Shown here one piece after another: positions 1 to 64,000 of a stretch of 64,000 nt of DNA. Origin of the DNA: Escherichia coli (GTDB lineage: Bacteria > Pseudomonadota > Gammaproteobacteria > Enterobacterales > Enterobacteriaceae); the NCBI RefSeq assembly GCF_024298765.1, contig NZ_CP101210.1; one strand, written 5' to 3'. Every line of letters begins with the position of its first letter. Within the stretch, counting starts at the first letter, position 1. Below the pieces are notes generated by a model. The model made no database searches. It had not been told where the DNA came from and saw nothing but the letters and a program-made list of their open reading frames with translations. Made by a program: the position numbers and the translations under genes.

Positions 1-146
1 AGAGTCGGGGTAAGACTACGAAAGCCCGCTCTCCTGCGACGGCTTTTATCATAGGAGTGTGGAAGTGCTTTTCCATCAATCGCGATGACGTCTTTGTCAT
101 CTGAAGAATGACATTCACGCATCCGGTTAATAAAGCATTCGTGAAA
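1..146 (-). pseudogene. ISAs1-family (H-repeat-associated, YhhI-like) transposase fragment, 5'-truncated, leaves window at left edge
   Basis: Reverse translation 146->1 reads [38 protein letters not shown]..., which matches the conserved core of ISAs1/H-repeat transposases as I remember it. A stop and AT-rich DNA lie upstream, and the frame is lost after RRR. Confidence 0.55.
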
Positions 147-824
147 TTATACTGAACGGATACAAGACATAACTCTAATTATAGTGCCGTGAACAGGATT
201 ACCACTTTCAAAATTACGATATTATTAGCAGTAATTATGTTATTAATCATTGTGATATTTCCATCTCTGTGATCAATACCGGATAAGCATTTAATTGCAG
301 CATTTGCACGAAATTATCGCAGATAACTGGCAATAACAATAACCCATCAGCCCGCTTCTGTAATACCTCCATTCGTTCTACTGATTCAACATTAACAACC
401 AAACCAAGGGTATTTAGCGATTTAAGGATCTCCAGATGTTCACTCATCCAGCGCAGAGAAAAAGGATCATCACCAATTATAAAAACAGGCCCCTAGCAGG
501 TTAATAACTGGCGTTTCATTACGGATCTAGGATGAAGTCGAGTACATATTACAGGAAATACGCCCTGTTGCGATGGTTCCGATGATGTGGAATATTCAGA
601 AATATTTCCATTGTTAGTGAAGAATTAACATCCATTAATAATGGTGAAACAGCCTCACTTTCCTTGCTAGTAATGGCTGCACTAATCTGAAAGGAAAATA
701 ACAATATTATTACGTATAAACTCATTTTTAACATAATACATTCAATCCGTTTATTCATGTTATAGAATAATGATGCTATACCCGTGATCATTGAAGATGC
801 TTGATTTTGTCATGACAGAGGATC

Positions 825-1655
825 ATGCTACGCAACATGAAAATCTTCATCTCCGATCTACAAAAAGCAGAGCTGGAACGCCTTCACGATACCAGTCGTA
901 ACAAGCGGGTCTGCGATCGTATTAAAGCCATTCTTCTGGCTTCTGAAGGCTGGAGTTCAGTCATGATTGCTCAGGCTCTGCGCCTGCATCAGACCACCGT
1001 TGATCATCATATCCATGAGTTTATGAATAAAGGGAAGTTAAAGCCCGAAAACGGTGGTTCAGACAGTAAACTCAGTGCTGAACAAACATCACTCTTAATC
1101 AAACATTTATCTGATAATTTGTTTCACCATACTCATGAAATTATCGCCTTTGTTCTCCACACATGGGGAATTTTGTTCAGCGTTGCCGGTATGAACAAAT
1201 GGTTGCATCGTAACGGCTTCTCTTACAAAAAACCGGCTGGAACGCCTCATAAATTCAGCGAAGAGAGGCAGGCGCAATTCATTGAATTTATGAAGACCTG
1301 AAAGAAAAAGCAGGCGATGAACCTGTTCTTTTTATAGATGCTGTCCACCCCACTCAGGCCACCAAAATCAGTTATGGCTGGATACGAAAAGGGCACCGGA
1401 AAGCAATAGAAACAACAGGTAGCCGTACACGGCTGAATATCATGGGTGCGCTAAATCTGAAGTCTCCGGAACGCCCACTCATCAGTGAGTACCCAACCAT
1501 TAATGCGTTAAGCATATCCCGGTTTTTCAATGAGATAAGAAAGGTTTATCCTGATTATAATCAAACAGTCAACATCATTCTGGATGGTGCACGTTATCAC
1601 CATGCTCAACTGGTAACAGACTGGGCTGAAGTCGTTAATATCAAACGCGTTCAAT
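825..1655 (+). pseudogene. IS630-family transposase, frameshifted and 3'-truncated
   Basis: ORF 825-1301 (HTH N-terminus) continues in another frame from ~1290 (YEDLKEKAGDEPVLFIDAVHPTQATKISYGWIRKG...ILDGARYHHAQL). This is typical of an IS630/Tc1-like DDE enzyme. Similarity stops near 1655, abutting tosF. Confidence 0.7.
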
Positions 1656-1661
1656 TAGCAC

Positions 1662-2192
1662 TTATCTACATAATAATAGACCTTTGTAAAATAACTGTAT
1701 ATCATTACTGACATACAGTCTATTCATTAAAGACTTTTTATAACTCGAAACAGTTTTTATTGAAACGCCGAGGTTATTAGCAATATCTTTTCCACTTAAA
1801 CCATATAAAAACATCAGCAGGACCTCCTTCTGCCTTCCAGATAAAGAAAGCTTATAATGAGAGTTCTTTACTCTATAAATATAATGTGTGTTATTAAGTG
1901 GATTGTTTTTAGTTAAATCCTTTATATTGCAAATAGGGGCGTGGATAATATCCCTGAGAAAATCAAAGGTTTCAGGGGGAGCATAAAAAATGGTATCCGA
2001 ACACCTAAAATCAATGTTATTGAACTGTAAAAAACAAAAAACATCTGACGTTTTAGGGGATGATATTATAATAATATTTTTTACGCCATTAATTTTATTT
2101 TTCTGGATGACATCTTCAATTGTTTTGTTGATCCCAATAAGGAAATAACGATTATCACATATAACTTTCATATAAAGCGACCAACACTTCAA
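1662..2192 (-). CDS. tosF: LuxR-family transcriptional regulator TosF
   Basis: 176 aa with a C-terminal LuxR-type HTH (LSGRQKEVLLMFLYGLSGKDIANNLGVSIKTVSSYKKSLMNRL). Last gene of the tos-type operon architecture. Confidence 0.7.
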   Translation of the reverse strand: MKCWSLYMKVICDNRYFLIGINKTIEDVIQKNKINGVKNIIIISSPKTSDVFCFLQFNNIDFRCSDTIFYAPPETFDFLRDIIHAPICNIKDLTKNNPLNNTHYIYRVKNSHYKLSLSGRQKEVLLMFLYGLSGKDIANNLGVSIKTVSSYKKSLMNRLYVSNDIQLFYKGLLLCR

Positions 2193-2675
2193 TTAACAGA
2201 CAAGCCTTTCATAAGCACATTTATATTTGAGATTTTTTCCTGATATTCCATTTTTTTTCTTTGCTTTATATATATGAGTATACACAGTCTTTGAACTCAT
2301 ACCAAACTGATAAGCAATACTTGCTACATTCCACCCATGGAAAACATAATAGAATAGTATAATCATCTCATTCATGGTTAATTTATGTGGAGAGTTCCCA
2401 AACAACAACCTGCCACTAAACATACATTCATAAATCGATGACAGGCTACTTATTGATTCTACTGGTAATAAGTAAAATCTATAACCGTTAAAAATATAAT
2501 TCATTAACATACTGTTTTTTTTATCACAGAGAATGACAAAAATATTATTGTTTATTATATGCTCACGATTATCTGGTATAAAAAAATCAGCACCAATAGT
2601 AATAGAATGCCTGCTCAATAATTTTTTCAAACCTAACTCAAGATATTTATTGTGCGTAACAATCATTATATTCAT
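2193..2675 (-). CDS. tosE: LuxR-family transcriptional regulator TosE
   Basis: 160 aa with a C-terminal LuxR-type HTH (LTMNEMIILFYYVFHGWNVASIAYQFGMSSKTVYTHIYKAKKK). Its stop directly abuts the tosF start. Confidence 0.7.
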   Translation of the reverse strand: MNIMIVTHNKYLELGLKKLLSRHSITIGADFFIPDNREHIINNNIFVILCDKKNSMLMNYIFNGYRFYLLPVESISSLSSIYECMFSGRLLFGNSPHKLTMNEMIILFYYVFHGWNVASIAYQFGMSSKTVYTHIYKAKKKNGISGKNLKYKCAYERLVC

Positions 2676-2795
2676 ACATTATGCCTTCTACAAGAAGTAT
2701 ATAAATGTCATATTGACTCATTTGCAAATTATTAAGTTGTTTCTATAACACTCAAAAATGTGGGAAGTTTCCCTCCCACATGAATAAGACAACTA

Positions 2796-5700
2796 TTAAA
2801 TTACACCATTCGCATCAATAATATTGTTATCAATATACACATTTGCGCCACTTACACTGCTGTATAACGTATAAGTATGCTCAATACCATCTAACGCAGT
2901 TGCTTTAACAGTTGTTGCCGTTGCCGTAAATGTACCCAGACTTCCCGCTCCGTCAGCCCCCAAATCAACTTTGTCATTGGCATCACCGGAAATATAAATC
3001 GTTGAATTGTCATTTATACCCAATACATCCGATGCCGTTAACTTGACTAACTGAGCTGCATTGTCAGCTTTCAGATCGCTACCAACAGTCATATCCACTT
3101 TCTCGAAGCCGGCAATACCTTCATTTTTACCGGCCGCTAGATTGACAGAAATGGTACCTGTCAGAACCAGGGTATCACTGCCTTCCCCGCCGTTAATATA
3201 GCCCTGATTACCGGAGGAGGTGGAGTCATAGTCTTTTGTCAGAACAACAATATCATCACCGGCACCGGCATCAATGGTCAGGTTTTTGGCAATTGTGCCT
3301 AATTTAAAGGTATCATTGCCGTCTTCACCATTAACGACAGTGGCATAAGCAGAATCCCCCATTACACCAGAAGTTGCATCAAATACATCATCTCCCGCCC
3401 CCAGTGAAATAGTCGTGTTATATGCACCATCTGTGATGGTAACAGTATCATTGCCGTCCCCCATAGAGACAGTACTGCCACCATAAATCCATCCGGCCGT
3501 TAAGGTATCCGCATTGTCACCGACAGAAATATTACCGGTCAGATTTTTAGTTACCGTAATATTATCACTGCCGTATCCGCCTAAAATTTCACCAGACACA
3601 GAGCCATAAATAGTGACGGTATTAACATCTGTGGCAGTGTCAATATTGTTGTCGTTACCCAAGCTTAAATTACTGCCATCCTGATAAACAGAAAGATATT
3701 CCTTAGGCATATTAGATATATCTTTTGTACCACTACCAAGATCCAATAAACCAGATAATGTTGTATCGTTATTGTCAGTAGCATCCCCCTGGATAAATGT
3801 ATCACTACCTGAACCAAGATAAATCTGTCCGGCATTTGTTACACCAGTACGTTTGATCGTAACAATATCATCGCCAGACTCAGTAAAGATATAACTACCC
3901 GCATACATAACACGTAATGCAGTATTCATACCATCCATAGTAAAAGTATCGTTACCCTCACCAGTATATACTCTTGTATTAGCCAGCATGTTACCACGAA
4001 TGACCATTAGATCATCACCAGCACCTAAATCAACAGTCGTAATGCTTTGATTGCCATCGGTTTTTGTTCCGTCTGGCCCATTATCCTGTGAGTTAGCAAC
4101 ATTACTATACGATGTTGTTTCTTTACCACTCTGGTAATAACCAACATAAACCGTATCATTGTAATCTGTTGTTACCATTGGATCATTTTCACCACTATTC
4201 GCGCCAATGGTATACCCAAAGTCCCCTTTTTCGGCGATAGAAGATGATAGTGAATATTTCAGTGTAAAATCACCGTCCAGATTACGTAATGAAATGGCAT
4301 TACCATCATAAATAACACCTGTTGCGGATGCTCCCGCATTATCAACGATGTCAGTAGCTGCCGTAACGTTATCAGATGTTCCCGTAATGGTCGCAACAAC
4401 TTTTTCCATACCCTCGGCATTAAAGGCATCTTGGTTAGCCTCAAGCGTTGGATCAACTATAAATGAAACACTTTTTGAACCGGCAGGAATAACAATTGTT
4501 ACGGTTGTTGCACCATCATAGGTTACTTTTCCAGTATCACCATGAAGGCCAATTTTCCCGTTATGCTGTGCTCCACCAATATCAGAATAGTCAGCAGCAT
4601 CAGAATGCCCAGCTCCGCTACCCAATGTAACTGTAACTGTTACATCTGTTGTAGTGACATGATTCAGAGAAACCGTATAAACCAGTCCAGTGGAATCATC
4701 CTTATCTTCAATAGTTGCGGGAACATCCATTACGGTCCCATTGACACTAGCTATACCAGTAAAACCATCACCATTGACATCTGTTGATGTTGTCTCAACG
4801 CTAATACTCACTGTTGGTAACACATCAGTTTTTGAGGTTACGGTTGACGGGTCACTTTCATTACCGCTCGGATCTTTGGCAACCCCGGTAACTTCACTGT
4901 TATCCTTCACGTTATCTGCCGGAATGGTCGCTTTATCGCCAGTGCTGTCCGGGATCAGCGTCGGATCACTGGATGTCCAGCCGTTATCCCCTTTCTCCAG
5001 CGTCACGGTGTGCTTACCACCTTTTTCATCTTCAAAGGTGACATCCACGGTATCGCCTTTATTGGCATCACCCGGCAGCTCAACAGAAACAGAACCATCA
5101 TCCTCTGCTTTTAATACCGGTGCCGACGGCGCCACTGTATCCACTGCGAAGTCAGCCGGCTGGCCCTGGCCACTGGTGTTACCTGCCGGGTCTGTGATTT
5201 CCGCGGTTACAGAATACTGACCATCTGCCGTCACTTTATCCGCCGGAATGGTCACATCAGCTTTACCTGCAGCCACTTCATCTGCGGTCAGCGTGTGCTC
5301 CACCGTGTCCGTCGTGCCGTCCGGTTTGGTGACCGTCAGCGTCAGGGTATCACCGGCAGCGCTGCCTTTCGGTACCGTGACTTCGGTCTGTACACCATCC
5401 TTCAGCTCTTCGGCATTCACACCATCTGCCGCTTCCGGAATGGCAACTACCGGTGTTGCATCTGTTGCACCATCACCATCGGTATCCCCCGGGATCTGGG
5501 TATCGGCAGCAAAATCAACCACATTCCCGGGTTTCGCCGGGTTACTGCCCTGAGTCAGAGTGACACTGACGCTGTTCTGCCCGTCAATCACCGCATCCTT
5601 CGGAATATCCATGGATACTTTACCGGCAGCCACTTCATCTTTAGTCACGGTATGTGTCACGTTCTCCGTGGTTTTGTCCGGACGGGTCACGGTAAGTGTA

Positions 5701-7628
5701 ATAACTGCACCTTCTGCCGTGCCTGCCGGCAACGTGACCTCTGCCTGCAAACCGTCTTTCAGCTCATCAGCATTGGCATAACCGTCAGTCACTTCAGGAA
5801 TGCTCAGAACCGGGGCATCTGCCACACCATCAGTTTTTGACGTCACGGTTGACGGGTCACTTTCATTACCGCTCGGATCTTTGGCAACCCCGGTAACTTC
5901 ACTGTTATCCTTCACGTTATCTGCCGGAATGGTCGCTTTATCGCCAGTGCTGTCCGGGATCAGCGTCGGATCACTGGATGTCCAGCCGTTATCCCCTTTC
6001 TCCAGCGTCACGGTGTGCTTACCACCTTTTTCATCTTCAAAGGTGACATCCACGGTATCGCCTTTATTGGCATCACCCGGCAGCTCAACAGAAACAGAAC
6101 CATCATCCTCTGCTTTTAATACCGGTGCCGACGGCGCCACTGTATCCACTGCGAAGTCAGCCGGCTGGCCCTGGCCACTGGTGTTACCTGCCGGGTCTGT
6201 GATTTCCGCGGTTACAGAATACTGACCATCTGCCGTCACTTTATCCGCCGGAATGGTCACATCAGCTTTACCTGCAGCCACTTCATCTGCGGTCAGCGTG
6301 TGCTCCACCGTGTCCGTCGTGCCGTCCGGTTTGGTGACCGTCAGCGTCAGGGTATCACCGGCAGCGCTGCCTTTCGGTACCGTGACTTCGGTCTGTACAC
6401 CATCCTTCAGCTCTTCGGCATTCACACCATCTGCCGCTTCCGGAATGGCAACTACCGGTGTTGCATCTGTTGCACCATCACCATCGGTATCCCCCGGGAT
6501 CTGGGTATCGGCAGCAAAATCAACCACATTCCCGGGTTTCGCCGGGTTACTGCCCTGAGTCAGAGTGACACTGACGCTGTTCTGCCCGTCAATCACCGCA
6601 TCCTTCGGAATATCCATGGATACTTTACCGGCAGCCACTTCATCTTTAGTCACGGTATGTGTCACGTTCTCCGTGGTTTTGTCCGGACGGGTCACGGTAA
6701 GTGTAATAACTGCACCTTCTGCCGTGCCTGCCGGCAACGTGACCTCTGCCTGCAAACCGTCTTTCAGCTCATCAGCATTGGCATAACCGTCAGTCACTTC
6801 AGGAATGCTCAGAACCGGGGCATCTGCCACACCATCAGTTTTTGACGTCACGGTTGACGGGTCACTTTCATTACCGCTCGGATCTTTGGCAACCCCGGTA
6901 ACTTCACTGTTATCCTTCACGTTATCTGCCGGAATGGTCGCTTTATCGCCAGTGCTGTCCGGGATCAGCGTCGGATCACTGGATGTCCAGCCGTTATCCC
7001 CTTTCTCCAGCGTCACGGTGTGCTTACCACCTTTTTCATCTTCAAAGGTGACATCTACGGTATCGCCTTTATTGGCATCACCCGGCAGCTCAACAGAAAC
7101 AGAACCGTCATCCTCTGCCTTCAGTGCTGGTGACGATGGGGCTGTAGTATCAGAGTCATCATTTTCATGTCTATGTTTGCTTCCACCGCCACCTGCAGCT
7201 AAAGCCATAGCAGCCAGTCCCCCACCAAATGCCAGACCGCCCAACCATATAAAACCGCCACGATCATCATCTGACAAGGTTCCCGATTGTCCGGCAGTAA
7301 TATCATCCAGCACCGGGCCATCCTGAGTCAGTACGGCTTCGGTGACCTGTCCATCTTCCCCAACAATATTAAATACCGCCGTACACTGTGTTTCCCCGGG
7401 CTGGCATTCTTCCCAGAATCCCTCTATCCGGACCTCAGTATCTTCTTCCTTTTTACGCAGAATTAAATCATCACCGGAGCGATCCGCCTCAACACCGTCA
7501 GGCACTAGGCCGGTCACCTCATCGATCAGTCCATACTGCTCCCCGGGCTGTGCTTTAACTGTATGACGACCTCCGACAGTCAGCACGGTTTTTTCTCCGC
7601 TGACCTTACCGGTAAAAATCATTTTCAT
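2796..7628 (-). CDS. tosA: Repeats-in-toxin nonfimbrial adhesin TosA (T1SS substrate)
   Basis: 1610 aa. It has a Bap-like N-terminal domain, then a Gly/Ala-rich hydrophobic stretch, then 335-aa Ig-like tandem repeats. The C-terminus has RTX nonapeptides (GGYGSDNITV, GDGNDTVTI, GAGDDVFDA, GEDGNDTFKL, GAGDDIVVL, GGEGSDTLVL). It lies next to its T1SS genes in an aspV island, as described for UPEC CFT073. Confidence 0.8.
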   Translation of the reverse strand: MKMIFTGKVSGEKTVLTVGGRHTVKAQPGEQYGLIDEVTGLVPDGVEADRSGDDLILRKKEEDTEVRIEGFWEECQPGETQCTAVFNIVGEDGQVTEAVLTQDGPVLDDITAGQSGTLSDDDRGGFIWLGGLAFGGGLAAMALAAGGGGSKHRHENDDSDTTAPSSPALKAEDDGSVSVELPGDANKGDTVDVTFEDEKGGKHTVTLEKGDNGWTSSDPTLIPDSTGDKATIPADNVKDNSEVTGVAKDPSGNESDPSTVTSKTDGVADAPVLSIPEVTDGYANADELKDGLQAEVTLPAGTAEGAVITLTVTRPDKTTENVTHTVTKDEVAAGKVSMDIPKDAVIDGQNSVSVTLTQGSNPAKPGNVVDFAADTQIPGDTDGDGATDATPVVAIPEAADGVNAEELKDGVQTEVTVPKGSAAGDTLTLTVTKPDGTTDTVEHTLTADEVAAGKADVTIPADKVTADGQYSVTAEITDPAGNTSGQGQPADFAVDTVAPSAPVLKAEDDGSVSVELPGDANKGDTVDVTFEDEKGGKHTVTLEKGDNGWTSSDPTLIPDSTGDKATIPADNVKDNSEVTGVAKDPSGNESDPSTVTSKTDGVADAPVLSIPEVTDGYANADELKDGLQAEVTLPAGTAEGAVITLTVTRPDKTTENVTHTVTKDEVAAGKVSMDIPKDAVIDGQNSVSVTLTQGSNPAKPGNVVDFAADTQIPGDTDGDGATDATPVVAIPEAADGVNAEELKDGVQTEVTVPKGSAAGDTLTLTVTKPDGTTDTVEHTLTADEVAAGKADVTIPADKVTADGQYSVTAEITDPAGNTSGQGQPADFAVDTVAPSAPVLKAEDDGSVSVELPGDANKGDTVDVTFEDEKGGKHTVTLEKGDNGWTSSDPTLIPDSTGDKATIPADNVKDNSEVTGVAKDPSGNESDPSTVTSKTDVLPTVSISVETTSTDVNGDGFTGIASVNGTVMDVPATIEDKDDSTGLVYTVSLNHVTTTDVTVTVTLGSGAGHSDAADYSDIGGAQHNGKIGLHGDTGKVTYDGATTVTIVIPAGSKSVSFIVDPTLEANQDAFNAEGMEKVVATITGTSDNVTAATDIVDNAGASATGVIYDGNAISLRNLDGDFTLKYSLSSSIAEKGDFGYTIGANSGENDPMVTTDYNDTVYVGYYQSGKETTSYSNVANSQDNGPDGTKTDGNQSITTVDLGAGDDLMVIRGNMLANTRVYTGEGNDTFTMDGMNTALRVMYAGSYIFTESGDDIVTIKRTGVTNAGQIYLGSGSDTFIQGDATDNNDTTLSGLLDLGSGTKDISNMPKEYLSVYQDGSNLSLGNDNNIDTATDVNTVTIYGSVSGEILGGYGSDNITVTKNLTGNISVGDNADTLTAGWIYGGSTVSMGDGNDTVTITDGAYNTTISLGAGDDVFDATSGVMGDSAYATVVNGEDGNDTFKLGTIAKNLTIDAGAGDDIVVLTKDYDSTSSGNQGYINGGEGSDTLVLTGTISVNLAAGKNEGIAGFEKVDMTVGSDLKADNAAQLVKLTASDVLGINDNSTIYISGDANDKVDLGADGAGSLGTFTATATTVKATALDGIEHTYTLYSSVSGANVYIDNNIIDANGVI
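4823..7125. repeat. 1005-bp tandem repeat, about 2.3 copies, inside tosA
   Basis: Period of 1005 bp (cggttgacggg at 4841, 5846 and 6851). Shadow ORFs are identical between units (5248-5553 = 6253-6558; 5295-5840 = 6300-6845; 5560-5781 = 6565-6786). The third, partial unit differs at 7056 (t versus c at 6051/5046) and diverges after ~7107. Confidence 0.95.
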
Positions 7629-7826
7629 ATAAAATCCTTAGGCTAATTAAAACCTGCGATTATCAATATAAAATAAATTAATCATTTCCAGAGGTGGAAA
7701 AATAATAATTTCTATACGTGACTTATTCTCCTTAAATTTAATAAAATTATTTTTTCATTGCGATACGATACAGACTTCCTGTTGAGTGTCTGTATTACGG
7801 AGCCATGATATTAATAATATAATAAA

Positions 7827-9089
7827 TCATCGTTCCTGAAGAGCTTGTTTCATTCTGGTGATTGGTTTAATCAGGTACTGAAATACACTTTTCTGTCCTG
7901 TTTTTATATCCACGCTGGCTATCATGCCAGGAATAACTGGCAATATTTTTCCGTTCCTGTCTGTCAGATAATTATTACTGGTAGTAACCAGTACTCGATA
8001 ATATGCTTCATTTGGATCCAGTTTTAAATCTCCCGGCCGTTTCTGGTCACGTAAAGTATCCGGACTTACCAGTGTCACCACTCCGTCAAGACCACCATAA
8101 ATGGCATAGTCATAAGCCGTCAGTTTTACAAGTGCCGGCATCCCTGTTCTGACATAGGCAACATCCCGTGGATTTATATAAGCCTCAATCAGCAACTGGT
8201 CTTCCAGCGGAATAATTTCCATTATGTCCTGTCCTGCAGAAACCACGCCTCCCAAAGTATTTACCCGAATATTTTTTACGATGCCTCTCAGGGGAGCCCT
8301 GATACGTGAACGCTCAACCGGGTCGGCTCTGCCAGCCATATTCTCTTTTGCCTGTGCAAGCTCTGCTTCTGTCTTCACTAGTTCAGCTCCAGCTTCCGTC
8401 AGGTATTTATTCTGTTTCTCATCCATCTGTAACTGCAGCTCCGCTGACTGACGCTGCATACGTAACAGTTCGACTTCCGACATCGCCCCTTCACGCACAA
8501 TTGGCCGGGTCATTGCTATTTCCTTATCCAGCAGAGCCTTACTCTGCTTAAGGCCGGCGATGCTTTGTGCCAGTTCAGTCTTTCGTAGTCGATAAACAGT
8601 ACTTTCCCTCTCCCTCAAATCTGCAGGCACGTCATCCGGAAATGTCAGTGATTCGGAATAAGCTTCTGCACGGAGTCTTGCCCTGACTGCTTCCAGGTTA
8701 TTCACCCGGGCTTCACTTTCCCTCAGCATGGCAGAGCTTCGGGTATCATCCAGTGTCAGCAGTACCTGACCTTTCTCAACAATATCTCCTTCCCTGACCT
8801 CAAGTGTTTTCAAAATACCCGGGTCAAGGGTCTGTATAACCTGCTCCCTGCTGCCGGGAATAATACTCCCCTGACCACGGGTCACTTCATCCAGAGGACT
8901 GTTCCATGCCCAGATAACAAACGTCACTACCAGTACCAGCAGAAAAATCACCATCAGGAAAAGGGCATGATGCTTTTCCTGCTGAAGGGCTGCCTGTACA
9001 TCTGTCAACAGGGCCAGGTCTGACTGCCTAACCACCTCTGACGACGCTTTATTCCGTTCCGTTTTTTCTGTCATACCCCTGCGGTCCAC
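7827..9089 (-). CDS. tosD: HlyD-family membrane fusion protein of the T1SS (TosD)
   Basis: 420 aa with one N-terminal TM helix, long coiled-coil segments, and a lipoyl/barrel C-terminus ending in a ...KSVFQYLIKPI... motif typical of HlyD/LapC. The true start may be M6. Confidence 0.8.
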   Translation of the reverse strand: MDRRGMTEKTERNKASSEVVRQSDLALLTDVQAALQQEKHHALFLMVIFLLVLVVTFVIWAWNSPLDEVTRGQGSIIPGSREQVIQTLDPGILKTLEVREGDIVEKGQVLLTLDDTRSSAMLRESEARVNNLEAVRARLRAEAYSESLTFPDDVPADLRERESTVYRLRKTELAQSIAGLKQSKALLDKEIAMTRPIVREGAMSEVELLRMQRQSAELQLQMDEKQNKYLTEAGAELVKTEAELAQAKENMAGRADPVERSRIRAPLRGIVKNIRVNTLGGVVSAGQDIMEIIPLEDQLLIEAYINPRDVAYVRTGMPALVKLTAYDYAIYGGLDGVVTLVSPDTLRDQKRPGDLKLDPNEAYYRVLVTTSNNYLTDRNGKILPVIPGMIASVDIKTGQKSVFQYLIKPITRMKQALQER

Positions 9090-9134
9090 AAACTGTTAAA
9101 CATATATGCTCTTTATTTCTTATCCGCTTGACGC

Positions 9135-11282
9135 TCATGAAGTTATCGCTCTGCTCTCCCCACTCTGCTGTTTCCCTGACAGTTTTTTCAGTATTTCATC
9201 GCGGGGACCATCCATCATTACCCGGCCTTCATTCATCACGATAATACGGTCAACAATATTCAGCACCTGCAGACGATGCGTCACCACCACCATTGTGCGT
9301 CCACGGCTCCAGTGATTCAGCCCTTTCAGAACAATGTTCTCTGTCTGCAGATCAAGACCCGTCGTGGGTTCATCAAGCAGAACTACCCGGGGAGAACCCA
9401 GTACCATTCTCGTCAGAGCGACCATCTGACGCTGTCCTCCTGACAGCCCCTGACCTCCTTCCCCTATCTGCATATCAAGCCCGCATGGGTGATGACGAAT
9501 AAAACGGTCAAACCCGAAACGTCCGGCTGCATTAATCATATCCACATCCGACAGGCTTCCCGGAAGACGCGAAAGCTGCAGATTTTCACGCAGAGTTCCC
9601 AGAAAAAGCCGGGGATTCTGCTCAAGCAGGAAAACCTTATCCCGAACAAAACAGGGATCCAGTTGCTGCATAGCAACCCCGTCAAGGGTAATTTGTCCTT
9701 TATTTTGACGGTATAGCCCTACCATCATTTTCAGTAGCGTCGATTTACCACATCCGATAGTGCCAATAATGCCCACCTTTTCTCCGGGCCGGATACAGAC
9801 AGACATACCTTTCAAGGCTGCAGGTAATTCAGGCTTATAGAAAAACGTGACTGCGCTGAAATGGAATTCCCCCTGGATATCCTTCACGGTCAGATAATGT
9901 GTCTGACTTTCCCGTTCCACCGGGCGGCGAACTATTTCATTCACCCCCTGCATAGCCAGACGGGCCTGCTGGAAACGGGTGGCCAGTGATGCTATCTGGC
10001 CAAGCGGTGCAAGCGCGCGGCCGGAAAGAATAACGGCTGCAATCAGTGCCCCCATGGTGATACGGTTATGTGGGTCATCACTGTGAATAAGGTACGTTCC
10101 CAGAATGACCAGCAGAACAGTATTAATTTGCTGAATTGCTGTGGAAAAGCTGATTATGACATTACTGGTATTTTTTACCCGAATGGACGAACGGGCGACA
10201 CTTGCAGTATATCCATCCCAGCGTCGCTGAACCCAGTTAACAGCATTATTCAGCTTCAGGGTTTCTATTCCGTCCAGAGCCTCCACAAGTAATCCCTGAC
10301 GCTGCGATGATTCCCGCATGGAGGCATTAATATGACGGGAAAGCGGTCGCTGCAGTAATATTCCTGCCAGAATAACCAGCGGGACCAGCGTAAGAGGTAC
10401 AACCGCAAGCCAGCCTCCCACGAGCCCGATAACACTGATGAAAAGCAGAATAAAAGGCAGATCAACAAAAGCCAGTAACGTAGCGCTGGTCATAAACTCC
10501 CTGACAGACTCATATTCCCGCAAATTGCTGGCGTATGAACCAGAGGATGCCGGCCTGTCAGACATTTTTACCGCCATCACCCGACGTAGCAGAGCAGAGC
10601 TGATAATCAGGTCTGCCTTCTTACCCGCAACATCCGTCAGATAACTCCGGATTAACTTTGCAGCACACTCAAACAGAATTGCTGTAATCACCCCGATACT
10701 CAGCATCCATAACGTTTCCCAGGAACGATTAGGTATAACCCGGTCATAGACGTTCATTACATACAGGGAACTGACCAGAGCAAGAAAGTTAATGATAAAA
10801 CTCGCAACAATAACCTGTCCGTAATATGCCCTGAATCGCCACAGTACCCGCCAGAACCATGCCCCGCTCATGTCATACTCTGGCAGCTCCGAGCGACGAT
10901 CCTGCTTTGCCTGTGGCTGAACAAACCAACAATAACCAGAATAAACGGCCATTAATGCATCGTGAGAAAGTGTCTTACGGAGACCTCCAGGCTGAAGCAC
11001 ATGATACTGTCTTGCCAGACCGGCCCCCTCAATACGCACTACCACAATAGCTTCCTGAGCGTTCAATAAAAGAAGCGCCGGAACCGCAAGTGACGGGATA
11101 TCTTCCGGAGATCGCCGGGAAAGATGATTATCAAATCCTTCACTACGAAGAAACTCGCCAACAGAACGAAAATCAATCCCGGATACATCTGTACGGACAG
11201 TACCGGCAGCCAGAGTCTCAGCAGATACAGGTGTACCCAGTAACGCCGTTATCTGTGATAATCCTTCAAAAATACTCTTCAC
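9135..11282 (-). CDS. tosB: T1SS ABC transporter / ATPase (TosB)
   Basis: 715 aa with an N-terminal C39-like domain and a 6-TM domain. Walker A is GTIGCGKST, ABC signature is LSGGQRQ, Walker B is VVLLDEPT. Confidence 0.85.
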   Translation of the reverse strand: MKSIFEGLSQITALLGTPVSAETLAAGTVRTDVSGIDFRSVGEFLRSEGFDNHLSRRSPEDIPSLAVPALLLLNAQEAIVVVRIEGAGLARQYHVLQPGGLRKTLSHDALMAVYSGYCWFVQPQAKQDRRSELPEYDMSGAWFWRVLWRFRAYYGQVIVASFIINFLALVSSLYVMNVYDRVIPNRSWETLWMLSIGVITAILFECAAKLIRSYLTDVAGKKADLIISSALLRRVMAVKMSDRPASSGSYASNLREYESVREFMTSATLLAFVDLPFILLFISVIGLVGGWLAVVPLTLVPLVILAGILLQRPLSRHINASMRESSQRQGLLVEALDGIETLKLNNAVNWVQRRWDGYTASVARSSIRVKNTSNVIISFSTAIQQINTVLLVILGTYLIHSDDPHNRITMGALIAAVILSGRALAPLGQIASLATRFQQARLAMQGVNEIVRRPVERESQTHYLTVKDIQGEFHFSAVTFFYKPELPAALKGMSVCIRPGEKVGIIGTIGCGKSTLLKMMVGLYRQNKGQITLDGVAMQQLDPCFVRDKVFLLEQNPRLFLGTLRENLQLSRLPGSLSDVDMINAAGRFGFDRFIRHHPCGLDMQIGEGGQGLSGGQRQMVALTRMVLGSPRVVLLDEPTTGLDLQTENIVLKGLNHWSRGRTMVVVTHRLQVLNIVDRIIVMNEGRVMMDGPRDEILKKLSGKQQSGESRAITS

Positions 11283-11306
11283 TTAATTACCAACCCTTCA
11301 ACCCCG

Positions 11307-12554
11307 TTATTTTTCTTCTTCACCAGAAAGATTCACTCCGCTCCATTTCAGGAGCATTCCCTGGGAATACAGATAATCCAGCATACCGTGGAGCATCTGA
11401 TCCTCCGTCTGAACCCGGGAGAGTCCGACACTGTACAGTTCGTTTTCAGCATTCAGTAATTCAATCAGTGTTTTTCTTGCCACCTGAAACTGAAGACGAT
11501 AAAAGTCCACAACTCTGGCTGAAGCCTGTTCCTGACGTCTGAGCGTTTCCATTTCCCCTCGACTTTGTCTGACTGTTATCAGAGATAATCGCCCGGTTTC
11601 ATCAATCATTCGGGCGACAGAGTCCAGTCGTCCGGTAGCTGCCACTATTTGCGCAGCTTTTTCTGTAACACCATAACTGGCATTACGGTTAAAGAGGTCC
11701 CAAGACAGATTGACACCTATCTGCTGGTCATCCCGGGTTACAGACCCCGTTAAATCCACCCGAGGGTACCGGGCAAGCTCCTGTGCTTTCAGTGCCGCTT
11801 TTTTACTCTCAACATCAGCTTGGCTGGCAAGCCACGACGGGTTACCTTTCTGTGGAGCCTGTGTAAAATCAGTTAATAATTTGGCCTCTGTCATCCTAGA
11901 AAAAGGATTTTCAAGATCAGCTTCGGTTACCGGATTTTTTGTCCAAGTGGACAGTTTTCCCAGCGTGGTTTTAAGTACTCTGCTCCTAGAATTTATCTGC
12001 TGCCGAACCATCAACCTTCTGGCTTCGGCCTGAACAAGCTCAGACTCCCGCCCGGTATCATGAATACTGATGGTATTCAGGTCATTAAGAATTGCGTTAT
12101 GCCGGGAAAGGCTCTGTTCAAGTACCGCAATGGATTGTTTTTCCCTGAGTGCATCAAGATATAATGAAACAAAAGAGTGAATTGTTTCCTCTTTTGTTTC
12201 TTCCATTTTATAATGATAATATTCGGCTTCTGACTCACTCCGACGCACATCCGCCTCAATAGCCCCTGAAGCAAATATATTCACTTCACCACGAATACCG
12301 GGTAAAATATCTTCAGTGTCATAATCGTAGGAATAACGGTGACTTTGTGAAAGGAGTTTACTTCCTGTAGCTGTGACAACTGGCCAATGTGCAGAGCTTG
12401 CCTGCTCTATGCGGGATTGTGCCGAAGTTAACTCCGCCCGGGCTTCCATTACTATGGGATCGTGCATAACTGCCTCCCTAATTAAGGAGTAAAGAGGCGC
12501 ACTGTTAGTGGAAAATGAAAACAACAATAATAATAACAAATGTTTACGCTTCAT
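11307..12554 (-). CDS. tosC: TolC-family outer-membrane channel (TosC)
   Basis: 415 aa with a signal peptide (MKRKHLLLLLLFSFSTNSA) and a duplicated alpha-helical/beta-barrel OEP repeat pattern. First structural gene of the operon. Confidence 0.8.
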   Translation of the reverse strand: MKRKHLLLLLLFSFSTNSAPLYSLIREAVMHDPIVMEARAELTSAQSRIEQASSAHWPVVTATGSKLLSQSHRYSYDYDTEDILPGIRGEVNIFASGAIEADVRRSESEAEYYHYKMEETKEETIHSFVSLYLDALREKQSIAVLEQSLSRHNAILNDLNTISIHDTGRESELVQAEARRLMVRQQINSRSRVLKTTLGKLSTWTKNPVTEADLENPFSRMTEAKLLTDFTQAPQKGNPSWLASQADVESKKAALKAQELARYPRVDLTGSVTRDDQQIGVNLSWDLFNRNASYGVTEKAAQIVAATGRLDSVARMIDETGRLSLITVRQSRGEMETLRRQEQASARVVDFYRLQFQVARKTLIELLNAENELYSVGLSRVQTEDQMLHGMLDYLYSQGMLLKWSGVNLSGEEEK

Positions 12555-12606
12555 TTTTATGATTTTTATTTAAAATATTAATAACGTGATTGTCCGTGCT
12601 TTTGCA

Positions 12607-12909
12607 CTAAAAACTATTATTATAATATTCACTTAGCAATGCGCAGACATTATGTATATGAGATATTTTCTTTAAGCTAATAGAAAAATAACTCAGTGAA
12701 ACATCGTTTCTTTCACATACTTCTCGTTTTGTAAAACCATCTACTAAGTGCTCTCTTAATGACATAATGATCTTATCACTTCGAATTCCAGATAATTCTA
12801 TTAGTAACCAGAAGTGTTCATTTGAAATGTTATTTATAGCTGGTTTTACATTAAATCGATAATGAGTTAGCGTATTCCGCTGTATATGATCTGCCATACC
12901 ATTACACAT
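12607..12909 (-). CDS. tosR: PapB/FocB-family transcriptional regulator (TosR)
   Basis: About 100 aa. Residues EHFWLLIELSGIRSDKIIMSLREHLVDGFTKREVCERNDVSLSYFSISLKK resemble PapB. First gene of the tos operon. Confidence 0.7.
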   Translation of the reverse strand: MCNGMADHIQRNTLTHYRFNVKPAINNISNEHFWLLIELSGIRSDKIIMSLREHLVDGFTKREVCERNDVSLSYFSISLKKISHIHNVCALLSEYYNNSF

Positions 12910-13250
12910 TATTCAATGTTTAATTTATTATTGATTCACATTATAAATACATATTTGTTTGCATCAAATTTTTTTTGCCCTCAATCAAAAAACCATTAAA
13001 TGAAATTTAAAACCAATAAAACCAATAATACTAGAGATTACATCTAAAAAATTACTTCTCTGTAGGGTTTTTATCTAAAAAAAGTGAAATCTCAAAACAA
13101 AAAATTATTTATAAAATAAAACAAATGGGCATTTTTTTGGTAAAAATCAATTTTTATATGCAGATAATATCTATATTATAGATATTATTGTTATCCATCA
13201 TGTAGCGACCAAGGCGGTAGTGATTAAAGGGGGGGTGGATATAAAAATTT
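12910..13250 (-). promoter_or_regulatory. Extremely AT-rich tos upstream control region
   Basis: A ~340-bp AT-rich tract with A/T runs directly upstream of tosR. This is the position where the tos promoter and nucleoid-protein/TosR binding have been described. No -10/-35 assigned. Confidence 0.4.
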
Positions 13251-13252
13251 AT

Positions 13253-13700
13253 TGTACGTGGACTGCACCCCAAAACTTGGAGACCCAACTGATTAATGTG
13301 CAATTTTTATGGCAAAGCCAAAATATTCTCTCGAAACCAGATTGGTTGTAGTTAATCATTATCTTTCCAGACACGATGGCGCACGTCGTATCGCTAAACG
13401 TTTTGGTGTTGAAAAAACATCTGCTGGGTAAGGTAAGAGACTGGTAACTCCACGATATTGATCGTATCACATGGAAAAATGACCTCCACACTCCTGAGTT
13501 TCGACTGACGGTTGTCCTGAAGTCTCTGAGTGAAGAACTTACCACGCGCGAGGCCGCTGCACGGTTTAATATCTCAAATGAATCCGTTATCCGGCACTGG
13601 GTGAAGAAGGTCTTCTGAACATAAAACCAGGCCGGAGCAAAGACATGACAAAATCTCAAAAAACACCTCCACTTACTGATGCAGAACTGGAAAAGTGGCT
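13253..13700 (+). pseudogene. IS3-family (IS150-like) left end and decayed orfA
   Basis: IS150-like terminus tgtacgtggactgcacccc at 13253. Translation gives MAKPKYSLETRLVVVNHYLSRHDGARRIAKRFGVEKTSAG(stop), then TPEFRLTVVLKSLSEELTTREAAARFNISNESVIRHWVKK in another frame. It is cut off by the ISL3 remnant. Confidence 0.5.
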
Positions 13701-13724
13701 CTTCTGCAACCTGGGTGGAGATTC

Positions 13725-14991
13725 TCATGCCAGTGGACTCATTACCCTCTGTTTGAGTAGTTCAAATCCGGCTCGACCATACATCTGGCGTTTCAACATC
13801 TTCAGGCGATTTACATGACCTTCGACAACACCATTACTCCAGCGACTGCTGATTGCCTCACATATAGCCGCAGCATCAGCTTCCATCCCCGCAGCCACGC
13901 ACCGAAGTTCTGCTGAGCCGCTTTCGTGGACTCGAGTGAACAAGCTGCTTAGCTGTGATTTATTTTGGGTTTTCAGAATACGGTAGAACTCGAGTACCAG
14001 TTGCTGCGCTATTTTCAGCTCCGGTTCTTTTTCACACATCAGACTAATAAATCGGGAAGCATAATTTTCTTCACCCCTGATTATTAACCAGTGGCTTACC
14101 CGGGACACTGAAGGAAGTCTGAAGGAAGTCTGACGGCAGTAGTAACCGGTGGGATCCAGCCTTTACGCGATTTGGCAACAGCATCCCTGACGATGGTTTC
14201 ACTGCCTGTACCCCCCTGGCCACCATTTCCCGCCATATCCTGCTGGCGTTATAATTACCACTTTCTCGTTGCTCTTTTAACCACTCCCTCCATGGGTCCA
14301 GAAGCCCTCGCTTTGGAGGCCGGGTTGACATTTCAGGGAATGTTCCTGAACGCCCCCTGCGACTGACTGTCACACGCGACAGGCCTGTAATACGGGATAT
14401 TTCCCTGAAACTACATCCCTTGTTATGCAGGGCCATAACCTCTGTCCAAAGCTGATGCCGTTTTTTGCGGGTTTGCTGTTTAAGGCGTTCCGGACGACGG
14501 AGCGATACTGCAGGCACAGATGGTTTTGCCCGGGTTATTCCTTTGGTGACAACTAACTGGTAACAAGACGTATCAGAGTCATATGTCTGTACATCATTCG
14601 TTCAGGCGCATCGCCAATATTGTTTAGCAGAAGCCATCGTTCAGCTACCTGTCTGGCCTGAGGTGCACCTTCACGTGCTGCTGTCGCATTGATTCCGCAG
14701 CGATCACGCGAGACAACCTGTATTTCCGGATATTTTCTGAACCAGGTCGCCAGCGTATGCTGATCGCGACCGTGCAACAGGACGAGGGGACGGTGAGTAT
14801 CAAGATTGACTATTAACATACCGCAGCAGTGGCCCCGATGCCACGCCACTCATCAATACCGACATGGGGCGAGCCTGACAGTTTCGTCTCCAGGGTATTA
14901 TAAGCCTGCGAAGAAGAGTATCTGCACTGCAACGGAGACCCACTGTCGTTGCTGCCCGTTTTCCAGCCTCACCTCCGGCTATTAATCCCAT
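13725..14991 (-). pseudogene. ISL3-family transposase, multiple frameshifts
   Basis: Four consecutive minus-strand ORF pieces. Hallmarks are IDEWAWHRGHCCGMLIVNLDTHRPLVLL...VVSRDRCG and the C-terminal NGVVEGHVNRLKMLKRQMYGRAGFELLKQRV. Confidence 0.7.
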
Positions 14992-15611
14992 CTGACGCTG
15001 TAAATTTTGTAACGACTGTGAAGACTGCTGGTGTGAACTGGCTAAGGGAGCAAGCGACCCGGCAAAAATTTTACGTGAACAAGCCGGGTTACGGCAGTAC
15101 CAGTGGCGGACGGAAAATACAAGCCATAGCGTCTGGCCTGTGCAGGGTAGATGCTGTATCCGGCGCCGGGGACAACTATGAACAGAATCGCTACGCTTAA
15201 AGCATTCAGGACATTGCGCTGTTTTGCGTTTTCCGCGGAGATGGAGGGTTATACCGTCAGATCTAATAATTTGTCGACTGCATTACCATCCGCAAGGTAA
15301 CTGTAGAAGTGTCTTAAGAGAGTGCATTGCGTTGCCCATAACTGAAAACAGCTTAGATCCTTGTTCACCAGAAAGTTTCATCCATTTTCTTCCACCCAGG
15401 TTGCGGAAGAGCTACTTTTCATCCGTCGTTGACAAATAATGATGAGATAGTCACAGAGCAGCGTTTGGGAAGCGCACAATCACAATATTGTACGGTTGCA
15501 TTATCGCGGTAGAGTATACCTAGACTGGCCCCCTGAATCTCCAGACAACCAGTATCACTTATTTAAGTGATAGTCTTAATACTAGTTTTTAGACTAGTCA
15601 TTGGAGAGCAG

Positions 15612-15977
15612 ATGATTGATGTCTTAGGACCGGAGAAACGCAGACGGCGTACCACACAGGAAAAGATCGCAATTGTTCAGCAGAGCTTTGAACCGGGGAT
15701 GACGGTCTCCCTCGTTGCCCGGCAACATGGTGTAGCAGCCAGCCAGTTATTTCTCTGGCGTAAGCAATACCAGGAAGGAAGTCTTACTGCTGTCGCCGCC
15801 GGAGAACAGGTTGTTCCTGCCTCTGAACTTGCTGCCGCCATGAAGCAGATTAAAGAACTCCAGCGCCTGCTCGGCAAGAAAACGATGGAAAATGAACTCC
15901 TCAAAGAAGCCGTTGAATATGGACGGGCAAAAAAGTGGATAGCGCACGCGCCCTTATTGCCCGGGGATGGGGAGTAA
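15612..15977 (+). CDS. insC: IS2 InsC (OrfA)
   Basis: [56 protein letters not shown]..., 121 aa. Confidence 0.95.
15929..15935 (+). promoter_or_regulatory. IS2 A6G programmed -1 frameshift site
   Basis: aaaaaag lies in the insC/insD overlap, the known slippery heptamer class of IS3-family elements. Confidence 0.7.
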
Positions 15978-16840
15978 GCTTAGTCAGCCGTTGTCTCCGG
16001 GTGTCGCGTGCGCAGTTGCACGTCATTCTCAGACGAACCGATGACTGGATGGATGGCCGCCGCAGTCGTCACACTGATGATACGGATGTGCTTCTCCGTA
16101 TACACCATGTTATCGGAGAGCTGCCCACGTATGGTTATCGTCGGGTATGGGCGCTGCTTCGCAGACAAGCAGAACTTGATGGTATGCCTGCGATCAATGC
16201 CAAACGTGTTTACCGGATCATGCGCCAGAATGCGCTGTTGCTTGAGCGAAAACCTGCTGTACCGCCATCGAAACGGGCACATACAGGCAGAGTGGCCGTG
16301 AAAGAAAGCAATCAGCGATGGTGCTCTGACGGGTTCGAGTTCTGCTGTGATAACGGAGAGAGACTGCGTGTCACGTTCGCGCTGGACTGCTGTGATCGTG
16401 AGGCACTGCACTGGGCGGTCACTACCGGCGGCTTCAACAGTGAAACAGTACAGGACGTCATGCTGGGAGCGGTGGAACGCCGCTTCGGCAACGATCTTCC
16501 GTCGTCTCCAGTGGAGTGGCTGACGGATAATGGTTCATGCTACCGGGCTAATGAAACACGCCAGTTCGCCCGGATGTTGGGACTTGAACCGAAGAACACG
16601 GCGGTGCGGAGTCCGGAGAGTAACGGAATCGCAGAGAGCTTCGTGAAAACGATAAAGCGTGACTACATCAGTATCATGCCCAAACCAGACGGGTTAACGG
16701 CAGCAAAGAACCTTGCAGAGGCGTTCGAGCATTATAACGAATGGCATCCGCATAGTGCGCTGGGTTATCGCTCGCCACGGGAATATCTGCGGCAGCGGGC
16801 TTGTAATGGGTTAAGTGATAACAGATGTCTGGAAATATAG
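15935..16840 (+). CDS. insD: IS2 InsD (OrfB, expressed as an InsCD fusion by -1 frameshift)
   Basis: 301 aa DDE integrase-fold transposase, overlapping insC in the -1 frame. Confidence 0.95.
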
Positions 16841-17174
16841 GGGCAAATCCACTTCTATAAATAATACTAATTAACCTTTATTATTTTTTAATGGTACATG
16901 AACTGTTTTTAGCTGTAACGATAAACAAATCGCCCAAAACGAAAAATACTGGTTATCATTGCTCAGAAAACTCGTACGAGTGGCAGCTTCCCCCCTGAGC
17001 AATGCTTCATTTTCGGTGGTTCTGTGTGATAGAGTTATGCTGACTACAGTGGCAGTAACACTACTTTCCACCACACGAGGATAAAACCAGTCAAAAAATC
17101 AATTATATGAATTAAAAGTATTTTTTATGAAATGTTATGCATATCAACCAGTATGATTAACAGAAAATTTCATC

Positions 17175-17966
17175 ATGACAACACGTATAACTTTCAATAT
17201 GACCAGTGATGAGACGCTGCGAATTGTGGATGAGTACTGTCATACCCACAAACTTTCGCGCTCTAAGGTAATCGACGCATTACTCAGCGCCACAGCACCT
17301 GTCCTTAACGATATTAACTGTTATTATCAACTTGCAGGCAAACTGCAGTCACGCTTATTAAATGGAGTGTATCAACGGGATCTTCCTCACAAACGCAATG
17401 TCGTCAGTGCAGAGAAGTATTGTCTGGAGATCTGGGAAAACAAACTTTTCACCAAAAGAATCCTGGAGTTTGACAGTTCAAATGGTGTTCTGTACGCGCT
17501 GAAACATAAAAGACACTATCGCCGGGATAAGATGATTGGACGGGTTGAAAGCCGGCGTATCAAAGACATTTGCGAATACCAGATGCAACTGTCCGGGGAG
17601 AAGGCAAAATATGCCTGTTTTATTTATATTGAAAGAACAATATACAATCACGATAATCCATCCGGTGGGACACCTGTAAAAGCGGCTGTTGGTAATGCAG
17701 TCATCCTGCTGGCAAAAGACGTGATATATGACGAGTACTTTTTTGATCTGCGGCAGTCATTTTTCGTGAGCGTTAAAGATCTGATGGCCTCTGGCGCAAA
17801 AGGTATTCCGGAGACACAGAAATATCCGGACGTTTATTGCTGGATCCCGCTTTTCTTCATAAATTCCGGCGTGGTCATTACCCCGGTCTATAAAATTGAT
17901 CCCCGGAAACCCGTAACGGTAAAAAAACCGGATCAGATCACTGTTGTTTGTAATTACAGAGAATAA
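17175..17966 (+). CDS. Hypothetical protein with N-terminal ribbon-helix-helix-like segment
   Basis: 263 aa. The N-terminus TRITFNMTSDETLRIVDEYCHTHKLSRSKVIDALLSA looks CopG/RHH-like. I do not recognise the rest. Confidence 0.55.
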   Translation: MTTRITFNMTSDETLRIVDEYCHTHKLSRSKVIDALLSATAPVLNDINCYYQLAGKLQSRLLNGVYQRDLPHKRNVVSAEKYCLEIWENKLFTKRILEFDSSNGVLYALKHKRHYRRDKMIGRVESRRIKDICEYQMQLSGEKAKYACFIYIERTIYNHDNPSGGTPVKAAVGNAVILLAKDVIYDEYFFDLRQSFFVSVKDLMASGAKGIPETQKYPDVYCWIPLFFINSGVVITPVYKIDPRKPVTVKKPDQITVVCNYRE

Positions 17967-18349
17967 TCTCAGTCTTCTCCGCTCACCGCAACAGTGTTTA
18001 CCTCGCTTTATCTTCCGTTCAGTAAATACAAACCTCCGCTCTGGCAGGTACAGGGCGTGGTTTATCTCCGGTACTCCCCTGCACAGTAATAATCATCACT
18101 GAAAATACTGATCCCGTCACGGCAAAACGCCATCCCATATTCCGGCAACACAAAATCATCTTCCGTTTATACCGGCTTCACTGACAAAACAGACAACCTG
18201 TATTGCCTGTACACAACAGTTTCTCTCCTGGCAGGAATATTCCCCTACTGATTTTTTACGTTTCTCCCCGGTTGTTATGCCGGTGAAGGTGGTGCGTTGT
18301 TTTCATCATCAACGCCGGCTGAGATTAACAACATCCGGAGGAGATTTTT

Positions 18350-18556
18350 ATGACCACCCCAGTTTCGCTGATGGATGACCAGATGGTCGATATGACGTTT
18401 ATCACTCAGCTGACCGGCCTGACCGATAAGTGGTTTTACAAGCTCATCAAGGATGGGGCCTTTCCGGCACCCATCAAACTCGGCCGCAGCTCCCGCTGGC
18501 TGAAAAGTGAAGTGGAAGCCTGGCTGCAGGCGCGTATTGCACAGTCCCGTCCGTAA
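18350..18556 (+). CDS. alpA: AlpA-family (prophage CP4-57-type) transcriptional regulator
   Basis: 68 aa containing MTFITQLTGLTDKWFYKLIKDGAFPAPIKLGRSSRWLKSEVEAWL, the AlpA/MerR-like HTH signature. Confidence 0.85.
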   Translation: MTTPVSLMDDQMVDMTFITQLTGLTDKWFYKLIKDGAFPAPIKLGRSSRWLKSEVEAWLQARIAQSRP

Positions 18557-18634
18557 TTTTTAACCACTGGCCCTTCGCCCACAGCAGACGCAATCTCCGG
18601 CCTGCCGGCGGCACTCTGCTGCCTGTTATCCCCC

Positions 18635-19252
18635 GTGAGGAATATGAAAATGAAACCACAGTATCAGACCCGTTACGAGCTGCTCCACGAAAGCTACCAG
18701 AAATGGCTGACCGGCTTCACCCGGCACGCCGTATCCTGGGGCGTGTGTCATCCGAATATCCACTACTTCCAGAATCTGACGCCCGGGTGGGTGTCATTCA
18801 ATGGTGAAAAACCGAAGATTGCCATCGTACCCCGGAGTCTGCACCGGCTGATTTATGGCTCTGACAAACGGGCCACGCCGCCCCTGGATGATGATCTGGT
18901 GGTGAACTTATGCACCAGCGAACATCTGCTGGTTCATCATCCGATGCTGGAAGGGATTCTGCTGTCTGAATGTGAACGTCTGAGGCAGCGTTCTCTGGCA
19001 AATAAACTGATCAGCCTCTTCCGTCAGTTTGGTGGCACGGAGTTGCGCCTCAAACTGGTCTGGCTTTGCTGGCTTGATTTAATGACCGGAAACAGCCTTG
19101 ACGACTGGACGGAGAACCTGAAACGGAAATCAGAAAAAGAGCTGGGGGAATGGATCATCGACCGTCAGAAGCAGAACGCAGCACTGACGGATCTGATGGA
19201 TCAGTACGTGCTCCTGGCATACCGCACAACGGTTGACGGTAACCGTAACTGA
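18635..19252 (+). CDS. Hypothetical protein downstream of alpA
   Basis: 205-aa ORF on the same strand as alpA, separated from it by a 78-bp gap. No recognisable motif. Confidence 0.45.
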   Translation: MRNMKMKPQYQTRYELLHESYQKWLTGFTRHAVSWGVCHPNIHYFQNLTPGWVSFNGEKPKIAIVPRSLHRLIYGSDKRATPPLDDDLVVNLCTSEHLLVHHPMLEGILLSECERLRQRSLANKLISLFRQFGGTELRLKLVWLCWLDLMTGNSLDDWTENLKRKSEKELGEWIIDRQKQNAALTDLMDQYVLLAYRTTVDGNRN

Positions 19253-21620
19253 TGCCGGTTGTTTCCGGAAGGTGCGGCAAAATACGGAAATGATGATACC
19301 CCCGGCCCTGCATGCTCACCTGCAGAGCGTGTTCGTCGTCATCATACTGAGCCATGACGGATGTCTTAAGGGCATCCTGTCATTGCTGAGCTGGCATGCT
19401 GCGGTACATGCCTCACCCTGGTGACAATAAGTACATGGCGACAGCACTCCCTGCACCGCAAAAGAGATGTACACGGCCGGATGTTATGGCTGAATGTTTC
19501 TTCGTCAGATATTCAGGAACAGTTGTAGTAACGAATTTTACCGATCTCTGTACACGGCCGGACGCCGTCAGTGTATACGGGCGGACGTTCCATGCTGCAT
19601 GACTACATCCGGCCCGGATGTCAATGAGTCCGTCAGGAACGCTTCGCTTCGAAACCCGGCCTGGATACCAGCGCCGGCACGCCGGGAAGAAGTTGATATG
19701 GTGGTTGCCGGACAACAGCGCTCCTGGATTGACTGCTGCATCACTCAACCACGCTGAATATCAAAGGAGAGCGTTACCGATTAAAAGAGAAACGGAAAGC
19801 TGTGGTGATGACCCAAAACAACACGACAATCAGTGAGGATGGAATGGTGAAAATCAGACTGCATCAGTGTAGAAAATATACTGGCTGGCATGAAAATGGC
19901 CCGGCTCGTGGCGTTGACATATTCTCTCCTGAGCATCCTGAATGACTGCAGTTGCTGTGGAAAAGTAAGCAGTCTCCACCCACGGCACCACTTAACAGAC
20001 ATTCAGTAACTCACCCCAGACTTTCTATAACGCTTATCGGTGCACTGAAAACAGGAGAGTGCGCTTAAAACCGCAGACCGCATTGCGGGTGTTACTGCAT
20101 GACAGCCTGGCGGTATTGTGAAATGTCGGCAGGAACCGATGTCTGCGCAGGGGGAACTTCCGTGATCGGGATAAGTGCAGAAGAAATCAGATCACGACGT
20201 AAACCTGCAGTGCCTGACGCTGCAAGTGGCATTAACCATGGGACGTTGCCGATCCCGGATTGCGGAAACAGGAGCACTATTTTCTGCCGCGGGGAGTACA
20301 TCTGGCAGTAAATCCGGCTCGCTCATCTGACCGTCTCTCTCCCGGAAAAGACCAGAAATGAGATCGTCACCTCAACAGCAGGGAAGATGTCTTGACAGAC
20401 TGGTTATATTGCATACGATTTATGAAGAAAAAGACAGCAAATATGGAGGCTATAGCGGAGAACACCCTACGAAATTCCTGTGAAAAACGATTGAAAAAAC
20501 GATCAGATTCGATTCGTTTTTATATGCTTTTTGGGCACGTGGCGATGACGAACTGTTGCATGTGCAGAGGAGAATGCACCCGGAAGCACCAGAATCATCC
20601 AGAAAGGCAGAACGATTACGCATCAAACCAGGAGACAGCAATATCAGGATAACATACTGATTTAAAATGAATTTACAGCAATACGTGAAAACATTTTTTA
20701 CTTAAAGGAGACAGATGCGCTGAAGACAGTGCAGGTATTTTTATATAAAAATGAGAAGGTTACGGGATGTCTATCCAGCACACTATGACCGGAGAATATC
20801 AGTCAGGCTTAAAAAGACAATAAATACAGTGAGTTAAATACACAGAGAAAACGAAAACGTAGTATCAGAGGGTACATCTTACAACAGAGACTGAATTTCC
20901 GGTTTTTCATAACCGGCACATTCCGGAAAGAGCAGGCTAACCGGAGGCTTTCTGACACCAGTCCCTGGCAGTTTAATCTGTACATCATGTACGGATGTTT
21001 TGTTCGCATTTTTAAAATCGGCAAAAATGCGAGAAGAGCAGCTATATTATGGATGAACTGAAAAGTGCCCGGGAGCAACAAAAAAGGCGTGATGAACGTG
21101 CTGATGGTTCCGTTCCGCTGAAACTGTCCGGAAAAATCCACAAACAGCCTGAAAGTATTGCCCGAAGTCGTGGTGCCCCCCAAAAAAACTGTTGAATGAA
21201 ATGATTGAGCTGGCGTACCAGGATTTTGTGGCAAATGAGCAGCACAAGACTCGGAGTTAAAGACTGCAGGGCCCCGGTTACCAATTCTGCAGCATACACA
21301 ACGAATGTATCCGGCTCTTACCTGTGAGGGGCACGAAAATTATACATTGAGCATGAGTGGATAATCCCGGGTGAGAGTCTCCCGTTTTACACTATTCACT
21401 AAAGGTGAGGCATATCATTCAGTCTCTCTGAATTCTTCATTTCAGTAACTTCAGCTACCTTCGTTTCATCTCCCCCACGAACCGGGGCCGCAGCTTGTTG
21501 TATCAATACCAAATTGTTGGTCATTACTGTCCTGTATCACTGGGCTGGCAAGTGAACTGAAATCCGCACCTTAATATTCTGACTGGCTGCGTACATTCAT
21601 GGCATGAAGCGGCCGGAACG

Positions 21621-21656
21621 GCTGAGCTGAAGGTCCGTTGTGAGCGAACAGCGGAC
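21621..21656. repeat. GC-rich hairpin repeat R1 (type B)
   Basis: gctgagctgaaggtccgttgtgagcgaacagcggac. The stem is GTCCG.../...CGGAC. It matches 27385-27417 at about 36 of 40 positions. Confidence 0.7.
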
Positions 21657-21699
21657 ATTCACTACACATGGTTCAAACATGAACCGGAGCTTTATTGTC

Positions 21700-22010
21700 T
21701 AGCTGTCAGTGTACTGCGATTTACCCGCTCGGTTGTCCAGAAAATCGGTCTGAAATCCAGTCATTAAAGGGCCTTAGCCTGACATTAAGCAACTTGGTAG
21801 GCGGATAGATAATAGAAATAGGAATGCGCAGGTCTGTCATGTTGCCTAGAACGGTGACAAGCTGTCCGGTGCGAAATCATTCCGGCAGCGACAGGCTCAT
21901 GTGTCAGCCCGACGCCCAGACCGTCAACGAGCATGTGGATCTGCGAGGCGTTATCGTTCGCAGCGATGTTAAAACGAACAATCTGCTCATCTTCTAGAAG
22001 CACAAGTGCT
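21700..22010 (-). pseudogene. Possible LysR-family C-terminal remnant
   Basis: Minus-strand translation gives RFNIAANDNASQIHMLVDGLGVGLTHEPVAAG, then in another frame GQLVTVLGNMTDLRIPISIIYPPTKLL. This resembles the effector-domain end of a LysR regulator. No N-terminal HTH is present. Confidence 0.3.
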
Positions 22011-22095
22011 TTAATGACATTAAGGCGGTCTATATGTTGCATTACAGACTTCCTATTGATCTTTACCTGAGGCTGAAGCAACCACGTTAATCCGA

Positions 22096-22863
22096 CTATT
22101 TTTCGATTGCACCATCCACTATCACCATCGATCTTCCCTGAGCACAACGTTCAACTCTCCCGCGTACGCCGTATACCTGCGCAAGGCTCTCTGCATGGAT
22201 CACCGTTTGCGGGTCGCCGCTGTCGATAAGTTTCCCCTCTTTCAGCATGATGACCTGGGCGGCATGCCGCAGTGCGATATTGATATCGTGTAAGACGACC
22301 AGCGTAACCATATTGCGTCTTCGCGTTTCGCGCGATACAACATCCATCACATGGAACTGATAATTGAGATCCAGCGCGCTCAGTGGTTCATCCAGCAATA
22401 ATAATGCGGGGCGGCGAATAAGCGACTGTGCAAGCCCCACCAGCTGCTTCTGACCGCCGGACAGGCTATCGAGGTAGTTCATTGCCAGATGTGCGATGCC
22501 TAGCTCTTCGAGCAGCGCTATAGCCTGCGCCTGATTTTGCCCGGCGCCGGAGGCGCGCTGGGCGACAACCACCGACTCCAGCACCTGTAAATGCACGCCC
22601 TGCGGCAGGGACTGCGGCAGGAACACAACTTTTTCAGCCCGACGAGCAAACGGCAGCGATAAGAGATTCTCTTCATTCAGCCAGGCTTCGCCACTGGCGC
22701 GATTTAGCCCGGCCAGGGCGCGCAGTAGCGTTGATTTACCGCAGCCATTAGGCCCCAGCAGTACAGTGACTTCGCCGCGCGGCAGCGTAGAAATCGACAG
22801 ATGCTCAATAATCCGCCGTTTGCCGTAACCGGCGCACAGCGCATTAATCGTAAGCCCGCTCAT
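22096..22863 (-). CDS. ABC transporter ATP-binding protein (iron-chelate type, fbp-like locus)
   Basis: 255 aa with Walker A GPNGCGKST, signature LSGGQKQ and Walker B LLLLDEPLSALD. A 4-nt overlap links it to the permease gene. Confidence 0.85.
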   Translation of the reverse strand: MSGLTINALCAGYGKRRIIEHLSISTLPRGEVTVLLGPNGCGKSTLLRALAGLNRASGEAWLNEENLLSLPFARRAEKVVFLPQSLPQGVHLQVLESVVVAQRASGAGQNQAQAIALLEELGIAHLAMNYLDSLSGGQKQLVGLAQSLIRRPALLLLDEPLSALDLNYQFHVMDVVSRETRRRNMVTLVVLHDINIALRHAAQVIMLKEGKLIDSGDPQTVIHAESLAQVYGVRGRVERCAQGRSMVIVDGAIEK

Positions 22864-23918
22864 GACATACTCCCTCGATGACGCATTACAATGCTCAGAA
22901 AGAACGGAACGCCTACCAGCGAGGTAACAATTCCTACCGGTAAAATGACACCGGGAATGATGTTCTTCGACGCTACCGAGGCCAGCGATAGCACCAGCCC
23001 ACCGATAAGGATGCTTCCGGGCAAATAAAAGCGATGATCTTCTCCCAGCAACAGGCGGGAAATATGCGGTGCAACCAGGCCAATAAAGCCAATTGGCCCC
23101 ACAAACGCAACCGAAAGGGCCGCCAGCAGGCTGATGCGCAGCAGGGAACCCAGGCGCAAACGGCGAACATCAATGCCAAAACTCATCGCCCGCTCTTCGC
23201 CGAGGCGTAGCGCGGTAAGCTGCCAGGCACGACGCAGCGACCAGGGTAAAACAATCGCCATCGCCGCCGCCAGCACCGCCAGTTTCTCCCATGATGCGCG
23301 AGCCAGGCTGCCCATCGTCCAGAACACCAGGCCCTGCAAAGTATCTTCATCGGCGACAAACTGCATAATGGACACCAGCGCATTGAAGGTAAACACCAGC
23401 GCAATCCCAAACAGCACAACGCCCGACGTCGGCACGCGCGTCCAGCGGGTCAGACTATCGAGCAGCAGGGCGGACAGGAGCGCAAAAAGAAAAGCGTTTG
23501 CCGGTATAAACCCGCTTTCGGGAACGCCGGGAATACCGATGCCCAGAACAATCGCCAGCGCTGCGCCAAAGGCCGCCGCCGACGAAACGCCAAGCGTAAA
23601 CGGGCTGGCGAGGGAGTTATTCAGAATAGTTTGCATCTCTGCCCCGGCCAAACCCAGCGCCATTCCTACCAGGAGCGCCATCAGCGCATAGGGCAAACGG
23701 ATGTCCCAAACGATAACCCGCATGCCGTTAGTCGCCCCGGACGGATGCATCAAAGTCTTTATCAGCGAATGTAAAGGGAGCCCTGAGGGGCCGAGGGTGA
23801 AATCGAGCAGCAGCGAAGCAATGATAGCGATAAAAATAACCGCCAGTATTACCAGACGCTGGCGAAAAAGCTGGCGATAGCGGTTCTCGACCGACAGCGT
23901 ACTTTCCAATACAGTCAT
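22860..23918 (-). CDS. FecCD/BtuC-family ABC permease
   Basis: 352 aa, highly hydrophobic with about 9-10 TM segments. Typical iron-siderophore/B12 permease pattern. Confidence 0.85.
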   Translation of the reverse strand: MTVLESTLSVENRYRQLFRQRLVILAVIFIAIIASLLLDFTLGPSGLPLHSLIKTLMHPSGATNGMRVIVWDIRLPYALMALLVGMALGLAGAEMQTILNNSLASPFTLGVSSAAAFGAALAIVLGIGIPGVPESGFIPANAFLFALLSALLLDSLTRWTRVPTSGVVLFGIALVFTFNALVSIMQFVADEDTLQGLVFWTMGSLARASWEKLAVLAAAMAIVLPWSLRRAWQLTALRLGEERAMSFGIDVRRLRLGSLLRISLLAALSVAFVGPIGFIGLVAPHISRLLLGEDHRFYLPGSILIGGLVLSLASVASKNIIPGVILPVGIVTSLVGVPFFLSIVMRHRGSMS

Positions 23919-23936
23919 GGTTTTTCACAGCCTCCG

Positions 23937-24929
23937 TTAGCGCGGCGGATTGAGCACATCGCTCATCTGCGCATCGCTTAACGTCAGGCCAAAGAACTGC
24001 CGATAAAACTCACGCGTCTCTTTGCGTATATCCACATCAGCAAATCGCGCAGGATAAAGCGTTTTCGCCAGCCACAAAAATTGCAGCGCCTCTTCGCTGG
24101 TTTCACGGCACCACCAGAACATTCCTTTCGGATTAACGTAAACGCGATGATGAATGACCGCGTCCACGCTTGCCCACTGCGGAGAACTCAGAATGGCATC
24201 CGCGTCGCGCTTGTTCATCGCGATGATAACCGCCGGATTGGCAGTGACAATTTTCTCCAGCGCGACTTCACCCGAACGATTTTGTTGATGCTCGCCAAAC
24301 CAATTTTCAGCGATATTTTTGCCGCCGGCCAGGTCAATCCAGTCCTGGTTTAGCGAGGGTCTACCGGTGGTGGTCAGCGGATTGCCCATACTGTGATAGA
24401 GCGACACGCGCTGTGACGCAGGAAGATCTTTCAGGCGCCCGGTGACCAGGGCCACGTTGCGATCGAAGTAGCGTTGATAGGCGAGCGCTTTTTGCTGCGC
24501 ATCGGGCCCCAGCACCGCTGCCGTTTGCTGTACGCGCTGCGTTAACGCCCGCAGTGAATTCGCCTCAAACGCCAGCACCTGCACCCCAGCCTGTTTCAGC
24601 AACGCCTGTTGAGGCACTACCATATTCTGCGGTACAAAAAGCATATCGACCCCCAGCGCGATAATCTGTTCGGGATTGATTTCATGCCCGCTGTTTACGC
24701 TAACTGCTGCGACTTTCTCTATGCGCGGCAGGCTCTGGCGAAACAGGGGGATCCTTTTTGCAATCATCGAGGTTCCGACAATGTTATCGCCGTACCCCAG
24801 CATGGCAATAATGGTATTTTGCGCCGGCCACGGTGACGCGATACGCACCTCCTTGTGCGTATTTTCTGCGTGCAGGCTGGCCGCCAGCAGCAGCGCCAGC
24901 AGCGGAAATAAACGGGAGAGTTTCATCAT
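23937..24929 (-). CDS. Periplasmic iron-chelate-binding protein (type III SBP)
   Basis: 330 aa with signal peptide MMKLSRLFPLLALLLAASLHA. It lies between the receptor and permease genes. Confidence 0.75.
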   Translation of the reverse strand: MMKLSRLFPLLALLLAASLHAENTHKEVRIASPWPAQNTIIAMLGYGDNIVGTSMIAKRIPLFRQSLPRIEKVAAVSVNSGHEINPEQIIALGVDMLFVPQNMVVPQQALLKQAGVQVLAFEANSLRALTQRVQQTAAVLGPDAQQKALAYQRYFDRNVALVTGRLKDLPASQRVSLYHSMGNPLTTTGRPSLNQDWIDLAGGKNIAENWFGEHQQNRSGEVALEKIVTANPAVIIAMNKRDADAILSSPQWASVDAVIHHRVYVNPKGMFWWCRETSEEALQFLWLAKTLYPARFADVDIRKETREFYRQFFGLTLSDAQMSDVLNPPR

Positions 24930-24936
24930 TTATCCA

Positions 24937-27102
24937 TCAGAAATCGAAGGTGACGGATGCACGCACTTCGCGGCCGCCGCCGATAAACGCACTTGGGGAA
25001 CCGTTATCGCCATCGGTACCCGATGGGAAGATAGAAGCCCAGTAATGTTTATCAAACACGTTGTTTACCACCACGCGGAAAGTGGTTGGGACGTTGCTCA
25101 CTTTCGTGGTGTAACGCGTTCCCAAATCCCATGTGGTATAGCTGCTGGCGTAAGAGGTGTTGGTATCGTTCGCCGCGCGTTTGCCCGTATAATGGACGTT
25201 AGCGCTGTAAACCCATTCCGGTATGGACGGCAAACTGTATTCCGCCAACAGATTGGCCTGCACTTTCGGCACGCCGACAACCTGTTTATTGCTGGTTGAG
25301 GCATTCGCCGTATCTTTCAGTTTCGGGTCGAGGAAGGTCACGCCGCTGTAAATATTCAGCCCCTGCCACACATTCCCGGCAGCGGTTAACTCAAGGCCGT
25401 TGTTAACCTGGTTACCCTGCTCTTTATACACGTTATCCGTATCAAGATAGGCAAACGGACGTTCCAGTCGGAACAGCGCGGCGCCTAGATTCATCTCGCC
25501 GATGTCCGATTTTAGCCCCACTTCATACTGCTTGCTGCGATACGGGTTTAGCGTTTGACCGGCATTTTTTACGCTCTCATCCGTCGGTGCGGTACCGCCC
25601 TGCTCCAGCGAATCGGCATAGCTAACGTAGGCCATTGTGTTAGGGGTAATTTTATACATCAGCGCGGCGTTCGGACTTAAACCATTTTCATCAACCTGGT
25701 TCGTTTGATTACCGTGCTTATCGTAGTTTTTAGTCTGCAGCCAGCTCTGGCTGAGATAGAACATTGCCGACCACTGCGGCGTAAATGTCACCGTATCGCC
25801 GAGCGTAACGCTCTGCTGAGTATTTACGCTGGAGCGGTATCGCGGCCCGCCGGTGCGGATTTTGCCATCGCCCTGCTCATCTATCGCATCCGGGTGATAC
25901 ATATTTGTTGTACCCCAGCTATAGCTGGAACCTGTTCCTTTGGCACTATAAAGCGACCAGACATATCCCGTGGTAGAAAGTGACAGATCGTGGCCGATAG
26001 AGCCGGTATCAATATGACCATTCAGCCCGGCGGTGTTGCTCAGGACGCGAAAACGTCCGGCAGCGGTGGAATCCTTCATCGAACGAGAGATATCGCCCTG
26101 ATTGTTGAGTATTTTACTGGAAACACTACGCATCGCGCGGTCAGCCTGCTGCCAGCCCACGCCAGCGTTCATGGACCAGTCGTCGTTAAAGTAGTGGATC
26201 AGGCGAGTGCTGATGGTATCGGTAGTGAGGTCGTTGCCCGCAGTGCTGAGCGCCAGATTTTTGTCCTTCGGATTCGGCGCAGACGGCAGTTTGACGTTCG
26301 GCCCATAGTTAAAGCTACCGACATAGCCTTTCTGGATAAATTCGTAATGGCTGGCGTCGAGCTGTAGCTGAGTGCCCGGCTGAATATTCCAGTCGAGCGC
26401 AACGGAAACGAGTTTGCGACGCAGCGTGCTGTCATCCACATTGCCTTCCCCTTCCTGATCAAGCAGGTTCACGCGATAGCCAAACCGTTTGTTTTCATCA
26501 AAATGGCCACCCAGATCGGCATGGCCGGTAAACGCACTGCGGCTTTGATAGCCCAGCGTCACTTTACGCAGCGTCTCTTCGGTTGGGCGCTTCGCCACGA
26601 AATTAAACTGCCCTGCTGGGCTCGCCGGGCCGTACAGCGCGCCGGTCAAACTGTTAAGCACATCCATGCGCTCAAGCATTTCCACCGGAAACGCGGTTGT
26701 TGAAACGATATTCAGCCCGTCCAGACGGCTGTTGGCCACCACGCTGCCCTGCATCCCCCGACTTTGCGGACGCCCGACATCCATTCCACCGCGCGCCTGC
26801 ATTTGCGTACTGGGAGAGTATTTCAGCATCTCGCTGACGCTTTGCGCCTGCTGATTTTCAATCATCTCTTTAGTTACAGTGGTGCTGGAATATGGTGTTT
26901 CGATCCAGGATTTCGTTCCCAGCGGGCCGACATCTATATCGTTCGTTTTGAAACCGGCACCGGCGGCAGAATCGGTGGTGTCGGCGGCGGTGTTGCCCGT
27001 GACAATCATTTCATCTTCAGAAGTAGACGAGGCATGAGCATGAAGCGGTATGAAAGACGCTAATGCTGGCAAAAGCGCAGCGAAAGTTATTTGAGTTTTC
27101 AT
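24937..27102 (-). CDS. TonB-dependent outer-membrane receptor
   Basis: 721 aa with a signal peptide, a TonB-box-like DEMIVTG, a plug domain, a beta-barrel and a terminal ...VTFDF. First gene of a 4-gene uptake operon like the fbp locus reported in the CFT073 aspV island. Confidence 0.85.
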   Translation of the reverse strand: MKTQITFAALLPALASFIPLHAHASSTSEDEMIVTGNTAADTTDSAAGAGFKTNDIDVGPLGTKSWIETPYSSTTVTKEMIENQQAQSVSEMLKYSPSTQMQARGGMDVGRPQSRGMQGSVVANSRLDGLNIVSTTAFPVEMLERMDVLNSLTGALYGPASPAGQFNFVAKRPTEETLRKVTLGYQSRSAFTGHADLGGHFDENKRFGYRVNLLDQEGEGNVDDSTLRRKLVSVALDWNIQPGTQLQLDASHYEFIQKGYVGSFNYGPNVKLPSAPNPKDKNLALSTAGNDLTTDTISTRLIHYFNDDWSMNAGVGWQQADRAMRSVSSKILNNQGDISRSMKDSTAAGRFRVLSNTAGLNGHIDTGSIGHDLSLSTTGYVWSLYSAKGTGSSYSWGTTNMYHPDAIDEQGDGKIRTGGPRYRSSVNTQQSVTLGDTVTFTPQWSAMFYLSQSWLQTKNYDKHGNQTNQVDENGLSPNAALMYKITPNTMAYVSYADSLEQGGTAPTDESVKNAGQTLNPYRSKQYEVGLKSDIGEMNLGAALFRLERPFAYLDTDNVYKEQGNQVNNGLELTAAGNVWQGLNIYSGVTFLDPKLKDTANASTSNKQVVGVPKVQANLLAEYSLPSIPEWVYSANVHYTGKRAANDTNTSYASSYTTWDLGTRYTTKVSNVPTTFRVVVNNVFDKHYWASIFPSGTDGDNGSPSAFIGGGREVRASVTFDF

Positions 27103-27110
27103 GAATCACT

Positions 27111-27141
27111 GATCGTTATGTAAATATTTATATTACGATCG
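27111..27141. promoter_or_regulatory. 31-bp AT-rich imperfect palindrome upstream of the receptor gene (candidate Fur-type operator)
   Basis: gatcgttatgtaaatatttatattacgatcg has symmetric GATCGT.A / T.ACGATC arms around an AT core, 9 bp from the start codon. No match to the Fur consensus was verified. Confidence 0.25.
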
Positions 27142-27352
27142 GTGCATAGGCAAAATTATGATCCAGATCACACGTGAATGTAAGTTATTTACAAATTACG
27201 CTAACCTTCTGTCTCCGCTCTTTGCAGCATAAAAGTATGGCGGCGCGTTGTTGAAAGCAGGAGCGGCCGGGTTGTCAGAAAGCTGGTTTGGACGCAAGTA
27301 ATATATAACAACTCTGATTACCGCATACTGTCAGGACAGTATCTACTTGAGC

Positions 27353-27417
27353 GTCCGCCTTTGGCACAGAGCGGACGATATCACTGAGCTGAAGGTCCGC
27401 TGAGAGCGAGGAGCGGA
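27353..27417. repeat. Composite hairpin repeat R2 (type A + type B)
   Basis: gtccgcctttggcacagagcggac (27353-27376), followed by ctgagctgaaggtccgctgagagcgaggagcgga (to 27417). Confidence 0.7.
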
Positions 27418-27584
27418 AGTAAGCATGTATCTGCTAATGCGAAAAATCACTAACGAAACATTGGATCCCCATTGTTGCCGATCTTTAGTGGCGTTCAAGA
27501 TTAGCCCCAATCCTGATTATCATTTGATTACACTGACTGAAATGATATAAAACCTAATTATCTGATATTTGTAGGGGTTTAGTA

Positions 27585-28394
27585 ATGTCACTTCCTGTTC
27601 CTTTTGGTGCAATTGTTACAGTAGTGAAGAAATGCTGGTCTACTCTTACCCAGATAATGCTGATAAAAACTTATCAACTCTCACATGAGCGCTGGGCAGT
27701 GAGACACAGGCTAGGGGCGAGCTGGCATTCCTTAGGGAATTATTTGGAGTACAGTCTACGATTTGCTCAGTTGACAGATAAAGAACCTCGTTGTTCACGT
27801 ATTGCTTTCAGAAGCAAAGAGGAACGACTGCAACAAGTTGAACTTGTTTTTGAAGCCATTGGCAGTGGCTTACGCTACCAAGAAACACTATGCATTCATG
27901 ATGTAAATAACTCACCGATAATATTAACGCTTTCAAATATTCCTACACTTGATGTACTTATTCTAGATGATGGATTCGCATTTACGGTTGAACAGTACCA
28001 GTTAAAATATTGCACGATAAAATTAATGACTGGTGAAAGTATATCTATTGACAATTCGCCCAAATATTCGCTAATGCAAAACTGGTGTCTCAATGATACA
28101 TGGAAACGGCGTTGGGGTATCATCTGGAACTGTAATGCAATTGAATGTGCCCGAAGGCGTATTGCTGAATATTGGAAATGGGGCTTTTGTCTGCCGTTAG
28201 TGGGACGCCCCCCGTTATATTCACCATCGCGAAAAGGTATTCATCTGTTTGAAGCAAAACCGTTACGCTGGTTTATGACACGCCCATGGTGTCTGAATAT
28301 CCAGTTTTGGACGGCAATTTGGTCAGGACTGTTTATTCTCAGCGATGAGAATGTCTTGCAATGGCGCTGGAAAGAGCCACCACAACAAGACTAA
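27585..28394 (+). CDS. Hypothetical protein (Trp/Cys-rich C-terminal half)
   Basis: 269-aa ORF in AT-rich DNA, bounded by hairpin repeats R2 and R3. No family recognised. Confidence 0.5.
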   Translation: MSLPVPFGAIVTVVKKCWSTLTQIMLIKTYQLSHERWAVRHRLGASWHSLGNYLEYSLRFAQLTDKEPRCSRIAFRSKEERLQQVELVFEAIGSGLRYQETLCIHDVNNSPIILTLSNIPTLDVLILDDGFAFTVEQYQLKYCTIKLMTGESISIDNSPKYSLMQNWCLNDTWKRRWGIIWNCNAIECARRRIAEYWKWGFCLPLVGRPPLYSPSRKGIHLFEAKPLRWFMTRPWCLNIQFWTAIWSGLFILSDENVLQWRWKEPPQQD

Positions 28395-28408
28395 CTTTCA
28401 CGAAGGCC

Positions 28409-28432
28409 GTCCGCTCTGAGCGAGGAGCGGAC
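28409..28432. repeat. Hairpin repeat R3 (type B)
   Basis: gtccgctctgagcgaggagcggac has a perfect 8-bp stem GTCCGCTC/GAGCGGAC and an 8-nt loop. It lies between convergent ORFs. Confidence 0.75.
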
Positions 28433-28511
28433 CTCAGTGCTGGTTAGATTAACTAGTCTAATTGTGACTACCTAATTTGAAACGATATAAAAATGGTATG
28501 ATACATGATCA

Positions 28512-29249
28512 CTAATCTTTATCTGGAATATCTCTCGCATCGTAATAATCAATCCCAAGTCCAAAGCTTAACTCAAGCCCCTCAGGACCTCCGTGGATAT
28601 CGCCAACCCCAAATGTATTTGGAGCATTATTATTTCTGAATTTTTCAAGATCATTTTTATTTGGAGGCGATTTGTCGTCATTAGAGAGATCTGGAAGTGG
28701 ATCTAACTCAAAATAATCAACTCCAGCAGGGTTATAGGCAAGGTAAAAATTTCTATAGTTGCCAGGATTTCCTAAATAATGCCCTTCTTCATATTGATAG
28801 AACTTCGAAGAATAGCTCGACTGTAAATAATCAATATCACTTCCAAAATCTTTGAACTTATGTCCAAGGGTTTTTCTCAGATATGGTACTTCAGGATGAA
28901 AATTCTCATCCTTGCTGGTTACGGAATAGAGTATCACTGTGTTATTATTATCATAAACCACTTGCAGATAGAACTTTTTGAAAGAGTAAATATACTCATG
29001 AACCCTCCCATCCTCAGAATGTTCTTCCTTCACGGGAGGGCCAAAAATTGACTCGATGTACTTTATTGACGCTCCGGTGTAAATCACATGAAGATTATCC
29101 TCTGCTTTTTTTTGCAAAAAATTATCTGCGATATGTTGATATAAATCAAACACTCCGTTCAATGCAACAAAATATCCAAGAACAGCAAGAATACCACTCA
29201 AAAAAACAGTAATTAATGATTTTTTAAGTTTTTTAGGGGGATGTGACAT
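28512..29249 (-). CDS. Hypothetical N-terminally membrane-anchored protein
   Basis: 245 aa with one TM helix (LITVFLSGILAVLGYFVAL) followed by a Tyr/Asn-rich soluble domain. AT-rich codon usage. Confidence 0.55.
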   Translation of the reverse strand: MSHPPKKLKKSLITVFLSGILAVLGYFVALNGVFDLYQHIADNFLQKKAEDNLHVIYTGASIKYIESIFGPPVKEEHSEDGRVHEYIYSFKKFYLQVVYDNNNTVILYSVTSKDENFHPEVPYLRKTLGHKFKDFGSDIDYLQSSYSSKFYQYEEGHYLGNPGNYRNFYLAYNPAGVDYFELDPLPDLSNDDKSPPNKNDLEKFRNNNAPNTFGVGDIHGGPEGLELSFGLGIDYYDARDIPDKD

Positions 29250-29434
29250 AGTTCCTCTCTTTTTGTTTTTTAATTTTTTTGGAGTGTATCATGATTTCTC
29301 TCTTATTTTTTCAAAATTCTATTTATTTCTGAATGCAAAGTAAAACGCTGACATGCAAAAAAGTCATTCTTATTTAAGATTAAGTCAAAAATTTATCGAA
29401 AGACATTCTATTAATCTTACATGAATAGAGCAAC

Positions 29435-29455
29435 GTCCGCATCTGGCACAGGACT
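29435..29455. repeat. Hairpin repeat R4 (degenerate type A)
   Basis: gtccgcatctggcacaggact shares GTCCGC-N3-TGGCACAG with R2a and R6, but the right arm is eroded. Confidence 0.5.
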
Positions 29456-29476
29456 GCTGTTGCAGCCCTGGCAACC

Positions 29477-30079
29477 TTAGACTTCAATCGATTCAGAGAT
29501 CTCTAACGCATCATCGACTTCAATGCCCAGATAACGGACTGTGCTTTCCAGTTTCTTATGGCCTAACAGAAGTTGGATCACCCTGAGATTCTTAGTTTTC
29601 TTGTAAATCAGGTAAGGTTTTGTTCTTCTCAAGGAATGTGTACTGTAAAGCGAATCTTCGAGACCAAGTTTTGCTACCCACCCATGAAAAATTCGGTTGT
29701 ATTGCCGGGTTGATATGTGTTGGTTAGTACCGACCCGAGATCGGAACAAATAGTCTTTACTGCGTAAATTGCCAAGCTTTATCAATGCAGAAACAGCTTC
29801 TCTTGTCCCTTTGGTTATCTCAAATTGGACAGGGCTGCCGGTTTTCTGTTGTAGAACCGTAGCTCTGCTTGAAACAGAGCTACCATATGCAACATCAGAT
29901 ACTTTGAGTTTGACTAGATCACAGCCTCGAAGCTTACTGTCCAAGGCCATGTTGAACAGAGCTAAATCGCGTGTTTTACCTTCCAGTTCAAGTCGGATTC
30001 GGATACCCCAGATATGAGATATCTGAAGTGGTCTTTTTTGGCCTATGATACGGTCTTTGTTCCACGGTGACGTGTTCAT
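29477..30079 (-). CDS. Small (200 aa) tyrosine recombinase / integrase-family protein
   Basis: Contains ...DSKLRGCDLVKLKVSDV...TGSPVQFEIT...YSTHSLRRTKPYLIYKKTKNLRVIQLLLGHKKLESTVRYLGIEVDD. The R...HxLR...GH...Y catalytic pattern is present. The ATG at 30079 sits 8 nt after an aggag, whereas the ORF track begins at a TTG at 30085. Confidence 0.8.
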   Translation of the reverse strand: MNTSPWNKDRIIGQKRPLQISHIWGIRIRLELEGKTRDLALFNMALDSKLRGCDLVKLKVSDVAYGSSVSSRATVLQQKTGSPVQFEITKGTREAVSALIKLGNLRSKDYLFRSRVGTNQHISTRQYNRIFHGWVAKLGLEDSLYSTHSLRRTKPYLIYKKTKNLRVIQLLLGHKKLESTVRYLGIEVDDALEISESIEV

Positions 30080-30080
30080 A

Positions 30081-30111
30081 CTCAAATCTCCTGCAATGTG
30101 GGAGATTTGAG
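30081..30111 (-). promoter_or_regulatory. Perfect 11-bp-stem hairpin covering the recombinase Shine-Dalgarno
   Basis: ctcaaatctcc-tgcaatgtg-ggagatttgag. On the coding strand the aggag SD is inside the 3' arm. Confidence 0.5.
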
Positions 30112-30118
30112 TATGGTT

Positions 30119-30143
30119 GTCCTTATGAGCGAGGCGCGGAAGC
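30119..30143. repeat. Hairpin repeat R5 (degenerate type B)
   Basis: gtccttatgagcgaggcgcggaagc resembles gtccgctgagagcgaggagcggaagt of R2. Confidence 0.45.
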
Positions 30144-30195
30144 TCACTTTAGGGCAATCTAATTCACATGTCAGAGGATTTATAAAAAGAGAATA

Positions 30196-30441
30196 GTGCA
30201 GATTTTAGGGATACTTACACTTGCTATGGCATACTTTTTGGGACCCCATCAGTTTAGGGATCTGAATCGCCACAGCTTTGGTAGGCACCTGCTTTATGGT
30301 CACGTGCACCCGAAGATCCTGCGGGTACGCATGGGTCACGAAAAGTACGAGTCTACAGAAGTTAATTTACGGTTTTTTGCGCTCGATGTGGCTGCCAGCT
30401 ACCAAGTCCAGTTTACACTGGATACAACTAACGCGCTGTAG
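30196..30441 (+). pseudogene. C-terminal remnant of a second tyrosine recombinase
   Basis: HQFRDLNRHSFGRHLLYGHVHPKILRVRMGHEKYESTEVNL resembles the H-x-x-R ... GH ... Y box of integrases, but it is degenerate and lacks the N-terminal domains. Confidence 0.45.
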
Positions 30442-30474
30442 CAACTGCGTGGTGGAAGCTGATTAAAGGAGATA

Positions 30475-31578
30475 ATGATGTTCGATGTTGACGATACTGC
30501 ACCCGATACTCCCGCCCCCCGTGAACTCAGTCAGGATGTGCAGGCGCTGATCAACAATGGTCTGGATTTTCTGGATAAAGCCCGTGAAGAGTTGGAGGCC
30601 TCGAAGCCGAAGTTCTCCGTCGTCAGTTTCTGGACTGCGGTCGAGATTTTACTGAAAGTTCCGCTGGCGCACGAACACTGGTCGTTGGTCTGCAGCCCGA
30701 AAAAGCCAATAAAAAAGCAGGCTTACCTAGCCGGTGATTTTCAGTCGGTGACCTACGAAGAAACCCGTGAAAGGCTTAAGGACGTACTTGAAAGACCCCT
30801 AGACAGAGAAACGGACAGTGCTTTTGATAAGGTCAGAAAGCACCGCAACCGCGTAGTTCATTTCTACCACCCCACTTTCACCGAGGCTGAACAACGTCAA
30901 ATACTCAAAGAACAAGCTGACGCCTGGTTTGCCCTGAACCGGTTATTAAGGGATGAATGGAAAGTTATCTTCGGTGTCAAACATAATTGGAAGCTGGCTT
31001 TCGGTGAAACTCGTCTGATTAGGGGAAACAAATTTTATGCCGAGGTGCGGTTTAAACAGGTTAAGCCTGAACTCGAGCAGCTCTCTGAAAAGAATATTCA
31101 AATCGGTAACTGCAATGAGTGCCATCAGCATGCGACGGTAACAGGGACTGAAACGACCGGTAATGAAAACCGTAAGCTTGAAGTTACGCGGTGTAAGGTT
31201 TGCACCAGTGCTGTAAGGCAAATTACCCTAGTTTGTCCAGACTGCGAAATACCTCAATTGCTACCTGAGGGAGATAGTGATTTTGAATGCGAACACTGCG
31301 ACTACACTTCGGATAGGTATAAACTGCTGGATGAGGAGTTGTTCCACAGTGTGGATGAACAGCTACTCTCCGTATTTCCTGCTGGATGTACCAATTGCAT
31401 GACTCCTGAAAGCGTATGTAAATTTGGAGACGGCTATCTTTGCACTCAGTGTTTCATCTATTACACCGAGCTTCATGTATGTGGTTGTTGCGGTCACCTG
31501 AGCGATAGCGTTCCTGAACTGAGCCATATCCGAGGATGTGAATTTTGTGATGGTGACCAACGTTATTTTGATGACTGA
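30475..31578 (+). CDS. HEPN-like (Rx4H) domain protein fused to an array of CxxC zinc ribbons
   Basis: 367 aa. The helical N-terminal half contains KVRKHRNRVVHFYH. The C-terminal half carries at least 12 Cys in CxxC pairs (CNECH, CKVC, CPDC, CEHC, CTNC, CTQC, CGCC, CEFC). A strong RBS aaaggag lies upstream. Confidence 0.6.
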   Translation: MMFDVDDTAPDTPAPRELSQDVQALINNGLDFLDKAREELEASKPKFSVVSFWTAVEILLKVPLAHEHWSLVCSPKKPIKKQAYLAGDFQSVTYEETRERLKDVLERPLDRETDSAFDKVRKHRNRVVHFYHPTFTEAEQRQILKEQADAWFALNRLLRDEWKVIFGVKHNWKLAFGETRLIRGNKFYAEVRFKQVKPELEQLSEKNIQIGNCNECHQHATVTGTETTGNENRKLEVTRCKVCTSAVRQITLVCPDCEIPQLLPEGDSDFECEHCDYTSDRYKLLDEELFHSVDEQLLSVFPAGCTNCMTPESVCKFGDGYLCTQCFIYYTELHVCGCCGHLSDSVPELSHIRGCEFCDGDQRYFDD

Positions 31579-31616
31579 ATTACCATACATAATCTAGGCT
31601 CTTCAGGGATGGGTTG

Positions 31617-31648
31617 GACAGTCCGCTCCTGGCACAGAGCGGACTGTC
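31617..31648. repeat. Hairpin repeat R6 (type A, best preserved)
   Basis: gacagtccgctc-ctggcaca-gagcggactgtc has a perfect 12-bp stem. It lies 39 bp after the stop of the HEPN-like gene. Confidence 0.75.
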
Positions 31649-31799
31649 AGATTAGATTCAGACCTGTACTCATTAGCTGATACAAATCAGCCACATATAC
31701 CTGCATTCCAAATAATTTCAGGCAGATATTATCTCCGTGAATCCCCCCGCCACCTTTCCGGTGCGCGGGGTTTTGTCTTTTTTCACCGGGAATACATGT

Positions 31800-32234
31800 A
31801 TGAATCCGTCTGATGCCATTGAGGCAATTGAAAAACCGCTCTCCTCCCTGCCTTACTCACTTTCCCGTCACATCCTGGAACATCTGCGCAAACTCACCAG
31901 CCACGAACCCGTGCCTGGCATTATGGGTAAAAGCGGGGCCGGTAAATCCTCACTCTGTAATGCACTGTTTCAGGGGGAGGTCACCCCGGTCAGTGCACTC
32001 ATGACAGCGCTTCCCGGACATGCCGCCATCCCTCTGATGACACGCCTGCAGGACGAACTGCGCACGGAGTCTGTCCGCACTCAGACCCGTGAACAGTTTA
32101 CCGGTGCGGTGGACCGGATATTTGACACGGCGGAGAGTGTCTGTGTTGCCTCTGTTGTCCGTACGGCCCTGCGCGCAGTTCGTGACACGGTGGTCTCTGT
32201 TGCCCGCGCGGTATGGAACTGGATTTTCTTCTGA
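31800..32234 (+). pseudogene. yeeP: YeeP/YkfA/YfjP-family GTPase with large internal in-frame deletion
   Basis: Translation reads MNPSDAIEAIEKPLSSLPYSLSRHILEHLRKLTSHEPV.GIMGKSGAGKSSLCNALFQGEVTPVS, joined directly to ALMTALPGHAAIPLMTRLQDELRTESVR...WNWIFF. The P-loop and C-terminus are kept and the G-domain core is missing. Confidence 0.8.
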
Positions 32235-32340
32235 ACCCGGTGGTGATGTACCAGGCTGTTGTTACAGATTTTTAACTCCATGAAAACACTATGCAAACGC
32301 AGCTATACCCGGGGTGTCCCCTTGCGTTGTGCTTCCCAAG

Positions 32341-32400
32341 TTAATAGAATACATCGATCGTTACTATCATATCGATCGTTATAAACGATCGTTTGTAGTA
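32341..32400 (+). promoter_or_regulatory. Triple-GATC repeat cluster upstream of the dynamin-like operon (candidate Dam-sensitive operator)
   Basis: ttaatagaatacatCGATCGTTActatcatatCGATCGTTAtaaaCGATCGTTtg. GATC sites are at 32356, 32374 and 32387, and the cluster ends ~62 nt before the ATG at 32452. Confidence 0.55.
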
Positions 32401-32451
32401 AATGACCTCCTCCGTGGTTGTCATGAAAATGCGTCTCAGGAAGGTTAAATA

Positions 32452-34848
32452 ATGCACGAAAAGAACATCGCCCTGCTTTGTGATGAAGCCGACCGACTTT
32501 TGCAACTGAACATTAATCTGCTCCGGCAAATGGTTGAGGAGCCAGATGTGTTATCTGACAGTAAGAACGAAAACAGACTGCTTTTTGATAAACAGAAAGC
32601 ACTGAAAAGAATTGAGGAGCTGGAGGGCGAACAAATCAAAACCGCCCGCAGGGAGATGGTGCTGGCTGTTGTCGGCACGATGAAAGCAGGCAAATCAACC
32701 ACCATCAACGCCATTGTGGGGCAGGAAATTCTGCCTAACCGTAACCGCCCCATGACCTCTGTACCGACGCTCATCCGCCACGTTCCCGGAAAAACTGAGC
32801 CGGTTCTCCATCTGGAACATATTCAGCCTGTCCGCAATTTATTAATCACACTGCAGGAAAAACTCGCCACCCCGGCAGGACAGCAGGTCGCACAGACCCT
32901 GCAGCAAACCGGGGATACCCGCGAACTGCTGGATATTCTGACGGATGATGGCTGGCTCAAAAATGAATACCACGGGGAGGAGGAAATCTTTACCGGACTG
33001 GCATCGTTAAACGATCTGGTTCGTCTTGCTGCGGCAATGGGGACTGAATTTCCTTTTGATGAATACGCAGAAGTGCAGAAACTGCCGGTGATCGACGTGG
33101 AATTCAGCCATCTGGTGGGGATGGATGCATGCCAGGGAACACTCACACTGCTGGATACCCCCGGCCCTAATGAGGCCGGACAACCGCAGATGGAAGTGAT
33201 GATGCGGGATCAACTGCAGAAAGCCTCTGCGGTTCTGGCTGTGATGGATTACACCCAGATGAACTCAAAAGCGGATGAAGACGTCCGTAAAGAGCTTAAT
33301 GCCATTGCTGACGTATCAGCCGGCCGCCTGTTTGTACTGGTCAATAAATTTGATGAGAAAGACCGCAATGGCGATGGGGCAGATGCCGTACGCCAGAAAG
33401 TTCCGGCAATGCTGAACAGCGATGTGCTGCCCGCCTCCCGCGTTTATCCCGGATCCTCACGCCAGGCATACCTGGCTAACCGTGCGCTTCATGAGTTACG
33501 GAAAAACGGAACCCTTCCTGTTGATGAAGCCTGGGTCGATGATTTTGTCAGGGAAGCCTTCGGTCGCATGAAAAAAGATTACGTCTGTAAAGACAGCGAA
33601 CTGGCAACTGAAGGGGCGACAGACCTGTGGGAAGGCTCACTTATCGATCAACTGATAACGGAAGTCATACTGAGTTCACACTCCAGAGCGGCGGCACTGG
33701 CGGTTGATTCTGCTGCCGCAAAACTGATGCAGAATGCAGAAAATGTCAGCGAATATCTGTCATTACGCCATCAGGGGCTGCAGCAAAGCATTCAGTCACT
33801 GCAGGCGAATATCACCAGCCTGCTTGCGGATATCCGGAAAATCGCGGACTGTCAGGAGCAGGTGACCGCTGATGTCAGAATGGCCATGGAGGAGATCGAT
33901 GCCAGAACCCGGGAATTACTGACGGGGGTCTGCACCTCACTGGAAGAGGAGCTGAATGACTATTTCAGAACTGGTAAACGCAAAGAACAGCAAATGTTGG
34001 AGGAAGAAGACGCAGAACAACGAAGGTCCCGGTCCGGATTATGGGGAAAGATTTCTCAATGGTCCGGTATCAACAACCCGGGCTGGGAAGATTACAGGAA
34101 ACGAGACTTTGACCCGGAAAACCCCGAGATAACACTAAATAATCGTAGGGAAGCAATTGAATATATAGAGGAAATTGAGTCAACTGTGACCAGCCTGCAC
34201 CGTGAGGCTGAAGCACAGTTCCGGCCTGAGCTGGAGAAAATCGTCAGCGGGATTGAAACAGGTTTTCGTGGCACGGCCCTGTACGCCACAGAAAACATTG
34301 CCGGTCGCATCAATGCCCGCCTGGAGGATGAGGGCTTTACCGTAAAAATCAGTTTTCCGGCAGTCAGTCAGTTACAGACCCGGCTCGCGGTAAAAACAAA
34401 TCTGAGTGCGCTTATGGAGGAAAGAACGGAGACCGTCACCCGTCGCCGTCGGCAGAGTGGCGTATGGGGAACCGTTTGTCGATGGTTTGGCACCAGTGAC
34501 CTGGGCTGGGAAAACTATGACGAGGATGTGAGTCGCAGCGTGATCAATATCAACAAGGTCAGAGAGGAAGTTATGTCACTGACCCGGGCATATTTCGGGG
34601 AGCTGCAGGCATCCATTGAGCAGGATATTAACCAGCCCGTCCGCCAGGAAATCGATGCCTTTTTCTGCGCATTCAGGGAGAAAGTTGAACAACTGCGTAA
34701 CACGCTGATTCAGAGCTCTGAAGATCATAAACGCGATCAGCAGGCACAGGAACGGCTTACCGGGAGACTTCAGGCATTAAATGAAAGGGTTCCTGAGCTC
34801 ATTACTGACAGTAAGGCGCTGAGGGAAGAGCTGGAGACAATGCTGTGA
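32452..34848 (+). CDS. Bacterial dynamin-like GTPase (YjdA/RdcA-, LeoA-, BDLP-type)
   Basis: 798 aa. G1 is VVGTMKAGKSTTINAIVG, G2 candidate is PMTSVPT, G3 is LLDTPGPNE, G4 is VLVNKFDEKD. The long helical stalk carries an internally duplicated SG.WG...W.G....GWE.Y segment. Confidence 0.85.
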   Translation: MHEKNIALLCDEADRLLQLNINLLRQMVEEPDVLSDSKNENRLLFDKQKALKRIEELEGEQIKTARREMVLAVVGTMKAGKSTTINAIVGQEILPNRNRPMTSVPTLIRHVPGKTEPVLHLEHIQPVRNLLITLQEKLATPAGQQVAQTLQQTGDTRELLDILTDDGWLKNEYHGEEEIFTGLASLNDLVRLAAAMGTEFPFDEYAEVQKLPVIDVEFSHLVGMDACQGTLTLLDTPGPNEAGQPQMEVMMRDQLQKASAVLAVMDYTQMNSKADEDVRKELNAIADVSAGRLFVLVNKFDEKDRNGDGADAVRQKVPAMLNSDVLPASRVYPGSSRQAYLANRALHELRKNGTLPVDEAWVDDFVREAFGRMKKDYVCKDSELATEGATDLWEGSLIDQLITEVILSSHSRAAALAVDSAAAKLMQNAENVSEYLSLRHQGLQQSIQSLQANITSLLADIRKIADCQEQVTADVRMAMEEIDARTRELLTGVCTSLEEELNDYFRTGKRKEQQMLEEEDAEQRRSRSGLWGKISQWSGINNPGWEDYRKRDFDPENPEITLNNRREAIEYIEEIESTVTSLHREAEAQFRPELEKIVSGIETGFRGTALYATENIAGRINARLEDEGFTVKISFPAVSQLQTRLAVKTNLSALMEERTETVTRRRRQSGVWGTVCRWFGTSDLGWENYDEDVSRSVININKVREEVMSLTRAYFGELQASIEQDINQPVRQEIDAFFCAFREKVEQLRNTLIQSSEDHKRDQQAQERLTGRLQALNERVPELITDSKALREELETML

Positions 34849-35750
34849 CTTCACCATTTATTCAACAAATTGCTGATAACCGGGTATGTCAGGTACTCAC
34901 CTGTCTTCCTGAAAAATTTGTGGTTGATTTCGCAAACGGAATCGATGTTGCACAGGAGCATATCCGCACGGCCAGAGAGCGCACGTTCTTCCGGCGTTTA
35001 AAAGAGGGACTGACCGGCGAAGGCGCTGCACGGCAGAATGCCATCAATGCTTCGCTTGCACAGGGCGTTGAGGCGTCCCTGCGCTGGCTGACGGAGCTGA
35101 CAACGTCACTTGCCACCACAAACTACGCGATTACCCGGGTAAACGACAGGGTCAGTTCACTGGTCAGTGATACTGCCAGGCTGGCGCATTATTCCGCAGA
35201 TACACGGGAGCAGTTACTCATCCTGGCCGATCAGGTTCACCATAAACTGAATCATCTTGAAGAAAAACTCCACCGTGTTGACCAGGTTCAGCGGGCGCAG
35301 TTACATCTTGAGCAGATATTCTCATGGTGGAGCGCCGGGCGATACGCGTCATTTTCCCCTGCCGGACGTTGTTATGTGGCACTTGAAGAGCTTCGCTGGG
35401 GCGCGTTTGGTGATGTGATACGTCAGGGCGAAACAGGCCAGGTTAACCAGCTACTGGATATTCTCAGACATAAAGCATTAACGCAGATGGCACAGGAGAG
35501 TGGCGGTAGTGCAACCGTGCGTCTGAACACTCTGGACTGGCTTGGTGGTCAGGGCCGGGAGCAGGCAGATAACGAGTGGCATGACGCGATTAACTGGCTG
35601 GGAGACTGGTGCAGTGAAGAGCAGCATCCGGTGATCTGGTCAACCACGCAGGCTGCAGAACACTTACCGGTTCGCATGCCTCGCCTCTGCTCTGCAGAAC
35701 GCCTCTCTGAAAGTATGGTCGATGAAATATTTCAGAAGGGGGCTGCATGA
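34845..35750 (+). CDS. RdcB (YjcZ)-like dynamin partner protein
   Basis: 301 aa, mostly helical. Its GTG start overlaps the dynamin stop (GTGA). The size and position match the yjdA-yjcZ (rdcA-rdcB) arrangement in K-12. The family call is from memory, not from alignment. Confidence 0.5.
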   Translation: MTSPFIQQIADNRVCQVLTCLPEKFVVDFANGIDVAQEHIRTARERTFFRRLKEGLTGEGAARQNAINASLAQGVEASLRWLTELTTSLATTNYAITRVNDRVSSLVSDTARLAHYSADTREQLLILADQVHHKLNHLEEKLHRVDQVQRAQLHLEQIFSWWSAGRYASFSPAGRCYVALEELRWGAFGDVIRQGETGQVNQLLDILRHKALTQMAQESGGSATVRLNTLDWLGGQGREQADNEWHDAINWLGDWCSEEQHPVIWSTTQAAEHLPVRMPRLCSAERLSESMVDEIFQKGAA

Positions 35751-36817
35751 GTACAGAAATGAAAACGGGGCTGGTGCTGTCCGGTGGCGGGGCGGTGGGC
35801 GCTTATCAGGCGGGAGTGGTTAAGGCACTGGCAGAGTGTGGTACACAGATCAGCATGGTTTCAGGGGCCAGCATTGGCGCATTCAATGGTGCCATTATCG
35901 CGGCCTCTCCCGATCTGTCAGAAGCTGCCGTACGCCTGGAGGCGCTCTGGGATCATCTGGGGAATAATCAGGTGCTGTCGGTAAACAGATTGGTTTACTT
36001 TTCATTGCTGAAAAAACTGCTCCCGGCCATGAACCTCTGCCAGCTCCCCGGACGTGCGGGCGCACTGCTTACGACGCTTCTTCACCATATATCGACAATC
36101 AACAGGTTTGACAATCTGATGACTCAGCCGTTGTTGTCAGATGGGCCCCTGACAGTGCTGATGGATCATTATCTTGATACTGATGATCTGGCTGACGGGC
36201 TACCGTTGTATGTGTCGCTGTACCCCACGGAAGGGGGAATGCAGGATATTATCGACTGCATTCGTGCTGAACTGGGTACCGGAACTACAAAAAACTCCGT
36301 TTTTCAGCATATCCAGAGCCTGCCCCACGGGCAGCAGAAAGAAGCCTTACTGGCGTCAGCAGCACTGCCCCTGCTGTTCCGTCCCCGTGAGGTACAGGGA
36401 AAAATGTACGGTGATGGTGGTATGGGCGGATGGCAAAATATGCAGGGGAATACCCCTGTGACGCCACTGGTGGATGCCGGATGCAATATGGTGATTGTGT
36501 CGCATCTGAGTGACGGTTCTTTATGGGATCGCCGGGCTTTTCCGGACACCACAATCCTTGAAATCCGTCCCCGGAAAAAGCTGAAACAAACAGGGGAAGA
36601 AGGCAAAAGTGGCGGTCTGCTCAGTTTTACATCGGCACATATCGACACCTGGCGTCAGCAGGGCTATGAAGACACGATGCTGGCGATGGAGCATATCCGG
36701 AAACCACTGGAGGCGCGTCAGGCACTGACCCGGTCAGAGGCGGTGTTGCAGAAAAGTCTGGAGAAAACGGAAGAGGCAGATTTGGCACTGAGAAACGCGA
36801 TGGCCCGGATTAAATAA
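35747..36817 (+). CDS. Patatin-like phospholipase
   Basis: 356 aa with the oxyanion motif LSGGGAVGAYQAG, nucleophile elbow GASIG and catalytic Asp motif YGDGGMGG. Its start overlaps the previous stop (ATGA). Confidence 0.85.
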   Translation: MSTEMKTGLVLSGGGAVGAYQAGVVKALAECGTQISMVSGASIGAFNGAIIAASPDLSEAAVRLEALWDHLGNNQVLSVNRLVYFSLLKKLLPAMNLCQLPGRAGALLTTLLHHISTINRFDNLMTQPLLSDGPLTVLMDHYLDTDDLADGLPLYVSLYPTEGGMQDIIDCIRAELGTGTTKNSVFQHIQSLPHGQQKEALLASAALPLLFRPREVQGKMYGDGGMGGWQNMQGNTPVTPLVDAGCNMVIVSHLSDGSLWDRRAFPDTTILEIRPRKKLKQTGEEGKSGGLLSFTSAHIDTWRQQGYEDTMLAMEHIRKPLEARQALTRSEAVLQKSLEKTEEADLALRNAMARIK

Positions 36818-36832
36818 AGACGCCCCAAAGAA

Positions 36833-36858
36833 ACGCCACCGCCTGTGGTGGTGTTTTT
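36833..36858 (+). terminator. Rho-independent terminator ending the three-gene operon
   Basis: acgccacc-gcctgt-ggtggtgt followed by tttt, 16 nt after the patatin stop. Confidence 0.6.
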
Positions 36859-36945
36859 CCTGGCTGGTGTTATTGAAAATATTTTCAGATATATATTACC
36901 CGGACGATGGTTAAGATTGATTTATTTAATTTTGGGGAGAAAATT

Positions 36946-37413
36946 ATGAGACTGTCAAATATTTTCCTGGCTGTAGTTTTAACTGTGACCGTATCTGTAG
37001 CACACGCTATTCCAAATATGTGGGGCAGTGGCTTCACGATGGGCGTTACTGAGTTCAGTATTGATAACGGTAAGTGGGGTATCAATATCAGTTGCACAGG
37101 TAACCCCAACGAAAACAATGTGCTGGCGCACACAATCTATATTTACAAAGGAGATAAGGTGGTCGCAAACTCGGAAGAAAAAAATATTAGTTTCGTTATT
37201 GACGGTGAAGAATTCTGGGGTGTGGTTCCTGACGGTACCCGTATGAACGATAACGCCTGGGTTAGCTTTGTAAAAGCAATAAGCACTGCAACCGGGTTTG
37301 AACTGTACATAAACGAGAAGAAAGTTGCGACGTTTAACCCGTCTGCCAAAAACGTTAAGAAAGTGATGGATAATAACTTTATCCAGTCGTGCTGGAATAC
37401 CTGGTACGAATAA
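36946..37413 (+). CDS. Small secreted hypothetical protein 1
   Basis: Signal peptide MRLSNIFLAVVLTVTVSVAHA and RBS ggggag. 155 aa from the ATG at 36946. AT-rich. Confidence 0.55.
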   Translation: MRLSNIFLAVVLTVTVSVAHAIPNMWGSGFTMGVTEFSIDNGKWGINISCTGNPNENNVLAHTIYIYKGDKVVANSEEKNISFVIDGEEFWGVVPDGTRMNDNAWVSFVKAISTATGFELYINEKKVATFNPSAKNVKKVMDNNFIQSCWNTWYE

Positions 37414-37468
37414 CGATTACAGGAGAGGGGGACTTCCTGGCCCCCGATTTATTTAAGGAGTGCATGAA

Positions 37469-38098
37469 ATGAAACATTTTTTAATTCTGGTTATCGGTTT
37501 ACTCATTTCCATCACCGCGACTGCCGAATCGCTGGGTCAGTTTGAAGAGGATATCACCGGTTTTCCGCAGGGAGTATGGTTTTACAAAGAAAAAGCAGGC
37601 TGGAAAAACGAAACCGGGTATAAAAAAGAATATTTAAACAGTCTCCTCTATAAGGCCGAAGAAATTGCGAATTATCCGGGTAACAGATACACGATTTACC
37701 GTAGTAAAAACAGCAGCATAATTTTCGTCGCTGACAACGAAACCAGGACTTTCTACTTGCTAAACAACAAGGACGCCTTATGGTCTGATATTCAGATCGG
37801 GTATTGGGCTGAGAACAAAAACTCGTGTCACTACGTCTTTGTCGATACTCAATACCTTGCGCAAAGTAACGAACTTGACGAGTTCTTTCGAACCGGGGTG
37901 CTCGATACTCATGGTGTTGGTGAATCGGATCGTAAAGTAAAAGAGATCAGACAAAAACATAAGACTCATGTCTTACTCCGCCTGCCTGCGCAATGTGTGA
38001 ATGATGCGATCCTCAGCAGAATGAATAAGTCCGAACGTCGTGATCTAATGAAAGCGCAAGAAGATTTCAAACAATATCTTGCCAGAATGGAGCTGTAA
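37469..38098 (+). CDS. Small secreted hypothetical protein 2
   Basis: Signal peptide MKHFLILVIGLLISITATA. An aaggag lies 8 nt upstream of the ATG at 37469. 209 aa. Confidence 0.55.
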   Translation: MKHFLILVIGLLISITATAESLGQFEEDITGFPQGVWFYKEKAGWKNETGYKKEYLNSLLYKAEEIANYPGNRYTIYRSKNSSIIFVADNETRTFYLLNNKDALWSDIQIGYWAENKNSCHYVFVDTQYLAQSNELDEFFRTGVLDTHGVGESDRKVKEIRQKHKTHVLLRLPAQCVNDAILSRMNKSERRDLMKAQEDFKQYLARMEL

Positions 38099-38128
38099 GT
38101 ATTCAACCTTTTCGCAACTGTGAGTGAA

Positions 38129-38377
38129 ATGAAAATCAAAACTATACTTTATACTATCATTCTTTTCTGTGAAATTGGCATCACCGACACTTATGCACTC
38201 GGTGGTTCGGATATCCGTCACTGCGAACCAACTGAAGAATCTGTAATTATTAACCCGGACGAGTCACCGGTGTTAATATATAGCTTCAGTAAACACGAAG
38301 TGTATAAACTGATGCAGGGGGATACCTGCACTGGGCTAGTTATTAGCGATAAAAAGCCAAAGCCTGTCCACGTTTAA
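38129..38377 (+). CDS. Small secreted hypothetical protein 3
   Basis: MKIKTILYTIILFCEIGITDTYA is signal-like. 82 aa. Confidence 0.4.
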   Translation: MKIKTILYTIILFCEIGITDTYALGGSDIRHCEPTEESVIINPDESPVLIYSFSKHEVYKLMQGDTCTGLVISDKKPKPVHV

Positions 38378-38532
38378 TGGACATCGCTTGCGAACCGCCA
38401 GAAGTCATGTCTGCCAGCATTCATCTACTGGCCGCGGATAATTATACGACCATGGATTTCTGCCATAACGCCGAATTAATCGGTCGTATTCCGTAAGCCG
38501 TGGTATCGAATAATTTAAGAAGGATTTTTATC

Positions 38533-38985
38533 ATGAAACACCGACACATTTTAACGTTCTTTGTTGCTTTCCTGTTCATGACTATCGTACCTGATAGCGA
38601 CGCCGCATTAGTAAAGCGTCCTGAGAAAGGTCGTGCACCGTTCCCGGAATATGTGGAGTTCGCGCAAAACCGTAACCAGTTCCCATGTAATGCACGTTTA
38701 CGCTTTAAAGGTCTCTGCTTTGTTGAACAAACTGACCCCTGGGGTGCAGCAAGCGTTGTCCGAATCCCTTTCAATTCCCCCAATGGTAAAGGCAGACTTA
38801 ACGCTTATGGCGTGGTTGTTCATGCAATAATGGTTGGTGATGTTGTCGTTGGTGGCAGCTATTCAACTGGCAAGAATGTTACCTGGAATTTCGATACGTT
38901 TTATAGGGAGGGTAAACGTCGCGGTAAGGTGACCTTTTATGTTGATGGTAAATACTGGCACTATCGCGACTATCCACTCGAATAA
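38533..38985 (+). CDS. Small secreted hypothetical protein 4
   Basis: Signal peptide MKHRHILTFFVAFLFMTIVPDSDA. 150 aa from the ATG at 38533. Confidence 0.5.
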   Translation: MKHRHILTFFVAFLFMTIVPDSDAALVKRPEKGRAPFPEYVEFAQNRNQFPCNARLRFKGLCFVEQTDPWGAASVVRIPFNSPNGKGRLNAYGVVVHAIMVGDVVVGGSYSTGKNVTWNFDTFYREGKRRGKVTFYVDGKYWHYRDYPLE

Positions 38986-39015
38986 TCCATAACGAACAAA
39001 ACTATTAAAGGAATT

Positions 39016-39096
39016 ATGCGTCTTATCTGCGCATTATTAAAATCAATAGTAAATTCGCTCCTGCCATTATGGCTGGGGCTTTTTATTTTCAGGTGA
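39016..39096 (+). CDS. Possible 26-aa hydrophobic peptide
   Basis: MRLICALLKSIVNSLLPLWLGLFIFR, with an aaagga RBS 5 nt upstream. It is below the ORF-track cutoff, and its only support is the RBS plus a TM-like sequence. Confidence 0.25.
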   Translation: MRLICALLKSIVNSLLPLWLGLFIFR

Positions 39097-39102
39097 AAAC
39101 AC

Positions 39103-39336
39103 ATGAGGGGCTGTACATTACTCTTATTTTCCGAAGCCCCTTTCTTACGCGAACAGGAGGTTGCTGTCATAACAGCTTACCGCAATGTGTTTATCCAGGA
39201 TGACCCGGGAATGCATTTCCGTTGGGTTATCCGCAACGCGGAAGGTCAGCGACGCTGGCGCTGCCGGAATTCTGAACCCGATGCCGGAAAGGTGCTTAAT
39301 ACGCGGCTCGCCAGTGACGGTCCTCTAAGACAATAA
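39103..39336 (+). CDS. DUF905-family protein (YkfF-like)
   Basis: 77 aa. ...[46 protein letters not shown] resembles K-12 YkfF. Confidence 0.65.
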
Positions 39337-39435
39337 ACGTCATTCATTTCACCCATCAGGCTGCGTCTTCTCCGGGAGACGTGGCTTTTTCATTTATTAC
39401 ACCAGTAAATCTTAACCACCGATAAGGAGCAAAGT

Positions 39436-40257
39436 ATGCGATTAGCCAGTTGTTTTGGTTATGCTGCGAACCAGATACGCCGTGACCGTCCACTGACACA
39501 TGAAGAGCTGATGCACCATGTGCCGGGGATTTTCGGGGAAGAGAAACACACGTCCCGAAGCCAGAACTATACGTACATCCCCACCATCACCGTACTGGAA
39601 AGCCTGCAGCGGGAAGGCTTTCAGCCATTCTTCGCCTGCCAGACCTGTGTGCGCGACCCGGGCCGCCGGGGATACACAAAACACATGCTGCGCCTGCGCC
39701 GTAACGGAGAGATAAACGGAGAACATGTCCCTGAAATTATTCTGCTCAACTCTCATGACGGTACCTCCAGCTACCAGATGCTGCCGGGTTACTTCAGGTT
39801 CGTCTGCCAGAACGGATGCGTCTGTGGTCAGTCTCTGGGGGAAGTGCGTGTTCCGCACCGGGGAAATGTGGTGGACAGAGTCATTGAAGGGGCTTACGAG
39901 GTGGTGGGCGTGTTTGACCGGATAGAGGAGATGCGTGATGCCATGCAGTCGCTGATTCTGCCGCCACCGGCACGCCAGGCGCTGGCACAGGCGGCACTGA
40001 CTTACCGTTATGGTGACGAACATCGGCCCGTCACCACCGCCGACATTCTGACGCCACGACGCCGGGAGGATTACGGTAAGGACCTGTGGAGTACTTATCA
40101 GACCATCCAGGAGAATATGCTGAAAGGCGGGATTTCCGGTCGCAGTGCAAAAGGAAAACGTATCCACACCCGTGCCATTCACAGCATCGACACCGATATT
40201 AAGCTCAACCGCGCATTGTGGGTAATGGCAGAAACGCTGCTGGAGAGCCAGCGCTGA
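39436..40257 (+). CDS. DUF932-family protein (YfjQ/YafZ-like)
   Basis: 273 aa with the conserved CP4-type island order and sequence (…ILLNSHDGTSSYQMLPGYFRFVCQNG…). Confidence 0.75.
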   Translation: MRLASCFGYAANQIRRDRPLTHEELMHHVPGIFGEEKHTSRSQNYTYIPTITVLESLQREGFQPFFACQTCVRDPGRRGYTKHMLRLRRNGEINGEHVPEIILLNSHDGTSSYQMLPGYFRFVCQNGCVCGQSLGEVRVPHRGNVVDRVIEGAYEVVGVFDRIEEMRDAMQSLILPPPARQALAQAALTYRYGDEHRPVTTADILTPRRREDYGKDLWSTYQTIQENMLKGGISGRSAKGKRIHTRAIHSIDTDIKLNRALWVMAETLLESQR

Positions 40258-40502
40258 TGCAGCATGTCCCTGAAGGCGTGATTCAGGCACCAGAATCACC
40301 CGACGCCCCGGAGGCGCTGCCGGGGTGTCGTTCCATTTCTGATGATGACCTGTGCGCCTGGTGTACCCGTCTGCTTTACCGTCCCGGAGAAATCAGTCTG
40401 TGCAGACTGAGTACAGGCAATGGCATCTGGCCATCCGTCTGTGACCGGAACGGTTACGCGTACGGCTGTCCGGAATTTCAGCCGAATATCATTCATCCCT
40501 GA
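40257..40502 (+). CDS. Small Cys-containing hypothetical protein
   Basis: 81 aa from an ATG that overlaps the preceding stop (TGATG). It contains several Cys (CAWC...C...C...C). Confidence 0.45.
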   Translation: MQHVPEGVIQAPESPDAPEALPGCRSISDDDLCAWCTRLLYRPGEISLCRLSTGNGIWPSVCDRNGYAYGCPEFQPNIIHP

Positions 40503-40595
40503 TATTACCGGGTCTCACGGTCAGTGATGAACGTGATGTTGCCAGCTCCCGACCTTTACTCCCTCTCATTTATTCACATTACAAGGATTTCATAC

Positions 40596-41069
40596 ATGAA
40601 AACATTGTCTCAGAACACCACCTCTTCGGCCTGTGCACCGGAGACTGGCCTGCAACAACTGGTTGCCACCATAGTCCCTGATGAACAGCGCATCAGCTTC
40701 TGGCCGCAGCATTTTGGCCTCATTCCACAGTGGGTGACCCTGGAGCCCCGTGTCTTCGGCTGGATGGACCGTCTGTGCGAAAACTACTGCGGTGGTATCT
40801 GGAATCTGTACACCCTGAACAACGGCGGGGCATTTATGGCCCCTGAACCGGATGACGATGATGACGAAACATGGGTACTGTTCAATGCCATGAACGGTAA
40901 CCGCGCTGAAATGAGCCCGGAAGCCGCCGGCATTGCCGCCTGTCTGATGACGTACAGTCATCACGCCTGCCGTACGGAGTGTTATGCCATGACGGTTCAT
41001 TATTACCGTCTGCGGGATTACGCCCTGCAGCATCCGGAATGCAGCGCCATTATGCGCATCATCGACTGA
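40596..41069 (+). CDS. Antirestriction protein (YfjX/YafX, ArdB/KlcA-like)
   Basis: 157 aa. MKTLSQNTTS...RISFWPQHFGLIPQWVTLEPRVFGWMDRLCENYCGGIWNLYTLNNGGAFMAP matches the K-12 paralogues as I remember them. Confidence 0.8.
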   Translation: MKTLSQNTTSSACAPETGLQQLVATIVPDEQRISFWPQHFGLIPQWVTLEPRVFGWMDRLCENYCGGIWNLYTLNNGGAFMAPEPDDDDDETWVLFNAMNGNRAEMSPEAAGIAACLMTYSHHACRTECYAMTVHYYRLRDYALQHPECSAIMRIID

Positions 41070-41084
41070 ATGGAGGCAGGGACA

Positions 41085-41561
41085 ATGCAGCAGCTTTCCT
41101 TTCTGCCCGGAGAAATGACAACCAGAGAGCGCAGCCTCATTCTGCGGGCCCTGAAAACCCTGGACCGCCATCTTCATGAACCCGGCGTGGCCTTCACCTC
41201 CACCCGTGCGGCACGGGAATGGCTGATTCTGAACATGGCGGGACTGGAGCGTGAAGAGTTCCGGGTGCTGTATCTGAATAACCAGAATCAGCTGATTGCC
41301 GGTGAAACCCTCTTCACCGGCACCATCAACCGCACGGAAGTCCATCCCCGGGAAGTGATTAAACGCGCCCTGTATCACAATGCCGCAGCCGTGGTGCTGG
41401 CACATAATCACCCGTCCGGTGAAGTCACACCCAGCAAGGCAGACCGGCTTATCACGGAACGTCTGGTACAGGCACTGGGCCTGGTGGATATCCGGGTGCC
41501 GGACCATCTGATAGTCGGTGGCAGCCAGGTTTTCTCCTTTGCCGAACATGGTCTGCTTTAA
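41085..41561 (+). CDS. RadC-like JAB-domain protein (YeeS/YfjY/YkfG family)
   Basis: 158 aa with the JAMM motif HNHPSGEVTPSKAD. Confidence 0.85.
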   Translation: MQQLSFLPGEMTTRERSLILRALKTLDRHLHEPGVAFTSTRAAREWLILNMAGLEREEFRVLYLNNQNQLIAGETLFTGTINRTEVHPREVIKRALYHNAAAVVLAHNHPSGEVTPSKADRLITERLVQALGLVDIRVPDHLIVGGSQVFSFAEHGLL

Positions 41562-41623
41562 CCCGTCACAACCACATCACACCTGTTTTCACTTTTATCT
41601 TCTGTCTTCAGAGGTATCCCATT

Positions 41624-41845
41624 ATGAAAATCATCACCCGTGGTGAAGCCATGCGTATTCACCAACAGCATCCTGCATCCCGTCTTTTTCCGTTCTGTAC
41701 CGGCAAATACCGCTGGCACGGCAGCACTGAAACGTATACCGGTCGTGAAGTGCAGGATATTCCCGGTGTGCTGGCCGTGTTTGCTGAACGCCGTAAGGAC
41801 AGTTTTGGCCCGTATGTCCGGCTGATGAGCGTCACTCTGAACTGA
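41624..41845 (+). CDS. DUF987-family protein (YeeT/YpjJ-like)
   Basis: 73 aa: MKIITRGEAMRIHQQHPASRLFPFCTGKYRWHGSTETYTGREVQDIPGVLAVFAERRKDSFGPYVRLMSVTLN. Confidence 0.8.
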   Translation: MKIITRGEAMRIHQQHPASRLFPFCTGKYRWHGSTETYTGREVQDIPGVLAVFAERRKDSFGPYVRLMSVTLN

Positions 41846-41863
41846 GTCAGTAAGGGCATTCTG

Positions 41864-42508
41864 ATGAGCAGAATTATCACCACCACCGTGTATACACTGC
41901 ATGAGCTATCCTCCACCGCACAGGAAAAAGCCCGCGACTGGTACCGTCAGCATCATGCTGACAGCAACTGGTATGAAAACGTGTATGAGGACTTCAGGGA
42001 GGTCTGTGGCATTTTCGGAATTGACCTCCGCCAGCGCGTTTTCCGGCTCAGCAACGGCAGGTTTATGGAAGAGCCGTGCATCTGGTTCAGCGGATTCTGC
42101 AGCCAGGGGGACGGAGCCTGTTTTGAAGGGCGCTGGCACTGGCAGCCAGCGACACCCCGGAAAATCAGGGAATATGCCCCTCAGGACCGTGAGCTTCATC
42201 GTATCGCGGATGCCCTGCAGGCGGTACAGAAGCGTAACTTCTGGCAGTTACAGGCTGAAATCAGTCACCGGGGACGTTACTGCCATCCGTACAGCATGGA
42301 TATCACCGTCACCCGGAACAGTCCGACTGGTCAGGCACTGACAGCCGATGCGGAAGCCGCTGTCAGCGAAGCCCTGCGCGACCTGGCCTTCTGGCTGTAC
42401 CGCCAGCTGGAAAACGAGTACGACTGGCTGACCTCAGACGCCGCTGTAGATGAGGCCATTCACATCAATGCATATACCTTCACCGAAGCCGGTCTCCACG
42501 CCGGCTGA
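41864..42508 (+). CDS. Conserved CP4-type island protein of unknown function
   Basis: 214-aa ORF between the DUF987 and antitoxin genes, with good coding appearance. No motif recognised. Confidence 0.5.
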   Translation: MSRIITTTVYTLHELSSTAQEKARDWYRQHHADSNWYENVYEDFREVCGIFGIDLRQRVFRLSNGRFMEEPCIWFSGFCSQGDGACFEGRWHWQPATPRKIREYAPQDRELHRIADALQAVQKRNFWQLQAEISHRGRYCHPYSMDITVTRNSPTGQALTADAEAAVSEALRDLAFWLYRQLENEYDWLTSDAAVDEAIHINAYTFTEAGLHAG

Positions 42509-42557
42509 CCTGTCATCGTTAAACTATCATTCACCGATTTTCTGTGAGGACTTTATC

Positions 42558-42932
42558 GTGTCAGACACGCTCCATGAAACAAATTATCCCGACGACAACA
42601 ACGACCGCCCCTGGTGGGGGCTACCCTGCACCGTGACGCCCTGTTTCGGGGCACGTCTGGTGCAGGAGGGCAATCAGTTGCATTACCTTGCCGACCGCGC
42701 CGGTATCAGAGGGCAGTTCAGCGACGCGGATGCATACCATCTGGACCAGGCTTTTCCACTGCTGATGAAACAACTGGAACTCATGCTCACCATCGGTGAA
42801 CTGAATCCCCGCCATCAGCATACCGTCACGCTGTATGCCAGAGGGCTGACCTGCGAAGCCGACACCCTCGGCAGCTGTGGTTACGTTTATATGGCTGTTT
42901 ATCCGACACTGGCACCCGCAACCACCTCATAA
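42558..42932 (+). CDS. cbeA: CbeA/YeeU-family type IV antitoxin
   Basis: From a GTG start: [76 protein letters not shown]. This is near-identical in pattern to K-12 YeeU. Confidence 0.85.
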
Positions 42933-42978
42933 CCCCGAATATCTCACCTTTAGCACTACCAGTTACAGAGAACTTAAG

Positions 42979-43356
42979 ATGAAAACATTACCTGACACAC
43001 ACGTACGGGAGGCATCGCGCTGCCCGTCTCCCGTCACCATCTGGCAGACACTGCTCACCCGACTGTTGGACCAGCATTACGGCCTCACACTGAATGACAC
43101 ACCGTTCGCTGATGAACGTGTGATTGAGCAGCATATTGAGGCAGGCATTTCACTGTGCGATGCGGTGAACTTTCTCGTTGAAAAATACGCACTGGTACGT
43201 ACCGACCAGCCAGGATTCAGCGCTTGTACCCGTTCTCAGTTAATAAACAGTATTGATATCCTCCGGGCCCGCCGGGCAACCGGCCTGATGACCCGCAGCA
43301 ACTACAGAATGGTGAACGACATCATCCGGGGTGAACATTCGGAGGCGAAACGATGA
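42979..43356 (+). CDS. cbtA: CbtA/YeeV-family toxin (FtsZ/MreB inhibitor family)
   Basis: 125 aa: [74 protein letters not shown]. Confidence 0.85.
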
Positions 43357-43845
43357 AACTGACTCTGACGCTCGAAGCAGACAGCGTTAACGTGCAGGCA
43401 CTGAACATGGGGCGAATTGTCGTTGACGTCGATGGTATTGACCCCGCTGAGTTGAATAATAAGGTCGCTGAAAACGGTTATTCACTCCGCGTGGTGGATG
43501 CTCCCGAACAGCAGACAACCGACTCTCCACCACCGTTTACTGCCCTTACCGACATACGTTCGTTGCAGTACCGCACATATCACGGAAAAGGACAACGCCT
43601 GGCTGTACTCACTGTCACATCAGACGAATGACTTCGGCGAATCAGAATGGATTCATTTTACAGGTACCGGTTATCTGTTACGTACTGATGCGTGGTCGTA
43701 TCCGGTTCTGCGGCTTAAACGTCTTGGCCTGTCAAAAACGTTCCGTCGTCTGGTTGTCACTCTCATCCGGTGTTATGGCGTCGGTCTCATTCATCTGGCT
43801 GCCAGTGCAGGATGTCTGCCGGGCCTGCCCACTTTCGACTGGTAA
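43353..43845 (+). pseudogene. DUF5983 (YeeW-like) gene with a +1 frameshift
   Basis: The N-terminal part [28 protein letters not shown]... is in one frame. The C-terminal part HITEKDNAWLYSLSHQTNDFGESEWIHFTGTGYLLRTDAWSYPVLRLKRLGLSKTFRRL... is in the next. The junction is near 43560. Confidence 0.75.
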
Positions 43846-43900
43846 CTAGGAACGACATGACATCATTAATCACGGAAACGGCGCTGGAAATTCTGATTGC

Positions 43901-45016
43901 CTAAATAGCTGCGCTTAATACCGCTACACTTTTGCCAGCCCATGTTTGCCTCCGGGGAATGGGCTAACGGTTTCCATAAAATGGCGAACTTTTTTCAACA
44001 GTTGCCACATTGAGCGGCACTGATGATTACGCGTTATTGTGTCGTGAAGTGCCTGCCATAGCCGTTCAACATGATTCACCCATGGCGAGTAAACCGGCTG
44101 ATAAATGACCCTGAACTTCGGGTTCTCCTTCAGCCAGCTCTGTGTTTCCCGGCTTTTGTGGATAATGTAGTTGTCCACGATCAGCGTGATGGTTTTCGCC
44201 CGACGGTATGTCGCTTTAAGCCGTTTCAGCAGGCTGATGAACAGCGCCGAACTTTTGCTGTTGCCGCCCACATAGCTGGCTTTACCTGTCCCGGCGTGAC
44301 CACCCGTTTTTGCTGTCCGCGCAGTTGCCAGTCCGCACCGATTTTGGGATTAAGATGGATATCCACTTCATCTTCATAAAAGACCGGATGCTCTGCGCAG
44401 CATTCGTCCAGTGCTTTATGGATTGCTGCCATCTTTTCATCTTTATGCGGGTCACGGATACGCAGAGTTGGCGCAGCCCTTCGCCACACAATCCCCGCAG
44501 ACGGCAACCAGCGGCGAACGGTTCCGGCATTTAACTGGCAACCGGTTATCTCATTGATTTTTATTGCCAGCAGTTCTGTACTCCAGCGTGAACGCTGGTA
44601 GCCAAAGTCGCCGGGAGAATGTTTTACCAGCTCACGTAACAGTGTGCAGATATGCTCAAACGGCCAGCGACGGGCACGCCCGGCAGGTAATGATTTCAGT
44701 CCCTCAACACCCGACTGCGTGAACCAGTTAATCCAGCGTCCAACAGAGGAACGGGCGCAGCAGAGCGTTCTGGCAACGTCGCTGACACGGTCGCCCCGGT
44801 GCAGCATCAGCATGGCAGTCAGTCTGCGGGCATAATTTTTATCGTGTGTTTTATGGATGGCTTTCTGCATCAGGCGTCGTTCGTCACGGGAAATTGGTGC
44901 TATGATCGGCATTGCTCAGTCCGGTTGGTGATTTGTTTTGATTTGGCGATTGATCAGATCGCACAATCCGGGCTGAGTTCCCTCAAAGTGATCTACTATT
45001 CCGCGCAGCTATTTAG
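43901..45016 (-). mobile_element. IS630 copy with internal ~37-bp deletion
   Basis: Inverted ends are ctaaatagctgcgc and gcgcagctatttag. TA is duplicated inside a CTAG target. It spans 1116 bp, against about 1153 bp for IS630 as I remember it. Confidence 0.85.
43924..44912 (-). pseudogene. IS630 transposase, frameshifted by the internal deletion
   Basis: MPIIAPISRDERRLMQKAIHKTHDKNYARRLTAMLMLHRGDRVSDVARTL... runs to VVTPGQ. It resumes out of frame at GKASYVGGNSKSSALFISLLKRLKATYRRAKTITLIVDNYIIHKS. Confidence 0.85.
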
Positions 45017-45059
45017 CTGCAGAACAATAGTAAGCGTCAACGGAGCACCGTATTGACGC

Positions 45060-46680
45060 TTATTTATTGGTGAGAACTACGTTCCATGGCAGGAGTTCGT
45101 CAACACGGTTGGAGGGCCATTCCGGCAGTACGCTCAGAATATGGCGCAGATACGCTTCCGGATCGATACCGTTCAGACGGCAGGTGCCGATCAGCCCGTA
45201 CAGCAGTGCTCCACGCTCGCCGCCGTGATCGCTACCGAAGAACACGTAATTTTTCTTTCCGAGACAGACTGCACGAAGCGCTCTTTCCGCTGTGTTATTG
45301 TCCGCTTCTGCCAAACCATCATCACTGTAATAACAGAGGGCGTCCCACTGATTCAGTACATAGCTGAACGCTTCGCCCAGTCTGGATTTTTTCGACAGCG
45401 TGCCATTCTTCTCCACCATCCATTCATGCAGCGACGTCAGTAACGCTTTGCTTCGCTGCTGCCTGACTGCAAGACGCTCTGACTCTGGTAATCCCCGTAT
45501 TTCATCCTCGATGGCGTACAGTTCACTGATTCGCTTCAGGGCTTCTTCTGCCATCGCACTTTTGCTGCTGATGTATACATCGTGGATTTTTCTCCGGGCA
45601 TGAGCACAGCACGCAACTTCTGTCAGCGCACCACCTTCGCGTTCTGCACTGAACAGCCTGTCGTAACCTGTGAACGCATCCGCCTGCAGGATACCCCGGA
45701 AGGGGCGGAGGTGTTGCTCCGGGTGTTTCCCCTGCCTGTTCGGTGAGTACGCGAACCAGACCGCCGGAGGAGATGACGAACCCGCATTGCGATCATCCCG
45801 GACATACGTCCAGATGCGCCCTGTTTTCGTCTTTTTCAGGCCCGGTGCCAGTACCTTTACCGGTGTGTCGTCAGTGTGAAGCTTGCGGGTATTCATCACA
45901 TAACGATACAGGGCATCATTCAGCGGCGTCATTAACTGGCAGCACGCGTCAACCCAGTTGGAGAGTAATGCACGGCTCAGTTCGACACCCTGTCGGGCAA
46001 AGATTTCACTCTGACGATACAGTGGCAGGTGTTCGCAGTATTTTCCCGTAAACACGCGGGCAAGTAATCCGGGGCCCGCGATACCACGCTCTATCGCGGC
46101 GGGACGGCGCCGGTGCTTCAACGATGCAGTCACATTTTGTACAGGCTTTTTTTACCCGTTCTGTGCGGATCACTTTCAGAGCGCTGCTCACCAGTTCCAG
46201 TTGTTCTGCACTGACTTCCCCCAGATAATCCAGCTCACCGCCACACTCCGGGCAACAGCTTTCTTCAGACTCCAGACGGTGTATTTCACGGGGAAGGTGT
46301 GCCGGGAACGGACGACGATGGCGCGACTGCCGCAACTGGCGGGGAACCTGTGGATCGTCTTCCCGCCCACTGTAACGATCGCTGTCCTGTTCGCGTTGTT
46401 TCAGCAGGGCCTCAGCCTGTTCAACTTCACGACGCAGTTTTTCAGAACAGGTACCGAACAGCATCCGGCGCAGTTTTTCTATCTGAGCCCGCAGATGTTC
46501 TATTTCCCGTTCATCTTCTTCGATCTTTTCTTCGGCACGTGCCAGTGCAGAGCGCAGGAAGGTCTTCGTCTCTTCAACCAGACTCAGTTGCTGGTCTTTC
46601 TGACGGAGCTGGCTTTCCAGTTCTGCAATGCGAATGAGGTATTTCTGACTCATGGCCGTTTTTATAATGCGGCCAGGCAT
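45060..46680 (-). pseudogene. IS66-family TnpC transposase, frameshifted
   Basis: The N-terminal 224-aa piece has a coiled coil and zinc-finger CPECGG...CTKCDC. The C-terminal 357-aa piece contains the DDE region. They overlap in different frames at 46006-46133. Confidence 0.85.
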
Positions 46681-46683
46681 TTT

Positions 46684-47034
46684 TTACAACATTGTCAGTG
46701 AGTTAAGGCGGAATGTTTTTGGCTGACGCCAGTCCAGCTTATCGAGGAGCATTGCCAGTTGCGAGCGGGTAATGGATACCTTACCGTCACGCACCGCAGG
46801 CCAGATAAACTGGCCTTCCTCCAGGCGTTTGGTGAACAGGCACAGACCATCAGCATCGGCCCAGAGTATTTTAACAGTGTCACCCCGTCGGCCACGAAAG
46901 ATAAACAGGTGACCTGAGAAGGGGGTCTCATCCAGCACATGTTGTACCTGTTCTCCCAGACCGTTGAAGGATTTACGCATATCGGTAACGCCGGCCACGA
47001 GCCAGATGCGGGTACCTGATGGGAGTGAGATCAT
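46684..47034 (-). CDS. IS66 Orf2 (TnpB)
   Basis: 116 aa: MISLPSGTRIWLVAGVTDMRKSFNGLGEQVQHVL...FIFRGRRGDTVKILWADADGLCLFTKRLEEGQFIWP. Confidence 0.9.
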   Translation of the reverse strand: MISLPSGTRIWLVAGVTDMRKSFNGLGEQVQHVLDETPFSGHLFIFRGRRGDTVKILWADADGLCLFTKRLEEGQFIWPAVRDGKVSITRSQLAMLLDKLDWRQPKTFRLNSLTML

Positions 47035-47325
47035 CTTCCCCTCCCGGTCAGTTCACGGATCAACACCGTGAGCAGCTCTGGTGAAGGATTTCCCAGTGTC
47101 ATTTTACCGTAATGGAATAGTTGGAGGCATTCTACGAGAAATACGTCCTTCTCTTTGCCAGAGACGTAGCCATTTAAAAATCAGGTTGTTATCAACGCCA
47201 TGTTCCCGGGCCAGTTGTGCAACATTGGCATTTGGTTTCGAAGCCAGTTCAACCATATGAAGCTTAAATTCATTAGAAAATATCCGGCGCGTCCCAGAGC
47301 GCCAGTCTGTAGGTTTATCCATCAA
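47035..47325 (-). pseudogene. IS66 Orf1 (TnpA), frame disrupted near 47104
   Basis: The 73-aa ORF (HTH ...NANVAQLAREHGVDNNLIFKWLRLW...) stops at 47104. The expected C-terminus ...PELLTVLIRELTGRGR, with an ATGA overlap to tnpB, is in another frame. Confidence 0.6.
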
Positions 47326-47639
47326 TAGAACTCCGTCTAATTTAGAAGGAGCTCTAATTTAGTCTGCAAGGATCAGGAGTTACAGACGGCATTGGCTTTA
47401 CGCTTACGAACAATATCGACTGCGAATCGGGAATTATCTTTGACAACGATGAGGATAAAACAGATTCGGCAGTACTGTTTCCCTGGATTGAACGTGCATG
47501 TCAGGACGTTCGCGAGCTGTGTCAGTTTCAACGTCTGCAAAAGACCCGTACAGATTAACTCCCTGTCCGTACTCATTACACACATACACGTGCCAGCCCC
47601 CACCGGCTGGCGCTTTGCTTTGTATAAAGGAAATAAATA

Positions 47640-48497
47640 ATGTCAGAACCTACTCTCACCAACCCCGAAGTATTAACCGATCATACCGATGTGATTTGCT
47701 CCACCAGTATTGAACGCATCGTCACCGGACGTAATGCGGCGCTGACACAGATTGAAGCATTGCTCCACCAGATTAACGATATTTCGACACAAACCCTCAG
47801 TATCGGCGGAAAAACCGCCCTGGACTGGGTCATGAAACAGGATTTTCGCTGTGGTTGCTGGCTTATGGAGAAGCCTGAAACAGCGATGAAAGCCATTACC
47901 CGCAATCTCGATCGCGGTAAATGGCGGGATTTAATGAAACGCTCAGGGATGCTGTCGATTATGGACGCTCAGGCCCGTAACCAGTGGTACAACAGCCTAG
48001 AAAAGGATGATATTCCGGTGGTCAGCGAAGCGAATATTCTGAGCACCTTTAAGCAACTGCATTTGAACAAGGGTGAGGTGTTTTAGCGTGGCGTCATTAA
48101 CGTTTTCAAAGGATTAAGCTGGAATTTTAAGACGAATTCGCCCTGCGGGTTTGGAGCGAAAATCATTGTGACGGGACTGGTCAAATTCGACCGGTGGGGA
48201 TTCGGGCTTAACCATGGCTGACAGCGTGACCGGTTAGCAGACCTTGAGCGAATGCTGATGATCCTTGACGGGAAGCCTGTTCCCGACAACCGCGCTGACG
48301 TTACCCGTCGGCTGGGAGACCATATTCATGAAAACCGGCACAGCAACCACTATGAGGATGAGATGTTTGTGATTAAGTATTTTCAGAAGGGAACTGCACA
48401 AATCGTATTCAAGCGACCTGAGCTGATTGATAAGCTGAACAACATCATCGCCCGACACCAATCCGGGAGCACTGCCAGCGAGATGAGAGGTGAGTGA
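47640..48497 (+). pseudogene. DUF4942-type protein with two in-frame nonsense codons
   Basis: A single reading frame is interrupted by TAG at 48084 and TGA near 48220 (…NKGEVF*RGVINVFKGLSWNFKTNSPCGFGAKIIVTGLVKFDRWGFGLNHG*QRDRLADLERML…). Confidence 0.6.
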
Positions 48498-48580
48498 GTT
48501 GTCTGAAGCTATTTCAGGTGAGCCAGTGCAAGCCGGACGGCAATGGCATACTGGATGGCATACCGAAAAAACAAGCATAT

Positions 48581-48610
48581 AAAAGGCCATGCTAATCAAC
48601 AGCATGGCCT
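48581..48610 (-). terminator. aspV rho-independent terminator
   Basis: The minus strand reads aggccatgct-gttgatt-agcatggcc followed by tttt, immediately 3' of the tRNA. Confidence 0.7.
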
Positions 48611-48617
48611 CGAATAG

Positions 48618-48694
48618 TGGCGGAACGGACGGGACTCGAACCCGCGACCCCCTGCGTGACAGGCAGGTATTCTAACCGACTGAACTACCGCTCC
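48618..48694 (-). tRNA. aspV: tRNA-Asp (GUC)
   Basis: The reverse complement is GGAGCGGTAGTTCAGTCGGTTAGAATACCTGCCTGTCACGCAGGGGGTCGCGGGTTCGAGTCCCGTCCGTTCCGCCA. It follows dnaQ as in K-12. Confidence 0.97.
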
Positions 48695-48826
48695 GCGTTG
48701 TGTTCCGTTGGGAACGAGGCGAATATTACGGATTGCCTCACCCTTCGTCAACGGTTTTTCTCATCTTTTGAATCGTTTGCTGCAAAAATCGCCCAAGTCG
48801 CTATTTTTAGCGCCTTTTACAGGTAT

Positions 48827-49558
48827 TTATGCCCGCCAGAGGCAGCTTCCGCCCTTCTTCTGCACCAGATCGAGACGGGCTTCATGTGCTGCAAGCTCTT
48901 CATCTGTCGCAAAAACAACGCGTAACTTACTTGCCTGACGCACAATGCGCTGAATTGTTGTTTCACCTTGTTGCTGTTGTGTCTCTCCTTCCATCGCAAA
49001 AGCCATCGACGTTTGACCACCGGTCATCGCCAGATAAACTTCCGCAAGGATCTGGGCATCGAGTAATGCCCCATGCAGCGTTCGTTTACTGTTATCTATT
49101 TCGTAGCGGGCACATAACGCATCGAGGCTGTTGCGTTTACCGGGAAACATTTTCCTCGCCACCGCAAGGCTATCGGTGACCTTACAGAAGGTATTGGTCT
49201 TCGGAATATCGCGCTTAAGCAACGAAAACTCGTAGTCCATAAAGCCGATATCAAACGCTGCGTTATGGATCACCAACTCCGCGCCGCGGATATAATCCAT
49301 GAACTCATCGGCTACCTCGGCAAACGTGGGCTTATCGAGCAAAAATTCATCGGCAATACCATGTACGCCAAAGGCTTCCGGATCCACCAGCCGATCGGGT
49401 TTGAGATAAACATGGAAGTTATTGCCCGTCAGGCGACGGTTCACCACTTCAACGGCACCAATCTCAATGATCTTGTGGCCTTCATAGTGCGCACCAATCT
49501 GGTTCATACCGGTGGTTTCGGTATCGAGAACGATCTGGCGTGTAATTGCAGTGCTCAT
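48827..49558 (-). CDS. dnaQ: DNA polymerase III epsilon subunit (3'-5' proofreading exonuclease)
   Basis: [39 protein letters not shown]... matches K-12 DnaQ (243 aa from the MSTAIT start). The ORF track begins 3 codons earlier. Confidence 0.97.
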
Positions 49559-49622
49559 AGCGGTCATTTATGTCAGACTTGTCGTTTTACAGTTCGATTC
49601 AATTACAGGAAGTCTACCAGAG

Positions 49623-50090
49623 ATGCTTAAACAGGTAGAAATTTTCACCGATGGTTCGTGTCTGGGTAATCCAGGACCTGGGGGTTACGGCGCTATTTTA
49701 CGCTATCGCGGACGCGAGAAAACCTTTAGCGCTGGCTACACCCGCACCACCAACAACCGTATGGAGTTGATGGCCGCTATTGTCGCGCTGGAGGCGTTAA
49801 AAGAACATTGCGAAGTCATTTTGAGTACCGACAGCCAGTATGTCCGCCAGGGTATCACCAAGTGGATCCATAACTGGAAAAAACGTGGCTGGAAAACAGC
49901 AGACAAAAAACCAGTAAAAAATGTCGATCTCTGGCAACGTCTTGATGCTGCTCTGGGGCAGCATCAAATCAAATGGGAATGGGTTAAAGGCCATGCCGGA
50001 CACCCGGAAAACGAACGCTGTGATGAACTGGCTCGTGCTGCGGCAATGAATCCCACACTGGAAGATACAGGCTATCAAGTCGAAGTTTAA
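49623..50090 (+). CDS. rnhA: Ribonuclease HI
   Basis: [59 protein letters not shown]..., 155 aa, divergent from dnaQ as in K-12. Confidence 0.97.
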
Positions 50091-50809
50091 GCCTGTGGTT
50101 TACGACATTGCCGGGTGGCACCAACCGCCTGGCGAATTCGCGGTTTATTCTTGCTCTGTTTCATCGGATTTAGCGTTAAAGGAATAGTCCGTTTCCGGGC
50201 AACAATAAGTTGTAAGCAACCAAGCGCAGGAATATGCGCATTCAATAGTTTTCCTCCGTGTTTGTTCCACGGAAGAACGTGGAAACGGCTGGCGTGTAGC
50301 ACTTCAAAATTCAACAAAGAGAGCCAGTCCAGCTGCCGCATCAGAGTGAACATCCGGCTGTTATAGGGCGATGTTTTGCGCAATACCGGCACAAGTTTGC
50401 GTAATCCCATTAAACTGATGGGATTGAAGCCACTAATCACCAGCCAGCCATCATCAATCAGTACCCGATCGGCTTCACGCAATAAACGATGCGGATCAGT
50501 GCACCACGGCAATGTATGTGCCAGTAGACAAACATCAACGGATTTATCGGCAAAAGGAAGATGAAGTGGATCCGCCTGCACCTGGACGGGCATTCCTTGC
50601 GCAGAAACATTCACTTGATGAGAAACCGCGCACGCTTCGCAATTGATTTCTGCGCTTAAATTGCCAATCTTAAGCAGATGAAAACCATACATTTTAGTGA
50701 ACCACGGGTTGAGCTGACGCTCCAGCGCCTTGCGATAAAGCTCTCCCCAGGGCAAATCGCCCCAGCAATCAGGAGCCACGACAGTTTGAGGGACTCTTGC
50801 CGGTTTCAT
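50087..50809 (-). CDS. yafS: SAM-dependent methyltransferase YafS
   Basis: [37 protein letters not shown]..., 240 aa from M7 of the 246-aa ORF. K-12 synteny. Confidence 0.9.
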
Positions 50810-50839
50810 CACAACCTTCCGTTTCACACTGAGAGGTAA

Positions 50840-51598
<759 letters not shown>

Positions 51599-51669
51599 TA
51601 AAACTTTCTTGTCATCGGCTCCGTTCGCCGTTATGATCGGTCGTCTTTTAAGCAACTATTGACACACAC

Positions 51670-53028
51670 ATGAAGGCAAAAGCGATATTACTCGCCTCTG
51701 TCCTGCTCGTGGGTTGCCAGAGTACCGGCAACGTTCAACAGCACGCACAGAGCCTTTCTGCAGCTGGTCAAGGGGAAGCAGCAAAGTTTACAAGTCAGGC
51801 ACGATGGATGGACGATGGGACGTCTATCGCGCCAGATGGTGACTTGTGGGCTTTCATTGGCGACGAGCTAAAGATGGGAATTCCGGAAAACGACCGGATT
51901 CGCGAACAGAAACAGAAATATTTACGCAATAAGAGCTATCTCCACGATGTAACTTTACGGGCAGAGCCGTATATGTACTGGATAGCCGGGCAAGTTAAAA
52001 AACGTAACATGCCTATGGAACTGGTACTACTACCCATAGTGGAGAGCGCTTTTGATCCTCACGCAACGTCTGGCGCCAATGCCGCGGGCATCTGGCAGAT
52101 CATTCCGAGCACGGGGCGCAATTATGGTTTGAAACAGACACGCAATTATGACGCGCGTCGCGATGTTGTTGCTTCAACAACTGCCGCGCTGAACATGATG
52201 CAGCGTCTGAACAAGATGTTTGACGGCGACTGGCTTCTGACCGTAGCGGCTTATAACAGCGGCGAAGGTCGGGTCATGAAGGCAATTAAAACGAACAAAG
52301 CGCGTGGGAAATCCACGGACTTCTGGTCGTTACCGTTGCCGCAGGAAACGAAGCAGTACGTGCCTAAAATGCTGGCATTGAGTGATATTCTCAAAAACAG
52401 CAAGCGTTATGGCGTACGTCTGCCAACGACCGATGAAAGCCGTGCTCTGGCGCGTGTGCACCTGAGCAGCCCGGTTGAAATGGCGAAGGTTGCAGATATG
52501 GCGGGGATTTCCGTCAGCAAGCTGAAGACATTCAACGCAGGCGTGAAAGGCTCCACGCTGGGCGCAAGTGGTCCGCAGTACGTGATGGTGCCAAAGAAGC
52601 ATGCAGATCAACTGCGTGAATCTCTGGCTTCAGGCGAAATTGCTGCTGTACAGTCGACGCTGGTTGCCGACAATACGCCGCTTAACAGCCGTGTTTACAC
52701 CGTACGCTCTGGCGACACGCTTTCAAGTATCGCTTCACGTCTCGGCGTAAGCACCAAAGATTTGCAGCAGTGGAACAAACTGCGCGGATCTAAGCTGAAG
52801 CCAGGCCAAAGTTTGACGATTGGTGCAGGCAGTAGCGCACAGCGACTGGCAAACAACAGCGATAGCATTACGTATCGTGTGCGCAAAGGCGATTCGCTTT
52901 CAAGCATTGCTAAACGCCACGGCGTGAACATCAAAGATGTAATGCGCTGGAACAGCGACACTGCGAATCTGCAACCAGGCGATAAGCTGACGTTGTTTGT
53001 GAAAAACAACAACATGCCAGATTCCTGA
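51670..53028 (+). CDS. mltD: Membrane-bound lytic murein transglycosylase D
   Basis: 452 aa with lipoprotein signal LLASVLLVGCQ, an SLT domain and two C-terminal LysM repeats (YTVRSGDTLSSIASRLGV, YRVRKGDSLSSIAKRHGV). Confidence 0.95.
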   Translation: MKAKAILLASVLLVGCQSTGNVQQHAQSLSAAGQGEAAKFTSQARWMDDGTSIAPDGDLWAFIGDELKMGIPENDRIREQKQKYLRNKSYLHDVTLRAEPYMYWIAGQVKKRNMPMELVLLPIVESAFDPHATSGANAAGIWQIIPSTGRNYGLKQTRNYDARRDVVASTTAALNMMQRLNKMFDGDWLLTVAAYNSGEGRVMKAIKTNKARGKSTDFWSLPLPQETKQYVPKMLALSDILKNSKRYGVRLPTTDESRALARVHLSSPVEMAKVADMAGISVSKLKTFNAGVKGSTLGASGPQYVMVPKKHADQLRESLASGEIAAVQSTLVADNTPLNSRVYTVRSGDTLSSIASRLGVSTKDLQQWNKLRGSKLKPGQSLTIGAGSSAQRLANNSDSITYRVRKGDSLSSIAKRHGVNIKDVMRWNSDTANLQPGDKLTLFVKNNNMPDS

Positions 53029-53041
53029 CAAACCAGATAAT

Positions 53042-53075
53042 AAAAAAGGCACCGATTCCCCCGGTGCCTTTTTTA
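53042..53075. terminator. Bidirectional rho-independent terminator between mltD and yafE
   Basis: aaaaaaggcaccg-attcccc-cggtgcctttttt has A and T runs on both sides of a GC stem. Confidence 0.75.
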
Positions 53076-53076
53076 T

Positions 53077-53847
53077 TTATGCCGCTTTATGTGCTTCTAG
53101 CATGATGATATCACTGGTGAAAGAGCCATCATTCTGCAAGGCAAAATACGTTTTCACCTCTGTCGATGCGCTCTGTTGGTAAATGCGAATAGCGTCTACT
53201 AACGCTTCTGGCGTACGCATTCTCGCTACCCATGAAGAAAATTCCAGCGGTAACTTATCTGTAATTAAATTATCAACTATCAGATTGGCTTCACTGATTA
53301 ACGTCAACCACTCACCGCTGGCGTAGTTTCGTACGTGAGAGGTATCGCGTAATGCTTCTACCGTCTGTAACCAGATGTCGCGCACTGGATGACCCGGAGA
53401 CATTACGTCCATCACAATCAGCCTACCGCCAGGTTTCAATATCCTATTCACTTCTCGCAGTGCTGCACCAACATCATGCCAGTGATGGGCAGAATAACGG
53501 CTGATAACAATATCAAATGCGTTATCGGCAAATGGCAGGCTTTCGACATAACCCTGGCGGGTGGTGATATTTTTCAGTTGCCGGGCTTCGGCAGCTTGTG
53601 CCACAACATCCAGCATATGGGCAGATAAGTCATACGCCACCACCGTGCTCACGTTTTGCGCAGCGACAAAGCTGGCATGCCCTGCTCCGCAGCCCATATC
53701 AAGTACACTTGCATCAGGATAATCAGCCAGACGCACCGCCAGACGCTGTAAATCTCGTCCGGATGCATGTACGGTACTGGTCAGATATTCGCTGGCTTGA
53801 GAGCTAAACTGCTTTTCTACGTGGTCATGGTGGGATTGTGTTGTCAT
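53077..53847 (-). CDS. yafE: SAM-dependent methyltransferase YafE
   Basis: 256-aa ORF with motif I VLDMGCGAGH. K-12 synteny. As I recall, the K-12 annotation uses a later start. Confidence 0.85.
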   Translation of the reverse strand: MTTQSHHDHVEKQFSSQASEYLTSTVHASGRDLQRLAVRLADYPDASVLDMGCGAGHASFVAAQNVSTVVAYDLSAHMLDVVAQAAEARQLKNITTRQGYVESLPFADNAFDIVISRYSAHHWHDVGAALREVNRILKPGGRLIVMDVMSPGHPVRDIWLQTVEALRDTSHVRNYASGEWLTLISEANLIVDNLITDKLPLEFSSWVARMRTPEALVDAIRIYQQSASTEVKTYFALQNDGSFTSDIIMLEAHKAA

Positions 53848-53924
53848 TGCGCTGTCCTTTTGTTATTTGAGTATAAAAGGGCAGCGCCAAACGTTGGTCT
53901 GCCCTGTGGCAGACCTGACATACC

Positions 53925-54776
<852 letters not shown>

Positions 54777-54965
54777 CTACTGTTATAGGGATTTTAGCTC
54801 ACTCTTTCAACGAGCAATTGTATATTGTTATGTAAGCAAGTGCTTACACCGGTCAGGATTTTGCTCATTATTGAGAACATTAAATCGGATGGCATATCTC
54901 GCATCCTGATGGTTTAATGACAAATAAATTCAAAATATCTCTTCTATTTTGCAACAGGAGCAAAA

Positions 54966-55880
54966 ATGAAAGCCACGTCGGAAGAACTCGCCATTTTTGT
55001 TTCAGTCGTCGAAAGCGGCAGCTTTAGCCGGGCAGCGGAACAATTAGGGCAAGCAAACTCAGCGGTAAGCCGGGCGGTGAAAAAGCTGGAGATGAAACTT
55101 GGCGTTAGCCTGCTTAATCGGACCACGCGGCAACTTAGCCTGACGGAAGAAGGCGAGCGTTATTTTCGTCGCGTACAGTCAATTTTGCAGGAGATGGCAG
55201 CGGCAGAATCAGAAATTATGGAGACGCGTAATACACCGCGTGGACTGTTACGGATCGATGCCGCAACTCCAGTGGTGCTGCACTTTCTGATGCCGTTGAT
55301 TAAGCCTTTTCGTGAACGCTATCCGGAAGTCACTTTATCGCTAGTCTCCTCCGAAACGATTATTAATTTGATCGAAAGAAAAGTGGATGTCGCGATACGC
55401 GCCGGTACGTTAACGGATTCCAGCTTACGTGCCAGGCCGTTATTTAACAGTTATCGAAAAATTATCGCCTCCCCCGATTATATTTCCCGCTACGGGAAGC
55501 CAGAAACGATCGACGATTTAAAGCAACATATTTGCCTGGGATTCACTGAACCCGCTTCCCTCAATACCTGGCCGATAGCCTGTAGCGATGGACAATTACA
55601 TGAGGTGAAGTACGGTTTGTCCTCCAATAGTGGGGAAACACTGAAACAGCTTTGCCTGAGTGGCAACGGGATTGCGTGTTTGTCCGACTACATGATCGAC
55701 AAAGAAATCGCTCGCGGAGAATTGGTGGAGTTAATGGCAGATAAAGTGTTGCCAGTGGAAATGCCATTCAGTGCAGTCTATTACAGCGACCGTGCGGTAA
55801 GTACGCGCATCCGGGCTTTTATCGATTTCCTTAGCGAGCATGTAAAAACAGCTCCCGGAGGAGCTGTCAGAGAGGCTTAA
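54966..55880 (+). CDS. yafC: LysR-family transcriptional regulator YafC
   Basis: 304 aa with the N-terminal w[39 protein letters not shown]-12 synteny. Confidence 0.9.
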
Positions 55881-56680
55881 TCCCATTCAGGAGCCAGACC
55901 TTCCGGGCTAACCAGGCGGTCGTTGCAATCCAGTGCGGCGATCGCTTTTTTATCTTCGGCATCAAGCTGTAAATTTTGTGCCTTAAGATTACTCTCCAGG
56001 TTTTCACGTTTAGTAGAAGAAGGAATTACTGAGTAACCTTCCCCCATAGCCCACGCCAGAATCACTTGAGCCGGAGTCGCATTGTGTTTAGCTGCAATAC
56101 GAGCAATAACCTTATCTTTCAGTGCATTGCCATACGCCAGAGTCATATAGGAAGTAATATGGATACCGTGCTGTTTAGCCCAAGCGACCACTTTACGGTT
56201 TTGCAGATAAGGAGAGAGTTCAATCTGGTTAGTAGCGATGTTTTCAGCGCCAACAGCAGCAATCGCTTTTTCCATCAATGGGATCGTGAAGTTGGAAATA
56301 CCGATCTCACGCGTCAGCCCTTGTTTTTTGGCTTCCAGCAGCGCCTGCATAAACTCTTCAGCAGAGACTTCATCGCTTGGTGACGGCCAGTGGATTAGCG
56401 TCAGATCAACATAATCGGTACGCAATTTTTGCAGGCTCTCTTTCAGACTCGGGATCAATTTGTCTTTGCTGAGATTTTCAATCCAGATTTTAGTGGTGAT
56501 GTAGAGTTCATGACGTGGCACGCCACTTTCTGCAATCGCCTGACCTACTGCGGCTTCGTTATCATAGATTTGTGCGGTATCAATTGCGCGATAATCAAGT
56601 TCAAGCGCCGTTTTCACAGATGAAATAACAACGTCGTCTTTCAGACGGAAAGTGCCTAAACCAAATGCAGGGATAGCCAT
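55877..56680 (-). CDS. dkgB: 2,5-diketo-D-gluconate reductase B (aldo-keto reductase)
   Basis: 267 aa: [49 protein letters not shown]... K-12 synteny. Confidence 0.95.
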
Positions 56681-56842
56681 AATATGCCTCTTTTAATGCT
56701 ATTTTCGTTAACTGAGGTGATTATGGGCTTCAGACTGTTGTGGAAAAATGGCGTAAAACGCAGAGGATTTTTGCGATTTTGGCAATAATAGAAATACAAA
56801 CGAAAAAAAACCTCGAGCGTTAACTCGAGGCTTCTTAATAAG

Positions 56843-56919
56843 TGGCGGAACGGACGGGACTCGAACCCGCGACCCCCTGCGTGACAGGCAGGTATTCTAA
56901 CCGACTGAACTACCGCTCC
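56843..56919 (-). tRNA. aspU: tRNA-Asp (GUC), distal tRNA of rrnH
   Basis: Sequence is identical to the aspV copy at 48618-48694. It lies downstream of the 5S rRNA. Confidence 0.97.
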
Positions 56920-56970
56920 ACCGAATTCTTTTACAACCACCGGTTTATAACCGGCTTACTGCTAAATTTG

Positions 56971-57090
56971 ATGCCTGGCAGTTCCCTACTCTCGCATGGG
57001 GAGACCCCACACTACCATCGGCGCTACGGCGTTTCACTTCTGAGTTCGGCATGGGGTCAGGTGGGACCACCGCGCTAAGGCCGCCAGGCA
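56971..57090 (-). rRNA. rrfH: 5S ribosomal RNA
   Basis: The reverse complement begins TGCCTGGCGGCC... and ends ...GGGAACTGCCAGGCAT. 120 nt. Confidence 0.97.
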
Positions 57091-57188
57091 AATTCTGTTT
57101 TATCAACACGTCTCGTTATGACCTGTCGATTTAATCTGTATCAGGCTGAAAATCTTCTCTCTATCCGCCAAAACACCTTCGGCGTTGT

Positions 57189-60094
<2,906 letters not shown>

Positions 60095-60268
60095 TCACAA
60101 CCCGAAGATGTTTCACTTCAGAGTTGCGAAAATTTGAGAGACTCACGAACAACTTTCGTTGTTCAGTGTTTCAATTTTCAGCTTGATCCAGATTTTTAAA
60201 GAGCAAAACTTCGCAGTGAACCTTTGCAGGTACACTCTGAAGTATTTTTTATTTAATCACTACAGAGA

Positions 60269-60344
60269 TGGTGGAGCTATGCGGGATCGAACCGCAGACC
60301 TCCTGCGTGCAAAGCAGGCGCTCTCCCAGCTGAGCTATAGCCCC
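60269..60344 (-). tRNA. alaV: tRNA-Ala (UGC), spacer tRNA
   Basis: The reverse complement is GGGGCTATAGCTCAGCTGGGAGAGCGCCTGCTTTGCACGCAGGAGGTCTGCGGTTCGATCCCGCATAGCTCCACCA. Confidence 0.97.
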
Positions 60345-60386
60345 ATAACATGTAGTTAAAACCTCTTCAAATTTGCCGTGCAAATT

Positions 60387-60463
<77 letters not shown>

Positions 60464-60531
60464 GTAGAGGTTTTACTGCTCATTTTCATCAGACAATCTG
60501 TGTGAGCACTGCAAAGAACGCTTCTTTAAGG

Positions 60532-62073
<1,542 letters not shown>

Positions 62074-62257
62074 AAAAGTTTGATGCTCAAAGAATTAAAC
62101 TTCGTAATGAATTACGTGTTCACTCTTGAGACTTGGTATTCATTTTTCGTCTTGCGACGTTAAGAATCCGTATCTTCGAGTGCCCACACAGATTGTCTGA
62201 TAAATTGTTAAAGAGCAGTTGCGACGCGGCTTTCAGCTCACTGTCGCGAGGTGGCGT

Positions 62258-62395
62258 ATATTACGCTTTCCTCTTTCAGAGTCAACCCTGAATTTCAGGA
62301 TTTTTCTCTTCAACCGAACCGGCTGTTTGTGTGAAGTGATTCACATCCGCCGTGTCGATGGAGGCGCATTATAGGGTGTCGGCTCAGGAAGACAA
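62258..62395 (-). promoter_or_regulatory. rrnH tandem promoters P1 and P2
   Basis: On the minus strand, P1 has TTGTCT (62395-62390), a 16-nt spacer, TATAAT (62373-62368) and the discriminator GCGCCTCC. P2 has TTGACT (62285-62280), a 16-nt spacer and TAATAT (62263-62258). Confidence 0.8.
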
Positions 62396-62438
62396 GCGGA
62401 AAAATGCATTTTTATTTCAACCGCTCATCTTTTAATCA

Positions 62439-63011
62439 TTACGCCGGTTTTTGCTGCTTTTTTATCGCTTGCGGCAGGTCTGCCAGGCTATTTAACACCC
62501 AATCCGCCGCGTTTTCTGCTTCAGGCGTAACAGGTTTACCCGTACGCACCAGCACTTTTGTTCCCACGTTCGCCGCAGCTGCTGCCTGCATATCTTCTAA
62601 TTTATCGCCCACCATATAAGAAGCGGCCATATCAATATGCAAATAATCGCGTGCTGACAAAAGCATCCCCGGATGTGGTTTGCGGCAGTCGCAGACCTGG
62701 CGAAACTCTTCAACACTACCCTGCGGATGATGCGGGCAATAATAGATACCATCCAGATCGACATCGCGGTCCGCCAGCGACCAGTCCATCCACTCGGTCA
62801 GCGTTTCAAACTGTGCTTCAGTAAATTTACCGCGAGCAATGCCAGACTGGTTGGTTACTACCACCAGCGCAAAGCCCATTTTTTTTAGCTCGCGCATGGC
62901 GTCAATAACACCGTCGATAAATTCAAAGTTGTCGATCTCATGGACATAGCCGTGATCGACATTAATGGTGCCATCACGGTCAAGAAAAATTGCGGGTACG
63001 CTCTTCGCCAC
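62439..63011 (-). CDS. gmhB: D-glycero-beta-D-manno-heptose-1,7-bisphosphate 7-phosphatase
   Basis: 190 aa with the HAD motif FLDRDGTIN and the zinc-binding CPHHP...C.CRKP. K-12 synteny next to rrnH. Confidence 0.95.
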
Positions 63012-63198
63012 CTTTTATAGCTCCTTAATAAGGCATGTGACGCTAGTATCGCATGTTTCGACCAGCAAGAAAGTGCTCTTCGCATAAACCTGATTGATTT
63101 AGACGTCTGGATGCCTTAACATCCATTTCATTGAAGGCGTTGCCCGTTCCAGGCATTCGAAATGCCACGACTAACTTAATGACGATAATAAATAATCA

Positions 63199-64000
63199 AT
63201 GATAAAACTTTCGAATATCACCAAAGTGTTCCACCAGGGCACCCGCACCATCCAGGCGTTGAACAACGTCAGCCTGCATGTGCCAGCTGGACAAATTTAT
63301 GGCGTTATCGGTGCCTCTGGCGCGGGTAAGAGTACGCTTATACGTTGTGTAAACCTGCTGGAGCGCCCAACCGAGGGTAGCGTGCTGGTCGATGGCCAGG
63401 AACTGACCACGCTGTCAGAATCCGAGTTGACCAAAACTCGCCGCCAGATTGGTATGATTTTCCAGCATTTTAACCTGCTCTCTTCGCGTACTGTTTTTGG
63501 CAACGTGGCTCTGCCGCTGGAGCTGGACAACACACCGAAAGATGAGATCAAACGTCGCGTGACGGAATTGCTGTCATTGGTTGGTCTTGGCGATAAGCAT
63601 GATAGCTACCCGTCGAATCTTTCCGGTGGGCAGAAACAGCGTGTGGCGATTGCCCGTGCGTTAGCCAGCAATCCCAAAGTATTGCTGTGTGATGAGGCCA
63701 CCAGCGCGCTGGATCCGGCAACGACACGTTCTATTCTCGAACTGCTGAAAGACATCAACCGCCGTCTGGGTTTGACGATTCTGTTGATCACCCACGAAAT
63801 GGACGTTGTGAAGCGTATTTGTGATTGCGTGGCGGTCATCAGCAATGGCGAACTGATCGAGCAGGACACGGTAAGTGAAGTGTTCTCGCATCCGAAAACG
63901 CCGCTGGCGCAGAAGTTTATTCAGTCGACCCTGCATCTGGATATCCCGGAAGATTACCAGGAACGTCTGCAAGCGGAGCCATTCACTGACTGCGTGCCGA
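63199..64000 (+). CDS. metN: Methionine ABC transporter ATP-binding protein, 3'-truncated by the window edge
   Basis: [57 protein letters not shown]... with the [15 protein letters not shown] signature. It is an open frame to the end of the window, so it is absent from the ORF track. Confidence 0.95.

What the first reader, a model, noticed from the sequence alone, without database searches (positions are those of the whole stretch)
27353..31648. AT-rich block of orphan genes partitioned by a family of GC-rich hairpin repeats and carrying a 200-aa tyrosine recombinase: cassette-like architecture
Seen: every intergenic gap between the TonB receptor gene and the yeeP remnant contains a copy of one of two related hairpins built on the stem GTCCGC(TC)/(GA)GCGGAC. 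Type A is GTCCGC-N3-TGGCACAGAGCGGAC, found at 27353, 29435 (eroded) and 31621 (12-bp perfect stem). Type B is GAAGGTCCGCTGAGAGCGAGGAGCGGA, found at 27391, 28405 and 30119 (eroded), with a further copy at 21630. The units they delimit are single genes in either orientation: a 269-aa orphan, a 245-aa membrane-anchored orphan, the recombinase, and a recombinase fragment plus the HEPN/zinc-ribbon gene. These genes are visibly AT-rich compared with the repeats. Inference: the hairpins may be recombination sites (attC-like folded substrates) for the small recombinase. Alternatively they are a REP/MITE-like family that seeds module exchange in this island. Either way the modular layout is not explained by simple terminators, because R2 and R5 lie upstream of genes.
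Basis: partly seen in the sequence, partly recalled or inferred. Interest (0 to 1): 0.6.

Follow-up and report, generated by a model that had tools for sequence, protein, structure and literature searches.

The report
Recombinase-linked exchangeable gene modules
The GC-rich "hairpins" are real recombination sites that divide this E. coli island into swappable gene modules, one of which encodes a small tyrosine recombinase that probably does the swapping. The same sites bound anti-phage cargo in P2-like and lambda-like prophages, so they offer a testable mechanism for how defence genes move between such elements.

Summary
Six sites lie at the stated coordinates and a seventh at 21633, and they fill every intergenic gap.

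They are not REP-like. E. coli genomes that have them carry 1-6 copies, and fewer than half of 5426 genomes have any.

Strain comparisons show the sites are crossover points:
- An "empty" locus carries one hybrid site.
- Some strains lack exactly the recombinase + HEC-08 unit, or exactly the iron-uptake operon.
- The same 2.2-kb unit (99% identical) sits in a prophage, at another chromosomal locus and on a Pantoea plasmid, and homology always ends at the sites.

Type B is type A inverted, with two changes in a 7-8 bp core (22/24 identity inverted, 18/24 direct). The two core types alternate, giving a grammar like Acinetobacter dif modules. The 200-aa recombinase gene is flanked by such sites in many proteobacterial genera.

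The sites are already annotated as the "inverted repeats" flanking P2 Z/fun inserts (Nilsson et al. 2004). New here, as far as I could check, are three things: the link to a recombinase, the two-core alternating grammar, and the arrays in yeeP-type islands and lambdoid prophages. An attC-like folded substrate is not supported.

The parts
21600..21656 (+). Left edge of the array. It holds a degenerate a-core (TGGCATGA), a linker variant, and b-type site B0 (GTCCGTTG TGAGCGA ACA GCGGAC, 21633-21656).
   Evidence: In L002, L009 and L015 its left part is joined to other right parts. DNA fold z = -3.7.
21662..27352 (-). Cargo module 1, an iron-uptake operon: ABC ATPase, FecCD permease, binding protein and TonB-dependent receptor (22096-27102).
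   Evidence: Annotation. The whole stretch between B0 and B1 is absent in L002, with the joint at the b core.
27353..27376 (-). Site A1 (a-type; on the + strand GTCCGC CTT TGGCACAG AGCGGAC).
   Evidence: Its left half is joined to the right half of A3 in the empty locus L001.
27377..27394 (.). Linker of the 'empty' module between A1 and B1. With the adjoining arms it reads AGCGGACGATATCACTGAGCTGAAGGTCCGCTG.
   Evidence: The identical linker lies between an a site and a b site in L015 and L016, and a variant in L013 and at window 21608. It occupies the position that the recombinase module occupies between A2 and B3.
27395..27418 (+). Site B1 (b-type: GTCCGCTG AGAGCGA GGA GCGGAA).
   Evidence: Its right half is joined to other left halves in L002 and in prophage L006.
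27585..28394 (+). 269-aa orphan gene. It forms a fused module with the next gene.
   Evidence: Searches found no family. It carries a premature stop in L002.
28409..28432 (+). Site B2 (b-type: GTCCGCTC TGAGCGA GGA GCGGAC). Its left arm looks like a truncated linker.
28512..29249 (-). ETEC_3214-family gene (245 aa, N-terminal membrane anchor).
   Evidence: NCBIfam NF043066, E = 2e-53.
29435..29458 (-). Site A2 (a-type). It pairs a conserved arm and core (GTCCGC ATC TGGCACAG) with the recombinase module's own degenerate arm.
   Evidence: The same recombinase-side flank is joined to 7 different cargo-side flanks in 7 contexts. It does not fold as a hairpin.
29451..29468 (-). Small GC hairpin between the recombinase stop codon and the a core.
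   Evidence: A hairpin of differing sequence sits at this position in most relatives.
29477..30079 (-). 200-aa tyrosine recombinase, essentially a catalytic domain only.
   Evidence: Homologues of 61-97% identity occur across gamma- and beta-proteobacteria.
30076..30116 (-). 5'-UTR hairpin that buries the Shine-Dalgarno sequence and AUG of the recombinase gene.
   Evidence: 15-bp stem, -32.9 kcal/mol, z = -5.3. In 77 relatives' 5' UTRs, folded one at a time, the predicted SD is fully paired in 50; the stem sequences differ between clades.
30119..30142 (+). Site B3 (b-type, with a degenerate recombinase-side arm: GTCCTTA TGAGCGA GGC GCGGAA).
   Evidence: The same arrangement lies upstream of the recombinase in relatives.
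30196..30441 (+). 81-aa ORF resembling the C-terminus of another tyrosine recombinase; probably a remnant.
   Evidence: PF00589, E = 0.03 only.
30475..31578 (+). Cargo gene: an N-terminal R-x4-H (HEPN-like) motif region plus a Cys-rich C-terminus. It matches the candidate defence family HEC-08.
   Evidence: PADLOC HEC-08 E = 1e-173 and DUF3644 E = 3e-71; PHROG 37794.
31617..31648 (-). Site A3 (a-type, 12-bp perfect inverted arms around CTGGCACA). It is the right edge of the array, abutting the yeeP-type backbone.
   Evidence: The backbone-side flank is joined to 5 different cargo flanks in other strains.
31800..32235 (+). yeeP-like GTPase remnant, the start of the conserved island backbone.
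   Evidence: This flank matches in most of the 4289 genomes that match the query at all.

Best explanation
Window 21.6-31.65 kb is an array of exchangeable gene modules separated by about 24-bp site-specific recombination sites.

Site structure. Each site has roughly 8-bp inverted arms (GTCCGCTC / GAGCGGAC) around an asymmetric 7-8 bp core. There are two core types, a (TGTGCCA) and b (TGAGCGA). They lie in opposite orientation and alternate along the array.

Module structure. Cargo modules are bounded by one b end and one a end, with good arms facing inward. They alternate with short 'slot' modules, each of which is either a 33-nt linker or the recombinase gene.

Inferred mechanism. The 200-aa tyrosine recombinase binds the arms and exchanges strands within the core between sites of the same core type.
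- Exchange between two direct a sites (or two b sites) excises or integrates a pair of modules, for example recombinase + HEC-08, as a circle.
- One a exchange followed by one b exchange between two DNA molecules replaces a single cargo. This would be a natural form of recombinase-mediated cassette exchange.
- The two-base difference between the cores would keep a and b from recombining with each other.

Translation of the recombinase is held down by a hairpin that buries its ribosome-binding site.

Shown versus inferred. Shown here: the sites, their grammar, crossovers confined to the core region, the linkage between recombinase and sites, and the defence-type cargo. Inferred: that this recombinase is the catalyst, double-stranded substrates, heterospecificity of a and b, and the circular intermediate.
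For: 1. The sites are non-random and confined to the array.

2. Homology between strains stops at the sites:
- The empty locus L001 has one site, and the two flank alignments overlap by exactly its 24 nt.
- L002 lacks A2-A3 and B0-B1.
- The 2.2-kb recombinase + HEC-08 unit is 99.1-99.8% identical at the ychF locus (L013), in a lambdoid prophage (L006) and on a Pantoea plasmid (L107). Homology begins at A2 and ends in or at A3.

3. In 62 sites from 17 loci, flanks recombine combinatorially, and the switch always falls between arm+core and the next 3 nt.

4. The same phage flanks hold different cargo: a 232-aa gene in L099 and the window block in L006. That same 232-aa cargo also sits in the P2 Z slot.

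5. A against inverted B gives 22/24 identity; direct gives 18/24 (sequences).

6. The recombinase is flanked by these sites in every E. coli context. Among 81 relatives, 29 have a site within 90 nt downstream of the stop (0.2 expected) and 31 have an inverted site within 170 nt upstream (0.15 expected). There are 13 linker-type composites (0 expected).

7. The core sequence changes with recombinase clade: GTGCCA in Enterobacterales, CGGCCA/CGACCC in Pseudomonas.

8. The catalytic residues are intact and invariant.

9. Cargo includes HEC-08, DRT type 1 and PD-T7-1.
Against: - No experiment or read-level evidence of recombination or of circles was available.
- Only 968 of 5426 genomes carry the recombinase, while 2439 carry a-type sites. 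Isolated P2-like phages carry sites but no recombinase. Action in trans or from past hosts must therefore be assumed.
- The site motif used for distant genera was derived partly from the same loci. It is found near only about 36-38% of the relatives.
- The recombinase-proximal arms are degenerate.
- The protein has almost no core-binding domain, and the structure model was too poor to examine.
- Exact cleavage positions cannot be read from sequence, because arms and core are shared by the recombining partners.
Confidence: 0.7

Rival explanations
1. The sites are real recombination sites, but another enzyme acts on them: a host Xer-type recombinase or an unidentified phage or island recombinase. 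On this view the 200-aa recombinase is merely one more passenger module, or moves only itself.
For: Sites are more widespread than the recombinase: 2439 genomes against 968, and P2-like phages have sites without it. In the dif-module precedent the host XerC/D is the proposed catalyst.
Against: The sites show no resemblance to dif (11-6-11, GGTGCGCATAA-TGTATA-TTATGTTAAAT, quoted from memory). The recombinase gene keeps the same pair of inverted sites at fixed distances from its start and stop across distant genera, and the core co-varies with recombinase clade. That pattern is expected for an enzyme and its substrate, not for a passenger.
Confidence: 0.12
2. The enzyme and sites are the same, but the substrate is a folded single strand, like integron attC.
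For: Several sites have perfect 8-12 bp inverted arms (A3 z = -5.3, B0 z = -3.7). A GC hairpin of varying sequence abuts the core downstream of the recombinase gene in many relatives. The enzyme is very small.
Against: A2 and B3 are recombinant joints present in every context, yet they do not fold (z = -0.4 and -0.1). Conservation lies in sequence (arm GCGGAC plus core), not structure alone. The arm-core-arm geometry (8-8-8) is that of ordinary double-stranded core sites. No attC R/L boxes are present.
Confidence: 0.1
3. The repeats serve mainly as regulatory or insulating palindromes. Modules would be exchanged by general or short-homology recombination across the 24-60 nt of shared sequence, with no dedicated recombinase.
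For: Shared sequence sometimes extends beyond the 24-mer: the linker, and 18 nt (AGCGGACTGTCAGATTAG) shared by the P2 and yeeP backbones. Recent literature lists homologous or illegitimate recombination as possibilities for hotspot exchange.
Against: 24 nt is very short for RecA-dependent exchange. In all recombinant pairs the switch point lies between arm+core and the following 3 nt. A recombinase gene is embedded between the sites family-wide. None of the sites scores as a terminator.
Confidence: 0.06
4. The repeats belong to a REP/ERIC/BIME- or MITE-like dispersed family.
For: They are GC-rich intergenic palindromes. The 67-nt A1-linker-B1 unit superficially resembles a MITE.
Against: Genomes that carry them have 1-6 a-like and 1-3 b-like copies, and the copies are absent from more than half of 5426 genomes. 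All hits in the window lie in one array. There are no target-site duplications; the only duplicated sequence at filled versus empty loci is the site itself.
Confidence: 0.02

Closest known systems
Inverted repeats flanking the Z/fun insert of P2-like coliphages (Nilsson, Karlsson & Haggard-Ljungquist 2004, Mol Biol Evol 21:1; GenBank AJ512681-AJ512685)
   Same: These are literally the same sites. In AJ512683 the 'left inverted repeat' contains GTCCGCTC TGTGCCA TGA GCGGAC, and the 'right inverted repeat' contains GTCTGT TTT TCGCTCA. Its 232-aa cargo also occurs between the same sites in a lambdoid prophage (86% identity over 1741 nt). [quoted passage not shown]
   Different: In the sources I could read, no recombinase is named and no core types or alternating grammar are described. 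They also do not mention arrays upstream of yeeP, the lambdoid slot, or the family outside enterobacteria. The 2004 paper itself is not in the library, so I cannot exclude that it discusses a candidate enzyme.
dif modules of Acinetobacter Rep_3/OrfX plasmids (pdif sites, XerC/XerD)
   Same: Oriented sites alternate in direction, which gives two classes of module that must alternate. Modules are lost or gained in pairs between direct sites with matching spacers. Single modules are replaced through cointegrate formation and resolution. 'Empty' modules and fused modules exist (PMC13141974). All of these features are seen here.
   Different: Here the sites are unrelated to dif. A dedicated 200-aa recombinase is encoded inside one module class. 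Orientation is tied to two distinct cores. The hosts are chromosomal islands, prophages and megaplasmids of many Proteobacteria.
Integrons (IntI, attI, attC cassettes)
   Same: Both are tyrosine-recombinase-linked arrays of small gene cassettes, bounded by palindromic sites that are hybrids of neighbouring cassettes. Cargo is often anti-phage.
   Different: The recombinase is not IntI-like: TIGR02249 scores 15.9 bits against a cutoff of 265. There are no attC R/L boxes and no evidence for folded single-strand substrates. Cassettes lie in either orientation and are large enough to carry their own promoters. The recombinase is itself a cassette.
R64 shufflon (Rci recombinase, sfx sites)
   Same: Both have a 7-bp asymmetric core flanked by one conserved and one poorly conserved arm. 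The sfx core GTGCCAA (PMC4176322) nearly equals the a core (T)GTGCCA(A/G).
   Different: Rci is about 384 aa (from memory) and performs only inversions within one gene cluster. Here only insertions, deletions and replacements were seen. The listed rows of a tblastn against plasmids showed no feature annotated as a shufflon recombinase; this was not tested directly. The core resemblance may be coincidence.
Cre/lox or Flp/FRT recombinase-mediated cassette exchange with heterospecific spacers (an engineering method)
   Same: A cassette flanked by two sites with the same arms but incompatible spacers is swapped by two independent crossovers.
   Different: That is an artificial arrangement. Here the arrangement is natural, and the incompatibility of the a and b cores is inferred, not tested.

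Membership tests
Tyrosine recombinase superfamily | Phage_integrase catalytic domain scoring above the curated threshold | tested here: met
   PF00589: 69 bits against a cutoff of 27.1. Weak matches to XerA/XerC/XerD models and XerD structures.
Tyrosine recombinase superfamily | Catalytic R-K-H-R-H/W-Y residues | tested here: met
   R51, K79, H148, R151, H174 and Y183 are present and invariant in 30 homologues.
Integron | IntI-type integrase | tested here: not met
   TIGR02249: 15.9 bits against a cutoff of 265. The protein is 200 aa, where IntI is roughly 320 aa (size from memory).
Integron | attC sites with R''/L''-L'/R' boxes (RYYYAAC ... GTTRRRY), conserved in structure rather than sequence | tested here: not met
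   The site sequences lack these boxes. Sequence is conserved rather than structure: A2 and B3 do not fold.
Integron | Cassettes mostly co-oriented and promoterless, read from Pc next to attI | tested here: not met
   Cargo genes lie in both orientations relative to the sites.
dif modules | Sites are dif-like XerC/XerD binding sites (11-6-11) | tested here: not met
   The sites are roughly 8-8-8 (GTCCGCTC-TGTGCCAG-GAGCGGAC) and show no similarity to dif (direct reading; dif sequence from memory).
dif modules | Alternating site orientation, which gives two alternating module classes | tested here: met
   The b{cargo}a(slot)b{cargo}a pattern is seen in the window and in L015, L105, L107, P2 and the lambdoid slots.
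dif modules | Gain or loss of module pairs between direct sites, and replacement of single modules | tested here: met
   L001, L002, L013 and L107 (pairs); L099 against L006, and L106 against L103 (replacement). These are inferred from comparisons, not observed as events.
Shufflon | Clustered inversions between inverted sites, catalysed by an Rci-type recombinase | tested here: inconclusive
   No inverted module arrangement appeared among 17 loci. The recombinase is half the size of Rci. Only the 7-bp core is similar.
REP / BIME / ERIC | Tens to hundreds of copies scattered through core intergenic regions | tested here: not met
   1-6 (a-like) and 1-3 (b-like) places per genome, in 2439 and 1099 of 5426 genomes.
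Intrinsic terminators | GC stem followed by a T run | tested here: not met
   None of the A or B sites is called by the terminator scan.
P2 Z/fun inverted-repeat-bounded inserts | The same repeat sequences bounding foreign DNA | tested here: met
   The site query hits the annotated 'left inverted repeat' of AJ512681/82/83/85, phage P2 itself and many P2-like phages.
MITE / IS-like transposon | Terminal inverted repeats plus target-site duplication at new insertion sites | tested here: not met
   Filled and empty loci differ only by duplication of the site itself. Junctions fall inside the site, not outside it.

The most novel reading that the evidence does not exclude
A very widespread family of catalytic-domain-only tyrosine recombinases (more than 8000 90%-identity clusters across Proteobacteria) runs a previously unassigned module-exchange system. 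The system has two mutually incompatible core types in alternating orientation, which amounts to natural recombinase-mediated cassette exchange.

It would shuttle anti-phage, iron-uptake and other cargo between the P2 Z/fun hotspot, lambdoid prophages, yeeP-type genomic islands and plasmids, including across genera. That would give the unexplained turnover of defence hotspots a concrete enzymatic mechanism.
Probability: 0.5. Interest if true: 0.85.

Novelty: new variant of a known kind. Interest (0 to 1): 0.72.

Why it matters
How defence systems hop between unrelated mobile elements is an openly stated gap. A 2022 paper on P2/P4 hotspots speculates about cos ends. A 2026 paper weighs transposons, homologous recombination and illegitimate recombination without a clear answer.

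This locus supplies defined 24-bp sites, a candidate enzyme, a grammar that predicts which exchanges are allowed, and natural before-and-after examples. Together these make the question directly testable.

It would also be useful in two practical ways:
- The sites could serve as annotation markers for cargo boundaries in islands and prophages.
- A 200-aa recombinase with two orthogonal cores could become a compact cassette-exchange tool.

Tried and rejected
- Rfam scan of 21000-32500 at E <= 1: no match, so no known RNA motif and no tRNA.
- Full-text search for the site sequences: no papers.
- Concept searches for a described recombinase/cassette system: only integron, dif-module and shufflon literature.
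- Pfam, NCBIfam, PADLOC and PHROGs on the 269-aa ORF: nothing.
- ETEC_3214: only its NCBIfam domain family and a sub-threshold Pfam hit.
- AlphaFold2 on the recombinase with a 30-sequence alignment of low diversity: mean pLDDT 46, unusable, so no fold search was run.
- 6-mer enrichment around relatives' recombinase genes: only moderate signal. A regular-expression motif was needed, and it is partly circular for the downstream sites.
- Nilsson et al. 2004 and Odegrip et al. 2006 are not in the library, so prior claims are taken from GenBank annotations and from a review.
- A relationship to Rci was considered because of the shared GTGCCA core, but the searches run here gave no protein-level support for it (Rci itself was not compared directly).
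- Reading the recombinase module as an IS-like transposon with terminal inverted repeats was considered and set aside, because junctions fall inside the sites and there are no target duplications.

Full report

Yes. GTCCGC-N12-GCGGAC occurs three times in the 64-kb window, at 27353, 28409 and 31621, against 0.07 expected from shuffles. The 14-mer GAGCGAGGAGCGGA, allowing up to 2 mismatches, marks 27404, 28418, 30127 and 21642, and matches 31622 on the opposite strand.

Every intergenic gap from the TonB receptor gene to the yeeP remnant holds a site. The genes between sites have GC 0.33-0.47 and the sites 0.61-0.72. None of the sites is called as an intrinsic terminator.

The 200-aa ORF is a tyrosine recombinase (PF00589, 69 bits) with R51, K79, H148, R151, H174 and Y183. 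The 367-aa gene matches the PADLOC candidate family HEC-08. The 245-aa gene is an ETEC_3214-family protein. The 'recombinase fragment' is only marginal (E = 0.03).

**2. Are the repeats a ubiquitous family?**

No. A 35-nt a-type query finds 1-6 places (median 1) in 2439 of 5426 complete E. coli genomes. A b-type query finds 1-3 places in 1099 genomes. All hits shown are intergenic.

**3. Is the locus variable, and where are the joints?**

Only 206 genomes carry the whole 4.7-kb stretch, while 4289 match some part of it, mostly the yeeP flank.

- **L001 (strain SCU-306), empty.** The TonB receptor gene is followed by one site whose left half is A1 and whose right half is A3. The two flank alignments overlap by exactly its 24 nt.
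- **L002, two precise losses.** It keeps the 269-aa and ETEC_3214 genes but lacks the recombinase + HEC-08 unit precisely between A2 and A3. It also lacks the iron-uptake operon precisely between the 21641 site and B1.
- **The 2.2-kb recombinase + HEC-08 unit travels.** It recurs at 99.1-99.8% identity next to a P4-type integrase at the ychF locus (L013), in a lambdoid prophage (L006), behind a dynamin-like gene in other islands (L003, L015, L105), and on the Pantoea ananatis plasmid pPANA10 (L107). On pPANA10 homology runs from window 29435 to 31636, that is from the A2 arm into the A3 core.

Across 62 sites in 17 loci there are 28 distinct flanks on one side of the core and 37 on the other, and they combine freely:

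- the recombinase-side flank is joined to 7 different cargo flanks;
- the yeeP-side flank is joined to 5;
- the HEC-08 end is joined to 5 different backbones.

The switch always lies between the 8-nt arm plus 7-nt core and the following three bases. The crossover region is therefore the 7-8 bp core, as expected for a tyrosine recombinase.

**4. What is the grammar?**

Aligned directly, A (GTCCGCTCCTGGCACAGAGCGGAC) and B (GTCCGCTCTGAGCGAGGAGCGGAC) share 18/24 bases. A against the reverse complement of B shares 22/24. So B is A inverted, with two core changes: TGTGCCA for a and TGAGCGA for b.

Along the + strand the window reads:

b(21641) {iron operon} a(27362) (33-nt linker) b(27403) {269 aa - b(28417) - ETEC_3214} a(29444) (recombinase) b(30126) {HEC-08} a(31630) backbone.

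Cargo modules have a b end and an a end with good arms. 'Slot' modules between an a site and the next b site are either the linker or the recombinase gene. The linker is identical in the window, L015 and L016. The recombinase module's own arms are degenerate.

The 269-aa gene plus B2 looks like a fused module, because B2's left arm resembles a truncated linker.

The same b{cargo}a units occur in several other places:

- with DRT type 1 (L015) and PD-T7-1 (L016);
- with a ParA-containing cargo (L104);
- with an AAA ATPase in the tail-fibre/sheath slot of a P2-like prophage (L103);
- with a 232-aa gene in a lambdoid prophage slot (L099), where L006 instead carries the window's B1-to-A3 block between identical phage flanks;
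- as a run of at least 10 sites on pPANA10.

**5. Is the recombinase linked to the sites?**

In every E. coli context the stop codon is followed by a small hairpin and then TGTGCCA-N3-GCGGAC. The start codon is preceded by an inverted b site.

The family is very large and conserved: more than 8000 clusters, at 61-97% identity across gamma- and beta-proteobacteria.

In 80 loci from other species the same layout recurs with clade-specific cores: GTGCCA / TCGCTC in Enterobacterales, and CGGCCA or CGACCC in Pseudomonas and relatives.

| Feature, using a regular-expression motif | Observed | Expected from shuffles |
|---|---|---|
| Genes with a site within 90 nt downstream | 29 of 81 | 0.2 |
| Genes with an inverted site within 170 nt upstream | 31 of 81 | 0.15 |
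| Linker-type back-to-back composites | 13 | 0 |

The downstream count is partly circular, because the motif was read from those regions. The upstream and composite counts are not circular in that way.

This co-variation and fixed geometry are why I assign the reaction to this enzyme. That assignment is an inference, not a demonstration.

**6. Double-stranded site or folded hairpin?**

A3 and the 21.6-kb copy fold strongly as single-stranded DNA (z = -5.3 and -3.7). A2 and B3 are the joints present wherever the recombinase is, and they do not fold (z = -0.4 and -0.1). B2 and A1-B1 are unremarkable.

The arm-core-arm geometry, the conserved sequence and the requirement for a shared core fit ordinary double-stranded core sites. 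An attC-like mechanism is not excluded but has no specific support.

**7. Regulation**

The recombinase 5' UTR forms a 15-bp hairpin that buries the Shine-Dalgarno sequence and the AUG (-32.9 kcal/mol, z = -5.3). When 77 relatives' UTRs are folded one at a time, the SD is fully paired in 50, and the stems differ in sequence between clades.

This would keep the recombinase off when it is read through from outside, as is known for some IS transposases (general knowledge).

**8. What is already known?**

The site query hits GenBank entries AJ512681-85 ('P2-EC48/53/58/67 proviral Z-region'), where these sequences are annotated as 'left inverted repeat'; AJ512683 also carries a 'right inverted repeat'. 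It also hits phage P2 itself and many P2-like phages.

These entries belong to Nilsson, Karlsson & Haggard-Ljungquist 2004. [quoted passage not shown]

So the repeats, and the idea that they mediate site-specific exchange, are prior art. I could not read the paper itself.

In what I could read, no recombinase is assigned. Recent hotspot papers treat the exchange mechanism as unknown and do not mention these repeats. Isolated phage genomes carry the sites but essentially never the recombinase, which may be why the link was missed.

The architecture most resembles Acinetobacter dif modules: alternating C and D modules, gain and loss in pairs, and single-module replacement through cointegrates. 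The sites here are different, and the enzyme is dedicated and module-encoded. The a core nearly equals the 7-bp sfx core GTGCCAA of the R64 shufflon, which may be coincidental.

**9. Verdict**

The REP/MITE and terminator readings are rejected, and the attC-like detail is unsupported.

Apparently new here are:

- the recombinase assignment;
- the two-core alternating grammar;
- the arrays in yeeP-type islands and lambdoid prophages;
- the breadth of the family.

The existence of the repeats and their role in P2/bacterium exchange is already known.

I rate confidence at about 0.9 that these are crossover sites bounding exchangeable modules, and about 0.7 that the 200-aa recombinase catalyses the exchange.

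Noticed in passing
window 30076-30116 (minus strand): A 15-bp hairpin buries the Shine-Dalgarno sequence and start codon of the recombinase gene (z = -5.3). Equivalent stems of differing sequence occur in most relatives. No Rfam family matches.
   Followed up: partly
window 27824-27898 (minus strand): ARAGORN calls a tRNA-Gly(GCC) inside the 269-aa orphan ORF. Rfam at E <= 1 finds no tRNA there, and the RefSeq annotation has none. It is probably a false positive.
   Followed up: partly
L107 (Pantoea ananatis LMG 5342 plasmid pPANA10, 124282-138881): The plasmid carries a recombinase protein 100% identical to the window's and a 99.5% identical 2.2-kb recombinase + HEC-08 unit. The unit is embedded in a run of at least 10 a/b sites with metabolic cargo (dihydrodipicolinate-synthase-family and GNAT genes). 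This points to recent inter-genus movement.
   Followed up: partly
L017 (E. coli plasmid p1 of strain cS33a), about 8000-8700: A 92%-identical recombinase with its a and b sites sits between IS26 copies on a multiresistance plasmid, next to CTX-M-15, TEM-1 and sul2. The cargo there (DUF2254) is truncated.
   Followed up: no
window 27362-27418; L015 10202-10260; L016 10637-10700: The 33-nt linker between an a site and a b site is identical in three unrelated contexts. It occupies the slot the recombinase gene fills elsewhere. It may be a minimal 'empty' module or a deletion remnant of a recombinase module.
   Followed up: partly
all a-type sites, e.g. window 29444-29451: The a core (T)GTGCCA(A/G) is nearly the 7-bp core GTGCCAA of the R64 shufflon sfx sites. 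Like sfx, it is paired with one well-conserved arm and one looser arm. No protein-level link to Rci was found.
   Followed up: partly
window 30196-30441: An 81-aa ORF at the start of the HEC-08 cargo has an H-x-x-R ... G-H ... Y-like C-terminal pattern and a marginal PF00589 match (E = 0.03). It is possibly the relic of a different recombinase.
   Followed up: partly
L105 7265-9017; L003 6202-7565: In some arrays two successive a sites bracket a cargo with no recognisable b site between them. These may be fused or decayed modules, as described for dif 'CD' modules.
   Followed up: no
window 31800-34850: In a genome whose sequence is 100% identical to the window over 27100-31800, the yeeP-like GTPase and the dynamin-family gene downstream of the array are annotated as frameshifted pseudogenes. 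That record shows 2-bp coordinate offsets after about 32235, so small indels exist there.
   Followed up: no
window 1-13000 compared with L004: The genome that matches the array at 100% (FCI1) has different genes from the window in the first 13 kb or so of the island. The island is therefore mosaic beyond the array.
   Followed up: no

What the first reader, a model, noticed from the sequence alone, without database searches (positions are those of the whole stretch)
30475..31578. HEPN-like (Rx4H) domain fused to an array of about six CxxC zinc ribbons: orphan putative nuclease/sensor
Seen: the helical N-terminal ~170 aa contain KVRKHRNRVVHFYH (R-N-x-x-x-H, the HEPN RNase catalytic spacing). 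The C-terminal ~170 aa contain CNECH, CKVC, CPDC, CEHC, CTNC...C...CTQC, CGCC and CEFC. There is a strong RBS. The gene is flanked by hairpin repeats and sits next to recombinase remnants. Established: HEPN domains are the RNase effectors of many abortive-infection, TA and CRISPR-ancillary proteins, and zinc ribbons often serve as nucleic-acid or phage-protein sensors. Inference: a single-gene Abi-type defence candidate.
Basis: partly seen in the sequence, partly recalled or inferred. Interest (0 to 1): 0.6.

Follow-up and report, generated by a model that had tools for sequence, protein, structure and literature searches.

The report
Known HEPN–zinc-ribbon phage defence gene HEC-08

Summary
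The ORF is real, but its likely start is 30478 (366 aa), not 30475. From that second Met the protein is identical at all 366 residues to WP_001313577.1. That is the E. coli ECOR52 representative of PADLOC family HEC-08, which Payne et al. (bioRxiv 10.1101/2024.01.29.577857) cloned and showed to protect E. coli from phages.

I confirmed the main features independently:
- The PADLOC HEC-08 model matches at E = 1e-173.
- H122-R-N-R-x-V-H128 is invariant in 46 homologues.
- 16 invariant cysteines form eight CxxC knuckles, so four Cys4 zinc ribbons rather than six.

The gene is not an orphan. The C-terminal profile finds 454 clusters at 50% identity, and homologues sit on 203 plasmids. RNase activity, the trigger, an abortive-infection phenotype and the role of the zinc ribbons remain untested.

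One side observation may be new. The gene and a 202-aa tyrosine integrase form a 2.2-kb module bounded by a repeated 17-nt core inside a hairpin. The module occurs at ≥99% identity in five unrelated flanks, including two other genera.

Verdict: already known; interpretation supported.

The parts
30478..31578 (+). HEC-08 coding sequence (366 aa plus stop). An alternative ATG lies 3 nt upstream at 30475.
   Evidence: ORF. Identical at 366/366 residues to the tested HEC-08 protein WP_001313577.1. PADLOC HEC-08 E = 1.1e-173. RefSeq start in Nissle 1917 corresponds to 30478.
30466..30471 (+). Shine-Dalgarno box AAGGAG, 6 nt before ATG 30478
   Evidence: Read directly from the sequence.
30523..30972 (+). 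N-terminal HEPN domain (DUF3644 type)
30841..30861 (+). Catalytic-type motif H122-R123-N124-R125-V-V-H128 (Rx4H)
   Evidence: Invariant in 46 homologues. The H128 mutant loses defence (paper).
31111..31548 (+). C-terminal array of eight CxxC knuckles, read as four Cys4 zinc ribbons
31617..31648 (+). Perfect 12-bp hairpin containing the core GTCCGCTCCTGGCACAG. It marks the right boundary of the 2.2-kb module.
   Evidence: (I5).
29435..29451 (+). Left copy of the core (GTCCGCATCTGGCACAG). It marks the left boundary of the module.
   Evidence: (D1).
29477..30079 (-). Intact 202-aa (RefSeq 200-aa) tyrosine integrase, the module's partner gene
   Evidence: Pfam Phage_integrase E = 5.5e-19. RefSeq names it 'site-specific integrase' WP_001305361.1. 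It is linked to HEC-08 in 335 of 342 HEC-08-positive E. coli genomes.
30238..30441 (+). Remnant (C-terminal ~67 codons) of a different, 254-aa tyrosine recombinase gene
   Evidence: tblastn 62-72% identity to the 3' end of full-length recombinase ORFs directly upstream of HEC-08 homologues in L002, L003, L005 and L011. Pfam Phage_integrase on the L005 ORF.
30077..30115 (.). 15-bp perfect inverted repeat overlapping the integrase start region
   Evidence: (I1).

Best explanation
The gene is HEC-08, a stand-alone anti-phage defence protein.

Shown (by others, on this exact protein): expressing this one gene in E. coli K-12 lowers plaquing of some phages by orders of magnitude. The histidine of the Rx4H motif (H128) is required.

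Shown here: the N-terminal ~200 residues form a HEPN helical bundle with an invariant HRNRxVH motif. The C-terminal ~160 residues form a compact array of four Cys4 zinc ribbons. The two domains always occur together in this family.

Inferred: as in other HEPN enzymes, two copies probably pair so that their Rx4H motifs form one metal-independent RNase site. The zinc-ribbon array probably holds the enzyme inactive, or confers specificity, until it meets a phage-derived protein or nucleic acid. RNA cleavage then stops phage production, possibly at the cost of cell growth (abortive infection).

In this genome the gene travels with a small tyrosine integrase as a 2.2-kb module inside the tRNA-Asp (aspV) island.
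For: - Identity to the tested protein is 366/366 residues.
- The paper reports the defence phenotype and loss of defence in the H128 mutant.
- PADLOC HEC-08 matches at E = 1.1e-173 and its DUF3644 model at E = 2.8e-71.
- The Rx4H motif and 16 cysteines are invariant.
- The C-terminal model is confident, pLDDT 90.7.
- Nearly all of the 150 best of the 454 family clusters are 340-375 aa with the array in the C-terminal half. All 15 shorter or atypical hits that I read are N-terminal truncations of the same architecture or carry the same HEPN motif.
- The same HEPN type is joined to other C-termini in other defence candidates (PDC-S64, Ishtar). This fits a constant effector with a variable specificity module.
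- Homologues in other genera sit next to Gabija, Mokosh and Hachiman.
- Homologues are on 203 plasmids and in no phage record.
Against: - RNase activity, zinc binding, dimerisation, the trigger and an abortive phenotype have not been measured. The paper reports only plaque assays and one point mutant.
- The source is a preprint. I found no peer-reviewed version in the library.
- The zinc-ribbon array was never found attached to a different effector, so its role as a 'sensor' is only an analogy.
- Current Pfam and NCBIfam give no significant hit.
- In this window no recognised defence system lies beside the gene. PADLOC found nothing significant in the neighbouring genes.
Confidence: 0.85

Rival explanations
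1. The protein defends by degrading phage transcripts or another phage RNA selectively. The zinc ribbons act as the RNA-binding module, and the infected cell survives, so this would not be abortive infection.
For: - Zinc ribbons commonly bind nucleic acids. The only weak structural and sequence echoes of the array are ribosomal, primase and TFIIS-type ribbons.
- The cloned gene was maintained in E. coli K-12 under its native promoter plus an inducible promoter, and the paper reports no toxicity.
Against: - Most characterised HEPN defence RNases (Csm6, HepT, AbiV-type; structural neighbours) act non-specifically once activated.
- No RNA-binding or survival data exist for HEC-08.
Confidence: 0.25
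2. Its main natural target is conjugative plasmids or other mobile elements rather than phages. This would resemble the Ishtar HEPN proteins, which clear plasmid RP4.
For: Ishtar proteins carry an N-terminal DUF3644 or DUF4145 HEPN domain plus an uncharacterised C-terminal domain, and they cause plasmid loss.
Against: - HEC-08 has a measured anti-phage phenotype.
- Ishtar's C-terminal domain is described as beta-sheets plus three helices, not zinc ribbons.
- HEC-08 homologues are themselves carried on 203 plasmids, 111 of them conjugative.
Confidence: 0.1
3. It is an addiction-type toxin that stabilises the 2.2-kb integrase module or the island, and phage protection is a by-product.
For: - HEPN domains are the toxins of HepT/MNT systems, which are structural neighbours (7ae2, 8xdj, 5yep).
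- The gene rides on a mobile module.
Against: - No MNT or other small antitoxin gene is adjacent.
- The single gene was cloned and maintained alone.
- None of the 13 related loci shows a conserved partner other than a recombinase.
Confidence: 0.05
4. It is a fragment or relative of the type I restriction subunit HsdR, as many NCBI records name its homologues.
For: - NCBI and UniRef label many homologues 'hsdR'.
- There is a weak NCBIfam hit to the N-terminal part of a type I endonuclease model (E = 0.027, model positions 60-126 of 1123).
Against: - The protein is 366 aa with no helicase or nuclease domain in Pfam or NCBIfam.
- The 340-375 aa architecture is the family norm.
- The resemblance is limited to the HEPN domain, which Anantharaman et al. 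noted in restriction-modification contexts.
Confidence: 0.01

Closest known systems
HEC-08 (PADLOC PDLC04162; Payne et al., bioRxiv 10.1101/2024.01.29.577857)
   Same: It is the same protein. It is identical at 366/366 residues to the tested E. coli ECOR52 representative, with the same DUF3644 HEPN domain plus C-terminal zinc ribbons and the same H128.
   Different: Nothing differs at the protein level. Here the gene is not embedded in an Hma system. It lies in the aspV island next to a small integrase.
EC042_2821 / DUF3644 family of HEPN domains (Anantharaman et al. 2013, PMC3710099)
   Same: It is a HEPN domain with the Rx4-6H motif. The family is described as fused to zinc-ribbon, wHTH and restriction-endonuclease domains and as occurring in restriction-modification contexts.
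   Different: That work was purely computational and covers several architectures. This protein has only the HEPN domain and four zinc ribbons.
HepT/MNT toxin-antitoxin HEPN toxins (e.g. SO_3166, PDB 5yep; 7ae2)
   Different: No MNT antitoxin partner is present. This protein is about 200 residues longer and has a zinc-ribbon array.
Ishtar anti-plasmid proteins (bioRxiv 10.64898/2026.07.06.735840)
   Same: They are single-gene defences with an N-terminal DUF3644 or DUF4145 HEPN domain and an uncharacterised C-terminal domain.
   Different: They come from A. baumannii. Their C-terminal domain is described as beta-sheets plus three helices, not zinc ribbons, and the phenotype is plasmid loss.
AbiV, AbiA-HEPN and Csm6/Csx1 HEPN RNases
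   Different: They have different sensor or regulatory domains (CARF, reverse-transcriptase-like polymerase) and no detectable sequence similarity.
PADLOC candidate PDC-S64
   Same: It shares the N-terminal HEPN region (E = 3.4e-8, residues 27-160).
   Different: The match stops at the HEPN domain, so the C-terminal part differs.

Membership tests
HEC-08 (PADLOC-DB) | Full-length match to the HEC-08 profile | tested here: met
   E = 1.1e-173, residues 13-366 against profile positions 7-357 of 358.
HEC-08 (PADLOC-DB) | N-terminal DUF3644-type HEPN domain with a conserved Rx4-6H motif | tested here: met
HEC-08 (PADLOC-DB) | C-terminal zinc-ribbon or zinc-finger-like domains | tested here: met
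   Eight invariant CxxC motifs. Beta-hairpin model with pLDDT 90.7.
HEC-08 (PADLOC-DB) | Confers phage resistance as a single gene, dependent on H128 | not testable with these tools
   Reported for the identical protein by Payne et al.. Not reproducible in silico.
Hma-embedded gene (genomic context class, not a protein family) | The gene lies between the helicase, methylase and ATPase genes of an Hma system | tested here: not met
   RefSeq annotation 20 kb either side in Nissle 1917 shows an integrase, a dynamin/RdcB/patatin operon and an iron-uptake operon, but no Hma genes. Embedding was the route to discovery, not a requirement for the protein family.
HEPN superfamily | Four-helix up-and-down HEPN bundle | tested here: met
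HEPN superfamily | Metal-independent RNase activity from a dimeric Rx4-6H site | not testable with these tools
   The motif is present and invariant. No biochemistry has been reported.
HepT/MNT type II or VII toxin-antitoxin | Adjacent MNT nucleotidyltransferase antitoxin gene | tested here: not met
   No such ORF or annotation is adjacent.
Type I restriction endonuclease HsdR (name used by NCBI for homologues) | SF2 helicase motor plus nuclease domain, about 1000 aa | tested here: not met
   The protein is 366 aa with no helicase or nuclease hit in Pfam or NCBIfam.
Ishtar | HEPN N-terminus plus a C-terminal domain of 5-7 beta-strands and three helices; causes plasmid loss | tested here: inconclusive
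   The HEPN type matches by name. The C-terminus here is four zinc ribbons with only short helices.
Integron (considered for the cassette-like context) | IntI-type integrase and attC sites | tested here: not met
   The integrase is 202 aa with only a generic Phage_integrase match. The repeats are 24-nt hairpins, and Rfam finds nothing. attC-specific models were not run.

The most novel reading that the evidence does not exclude
HEC-08 here is the cargo of a previously undescribed kind of very small integrative element. The element consists of a 200-aa tyrosine integrase plus one or a few defence-type genes, and it is delimited by direct copies of a 17-nt core (GTCCGCyyCTGGCACAG). That core usually lies in a 24-nt hairpin, and the hairpin is often doubled. 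Such hairpins also separate neighbouring single genes, giving an integron-like cassette array in E. coli islands and prophages. The same integrase family carries other cargo in about 570 further E. coli genomes, for example a restriction endonuclease or a hypothetical protein followed by a GIY-YIG nuclease.
Probability: 0.35. Interest if true: 0.55.

Novelty: already known. Interest (0 to 1): 0.18.

Why it matters
For the gene itself the value is confirmation. A reader working from raw sequence alone correctly picked out a defence gene that experiments have since validated. RefSeq still calls it 'hypothetical protein' in Nissle 1917, or mislabels it 'hsdR' elsewhere.

The open questions are mechanistic. 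What RNA does it cut? What switches it on? What do the four invariant zinc ribbons do, given that they have no solved structural counterpart?

The mobile-module observation, if it holds, would describe how single-gene defences such as this one move between islands, plasmids and genera.

Tried and rejected
- Pfam-A and NCBIfam gave only sub-threshold hits. The best were HepT-like_2 (E = 0.13) and DS11_antiphage (E = 0.023).
- A PDB sequence-profile search gave nothing below E = 0.009, only generic zinc fingers and ribbons.
- A search for the zinc-ribbon array on other effectors found nearly all listed hits with the typical length and domain position. All 15 shorter or atypical hits that I read are N-terminal truncations of the same architecture or carry the same HEPN motif.
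- Rfam finds no RNA family in 27000-32500.
- No homologue occurs in 50,697 phage records.
- PADLOC on neighbouring genes (hyp269, ETEC_3214, the integrase, cassette genes of L015 and L016, the dynamin/RdcB/patatin operon) gave nothing significant.
- I looked for flanking repeats around the 254-aa-recombinase + HEC-08 pairs in L002, L003, L005 and L011. None were convincing.
- The sigma-70 scan found no promoter-like site on the + strand between the integrase and the HEC-08 start. The total number of sites found matched the shuffled expectation.
- The 'hsdR' label is rejected, because the protein has no helicase or nuclease domain.

Full report
**1. What is there**

An ORF runs from 30475 to 31578 on the + strand (367 codons). 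The AAGGAG box at 30466-30471 is 6 nt from the second ATG (30478) and 3 nt from the first. RefSeq starts the gene at the second ATG (366 aa).

The sequence contains KVRKHRNRVVHFYH, in which R123-N-R-V-V-H128 is an Rx4H motif. It also contains eight CxxC motifs between residues 212 and 357.

**2. It is a catalogued and tested gene**

Pfam-A and NCBIfam give only sub-threshold hits. PADLOC-DB gives a full-length match to HEC-08 (E = 1.1e-173) and to its DUF3644 model over residues 17-166 (E = 2.8e-71).

The DNA is 100% identical to a 'hypothetical protein' gene in Nissle 1917, clone D i14, ATCC 25922 and others, and at least 99% identical in 342 of 5426 complete E. coli genomes in all.

Payne et al. 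[quoted passage not shown] Seven of their nine candidates reduced plaquing of at least two phages by orders of magnitude. HEC-08 is one of the seven, because only HEC-01 and HEC-09 failed. Mutation of H128 in the Rx4-6H motif 'negated defence'.

Their Table S2 gives the cloned representative as WP_001313577.1 from E. coli ECOR52, with its sequence. It is identical at all 366 residues to the window protein read from the second Met. The 399 nt of DNA printed in the table map to 30478 onward. H128 is the H of RNRVVH.

**3. Independent checks**

- **Conservation.** An alignment of 46 homologues (43-88% identity) shows invariant H122, R123, N124, R125, V127 and H128. It also shows exactly 16 invariant cysteines in eight CxxC pairs.
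- **Ribbon count.** The CxxC spacing, including two C-x2-C-x14-C-x2-C units, fits four sequential Cys4 ribbons. The weak profile echoes to eS27 and uS14 ribbons agree with this. I could not inspect the model coordinates, so the pairing of knuckles is inferred.

**4. Family and architecture**

The word-indexed search found 267 homologues, mostly from Enterobacterales. NCBI mislabels many of them 'hsdR'.

An exhaustive profile search with the C-terminal domain found 454 clusters at 50% identity. Nearly all of the 150 best hits are 340-375 aa with the array in the C-terminal half. I read 15 shorter or atypical hits. They start inside the HEPN domain or its last helices (for example 'MHFYH...'), or carry the same HEPN motif, so they are truncated calls of the same architecture. 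The array was thus not seen attached to any other effector.

The same HEPN type does occur with other C-termini, in PDC-S64 and in the Ishtar anti-plasmid proteins. Anantharaman et al. (2013) had already listed DUF3644/EC042_2821 as a HEPN family fused to zinc-ribbon and other domains in restriction-modification contexts.

Homologues occur on 203 plasmids, 111 of them conjugative, and in no phage record. In other genera they sit beside Gabija (L009), Mokosh (L007), Hachiman (L013) and a 1647-aa NACHT protein (L006).

**5. Mechanism**

Shown: single-gene defence that requires H128 (the paper), the HEPN fold, an invariant Rx4H motif, and four invariant zinc sites.

Inferred from what is established for HEPN enzymes (my own knowledge, plus Anantharaman 2013):
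- a homodimer that forms a composite metal-independent RNase site;
- activation or targeting through the zinc-ribbon array;
- RNA cleavage that blocks phage production.

The paper does not report RNase assays, toxicity, abortive infection or zinc-ribbon mutants. The 'Abi-type' part of the interpretation therefore remains untested.

**6. Surroundings**

The gene lies in the tRNA-Asp (aspV) island.

- Upstream on the minus strand is an intact small tyrosine integrase (29477-30079).
- Between that integrase and HEC-08, the frame 30238-30441 is the C-terminal remnant of a different recombinase. Its full-length 254-aa (223-aa in L003) relatives lie directly upstream of HEC-08 homologues in L002, L003, L005 and L011.
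- Downstream is a truncated GTPase gene, followed by a dynamin / RdcB-like / patatin operon.

**7. Side observation: a 2.2-kb module**

The stretch 29432-31644 (integrase + remnant + HEC-08) recurs at 99% identity or better with the same ends in four other, unrelated flanks:
- the E. coli TL012 thrW island (L015);
- E. coli CUVET24 (L016);
- the Huaxiibacter chinensis chromosome (L006);
- the Pantoea ananatis plasmid pPANA10 (L020).

Both ends carry the core GTCCGCyyCTGGCACAG. At the right end in the window the core is the left arm and loop of a perfect hairpin (31617-31648).

Further evidence on the core and hairpin:
- The core occurs five times in the window against 0.11 expected, and it brackets neighbouring single genes.
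- The hairpins are often doubled.
- A 66-nt probe across the hairpin hits 1986 genomes, and the matches break at the hairpin.
- 335 of the 342 HEC-08-positive genomes carry the whole module.
- About 570 further genomes carry a 90-95% identical integrase segment with other cargo.
- In two of three such loci examined, a right-hand core follows the cargo.

This suggests a family of mini integrative elements or cassette arrays. Excision and integration are untested. I found no description of such elements in the literature searches.

**8. Verdict**

The gene is already known and experimentally validated. Interest in the finding as such is low. The unexplained mechanism and the mobile-module context are what remain worth pursuing.

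Noticed in passing
window 29432-31644; also L006, L015, L016, L020: The integrase + HEC-08 pair is a discrete 2.2-kb module. It occurs at ≥99% identity with identical ends in five unrelated flanks, including Huaxiibacter chinensis and a Pantoea ananatis megaplasmid. Both ends carry the direct-repeat core GTCCGCyyCTGGCACAG.
   Followed up: partly
window 15095, 27353/27395, 28409-28432, 29435, 31617-31648: A 24-nt hairpin (GTCCGCTC-loop-GAGCGGAC), often doubled, recurs in intergenic gaps. It brackets single genes (hyp269 at 27585-28394, ETEC_3214 at 28512-29249). The core occurs five times against 0.11 expected. A similar element is present in 1986 of 5426 E. coli genomes, is unannotated and matches no Rfam family.
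   Followed up: partly
L017, L018, L019 (E. coli M7424, XJ34, N1083): Integrases 90-94% identical in DNA to the one at 29477-30079 sit next to other cargo. Examples are a CBS-domain protein, a restriction endonuclease, and a 449-aa hypothetical protein followed by a GIY-YIG nuclease inside a lambdoid prophage. About 570 genomes carry such integrase-only matches.
   Followed up: partly
window 30238-30441: This frame is the C-terminal remnant of a 254-aa tyrosine recombinase. In Dryocola, Enterobacter soli (223-aa ORF), Citrobacter freundii and Phytobacter the full-length gene lies directly upstream of the HEC-08 homologue on the same strand. HEC-08 has therefore been linked to two different recombinase families.
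   Followed up: partly
window 31800-32234: This is a truncated GTPase gene (yeeP/ykfA-like, P-loop GKSGAGKSS). Other E. coli genomes have about 440 more bases inside it, where it is annotated 'GTPase family protein'.
   Followed up: partly
window 32452-36817: An operon encodes a 798-aa dynamin-family protein, a YjcZ/RdcB-like protein and a patatin-like phospholipase. PADLOC gives only weak hits (LeoBC E = 1.6e-4; phospholipase effector E = 1.6e-4). Its function here is unclear.
   Followed up: partly
homologues P0002-P0118; plasmid hits H117-H130: NCBI and UniRef name many HEC-08 homologues 'hsdR', although they are about 366 aa with no helicase or nuclease domain. This looks like a propagated misannotation, probably seeded by the HEPN domain that some type I restriction subunits share.
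   Followed up: partly
L015 6302-6883 (E. coli TL012): In the thrW island of TL012 the module lies immediately next to a 193-aa DUF4145 protein, according to the RefSeq annotation. DUF4145 is another HEPN family.
   Followed up: no
window 30077-30115: A perfect 15-bp inverted repeat (CATACTCAAATCTCC / GGAGATTTGAGTATG) overlaps the integrase start codon region. It is conserved wherever the integrase occurs and could be an operator or a recombinase-binding site.
   Followed up: no

What the first reader, a model, noticed from the sequence alone, without database searches (positions are those of the whole stretch)
32341..32451. Three clustered GATC sites in a thrice-repeated CGATCGTT motif upstream of the dynamin operon: possible Dam/OxyR-type phase switch captured from agn43
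Seen: CGATCGTTA / CGATCGTTA / CGATCGTTT occur within 35 bp, with GATC at 32356, 32374 and 32387. They are preceded by ATAG (32344) and contain CTAT (32364), and the cluster ends ~62 nt before the operon ATG. Established knowledge: in K-12 the yeeP pseudogene is followed by flu (agn43). Its ON/OFF phase variation depends on three closely spaced GATC sites inside an OxyR operator, through competition between Dam and OxyR. Here a yeeP remnant lies immediately upstream (31800-32234), but the downstream gene is the dynamin-like GTPase rather than Ag43. Inference: the operon may have inherited the agn43 epigenetic switch. That would make a potentially toxic lipase system phase-variable, which is bet-hedging behaviour typical of costly defence systems.
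Basis: partly seen in the sequence, partly recalled or inferred. Interest (0 to 1): 0.7.

Follow-up and report, generated by a model that had tools for sequence, protein, structure and literature searches.

The report
Ag43 epigenetic switch fused to dynamin operon
The three GATC sites are the promoter and OxyR operator of the E. coli antigen-43 on/off switch, and because the Ag43 gene is missing here they sit directly in front of a dynamin-like GTPase/YjcZ/patatin operon, an arrangement found in about a third of complete E. coli genomes and not described in the papers I could search.

Summary
GATC lies at 32356, 32374 and 32387 inside three CGATCGTT repeats, which are the only three copies of that 8-mer in the window.

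The cluster is homologous to the agn43/cah promoter-operator. Local alignment to K-12 flu scores 48, against 17.6±2.3 for shuffles. It holds the window's best match to the 37-nt OxyR consensus (32353-32389, 16 of 20).

In O157 the gene order is yeeP, switch, leader, cah, 110-nt spacer, dynamin. Window 32235-32407 matches the region upstream of cah, and 32408-32451 matches the last 44 nt before dynamin. About 3.1 kb (Ag43 leader plus gene) is therefore absent, and the switch abuts the operon.

This fused form occurs in 1983 of 5426 complete E. coli genomes and in E. albertii. Across 39 haplotypes no GATC position varies, while 12 of the 33 other operator positions do (P=0.012).

The fused operator has 18/13 GATC spacing. 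All eight sampled Ag43-linked operators have 19/13.

Dam/OxyR phase variation of the operon is a well-founded prediction, but no methylation, OxyR-binding or expression data were available. I rate this a new member of a known kind, of moderate interest.

The parts
31800..32234 (+). yeeP-type GTPase gene remnant. It has an in-frame internal deletion of nt 189-626 of the 873-nt gene, and the mechanical ORF begins at GTG 31737.
   Evidence: ORF list. About 90% identity to K-12 yeeP over the 3' part. Block alignment to the full-length GTPase gene of strain MS7163. Weak P-loop Pfam hits.
32322..32327 (+). Predicted -35 hexamer TTGCGT, 17 nt upstream of the -10. It is the same hexamer as in cah-type promoters.
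   Evidence: Position homologous to the agn43/cah promoter. Invariant in 39 haplotypes. Only 3 of 6 match consensus, so the simple promoter scanner did not call it.
32345..32350 (+). Predicted -10 hexamer TAGAAT. It is identical to that of K-12 flu and of all sampled cah/agn43 alleles, and lies 4 nt before CGATC-I.
   Evidence: One haplotype has TAGAGT.
32356..32356 (+). Predicted transcription start, the G of GATC-I, by homology.
   Evidence: The K-12 isrC/flu leader RNA is annotated as starting at the G of GATC-I (L002 5318), and the distance to the -10 is the same here. This is an inference and was not measured.
32353..32389 (+). Predicted OxyR operator, ATCGATCGTTACTAT-CATATCG-ATCGTTATAAACGAT. 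It matches ATAGnTnnnAnCTAT-N7-ATAGnTnnnAnCTAT at 16 of 20 positions. Half-site A is 32353-32367 and half-site B is 32375-32389.
   Evidence: Best-scoring site on both strands of the 64-kb window. The highest-scoring 37-mer found for K-12 flu scores 14/20 and for the cah types 13/20.
32356..32359 (.). GATC-I (Dam target).
   Evidence: Invariant in 39 haplotypes.
32374..32377 (.). GATC-II (Dam target), 18 nt after GATC-I.
32387..32390 (.). GATC-III (Dam target), 13 nt after GATC-II.
   Evidence: The 13-nt GATC pair within one OxyR half-site is also the layout in gtr.
32391..32407 (+). Stub of the Ag43-type leader (GTTTGTAGTAAATGACC), homologous to the sequence just after GATC-III upstream of cah. 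It ends at the fusion junction 32407/32408.
   Evidence: Alignments. Every fused copy inspected around the junction reads AATG(A/G)CC followed by TCCTCC.
32408..32451 (+). Native leader of the dynamin operon, with the Shine-Dalgarno sequence AGGAAGG at 32438-32444. It equals the last 44 nt of the cah-dynamin spacer in O157 TR01.
   Evidence: Least variable part of the intergenic region (3 of 44 columns variable).
32452..34848 (+). Dynamin-family GTPase, a full-length paralogue of RdcA/CrfC (34% identity).
   Evidence: Pfam Dynamin_N 3e-18. NCBIfam CrfC 567 bits, below the equivalog cut-off of 1146. BLASTP to K-12 RdcA 3e-122. dN/dS 0.18 against E. albertii.
34845..35750 (+). YjcZ/RdcB-family protein; its start overlaps the dynamin stop.
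   Evidence: Pfam YjcZ 5.5e-71. RefSeq annotation in strain M8.
35747..36817 (+). Patatin-like phospholipase; its start overlaps the YjcZ stop.
   Evidence: Pfam Patatin 3.3e-25. Annotation.
36837..36853 (+). Terminator-like hairpin followed by a T-run, closing the three-gene operon.

Best explanation
Window 32322-32407 is a complete agn43/cah-type epigenetic switch. It consists of a sigma-70 promoter (TTGCGT-17 nt-TAGAAT, start near 32356) overlapped by one OxyR operator (32353-32389) that contains three Dam sites.

In an ancestral island the order was yeeP, switch, Ag43 leader, cah/agn43, spacer, dynamin-YjcZ-patatin. A single deletion of about 3.1 kb removed the leader, including its terminator hairpin, the Ag43 gene and 66 nt of spacer. 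The switch is now 44 nt from the dynamin Shine-Dalgarno/ATG region and is the operon's proximal promoter.

Predicted mechanism, by homology with agn43:
- When the three GATCs are unmethylated, an OxyR tetramer occupies the operator. It blocks both RNA polymerase and Dam, giving a heritable OFF state.
- When Dam methylates the sites after replication, OxyR cannot bind and the operon is transcribed, giving a heritable ON state.
- The result would be mixed ON/OFF populations for the dynamin-like GTPase, its YjcZ partner and the patatin lipase.

The fused operator is 1 bp shorter between GATC-I and GATC-II. It matches the OxyR consensus better than Ag43-linked operators do, so I infer tighter OxyR binding and an OFF-biased switch.

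Shown here: homology, the junction, prevalence, conservation of the GATCs and promoter hexamers, and intact downstream genes. Inferred: OxyR binding, methylation sensitivity, the transcription start and bistability.
For: - **Homology.** MAFFT aligns TAATAGAATA...CGATC...CTAT..TATCGATCGTT.....CGATCG one-to-one with K-12 flu and with cah. Local alignment scores are 48 (K-12) and 64 (cah), against shuffle means of about 17.5, sd 2.2-2.3; 0 of 1000 shuffles reach them.
- **Junction.** Window 32235-32407 matches the region upstream of cah in O157 TR01, and 32408-32451 matches the last 44 nt before dynamin in the same locus.
- **Gene order.** O157 loci have GTPase, cah, dynamin, RdcB-like, patatin.
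- **OxyR site.** 16 of 20 consensus positions, the best in the 64-kb window.
- **Promoter.** -10 TAGAAT lies at the same distance from GATC-I as in flu and cah. The K-12 leader RNA isrC starts at the G of GATC-I.
- **Prevalence.** The fused 217-nt region is present in 1983 of 5426 complete E. coli genomes. It is also in E. albertii and in 77 further metagenome loci.
- **Constraint.** Among 39 distinct haplotypes, 0 of 12 GATC positions vary, against 12 of 33 other positions in 32351-32395 (P=0.012). The -35 is invariant, and the -10 varies in one haplotype. The most divergent alleles from complete genomes keep all three GATCs at 18/13.
- **Operon intact.** 58 of 61 fused loci have all three ORFs full length. 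dN/dS is 0.18.
- **No bypass element.** No terminator or independent promoter is predicted between the switch and the ATG.
- **Precedent.** agn43-yeeR-irmA are co-transcribed and OxyR-repressed (PMC4807369). A lacZ placed after agn43 phase-varies (PMC3764049).
- **From memory, not read here.** Wallecha et al. 2002 (J Bacteriol 184:3338) reported the start at the G of GATC-I, an OxyR footprint from -16 to +42, and a 101-nt promoter-operator fragment sufficient for phase variation. The homologous span (about 32340-32397) is entirely retained here.
Against: - There is no experimental or methylome evidence for this locus. Nine literature searches found none that links the Ag43 switch to this operon (for example).
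- The conservation signal is modest. It is P=0.05 against the whole intergenic region and P=0.012 within the operator. It is counted on related, possibly recombining sequences of low divergence.
- The -35 hexamer matches consensus at only 3 of 6 positions, and the generic scanner does not call this promoter.
- GATC-I sits one position further into half-site A than in K-12, because of the 18-nt spacing. Methylation sensitivity of OxyR binding could therefore differ.
- A stronger OxyR site could lock the operon OFF rather than allow switching.
- The direction of the event (deletion of Ag43 or insertion of Ag43) is inferred, not proven.
Confidence: 0.6

Rival explanations
1. The module is OxyR-regulated but not phase-variable. 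It binds OxyR, but because the operator matches consensus better (16 of 20) and has altered spacing, it acts as a plain operator. The operon would be permanently repressed or cryptic, or would respond to OxyR redox state. The GATCs would be kept only because they are part of the OxyR half-site palindromes.
For: The fused operator matches the consensus better than proven switching operators do: 16/20 against 14/20 for K-12 flu and at most 13/20 for cah types. The 18/13 spacing was seen only in the fused form. The GATCs overlap the ATCG/CGAT arms of the half-sites, so constraint on OxyR binding alone would also conserve them.
Against: The GATC-II/III pair sits in the same register as in agn43, with the methylatable adenines at consensus positions 1-2 and 14-15 of half-site B. 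OxyR consensus arms are ATAG/CTAT, so selection for OxyR binding alone would not favour ATCG/CGAT. All three proven OxyR/Dam switches use GATC pairs within half-sites.
Confidence: 0.22
2. The switch is an evolutionary relic. It was carried along when Ag43 was lost and no longer controls anything useful. The operon would be driven by read-through from yeeP or by another promoter, and the GATCs persist because the fusion is recent.
For: Divergence among fused copies is low: most are at least 95% identical, and 1335 of 1981 records have an identical 51-nt operator. The conservation test over the whole intergenic region is marginal (P=0.05). yeeP upstream is often a pseudogene.
Against: Substitutions accumulate in the spacers but not in the GATCs or the -35. 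The arrangement persists across phylogroups and in E. albertii, at dS 0.12, with all elements intact. No alternative promoter is predicted in the 44-nt leader. The downstream genes are under purifying selection.
Confidence: 0.12
3. The evolutionary direction is reversed. The arrangement yeeP, switch, dynamin operon would be ancestral, and the Ag43 leader plus gene was later inserted between the switch and the operon. Ag43 would then have captured the dynamin operon's switch, not the other way round.
For: Either history produces the same two structures. The fused form is more frequent than cah followed by dynamin (1983 against 635 genomes).
Against: Ag43-linked regulatory regions are old and diverse. 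K-12 flu, cah types and the fused type are only about 75% alike or less, and Ag43-linked copies occur with several different downstream genes. All fused copies are closely related (at least 92% identity over the 51-nt operator), and those inspected share the same junction. No mobile-element ends flank the Ag43 segment.
Confidence: 0.12
4. The cluster is a chance grouping of GATC sites or a simple repeat with no regulatory meaning.
For: About 0.9 GATC triples within 35 nt are expected per 64 kb, and another one exists at 27137-27166.
Against: Significant homology to a characterised operator. The best OxyR consensus match in the window. All three copies of CGATCGTT in the window are here. Invariance across haplotypes.
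Confidence: 0.01

Closest known systems
agn43 (flu) / cah Dam-OxyR phase-variation switch of E. coli (K-12 CP4-44; O157 OI-43/48)
   Same: The DNA is homologous. The -10 TAGAAT lies at the same distance from GATC-I, and three GATCs lie inside one OxyR operator that overlaps the transcription start. GATC-II and GATC-III are 13 nt apart in the same half-site register. A yeeP-type GTPase gene sits immediately upstream.
   Different: There is no Ag43 gene, no roughly 200-nt leader, and no IsrC/leader terminator (Rfam search empty; hairpin present in L003). GATC-I to GATC-II spacing is 18 rather than 19 nt. Half-site A is a much better consensus match (8 of 10 against 6 of 10 in K-12, counted by hand). 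The controlled genes are cytoplasmic or membrane-associated (dynamin-like GTPase, YjcZ, patatin) rather than a surface adhesin.
agn43-yeeR-irmA operon of UPEC (Moriel et al. 2016, PMC4807369)
   Same: It shows that cargo genes downstream of agn43 are transcribed from the agn43 promoter and repressed by OxyR. The cah, dynamin, YjcZ, patatin arrangement in O157 is the analogous layout.
   Different: In UPEC the cargo rides behind Ag43. Here Ag43 is gone and the cargo is the first gene. The cargo proteins are unrelated: YeeR against dynamin gives E=0.26.
gtr (phage P22 / Salmonella) and opvAB OxyR-Dam switches
   Same: They work through OxyR and Dam competition, with GATC pairs 13 nt apart embedded in an OxyR half-site.
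   Different: Those systems have four GATCs and three or four half-sites, giving alternative activating and repressing OxyR positions upstream of the promoter. Here, from my reading of the flanking sequence, there is a single two-half-site operator over the start site. That is the repressor-only architecture of agn43. There is no sequence homology with gtr or opvAB.
RdcA/RdcB (YjdA/YjcZ), the dynamin-like GTPase system that activates diguanylate cyclase DgcE in K-12
   Same: The first two genes are full-length paralogues in the same order with overlapping stop and start. Dynamin is 34% identical to RdcA, E=3e-122. The YjcZ Pfam match is 5.5e-71. RdcA/RdcB function is taken from PMC6510439.
   Different: The NCBIfam score is below the equivalog threshold. 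A third gene, a patatin-like phospholipase, is present. The locus is on a horizontally acquired island next to tRNA-Asp rather than at the core rdcAB locus. The K-12 rdcAB operon is not known to me to be phase-variable.
Eleos / 'Dynamins' anti-phage system (LeoA, LeoBC)
   Same: It has a dynamin-family GTPase, and a weak PADLOC LeoBC hit was obtained.
   Different: E=1.6e-4 with no domain passing on its own. The YjcZ protein has no PADLOC hit. No evidence of a defence function was obtained.

Membership tests
agn43-type Dam/OxyR phase-variation switch | Sequence homology to the agn43/cah promoter-operator region | tested here: met
   One-to-one alignment of the -10, the three GATCs and the half-sites. 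Local alignment score 48 against K-12 and 64 against cah, with shuffle means of about 17.5 and 0 of 1000 shuffles reaching them.
agn43-type Dam/OxyR phase-variation switch | Three GATC sites contained within a single OxyR binding site | tested here: met
   GATCs at 32356, 32374 and 32387 lie within or flush with the 37-nt site 32353-32389.
agn43-type Dam/OxyR phase-variation switch | GATC spacing of 19 and 13 nt, as in all sampled Ag43-linked operators | tested here: not met
   The fused type is always 18/13 (10 genomes, 76 metagenome copies, and 3 divergent genomes). Eight Ag43/cah-linked operators are all 19/13. The 13-nt pair is retained.
agn43-type Dam/OxyR phase-variation switch | Match to the OxyR consensus ATAGnTnnnAnCTAT-N7-ATAGnTnnnAnCTAT | tested here: met
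   16 of 20, the top site in 64 kb on both strands. This is higher than K-12 flu at 14/20. It is a sequence criterion only.
agn43-type Dam/OxyR phase-variation switch | Sigma-70 promoter whose start lies at GATC-I, so that OxyR occludes it | tested here: inconclusive
   -10 TAGAAT and -35 TTGCGT lie at the homologous positions and are conserved. The K-12 leader RNA starts at the G of GATC-I. The generic scanner does not call the promoter, and no start-site data exist for this locus.
agn43-type Dam/OxyR phase-variation switch | OxyR binds unmethylated DNA and is excluded by Dam methylation | not testable with these tools
   Needs a gel shift or footprint with OxyR(C199S) on methylated and unmethylated DNA.
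agn43-type Dam/OxyR phase-variation switch | Heritable ON/OFF expression that is locked OFF in dam mutants and locked ON in oxyR mutants, with differential methylation of the GATCs | not testable with these tools
   No reads or methylomes were accessible. Nine literature searches found no data on this locus (for example).
agn43-type Dam/OxyR phase-variation switch | Controls an Ag43-family autotransporter through a leader of about 200 nt (IsrC region with terminator hairpin) | tested here: not met
   The next gene is a dynamin-family GTPase. There is no Rfam hit in 30000-34000. The leader hairpin present in L003 at 5313-5340 is absent here.
gtr/opvAB-type OxyR-Dam switch | Three or more OxyR half-sites giving alternative binding positions, with four GATCs in two pairs | tested here: not met
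   Only two half-sites and three GATCs are present. By my own reading, the flanking 15-mers 32331-32345 and 32397-32411 do not resemble a half-site. The gtr architecture is described.
RdcA/RdcB GTPase system | Dynamin-like GTPase followed by a YjcZ-family partner | tested here: met
   Pfam Dynamin_N and YjcZ. 34% identity to RdcA over the full length. This is a paralogue rather than an equivalog (567 bits against a cut-off of 1146).
Eleos/Dynamins anti-phage system | LeoA and LeoBC profile matches above threshold | tested here: not met
   Only LeoBC at E=1.6e-4 with no passing stretch, and no hit for the second protein.

The most novel reading that the evidence does not exclude
Roughly a third of E. 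coli strains, including ST131, ATCC 25922, O157, O145, O121 and APEC lineages, as well as E. albertii, carry a previously unrecognised epigenetically bistable locus.

In this reading the Ag43 Dam/OxyR switch has been re-targeted and re-tuned. The 18/13 spacing and the near-consensus OxyR site were seen only in this fusion. The switch turns a dynamin-like GTPase/YjcZ/patatin module ON in a subpopulation.

Because the first two proteins are paralogues of the RdcA/RdcB activators of DgcE, this could place c-di-GMP/biofilm signalling or membrane remodelling under heritable ON/OFF control. It would also show that the Ag43 switch is a portable regulatory cassette for island cargo.
Probability: 0.4. 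Interest if true: 0.7.

Novelty: new member of a known kind. Interest (0 to 1): 0.55.

Why it matters
The agn43 switch is the textbook Dam/OxyR epigenetic switch, and it has been treated as a property of Ag43 and of genes riding behind it. If the Ag43-less copy works, the commonest context of an agn43-type switch next to this operon is one without Ag43.

It would then control a dynamin-like GTPase/YjcZ/patatin module of unknown function in major pathogenic and reference lineages.

Three practical consequences follow:
- Clone-to-clone heterogeneity would explain silent or variable expression of this operon in omics data.
- There is a cheap genetic handle for studying it, since oxyR or dam mutants should lock it ON or OFF.
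- The natural comparison of 18/13 with 19/13 operators, plus the two-GATC deletion variant, offers a way to study how operator geometry sets switching bias.

Tried and rejected
- **Rfam, 30000-34000 at E≤1.** Nothing found, so there is no IsrC or other known RNA here.
- **RNA structure of the predicted leader.** MFE -25.7 kcal/mol, z=-1.3 against shuffles. There is no support for a structured-RNA explanation. The hairpin at 32373-32391 flagged as terminator-like is simply the palindromic half-site B.
- **YeeR as a remnant of the dynamin gene.** No similarity (E=0.26).
- **GTDB species representatives.** Only E. albertii was recovered, so there is little cross-species depth.
- **Pattern scan of viral contigs for the operator.** Of 15 hits, 14 are unrelated high-GC or coding sequence and 1 is an ordinary cah-type switch.
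- **Phage collection BLAST.** No match.
- **Plasmid collection BLAST.** Fourteen records, several of chromosome-like size (0.8-4.9 Mb). A 29-kb K. oxytoca 'plasmid' carries the same island fragment; I suspect, without checking, that it is a mis-binned E. coli contig.
- **PADLOC.** Only sub-threshold hits, so the defence-system reading is dropped.
- **Literature.** Nine searches found nothing that links the Ag43 switch to this operon. The ST131 and O111 methylome papers do not list unmethylated GATCs in their main text. Wallecha et al. 2002 (PMC135096) is not held, so its details are cited from memory. PMC7696260 mentions these gene names only as read-mapping noise.
- **GATC clustering as evidence.** Rejected on its own, because about 0.9 such triples are expected per window.
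Full report
**1. Observation**

- GATC lies at 32356, 32374 and 32387.
- Each GATC sits in CGATCGTT(A/A/T).
- ATAG is at 32344 and CTAT at 32364.
- The ATG of a 798-codon ORF is at 32452.

The repeat finder reports three copies of an 11-mer (ATCGATCGTTA, ATCGATCGTTA, AACGATCGTTT) spaced 18 and 13 nt apart. It also reports an 8-bp inverted repeat, CGATCGTT/AACGATCG.

GATC clustering alone is not significant. The window has 199 GATCs, about 0.87 triples within 35 nt are expected, and a second triple exists at 27137-27166. However, CGATCGTT occurs only three times in 64 kb, and all three copies are here.

**2. What it is: homology to the agn43 switch**

In K-12 MG1655 the order is yeeP pseudogene, isrC, flu. 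The three flu GATCs lie at L002 5318, 5337 and 5350.

MAFFT of the window against K-12 gives three zones:
- The yeeP 3' part is about 90% identical.
- About 100 nt after it are divergent.
- A block then aligns base for base: TAATAGAATA, then CGATC, CTAT, TATCGATCGTT, CGATCG. All three GATCs correspond. Downstream of this block, similarity ends.

A local alignment of the two intergenic regions, with the yeeP-proximal 16 nt removed, scores 48. Dinucleotide shuffles give 17.6±2.3, and 0 of 1000 reach the observed score. Against a cah allele the score is 64.

The 37-nt OxyR consensus is ATAGnTnnnAnCTAT-N7-ATAGnTnnnAnCTAT; the half-site form is quoted in PMC2909390. It matches 32353-32389 at 16 of 20 specified positions. 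That is the best site on either strand of the whole window; the next best scores 15. The highest-scoring 37-mer in K-12 flu reaches 14 of 20, and in cah-type operators 13 of 20.

**3. Where it came from**

A weak hit from the first BLAST (H40, 75% identity over query positions 1-165) led to E. coli O157:H7 TR01. There the order is GTPase (yeeP), cah, then a dynamin family protein.

Reading that locus gave the following:
- Window 32235-32407 aligns with the region from the yeeP stop to about +52 of the cah leader.
- Window 32408-32451 (TCCTCCGTGG...GGAAGGTTAAATA) differs at one position from the last 44 nt of the 110-nt cah-dynamin spacer.

The window is therefore the cah/agn43 arrangement minus L003 5176-8287. 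By my coordinate count that is about 3.1 kb. It comprises most of the leader, including its terminator-like hairpin at 5313-5340, the Ag43-family gene, and 66 nt of spacer. A short CCT(G/C)CG similarity is visible at the two break points (read).

O157 genomes can carry both forms. The unfused order GTPase, cah, dynamin, RdcB-like, patatin is seen in NE1127. A fused copy is seen in FRIK2533.

Every fused copy inspected around the junction has the same AATG(A/G)CC | TCCTCC junction. This argues for a single event.

Whether Ag43 was deleted or inserted cannot be proven here. I favour deletion for two reasons:
- Ag43-linked regulatory regions are deeply diverged and occur with several different downstream genes.
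- The fused copies form one tight group.

**4. Prevalence**

| Feature | Complete E. coli genomes (of 5426) |
|---|---|
| 217-nt fused region, at least 80% covered | 1983 |
| Dynamin 5' end | 2466 |
| cah-dynamin adjacency | 635 |

The fused form is present in ST131, ATCC 25922, the type strain ATCC 11775, SMS-3-5, O157, O145, O121 and APEC strains. It is also in E. albertii.

A 51-nt query covering the -10 and the operator finds 1980 genomes and 2196 places. This is essentially the same set as the fused region (1985 genomes, 2204 places). The 18/13 operator therefore appears only in the fusion, within BLAST sensitivity.

In this window the locus lies in an island next to tRNA-Asp.

**5. Is it maintained?**

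I collected fused copies without reference to the operator. Ten came from genomes, 77 from metagenome loci found through the dynamin protein, and three were divergent genome alleles.

Eighty-eight indel-free copies give 39 distinct 217-mers with 47 variable columns.

| Element | Variable positions | Test |
|---|---|---|
| Three GATCs | 0 of 12 | P=0.049 against the whole intergenic region |
| Non-GATC positions in 32351-32395 | 12 of 33 | P=0.012 for GATCs against this segment |
| -35 TTGCGT | 0 of 6 | invariant |
| -10 TAGAAT | 1 of 6 | one haplotype has TAGAGT |

Substitutions pile up in the -35/-10 spacer and between the GATCs. These counts are polymorphisms in related sequences rather than independent events, so the support is moderate.

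There are exceptions. An 18-bp deletion between the two ATCGATCGTTA repeats leaves two GATCs and removes half-site A. It occurs in metagenome locus L095 and in E. coli AF39. One copy has a 2-nt insertion after GATC-III.

The operon itself is maintained. In 58 of 61 fused loci all three ORFs are full length. Dynamin dN/dS against E. albertii is 0.18 at dS 0.12, and the intergenic region differs at 7.8% of positions.

**6. Differences from Ag43-linked switches**

All fused copies have GATC spacing 18/13. All eight sampled Ag43/cah-linked operators have 19/13.

The missing base, together with ACAT replacing AAAA before GATC-I, puts ATCG in register as the first arm of half-site A. By my count half-site A scores 8 of 10 here and 6 of 10 in K-12. 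The four arms ATCG, CTAT, ATCG and CGAT fall at 11-nt intervals (32353, 32364, 32375, 32386).

Half-site B, holding GATC-II and GATC-III, is in the same register as in agn43. The 13-nt GATC pair is the layout also reported for gtr half-sites.

I infer stronger OxyR binding and an OFF-biased switch. This is an inference only.

The Ag43 leader with its attenuator-like hairpin is gone. No Rfam family matches, and the remaining leader does not fold better than shuffles.

**7. Mechanism proposed**

The -10 TAGAAT lies 4 nt before CGATC-I, exactly as in flu and cah. The K-12 leader RNA isrC is annotated as starting at the G of GATC-I. By homology, transcription here starts at about 32356 and the OxyR site covers the start.

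From memory of Wallecha et al. 2002 (the paper is not held):
- The start is at that G.
- OxyR(C199S) protects -16 to +42.
- A 101-nt promoter-operator fragment suffices for phase variation.

The homologous span, about 32340-32397, lies entirely inside the retained part, since the junction is at about +52.

Genes behind agn43 are known to be co-transcribed and OxyR-repressed (agn43-yeeR-irmA, PMC4807369). A lacZ placed after agn43 phase-varies (PMC3764049).

No terminator or separate promoter is predicted between the switch and the ATG here, or between cah and dynamin in O157.

The most likely reading is therefore OxyR/Dam competition producing heritable ON and OFF states of the dynamin-YjcZ-patatin operon. 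OxyR binding, methylation sensitivity and bistability are untested.

**8. The cargo**

- The 798-aa protein has Dynamin_N (3e-18). It is 34% identical over its full length to K-12 RdcA/CrfC (3e-122), below the NCBIfam equivalog cut-off.
- The second protein belongs to the YjcZ/RdcB family (5.5e-71).
- The third is a patatin-like phospholipase (3.3e-25).

RdcA and RdcB activate the diguanylate cyclase DgcE (PMC6510439).

PADLOC gives only E=1.6e-4 hits to LeoBC and to a phospholipase effector. The 'defence system' label is not supported, and the function remains unknown.

**9. Known or new**

Nine full-text searches found nothing linking the Ag43 switch, OxyR or GATC methylation with this dynamin operon (for example). 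RefSeq leaves the region unannotated. The library searched is incomplete, so this is absence of evidence.

The mechanism is a known kind and the DNA is homologous to the type example. What is new is the cargo, the Ag43-less architecture, its prevalence and the 18/13 operator.

**10. Verdict**

The origin from the agn43 switch is shown. Phase variation is a strong but untested prediction, which I put at about 0.6. The defence and bet-hedging framing is unsupported.
- Novelty: a new member of a known kind. Interest: 0.55.

Noticed in passing
window 27103-27170: Four GATC sites (27111, 27137, 27160, 27166) lie within about 60 nt of the divergent intergenic region, immediately upstream of a minus-strand TonB-dependent receptor gene. 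A FecCD-type ABC uptake operon follows that gene. This may be another Dam-sensitive promoter.
   Followed up: partly
L095 (metagenome) and L116 (E. coli AF39, NZ_OZ547136.1), homologous to window 32353-32370: A natural 18-bp deletion between the two ATCGATCGTTA direct repeats removes one GATC and OxyR half-site A, leaving two GATCs 13 nt apart. AF39 also has the -10 changed to TAGAGT. These alleles may be naturally locked variants of the switch.
   Followed up: partly
L003 8288-8331 compared with L005 and L016 (the last 44 nt before dynamin): cah-linked dynamin operons come with two unrelated 44-nt leaders: TCCTCCGTGG..., the same as the fused type, and CTGTTCACCG.... The two diverge exactly at the position of the fusion junction, which suggests a recombination hotspot or a module boundary there.
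   Followed up: no
window 32406-32413 and 32438-32444: The leader sequence CCUCCUCC is predicted to pair with the Shine-Dalgarno sequence AGGAAGG of the dynamin gene. The overall fold is not better than shuffles (z=-1.3).
   Followed up: partly
window 31800-32234: The yeeP-type GTPase gene has an in-frame internal deletion of nt 189-626 of the 873-nt gene. In other genomes with the fused switch the gene is full length, frameshifted or truncated by ISEc12.
   Followed up: yes
window 27824-27898 (minus strand): ARAGORN calls a tRNA-Gly(GCC) inside the 269-aa ORF 27585-28394, which is annotated as a hypothetical protein in E. coli M8. The call is probably spurious.
   Followed up: no
L119 (K. oxytoca MSB1_10D 'plasmid 4', NZ_LR890315.1) and hit H91 (K. 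pneumoniae): The fused switch plus the dynamin-RdcB-patatin operon appears at 97-98% identity in Klebsiella records labelled as non-mobilizable plasmids. I suspect mis-binned E. coli DNA rather than real inter-genus transfer, but did not check.
   Followed up: partly
window 37400-48700: Downstream of the operon lies the usual conserved island arm: DUF905, DUF932, antirestriction protein, RadC/JAB, DUF987, the YeeU/CbtA toxin-antitoxin pair, DUF5983, IS66 and IS630 remnants, DUF957 and DUF4942. It ends at tRNA-Asp 48618-48694, next to dnaQ and rnhA, so the island is aspV-associated.
   Followed up: partly

Follow-up and report, generated by a model that had tools for sequence, protein, structure and literature searches.

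The closest described relatives of the operon reported here are RdcA and RdcB (YjdA and YjcZ), a dynamin-like GTPase and its partner, which activate the diguanylate cyclase DgcE. RdcA senses the growth phase through GTP/(p)ppGpp and is recruited to the membrane: GTP-bound RdcA is off and cytosolic, and when GTP drops, (p)ppGpp rises or the cell is de-energised it hydrolyses GTP, moves to the membrane and activates its client via its C-terminal domain (PMC6510439, PMC13463826). Dynamin-family GTPases also make up Eleos (LeoA/LeoBC), which is island-borne, tied to defence islands and dependent on its GTP-binding motifs for defence against jumbo phages; for LeoA, a role as toxin or in vesicle release was once proposed. 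Among the patatin lipases, CapV and CapE are activated by cyclic nucleotides, CapV being a membrane-destroying abortive-infection effector of CBASS, and VipD of Legionella is bound and activated by the Rab5 GTPase. ExoU of Pseudomonas is activated by ubiquitin. JukAB acts in jumbo-phage defence; JukA, a YaaW sensor with varied effectors, has been shown experimentally to sense phage ejection, and its fusions with patatin, with Ras-like GTPases and with an unknown coiled-coil domain have been reported (Juk preprint).

We analysed a three-gene operon (the trio) in a 64,000-nucleotide stretch of Escherichia coli DNA (contig NZ_CP101210.1; the window), which encodes homologues of RdcA and RdcB together with a patatin. 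With a probability of about one half, we read it as a mobile three-protein module in which a GTPase gates a phospholipase, and which is probably defensive and probably phase-variable.

Organization of the operon and its products

The following features were assigned in the window:

32438–32444, + strand: Shine–Dalgarno sequence AGGAAGG, 7 nt 5' of the ORF1 ATG (read from the sequence)
32452–34848, + strand: ORF1 (ATG start), RdcA/CrfC-family dynamin-like GTPase, 798 aa (Pfam, NCBIfam, alignment)
33994–34161, + strand: hypervariable loop of ORF1, aa ~515–570 (allele comparison)
34441–34527, + strand: conserved basic, Trp-rich loop of ORF1, RRRRQSGVWGTVCRWFGTSDLGWENY (homologue alignment)
34845–35750, + strand: ORF2 (GTG start overlapping the ORF1 stop), YjcZ/RdcB-family protein, 301 aa (Pfam)
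35747–36817, + strand: ORF3 (ATG start overlapping the ORF2 stop), patatin-like phospholipase, 356 aa (Pfam)
36834–36858, + strand: intrinsic terminator, GC-rich hairpin (stem 36837–36853) followed by TTTTT

The three genes are joined by 4-nt start/stop overlaps (GTGA between ORF1 and ORF2, ATGA between ORF2 and ORF3), and the RNA fold of the terminator has −21.5 kcal/mol (z = −4.4 against shuffled sequences). Coordinates, overlaps, Pfam matches and fold all agree with an earlier note on this DNA, which had described three coupled ORFs with these motifs and a terminator. Between alleles, dN/dS is mostly 0.09–0.33, indicating purifying selection; the outlier of 0.62 comes from one ORF2 comparison in which dS is only 0.009. 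Since the motifs of ORF1 and ORF3 are, in addition, all invariant (69 to 72 homologues aligned), the trio consists of genuine genes under selection and not of chance ORFs. Sequence analysis revealed neither a signal peptide nor a transmembrane segment in any of the three proteins.

These data bear on the extremely unlikely explanation that the island carries the operon as inert cargo, left intact by chance or through recent arrival and now functionless in E. coli. It would fit the many truncated copies in the databases (237-aa fragments of the patatin and copies with IS21 insertions among them) and the pseudogenised state of the genes adjacent to the operon in the window. It is opposed by the low dN/dS in most comparisons, by the conservation of all catalytic residues, by the presence of full-length trio genes in thousands of genomes and by transcription of the operon in strain MP1 (see below).

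ORF1 matches Pfam Dynamin_N (3e-18). Its G domain (aa 71–299) contains GTMKAGKST at aa 75, DTPG at aa 235 and NKFD at aa 298; these motifs and T102 are invariant among 72 homologues and are combined with a long helical stalk, as in the dynamin superfamily. Full-length identity to K-12 RdcA is 34%, the G1–G4 motifs of the two proteins are identical, and the P-loop Lys K81 and the G2 Thr T102 align with RdcA K82 and T103. The NCBIfam CrfC model (NF007368) gives 566.7 bits over the full length, which is under the equivalog cutoff of 1146 bits. Judged by these matches, ORF1 is a homologue and paralogue of RdcA/CrfC but no equivalog, in keeping with its earlier assignment as an RdcA-related dynamin.

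The Trp-rich loop of ORF1 has the consensus RR..WG..C..F.T.DWGWE.Y in trio homologues; it is retained in part by RdcA and is a candidate for binding the membrane or a partner. The hypervariable loop is an insertion which RdcA does not have. Only 13–15 of 30 residues are identical there between E. coli alleles, as compared with 21–30 of 30 (mostly at least 26) in the rest of the protein, one 15/30 block (aa 361–390) in one allele excepted. In the allele of the window this loop bears a second Trp-rich motif, RRSRSGLWGKISQWSGINNPGWEDY. A hydrophobic paddle or membrane-insertion segment of the BDLP/DynA type is absent from ORF1 (maximal Kyte–Doolittle hydropathy over 19 residues, 1.16), and similarity to BDLP in the PDB is confined to the P-loop region.

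ORF2 matches Pfam YjcZ over its full length (5.5e-71; 239.5 bits against a cutoff of 27) and is 31% identical to K-12 RdcB, which bears out the relationship proposed earlier; RefSeq labels it a 'diguanylate cyclase regulator RdcB family' protein. Its AF2 model consists of a long helix (aa 59–164) and a small C-terminal domain; structure comparison found no solved relative of ORF2.

ORF3 matches Pfam Patatin (PF01734; 3.3e-25, 89.8 bits against a cutoff of 27.7). The oxyanion motif GGGAVG is located at aa 13, GASIG at aa 40 and DGG at aa 223; all 69 sequences compared agree in G13–G15, the nucleophile S42 and D223. The oxyanion motif has Val at the position of the canonical Arg/Lys (GGGxR/KG), which is Lys in the Pseudomonas members; this deviation of the E. 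coli lipase speaks against our reading. By its motifs ORF3 is a patatin with the catalytic equipment intact, as had been claimed. In the model, a patatin core is accompanied by an insert of low confidence (aa 80–125) and a 60-residue C-terminal helix (aa 296–355), and Foldseek returned PlpD, CapV, CapE, VipD and ExoU as the nearest solved structures. CapV, CapE, VipD and ExoU have the patatin fold and Ser–Asp dyad in common with ORF3 and set a precedent for a lipase that is inactive until a partner binds, the partner of VipD being itself a GTPase. Because these neighbours are partner-activated, the ORF3 lipase presumably needs an activator as well. ORF3 differs from them in its own C-terminal helix and in its presumed activator, the dynamin/YjcZ pair. 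Assignment to CBASS was rejected: the operon contains no CD-NTase or cyclic-nucleotide gene, and ORF3 reaches 18.3 bits with the CBASS_lipase model NF041079, far under the cutoff of 200.

Distribution and evolution of the trio

The operon is present in 2444 of 5426 complete E. coli genomes (45%), with up to five copies per genome. Carriers include ST131, O157-type and other STEC, UPEC-type islands, and also commensal and environmental E. coli. It is further found on conjugative IncF plasmids, with IS elements on the flanks, and on conjugative plasmids of Klebsiella and Enterobacter. Gene order is identical in all 37 trio loci from Gamma- and Betaproteobacteria (Escherichia, Pantoea, Erwinia, Budvicia, Pseudomonas, Psychrobacter, Allochromatium, Thiodictyon, Nitrosomonas, Gallionella, Sideroxydans, Comamonadaceae and others), most junctions of which have overlaps of −4 or −1 nt. 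Four distant YjcZ representatives show the same order and overlaps. The three genes are translationally coupled, and the patatin linkage is not peculiar to this strain. Pairwise distances of the three proteins correlate (r = 0.69–0.85), the YjcZ–patatin pair most strongly.

From this distribution, members of the small YjcZ family are usually organised as the trio, and the lipase-less rdcAB is one clade restricted to Enterobacteriaceae. The earlier note had proposed an RdcAB module rewired to a lipase output. As the trio spans two proteobacterial classes whereas the two-gene form is a single clade at a fixed locus, this direction was probably reversed; the trio seems to represent the ancestral or majority form, with rdcAB derived.

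The two arrangements have both protein families, their order and the 4-nt overlap in common, and probably also, by analogy, the logic of a GTP-bound off state, membrane recruitment, client activation and a partner held in complex. The coupled YjcZ-family partner gene of an RdcAB-type arrangement is present, but the two-gene core locus without an effector is not matched. Identities are only 34% (ORF1) and 31% (ORF2), with ORF1 below the equivalog cutoff; the trio has a third, translationally coupled patatin gene and the extra hypervariable loop, and is mobile and variable in location, while rdcAB is fixed in a core locus between yjdM and proP. Homology with RdcA/RdcB and the RefSeq name of ORF2 could point to an accessory c-di-GMP regulator, the pair cross-talking with DgcE or another MASE1 cyclase and the patatin being a passenger. 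This is very unlikely, as the patatin gene is coupled by overlapping codons in each trio locus examined, its product co-varies most tightly with the YjcZ protein, YjcZ–patatin is retained even where the dynamin is missing (the P0294 locus, see below), and the part of ORF1 aligned with the C-terminal half of RdcA holds insertions. That the characterised paralogue RdcAB serves c-di-GMP and biofilm control, not defence, nevertheless counts against our preferred reading.

Neighbourhood and links to defence

The flanks of the trio are not conserved, any given neighbour occurring in at most 6 of the 37 loci; the two-gene form has both neighbours in common in 30 of 40 loci. Neighbours were counted for 29 non-redundant trio loci. 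WYL/WCX regulators are found at nine of these (and WYL at one further, metagenomic locus), JukA lies immediately 3' of the trio in five, and JukB is present in two. Other neighbours are Type I RM, PDC-S17/S24/S68, SoFic, mad2, integrases and transposases. In one protein, P0294, a complete JukA (8e-74) is joined to a complete YjcZ domain (1e-47); its gene is overlapped by a downstream patatin gene, and the locus has no dynamin. JukA does not adjoin the trio in the window, nor in most trio loci.

The operon lies on islands of the PAI-CFT073-aspV type, beside iron uptake genes and cah/Ag43. Its surroundings in the window are those described earlier: a HEPN-like zinc-ribbon protein, which matches PADLOC HEC-08 (1e-173) and adjoins the trio as a defence candidate, an antirestriction gene and a CbtA/YeeU toxin–antitoxin pair; tRNA-Asp adjoins dnaQ. 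Variable flanks, carriage on islands and IncF plasmids, the WYL, Juk and RM neighbours, the JukA–YjcZ fusion, the hypervariable loop and the nearby HEC-08 protein together suggest a role in conflict. Several points count against this reading. Among 57 relatives the fusion occurs only once, the vicinity of JukAB may be no more than the usual clustering in defence islands, and several trio loci (L092, L094, L095) lie among housekeeping genes without a mobile or defence neighbour. The trio was found neither among the systems of PADLOC v2 nor in phage genomes.

PADLOC v2 (PADLOC-DB v2.0.0) matched no system, ORF2 having no match and ORF1 and ORF3 only marginal generic ones, so that no named system among its models fits the trio. 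Eleos was rejected; the LeoBC match of ORF1 is marginal (1.6e-4, no stretch passing), LeoA gave none, and Eleos is built from two or three dynamin-like proteins in succession, without a YjcZ or patatin gene, where the trio has one dynamin. The description of the system as new holds only in part, since RefSeq annotates all three genes and a transcriptome study of January 2026 proposed the operon, on PAI-CFT073-aspV and a second island, as a "putative dynamin phage defense system" (PMC12922286). In that study the operon was transcribed in E. coli MP1, with a strong difference between two clonal derivatives.

The housekeeping neighbourhoods of some loci would be accommodated by a physiological membrane-homeostasis module without a role in immunity, in which, as starvation or de-energisation sets in with falling GTP and rising (p)ppGpp, the GTPase pair brings the lipase to the membrane for remodelling of phospholipids. 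Lysolipid or fatty-acid release, curvature, repair or vesiculation could be the purpose, as an adaptation to stationary phase or envelope stress. Such a role, which we consider rather unlikely, is in line with the sensing and membrane recruitment of RdcA, with the action of other bacterial dynamins in membrane repair (cited in PMC12922286) and with the presence of the trio in free-living chemolithotrophs. Varying location, plasmid and island carriage, a patchy occurrence (45% of E. coli, some genomes multicopy), association with WYL, Juk and RM, and the hypervariable loop are atypical of housekeeping lipid metabolism.

An agn43-type control region 5' of the operon

A control region overlooked in the earlier note lies directly 5' of the operon:

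31737–32234, + strand: truncated YeeP-like P-loop GTPase ORF, 165 aa (context 5' of the operon)
32322–32394, + strand: agn43-type promoter with phase-variation operator (aligned with the regions 5' of flu in K-12 and of cah in strain 272)
32322–32327, + strand: −35 element TTGCGT of this promoter
32345–32350, + strand: −10 element TAGAAT of this promoter

The yeeP–flu junction of CP4-44 in K-12 is homologous to the 3' end of the YeeP-like ORF together with the spacer behind it; by this homology, the ORF marks the slot usual for flu/cah. Transcription is placed near 32356, where the first GATC corresponds to the annotated 5' end of K-12 isrC/flu. The −10 element is followed by three GATC sites (32356, 32374 and 32387) within repeated CGATCGTT motifs, all in the first ~35 nt of the transcript and in a segment homologous to the agn43 operator. 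Like the agn43 (flu)/cah switch (mechanism in PMC3764049), the region combines TAGAAT with three GATC at the transcript start, has the same place after yeeP in a CP4-type island, and is homologous to the sequences 5' of flu in K-12 and of O157-type cah. It differs in that the downstream gene is no autotransporter but the dynamin operon, that the spacing of GATC I and II is 1 nt shorter, and that the operator between the sites has diverged, the OxyR site being putative; this divergence counts against our reading. The upstream region is kept in ST131 and E. albertii alleles. The agn43-type promoter probably drives the operon in the window and in about three-quarters of the E. coli genomes that carry it. 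The three GATC sites predict heritable ON/OFF expression governed by Dam versus OxyR, and the operon is thus probably phase-variable.

An Ag43-like phase switch would also suit a virulence or host-interaction factor, the lipase being a toxin or vesicle-release factor expressed phase-variably like the adhesin Ag43, whose place the operon takes or behind which it lies, as would location on PAI-CFT073-aspV-type islands beside iron uptake and cah/Ag43 and the structural proximity of ORF3 to the patatin toxins ExoU, VipD and PlpD. This is improbable in view of the missing signal peptides and transmembrane segments, the absence of a linked secretion system, and the occurrence of the trio in Gallionella, Sideroxydans, Nitrosomonas, Allochromatium and soil Pseudomonas as well as in commensal and environmental E. 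coli.

Proposed mechanism

As a GTPase-gated phospholipase, the trio would operate as follows. The ORF1 GTPase would be held in a stable complex with the RdcB-like ORF2, and the two would form a nucleotide-state switch which recruits or activates ORF3 at the cytoplasmic membrane. On the RdcA/RdcB template, ORF1 would hydrolyse GTP and go to the membrane when GTP falls, (p)ppGpp rises or the cell is de-energised. The client would be the ORF3 lipase, whose cleavage of phospholipids would remodel or destroy the membrane. Most likely this would serve to kill or disable a phage-infected or otherwise compromised cell, or to attack phage-made membrane structures.

A more far-reaching version, which we regard as possible though doubtful, makes the trio a widespread unrecognised anti-phage system. 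The dynamin would sense GTP or energy collapse, or phage-made membranes via its hypervariable loop, and license the lipase; YjcZ–patatin could alternatively be driven by JukA; the Ag43-type switch would provide bet-hedging in E. coli; and RdcAB–DgcE would be a domesticated, lipase-less descendant.

Implications

The operon is carried by nearly half of the complete E. coli genomes and by conjugative Klebsiella and Enterobacter plasmids. New in this analysis are its variable, often defence-type flanks, the JukA–YjcZ fusion, the hypervariable loop and the agn43-type switch with all three GATC sites. The presence of this promoter implies that differences in expression between clonal strains, among them the 'induction' reported for Kapi1 lysogens, may stem from the ON/OFF phase state and not from regulation, and locked-ON constructs are advisable for cloning. 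If our reading is true, a dynamin-type GTP switch would be a new mode of control for a membrane-destroying lipase, the trio would be the source of the RdcAB c-di-GMP pathway, and E. coli would possess a candidate immune module under epigenetic phase variation.

Organization of the operon

ORF calls confirmed the positions, the common (+) strand and the GTGA and ATGA overlaps that the earlier note had claimed for three ORFs encoding a dynamin-like GTPase, a partner of the YjcZ/RdcB family and a patatin lipase.

Genes of the trio in the window
32452-34848, + strand: ORF1, 798 aa, start ATG
34845-35750, + strand: ORF2, 301 aa, start GTG, GTGA overlap with the ORF1 stop
35747-36817, + strand: ORF3, 356 aa, ATGA overlap with the ORF2 stop

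A Shine-Dalgarno sequence (AGGAAGG) lies 7 nt upstream of the ORF1 ATG. The Pfam domains Dynamin_N (ORF1, 3e-18), YjcZ (ORF2, 5.5e-71, full length) and Patatin (ORF3, 3.3e-25) were recognized, and the motifs quoted in the earlier note are all present: GTMKAGKST, DTPG and NKFD in ORF1; GGGAVG, GASIG and DGG in ORF3. None of the three proteins contains a transmembrane-like segment. The hairpin and T-run noted downstream of the ORF3 stop proved to be a strong intrinsic terminator (stem 36837-36853; fold energy -21.5 kcal/mol, z = -4.4 versus shuffles). The G+C content of the trio is 51–56%, that of the flanks 43–48%. Past the terminator, at 36907-38985, are small AT-rich ORFs (168, 212, 85 and 161 aa; 43–45% G+C), labelled hypothetical in RefSeq, with hydrophobic N-termini resembling signal peptides.

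Distribution and conservation of the trio

Of 5426 complete E. coli genomes, 2444 contain the 4.6-kb region at a coverage of at least 80%, in up to five places per genome; K-12 has no trio. RefSeq labels its products ‘dynamin family / diguanylate cyclase regulator RdcB family / patatin-like phospholipase family’. Klebsiella, Enterobacter and E. coli carry a variant with a 63% identical ORF2 homologue on conjugative IncF plasmids, where IS elements flank it. Phage carriage was not detected by tblastn among 50,697 phage records. The trio is also practically absent from IMG/VR: the only matches are two contigs, 98% and 86% identical to the protein of E. coli, and these are probably islands called as viral.

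Scanning one genome per GTDB species with an alignment of YjcZ homologues recovered 79 loci. About half of them (38) contain the genes in the order dynamin, YjcZ, patatin, with overlaps of -4 or -1 nt at most junctions. These 38 include every locus at least 43% identical to ORF2 that was long enough to be judged, together with four more distant ones. Among their hosts are Enterobacterales, Pseudomonas, Psychrobacter, Chromatiaceae, Nitrosomonas, Gallionellaceae and Comamonadaceae. The YjcZ family is small (447 members in a profile search of 1.84 billion cluster representatives), and four of the most distant representatives examined from that search also belong to trios. Pairwise divergences of the three proteins are correlated (r = 0.69–0.85), most tightly for YjcZ and patatin. 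The widespread gene order and the correlated divergences argue that the patatin linkage is ancient and general. The earlier note would have counted a patatin gene adjoining the dynamin pair in this strain only as a refutation; with the trio in two proteobacterial classes, that objection falls away.

Apparent fusions of dynamin to YjcZ or of YjcZ to patatin in E. coli, P0361 among them, resemble artefacts of frameshifts or wrong gene calls where the genes overlap, and we left them out. In many E. coli lineages the patatin gene is shortened, as in 237-aa forms (an O157:H7 strain) and a 202-aa form (O104:H4); clusters with truncated patatins include those of P0165, P0196 and P0210. Other lineages have IS21 inserted in the operon. 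The truncations and insertions indicate that the system is undergoing inactivation in some lineages.

Features of the proteins

ORF1 is a paralogue of E. coli RdcA (YjdA/CrfC). The two are 34% identical over their full length, and K81 and T102 of ORF1 match K82 and T103 of RdcA, mutation of which abolishes function (PMC6510439, PMC13463826). ORF1 is not an RdcA equivalog, its NCBIfam CrfC score of 567 bits being well under the 1146-bit equivalog cutoff.

Between E. coli alleles, 21–30 residues of each 30-residue block of ORF1 are identical, mostly at least 26, and overall dN/dS is 0.09–0.33 in most comparisons. Residues ~515–570 (33994-34161) are hypervariable, with 13–15 of 30 identical; the sole other low block is 361–390, at 15 of 30 in one allele. 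The hypervariable segment is an insertion not found in the RdcA clade. A basic, Trp-rich motif at residues 664–692 (34441-34527) is conserved as a family hallmark, and the window allele carries a degenerate second copy of it inside the hypervariable loop (14 of 26 residues and ~61% of nucleotides shared). ST131 and O157-type alleles have unrelated sequence at the position of the loop. A surface element that varies this much while the rest of the protein is constrained fits a recognition role; alternatively, the segment could be a relaxed linker.

The predicted structure of ORF3 consists of a patatin core, an insert of low prediction quality (aa 80–125) and, at the C-terminus, a helix of 60 residues. 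The solved structures closest to it are PlpD, the CBASS lipases CapV and CapE, VipD (solved as a complex with the GTPase Rab5) and ExoU. S42, D223 and the oxyanion glycines do not vary among 69 homologues; at a position usually occupied by Arg or Lys, E. coli has Val and Pseudomonas has Lys.

Relationship to the rdcAB pair

In the GTDB-species scan the lipase-less pair, known from K-12 as rdcAB, was found only in Enterobacteriaceae (Enterobacter, Kosakonia, Phytobacter, Cedecea, Atlantibacter, Citrobacter, Franconibacter, Siccibacter, Yokenella, Scandinavium). The neighbour-joining trees of dynamin and of YjcZ both group it as one clade, and in the dynamin tree its sister is the trio from Budvicia (Enterobacterales). 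The locus of the pair is fixed, both immediate neighbours being common to 30 of 40 loci; in K-12 it lies between yjdM and proP. All-against-all clustering of the ORFs flanking 37 trio loci revealed no fourth conserved gene, any one neighbour family being common to at most six. The earlier note had proposed that an RdcAB pair gained a lipase. Given the single lipase-less clade and its fixed locus, parsimony favours the reverse: rdcAB would be a domesticated derivative of the trio after lipase loss. We keep this as an inference because the trees are distance-based and midpoint-rooted.

Genomic neighbourhood

In the window the trio shares its island with the defence-like neighbours that the earlier note had pointed out. 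Just upstream, at 30475-31578, a 367-aa ORF matches PADLOC HEC-08, a candidate single-gene system (1e-173); its N-terminal region is DUF3644/HEPN-like, Cys-rich repeats make up its C-terminal part, and no Pfam or NCBIfam family was assigned to it. Antirestriction and CbtA/YeeU toxin–antitoxin genes are on the island too, as is a JAB/RadC-like gene, next to tRNA-Asp and dnaQ. A tRNA-Gly(GCC) called by ARAGORN on the - strand (27824-27898) inside a 269-aa + strand ORF (27585-28394) may be a false call, or else a tRNA-like fragment that marks an old integration site.

Across the family, 144 ORFs within ~3 kb of 29 non-redundant trios were scanned. A WYL or WYL-WCX regulator was found near nine of the 29, directly upstream on the same strand in two, divergent in two and otherwise within ~3 kb; an additional metagenomic trio has WYL and IS66 upstream. 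BrxR/CapW-type WYL regulators typically control defence systems. Other neighbours of the 29 trios are type I restriction–modification genes, the PADLOC candidates PDC-S17, S24 and S68, SoFic, mad2, a ZacB/SNF2-like pair, P4-type integrases, transposases and PIN genes. Several trios sit amid housekeeping genes, so the association with defence neighbourhoods is substantial but not universal.

JukA, a component of the JukAB jumbo-phage defence, is encoded near five of the 29 trios, in two cases with JukB. In four of these loci (Pantoea, Erwinia and two Pseudomonas lineages) it follows the trio on the same strand after 3–58 nt; in Giesbergeria it is 2.8 kb off. The adjacency could reflect a functional link or defence-island clustering.

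JukA (with or without JukB) at trio loci, and the fusion locus
L003, 9034-10793: JukA span
L005, 9004-10781: JukA span
L016, 8957-10808: JukA span
L034, 8993-9727: JukA span
L023, 11753-12520: JukA span
L091, 6001-8630: fusion protein P0294 and patatin (metagenomic contig ERZ19489111 contig_1, 1.44 Mb)

In P0294 a complete JukA (PADLOC 8e-74; Pfam DUF3944) is fused to a complete YjcZ domain (1.1e-47), and a patatin gene follows with a 4-nt overlap. The locus has no dynamin gene; the upstream genes are parE and parC. JukA senses phage ejection, and fusions of it to patatin, Ras-like GTPases and an unknown coiled-coil domain are on record (Juk preprint). Its close relatives P0385–P0396 carry C-terminal GTPase or unknown domains instead of YjcZ. 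P0294 suggests that YjcZ and patatin form an effector pair which alternative upstream modules can drive. We discarded the fusion as a recurrent architecture, and count it as a pointer rather than proof, because it is a single case among 57 relatives.

An agn43-type promoter upstream of ORF1

The 200-nt stretch preceding ORF1 shares homology with the yeeP–flu intergenic region of K-12 CP4-44 and, in an O157-type island, with the sequence upstream of the Ag43 homologue cah. The end of yeeP, the -35 (TTGCGT) and -10 (TAGAAT, 32345-32350) elements and all three GATC sites (32356, 32374, 32387) are kept; the annotated K-12 isrC/flu transcript start is the first GATC.

Predicted agn43/cah-type Dam–OxyR operators
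32322-32394: window
2880-2960: locus L082
1490-1570: locus L096

A TTAATA-18-TATCAT promoter from a consensus scan was dropped, since TAGAAT has homology support, and other clusters of three GATC sites in the window (17898, 27137, 44952) are not agn43-like. In the window island the dynamin operon takes the place of flu/cah after yeeP. In the O157-type arrangement yeeP is followed by the agn43-type promoter, then cah, a 110-nt spacer and the trio, with no promoter-like or terminator-like site in the spacer. Alleles of ST131 and E. albertii share the conserved promoter region, and about three quarters of E. coli carriers have matches that include the upstream segment.

At agn43, OxyR binds the unmethylated operator and represses (OFF), while Dam methylation of the GATC sites blocks OxyR (ON), giving heritable phase variation (PMC3764049). 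Since the agn43-type promoter retains all three GATC sites, the operon is predicted to be phase-variable. In a January 2026 paper (PMC12922286) the trio cluster was the most strongly ‘up-regulated’ in a Kapi1 lysogen, whatever the medium, which was read as prophage-dependent induction, a reading in which phase variation did not figure. For agn43, bias of a clone towards ON or OFF has been documented as a pitfall (PMC3764049), and phase state instead of prophage control may explain the published induction.

Proposed function and relation to known systems

[quoted passage not shown] By analogy, the trio may be an RdcA/RdcB-type GTP switch whose client is the patatin lipase: the three proteins would form a ternary complex, gated by GTP, that activates the lipase at the membrane. 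If the role is in conflict or defence, the switch could be set off by an infected cell running out of energy or GTP, or by membrane structures of phage origin. It is established that the genes are coupled, conserved and mobile and that their active sites are intact, as are the genomic context and the homology of the promoter, and we give a GTPase-gated lipase module with a conflict or defence role a probability of about one half. The main rival, a non-immune membrane-remodelling or starvation module, seems to us rather improbable, at clearly longer odds; virulence, cross-talk with c-di-GMP and inert cargo are less likely.

The proposed mode of action resembles RdcAB combined with a cofactor-activated patatin effector. 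The trio differs from the rdcAB system in its extra gene, its locus and its putative client, from Eleos in having one dynamin and no match to a Leo model, and from CBASS in lacking a cyclase, its lipase scoring under the CBASS lipase cutoff. As the earlier note had supposed, no named system with these genes was found, either in PADLOC v2 or in literature on dynamin, patatin, YjcZ, RdcB and anti-phage activity, which yielded only two 2026 E. coli genomics papers. One lists the genes in a STEC island (PMC13182975) and the other speaks of a ‘putative dynamin phage defense system’ (PMC12922286). The existence of the operon and the defence idea are therefore already in print, in papers without functional tests; new here are the traced distribution and the recognition of the promoter. 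With a function predicted from sequence and context, the trio is common, conserved and now directly testable.
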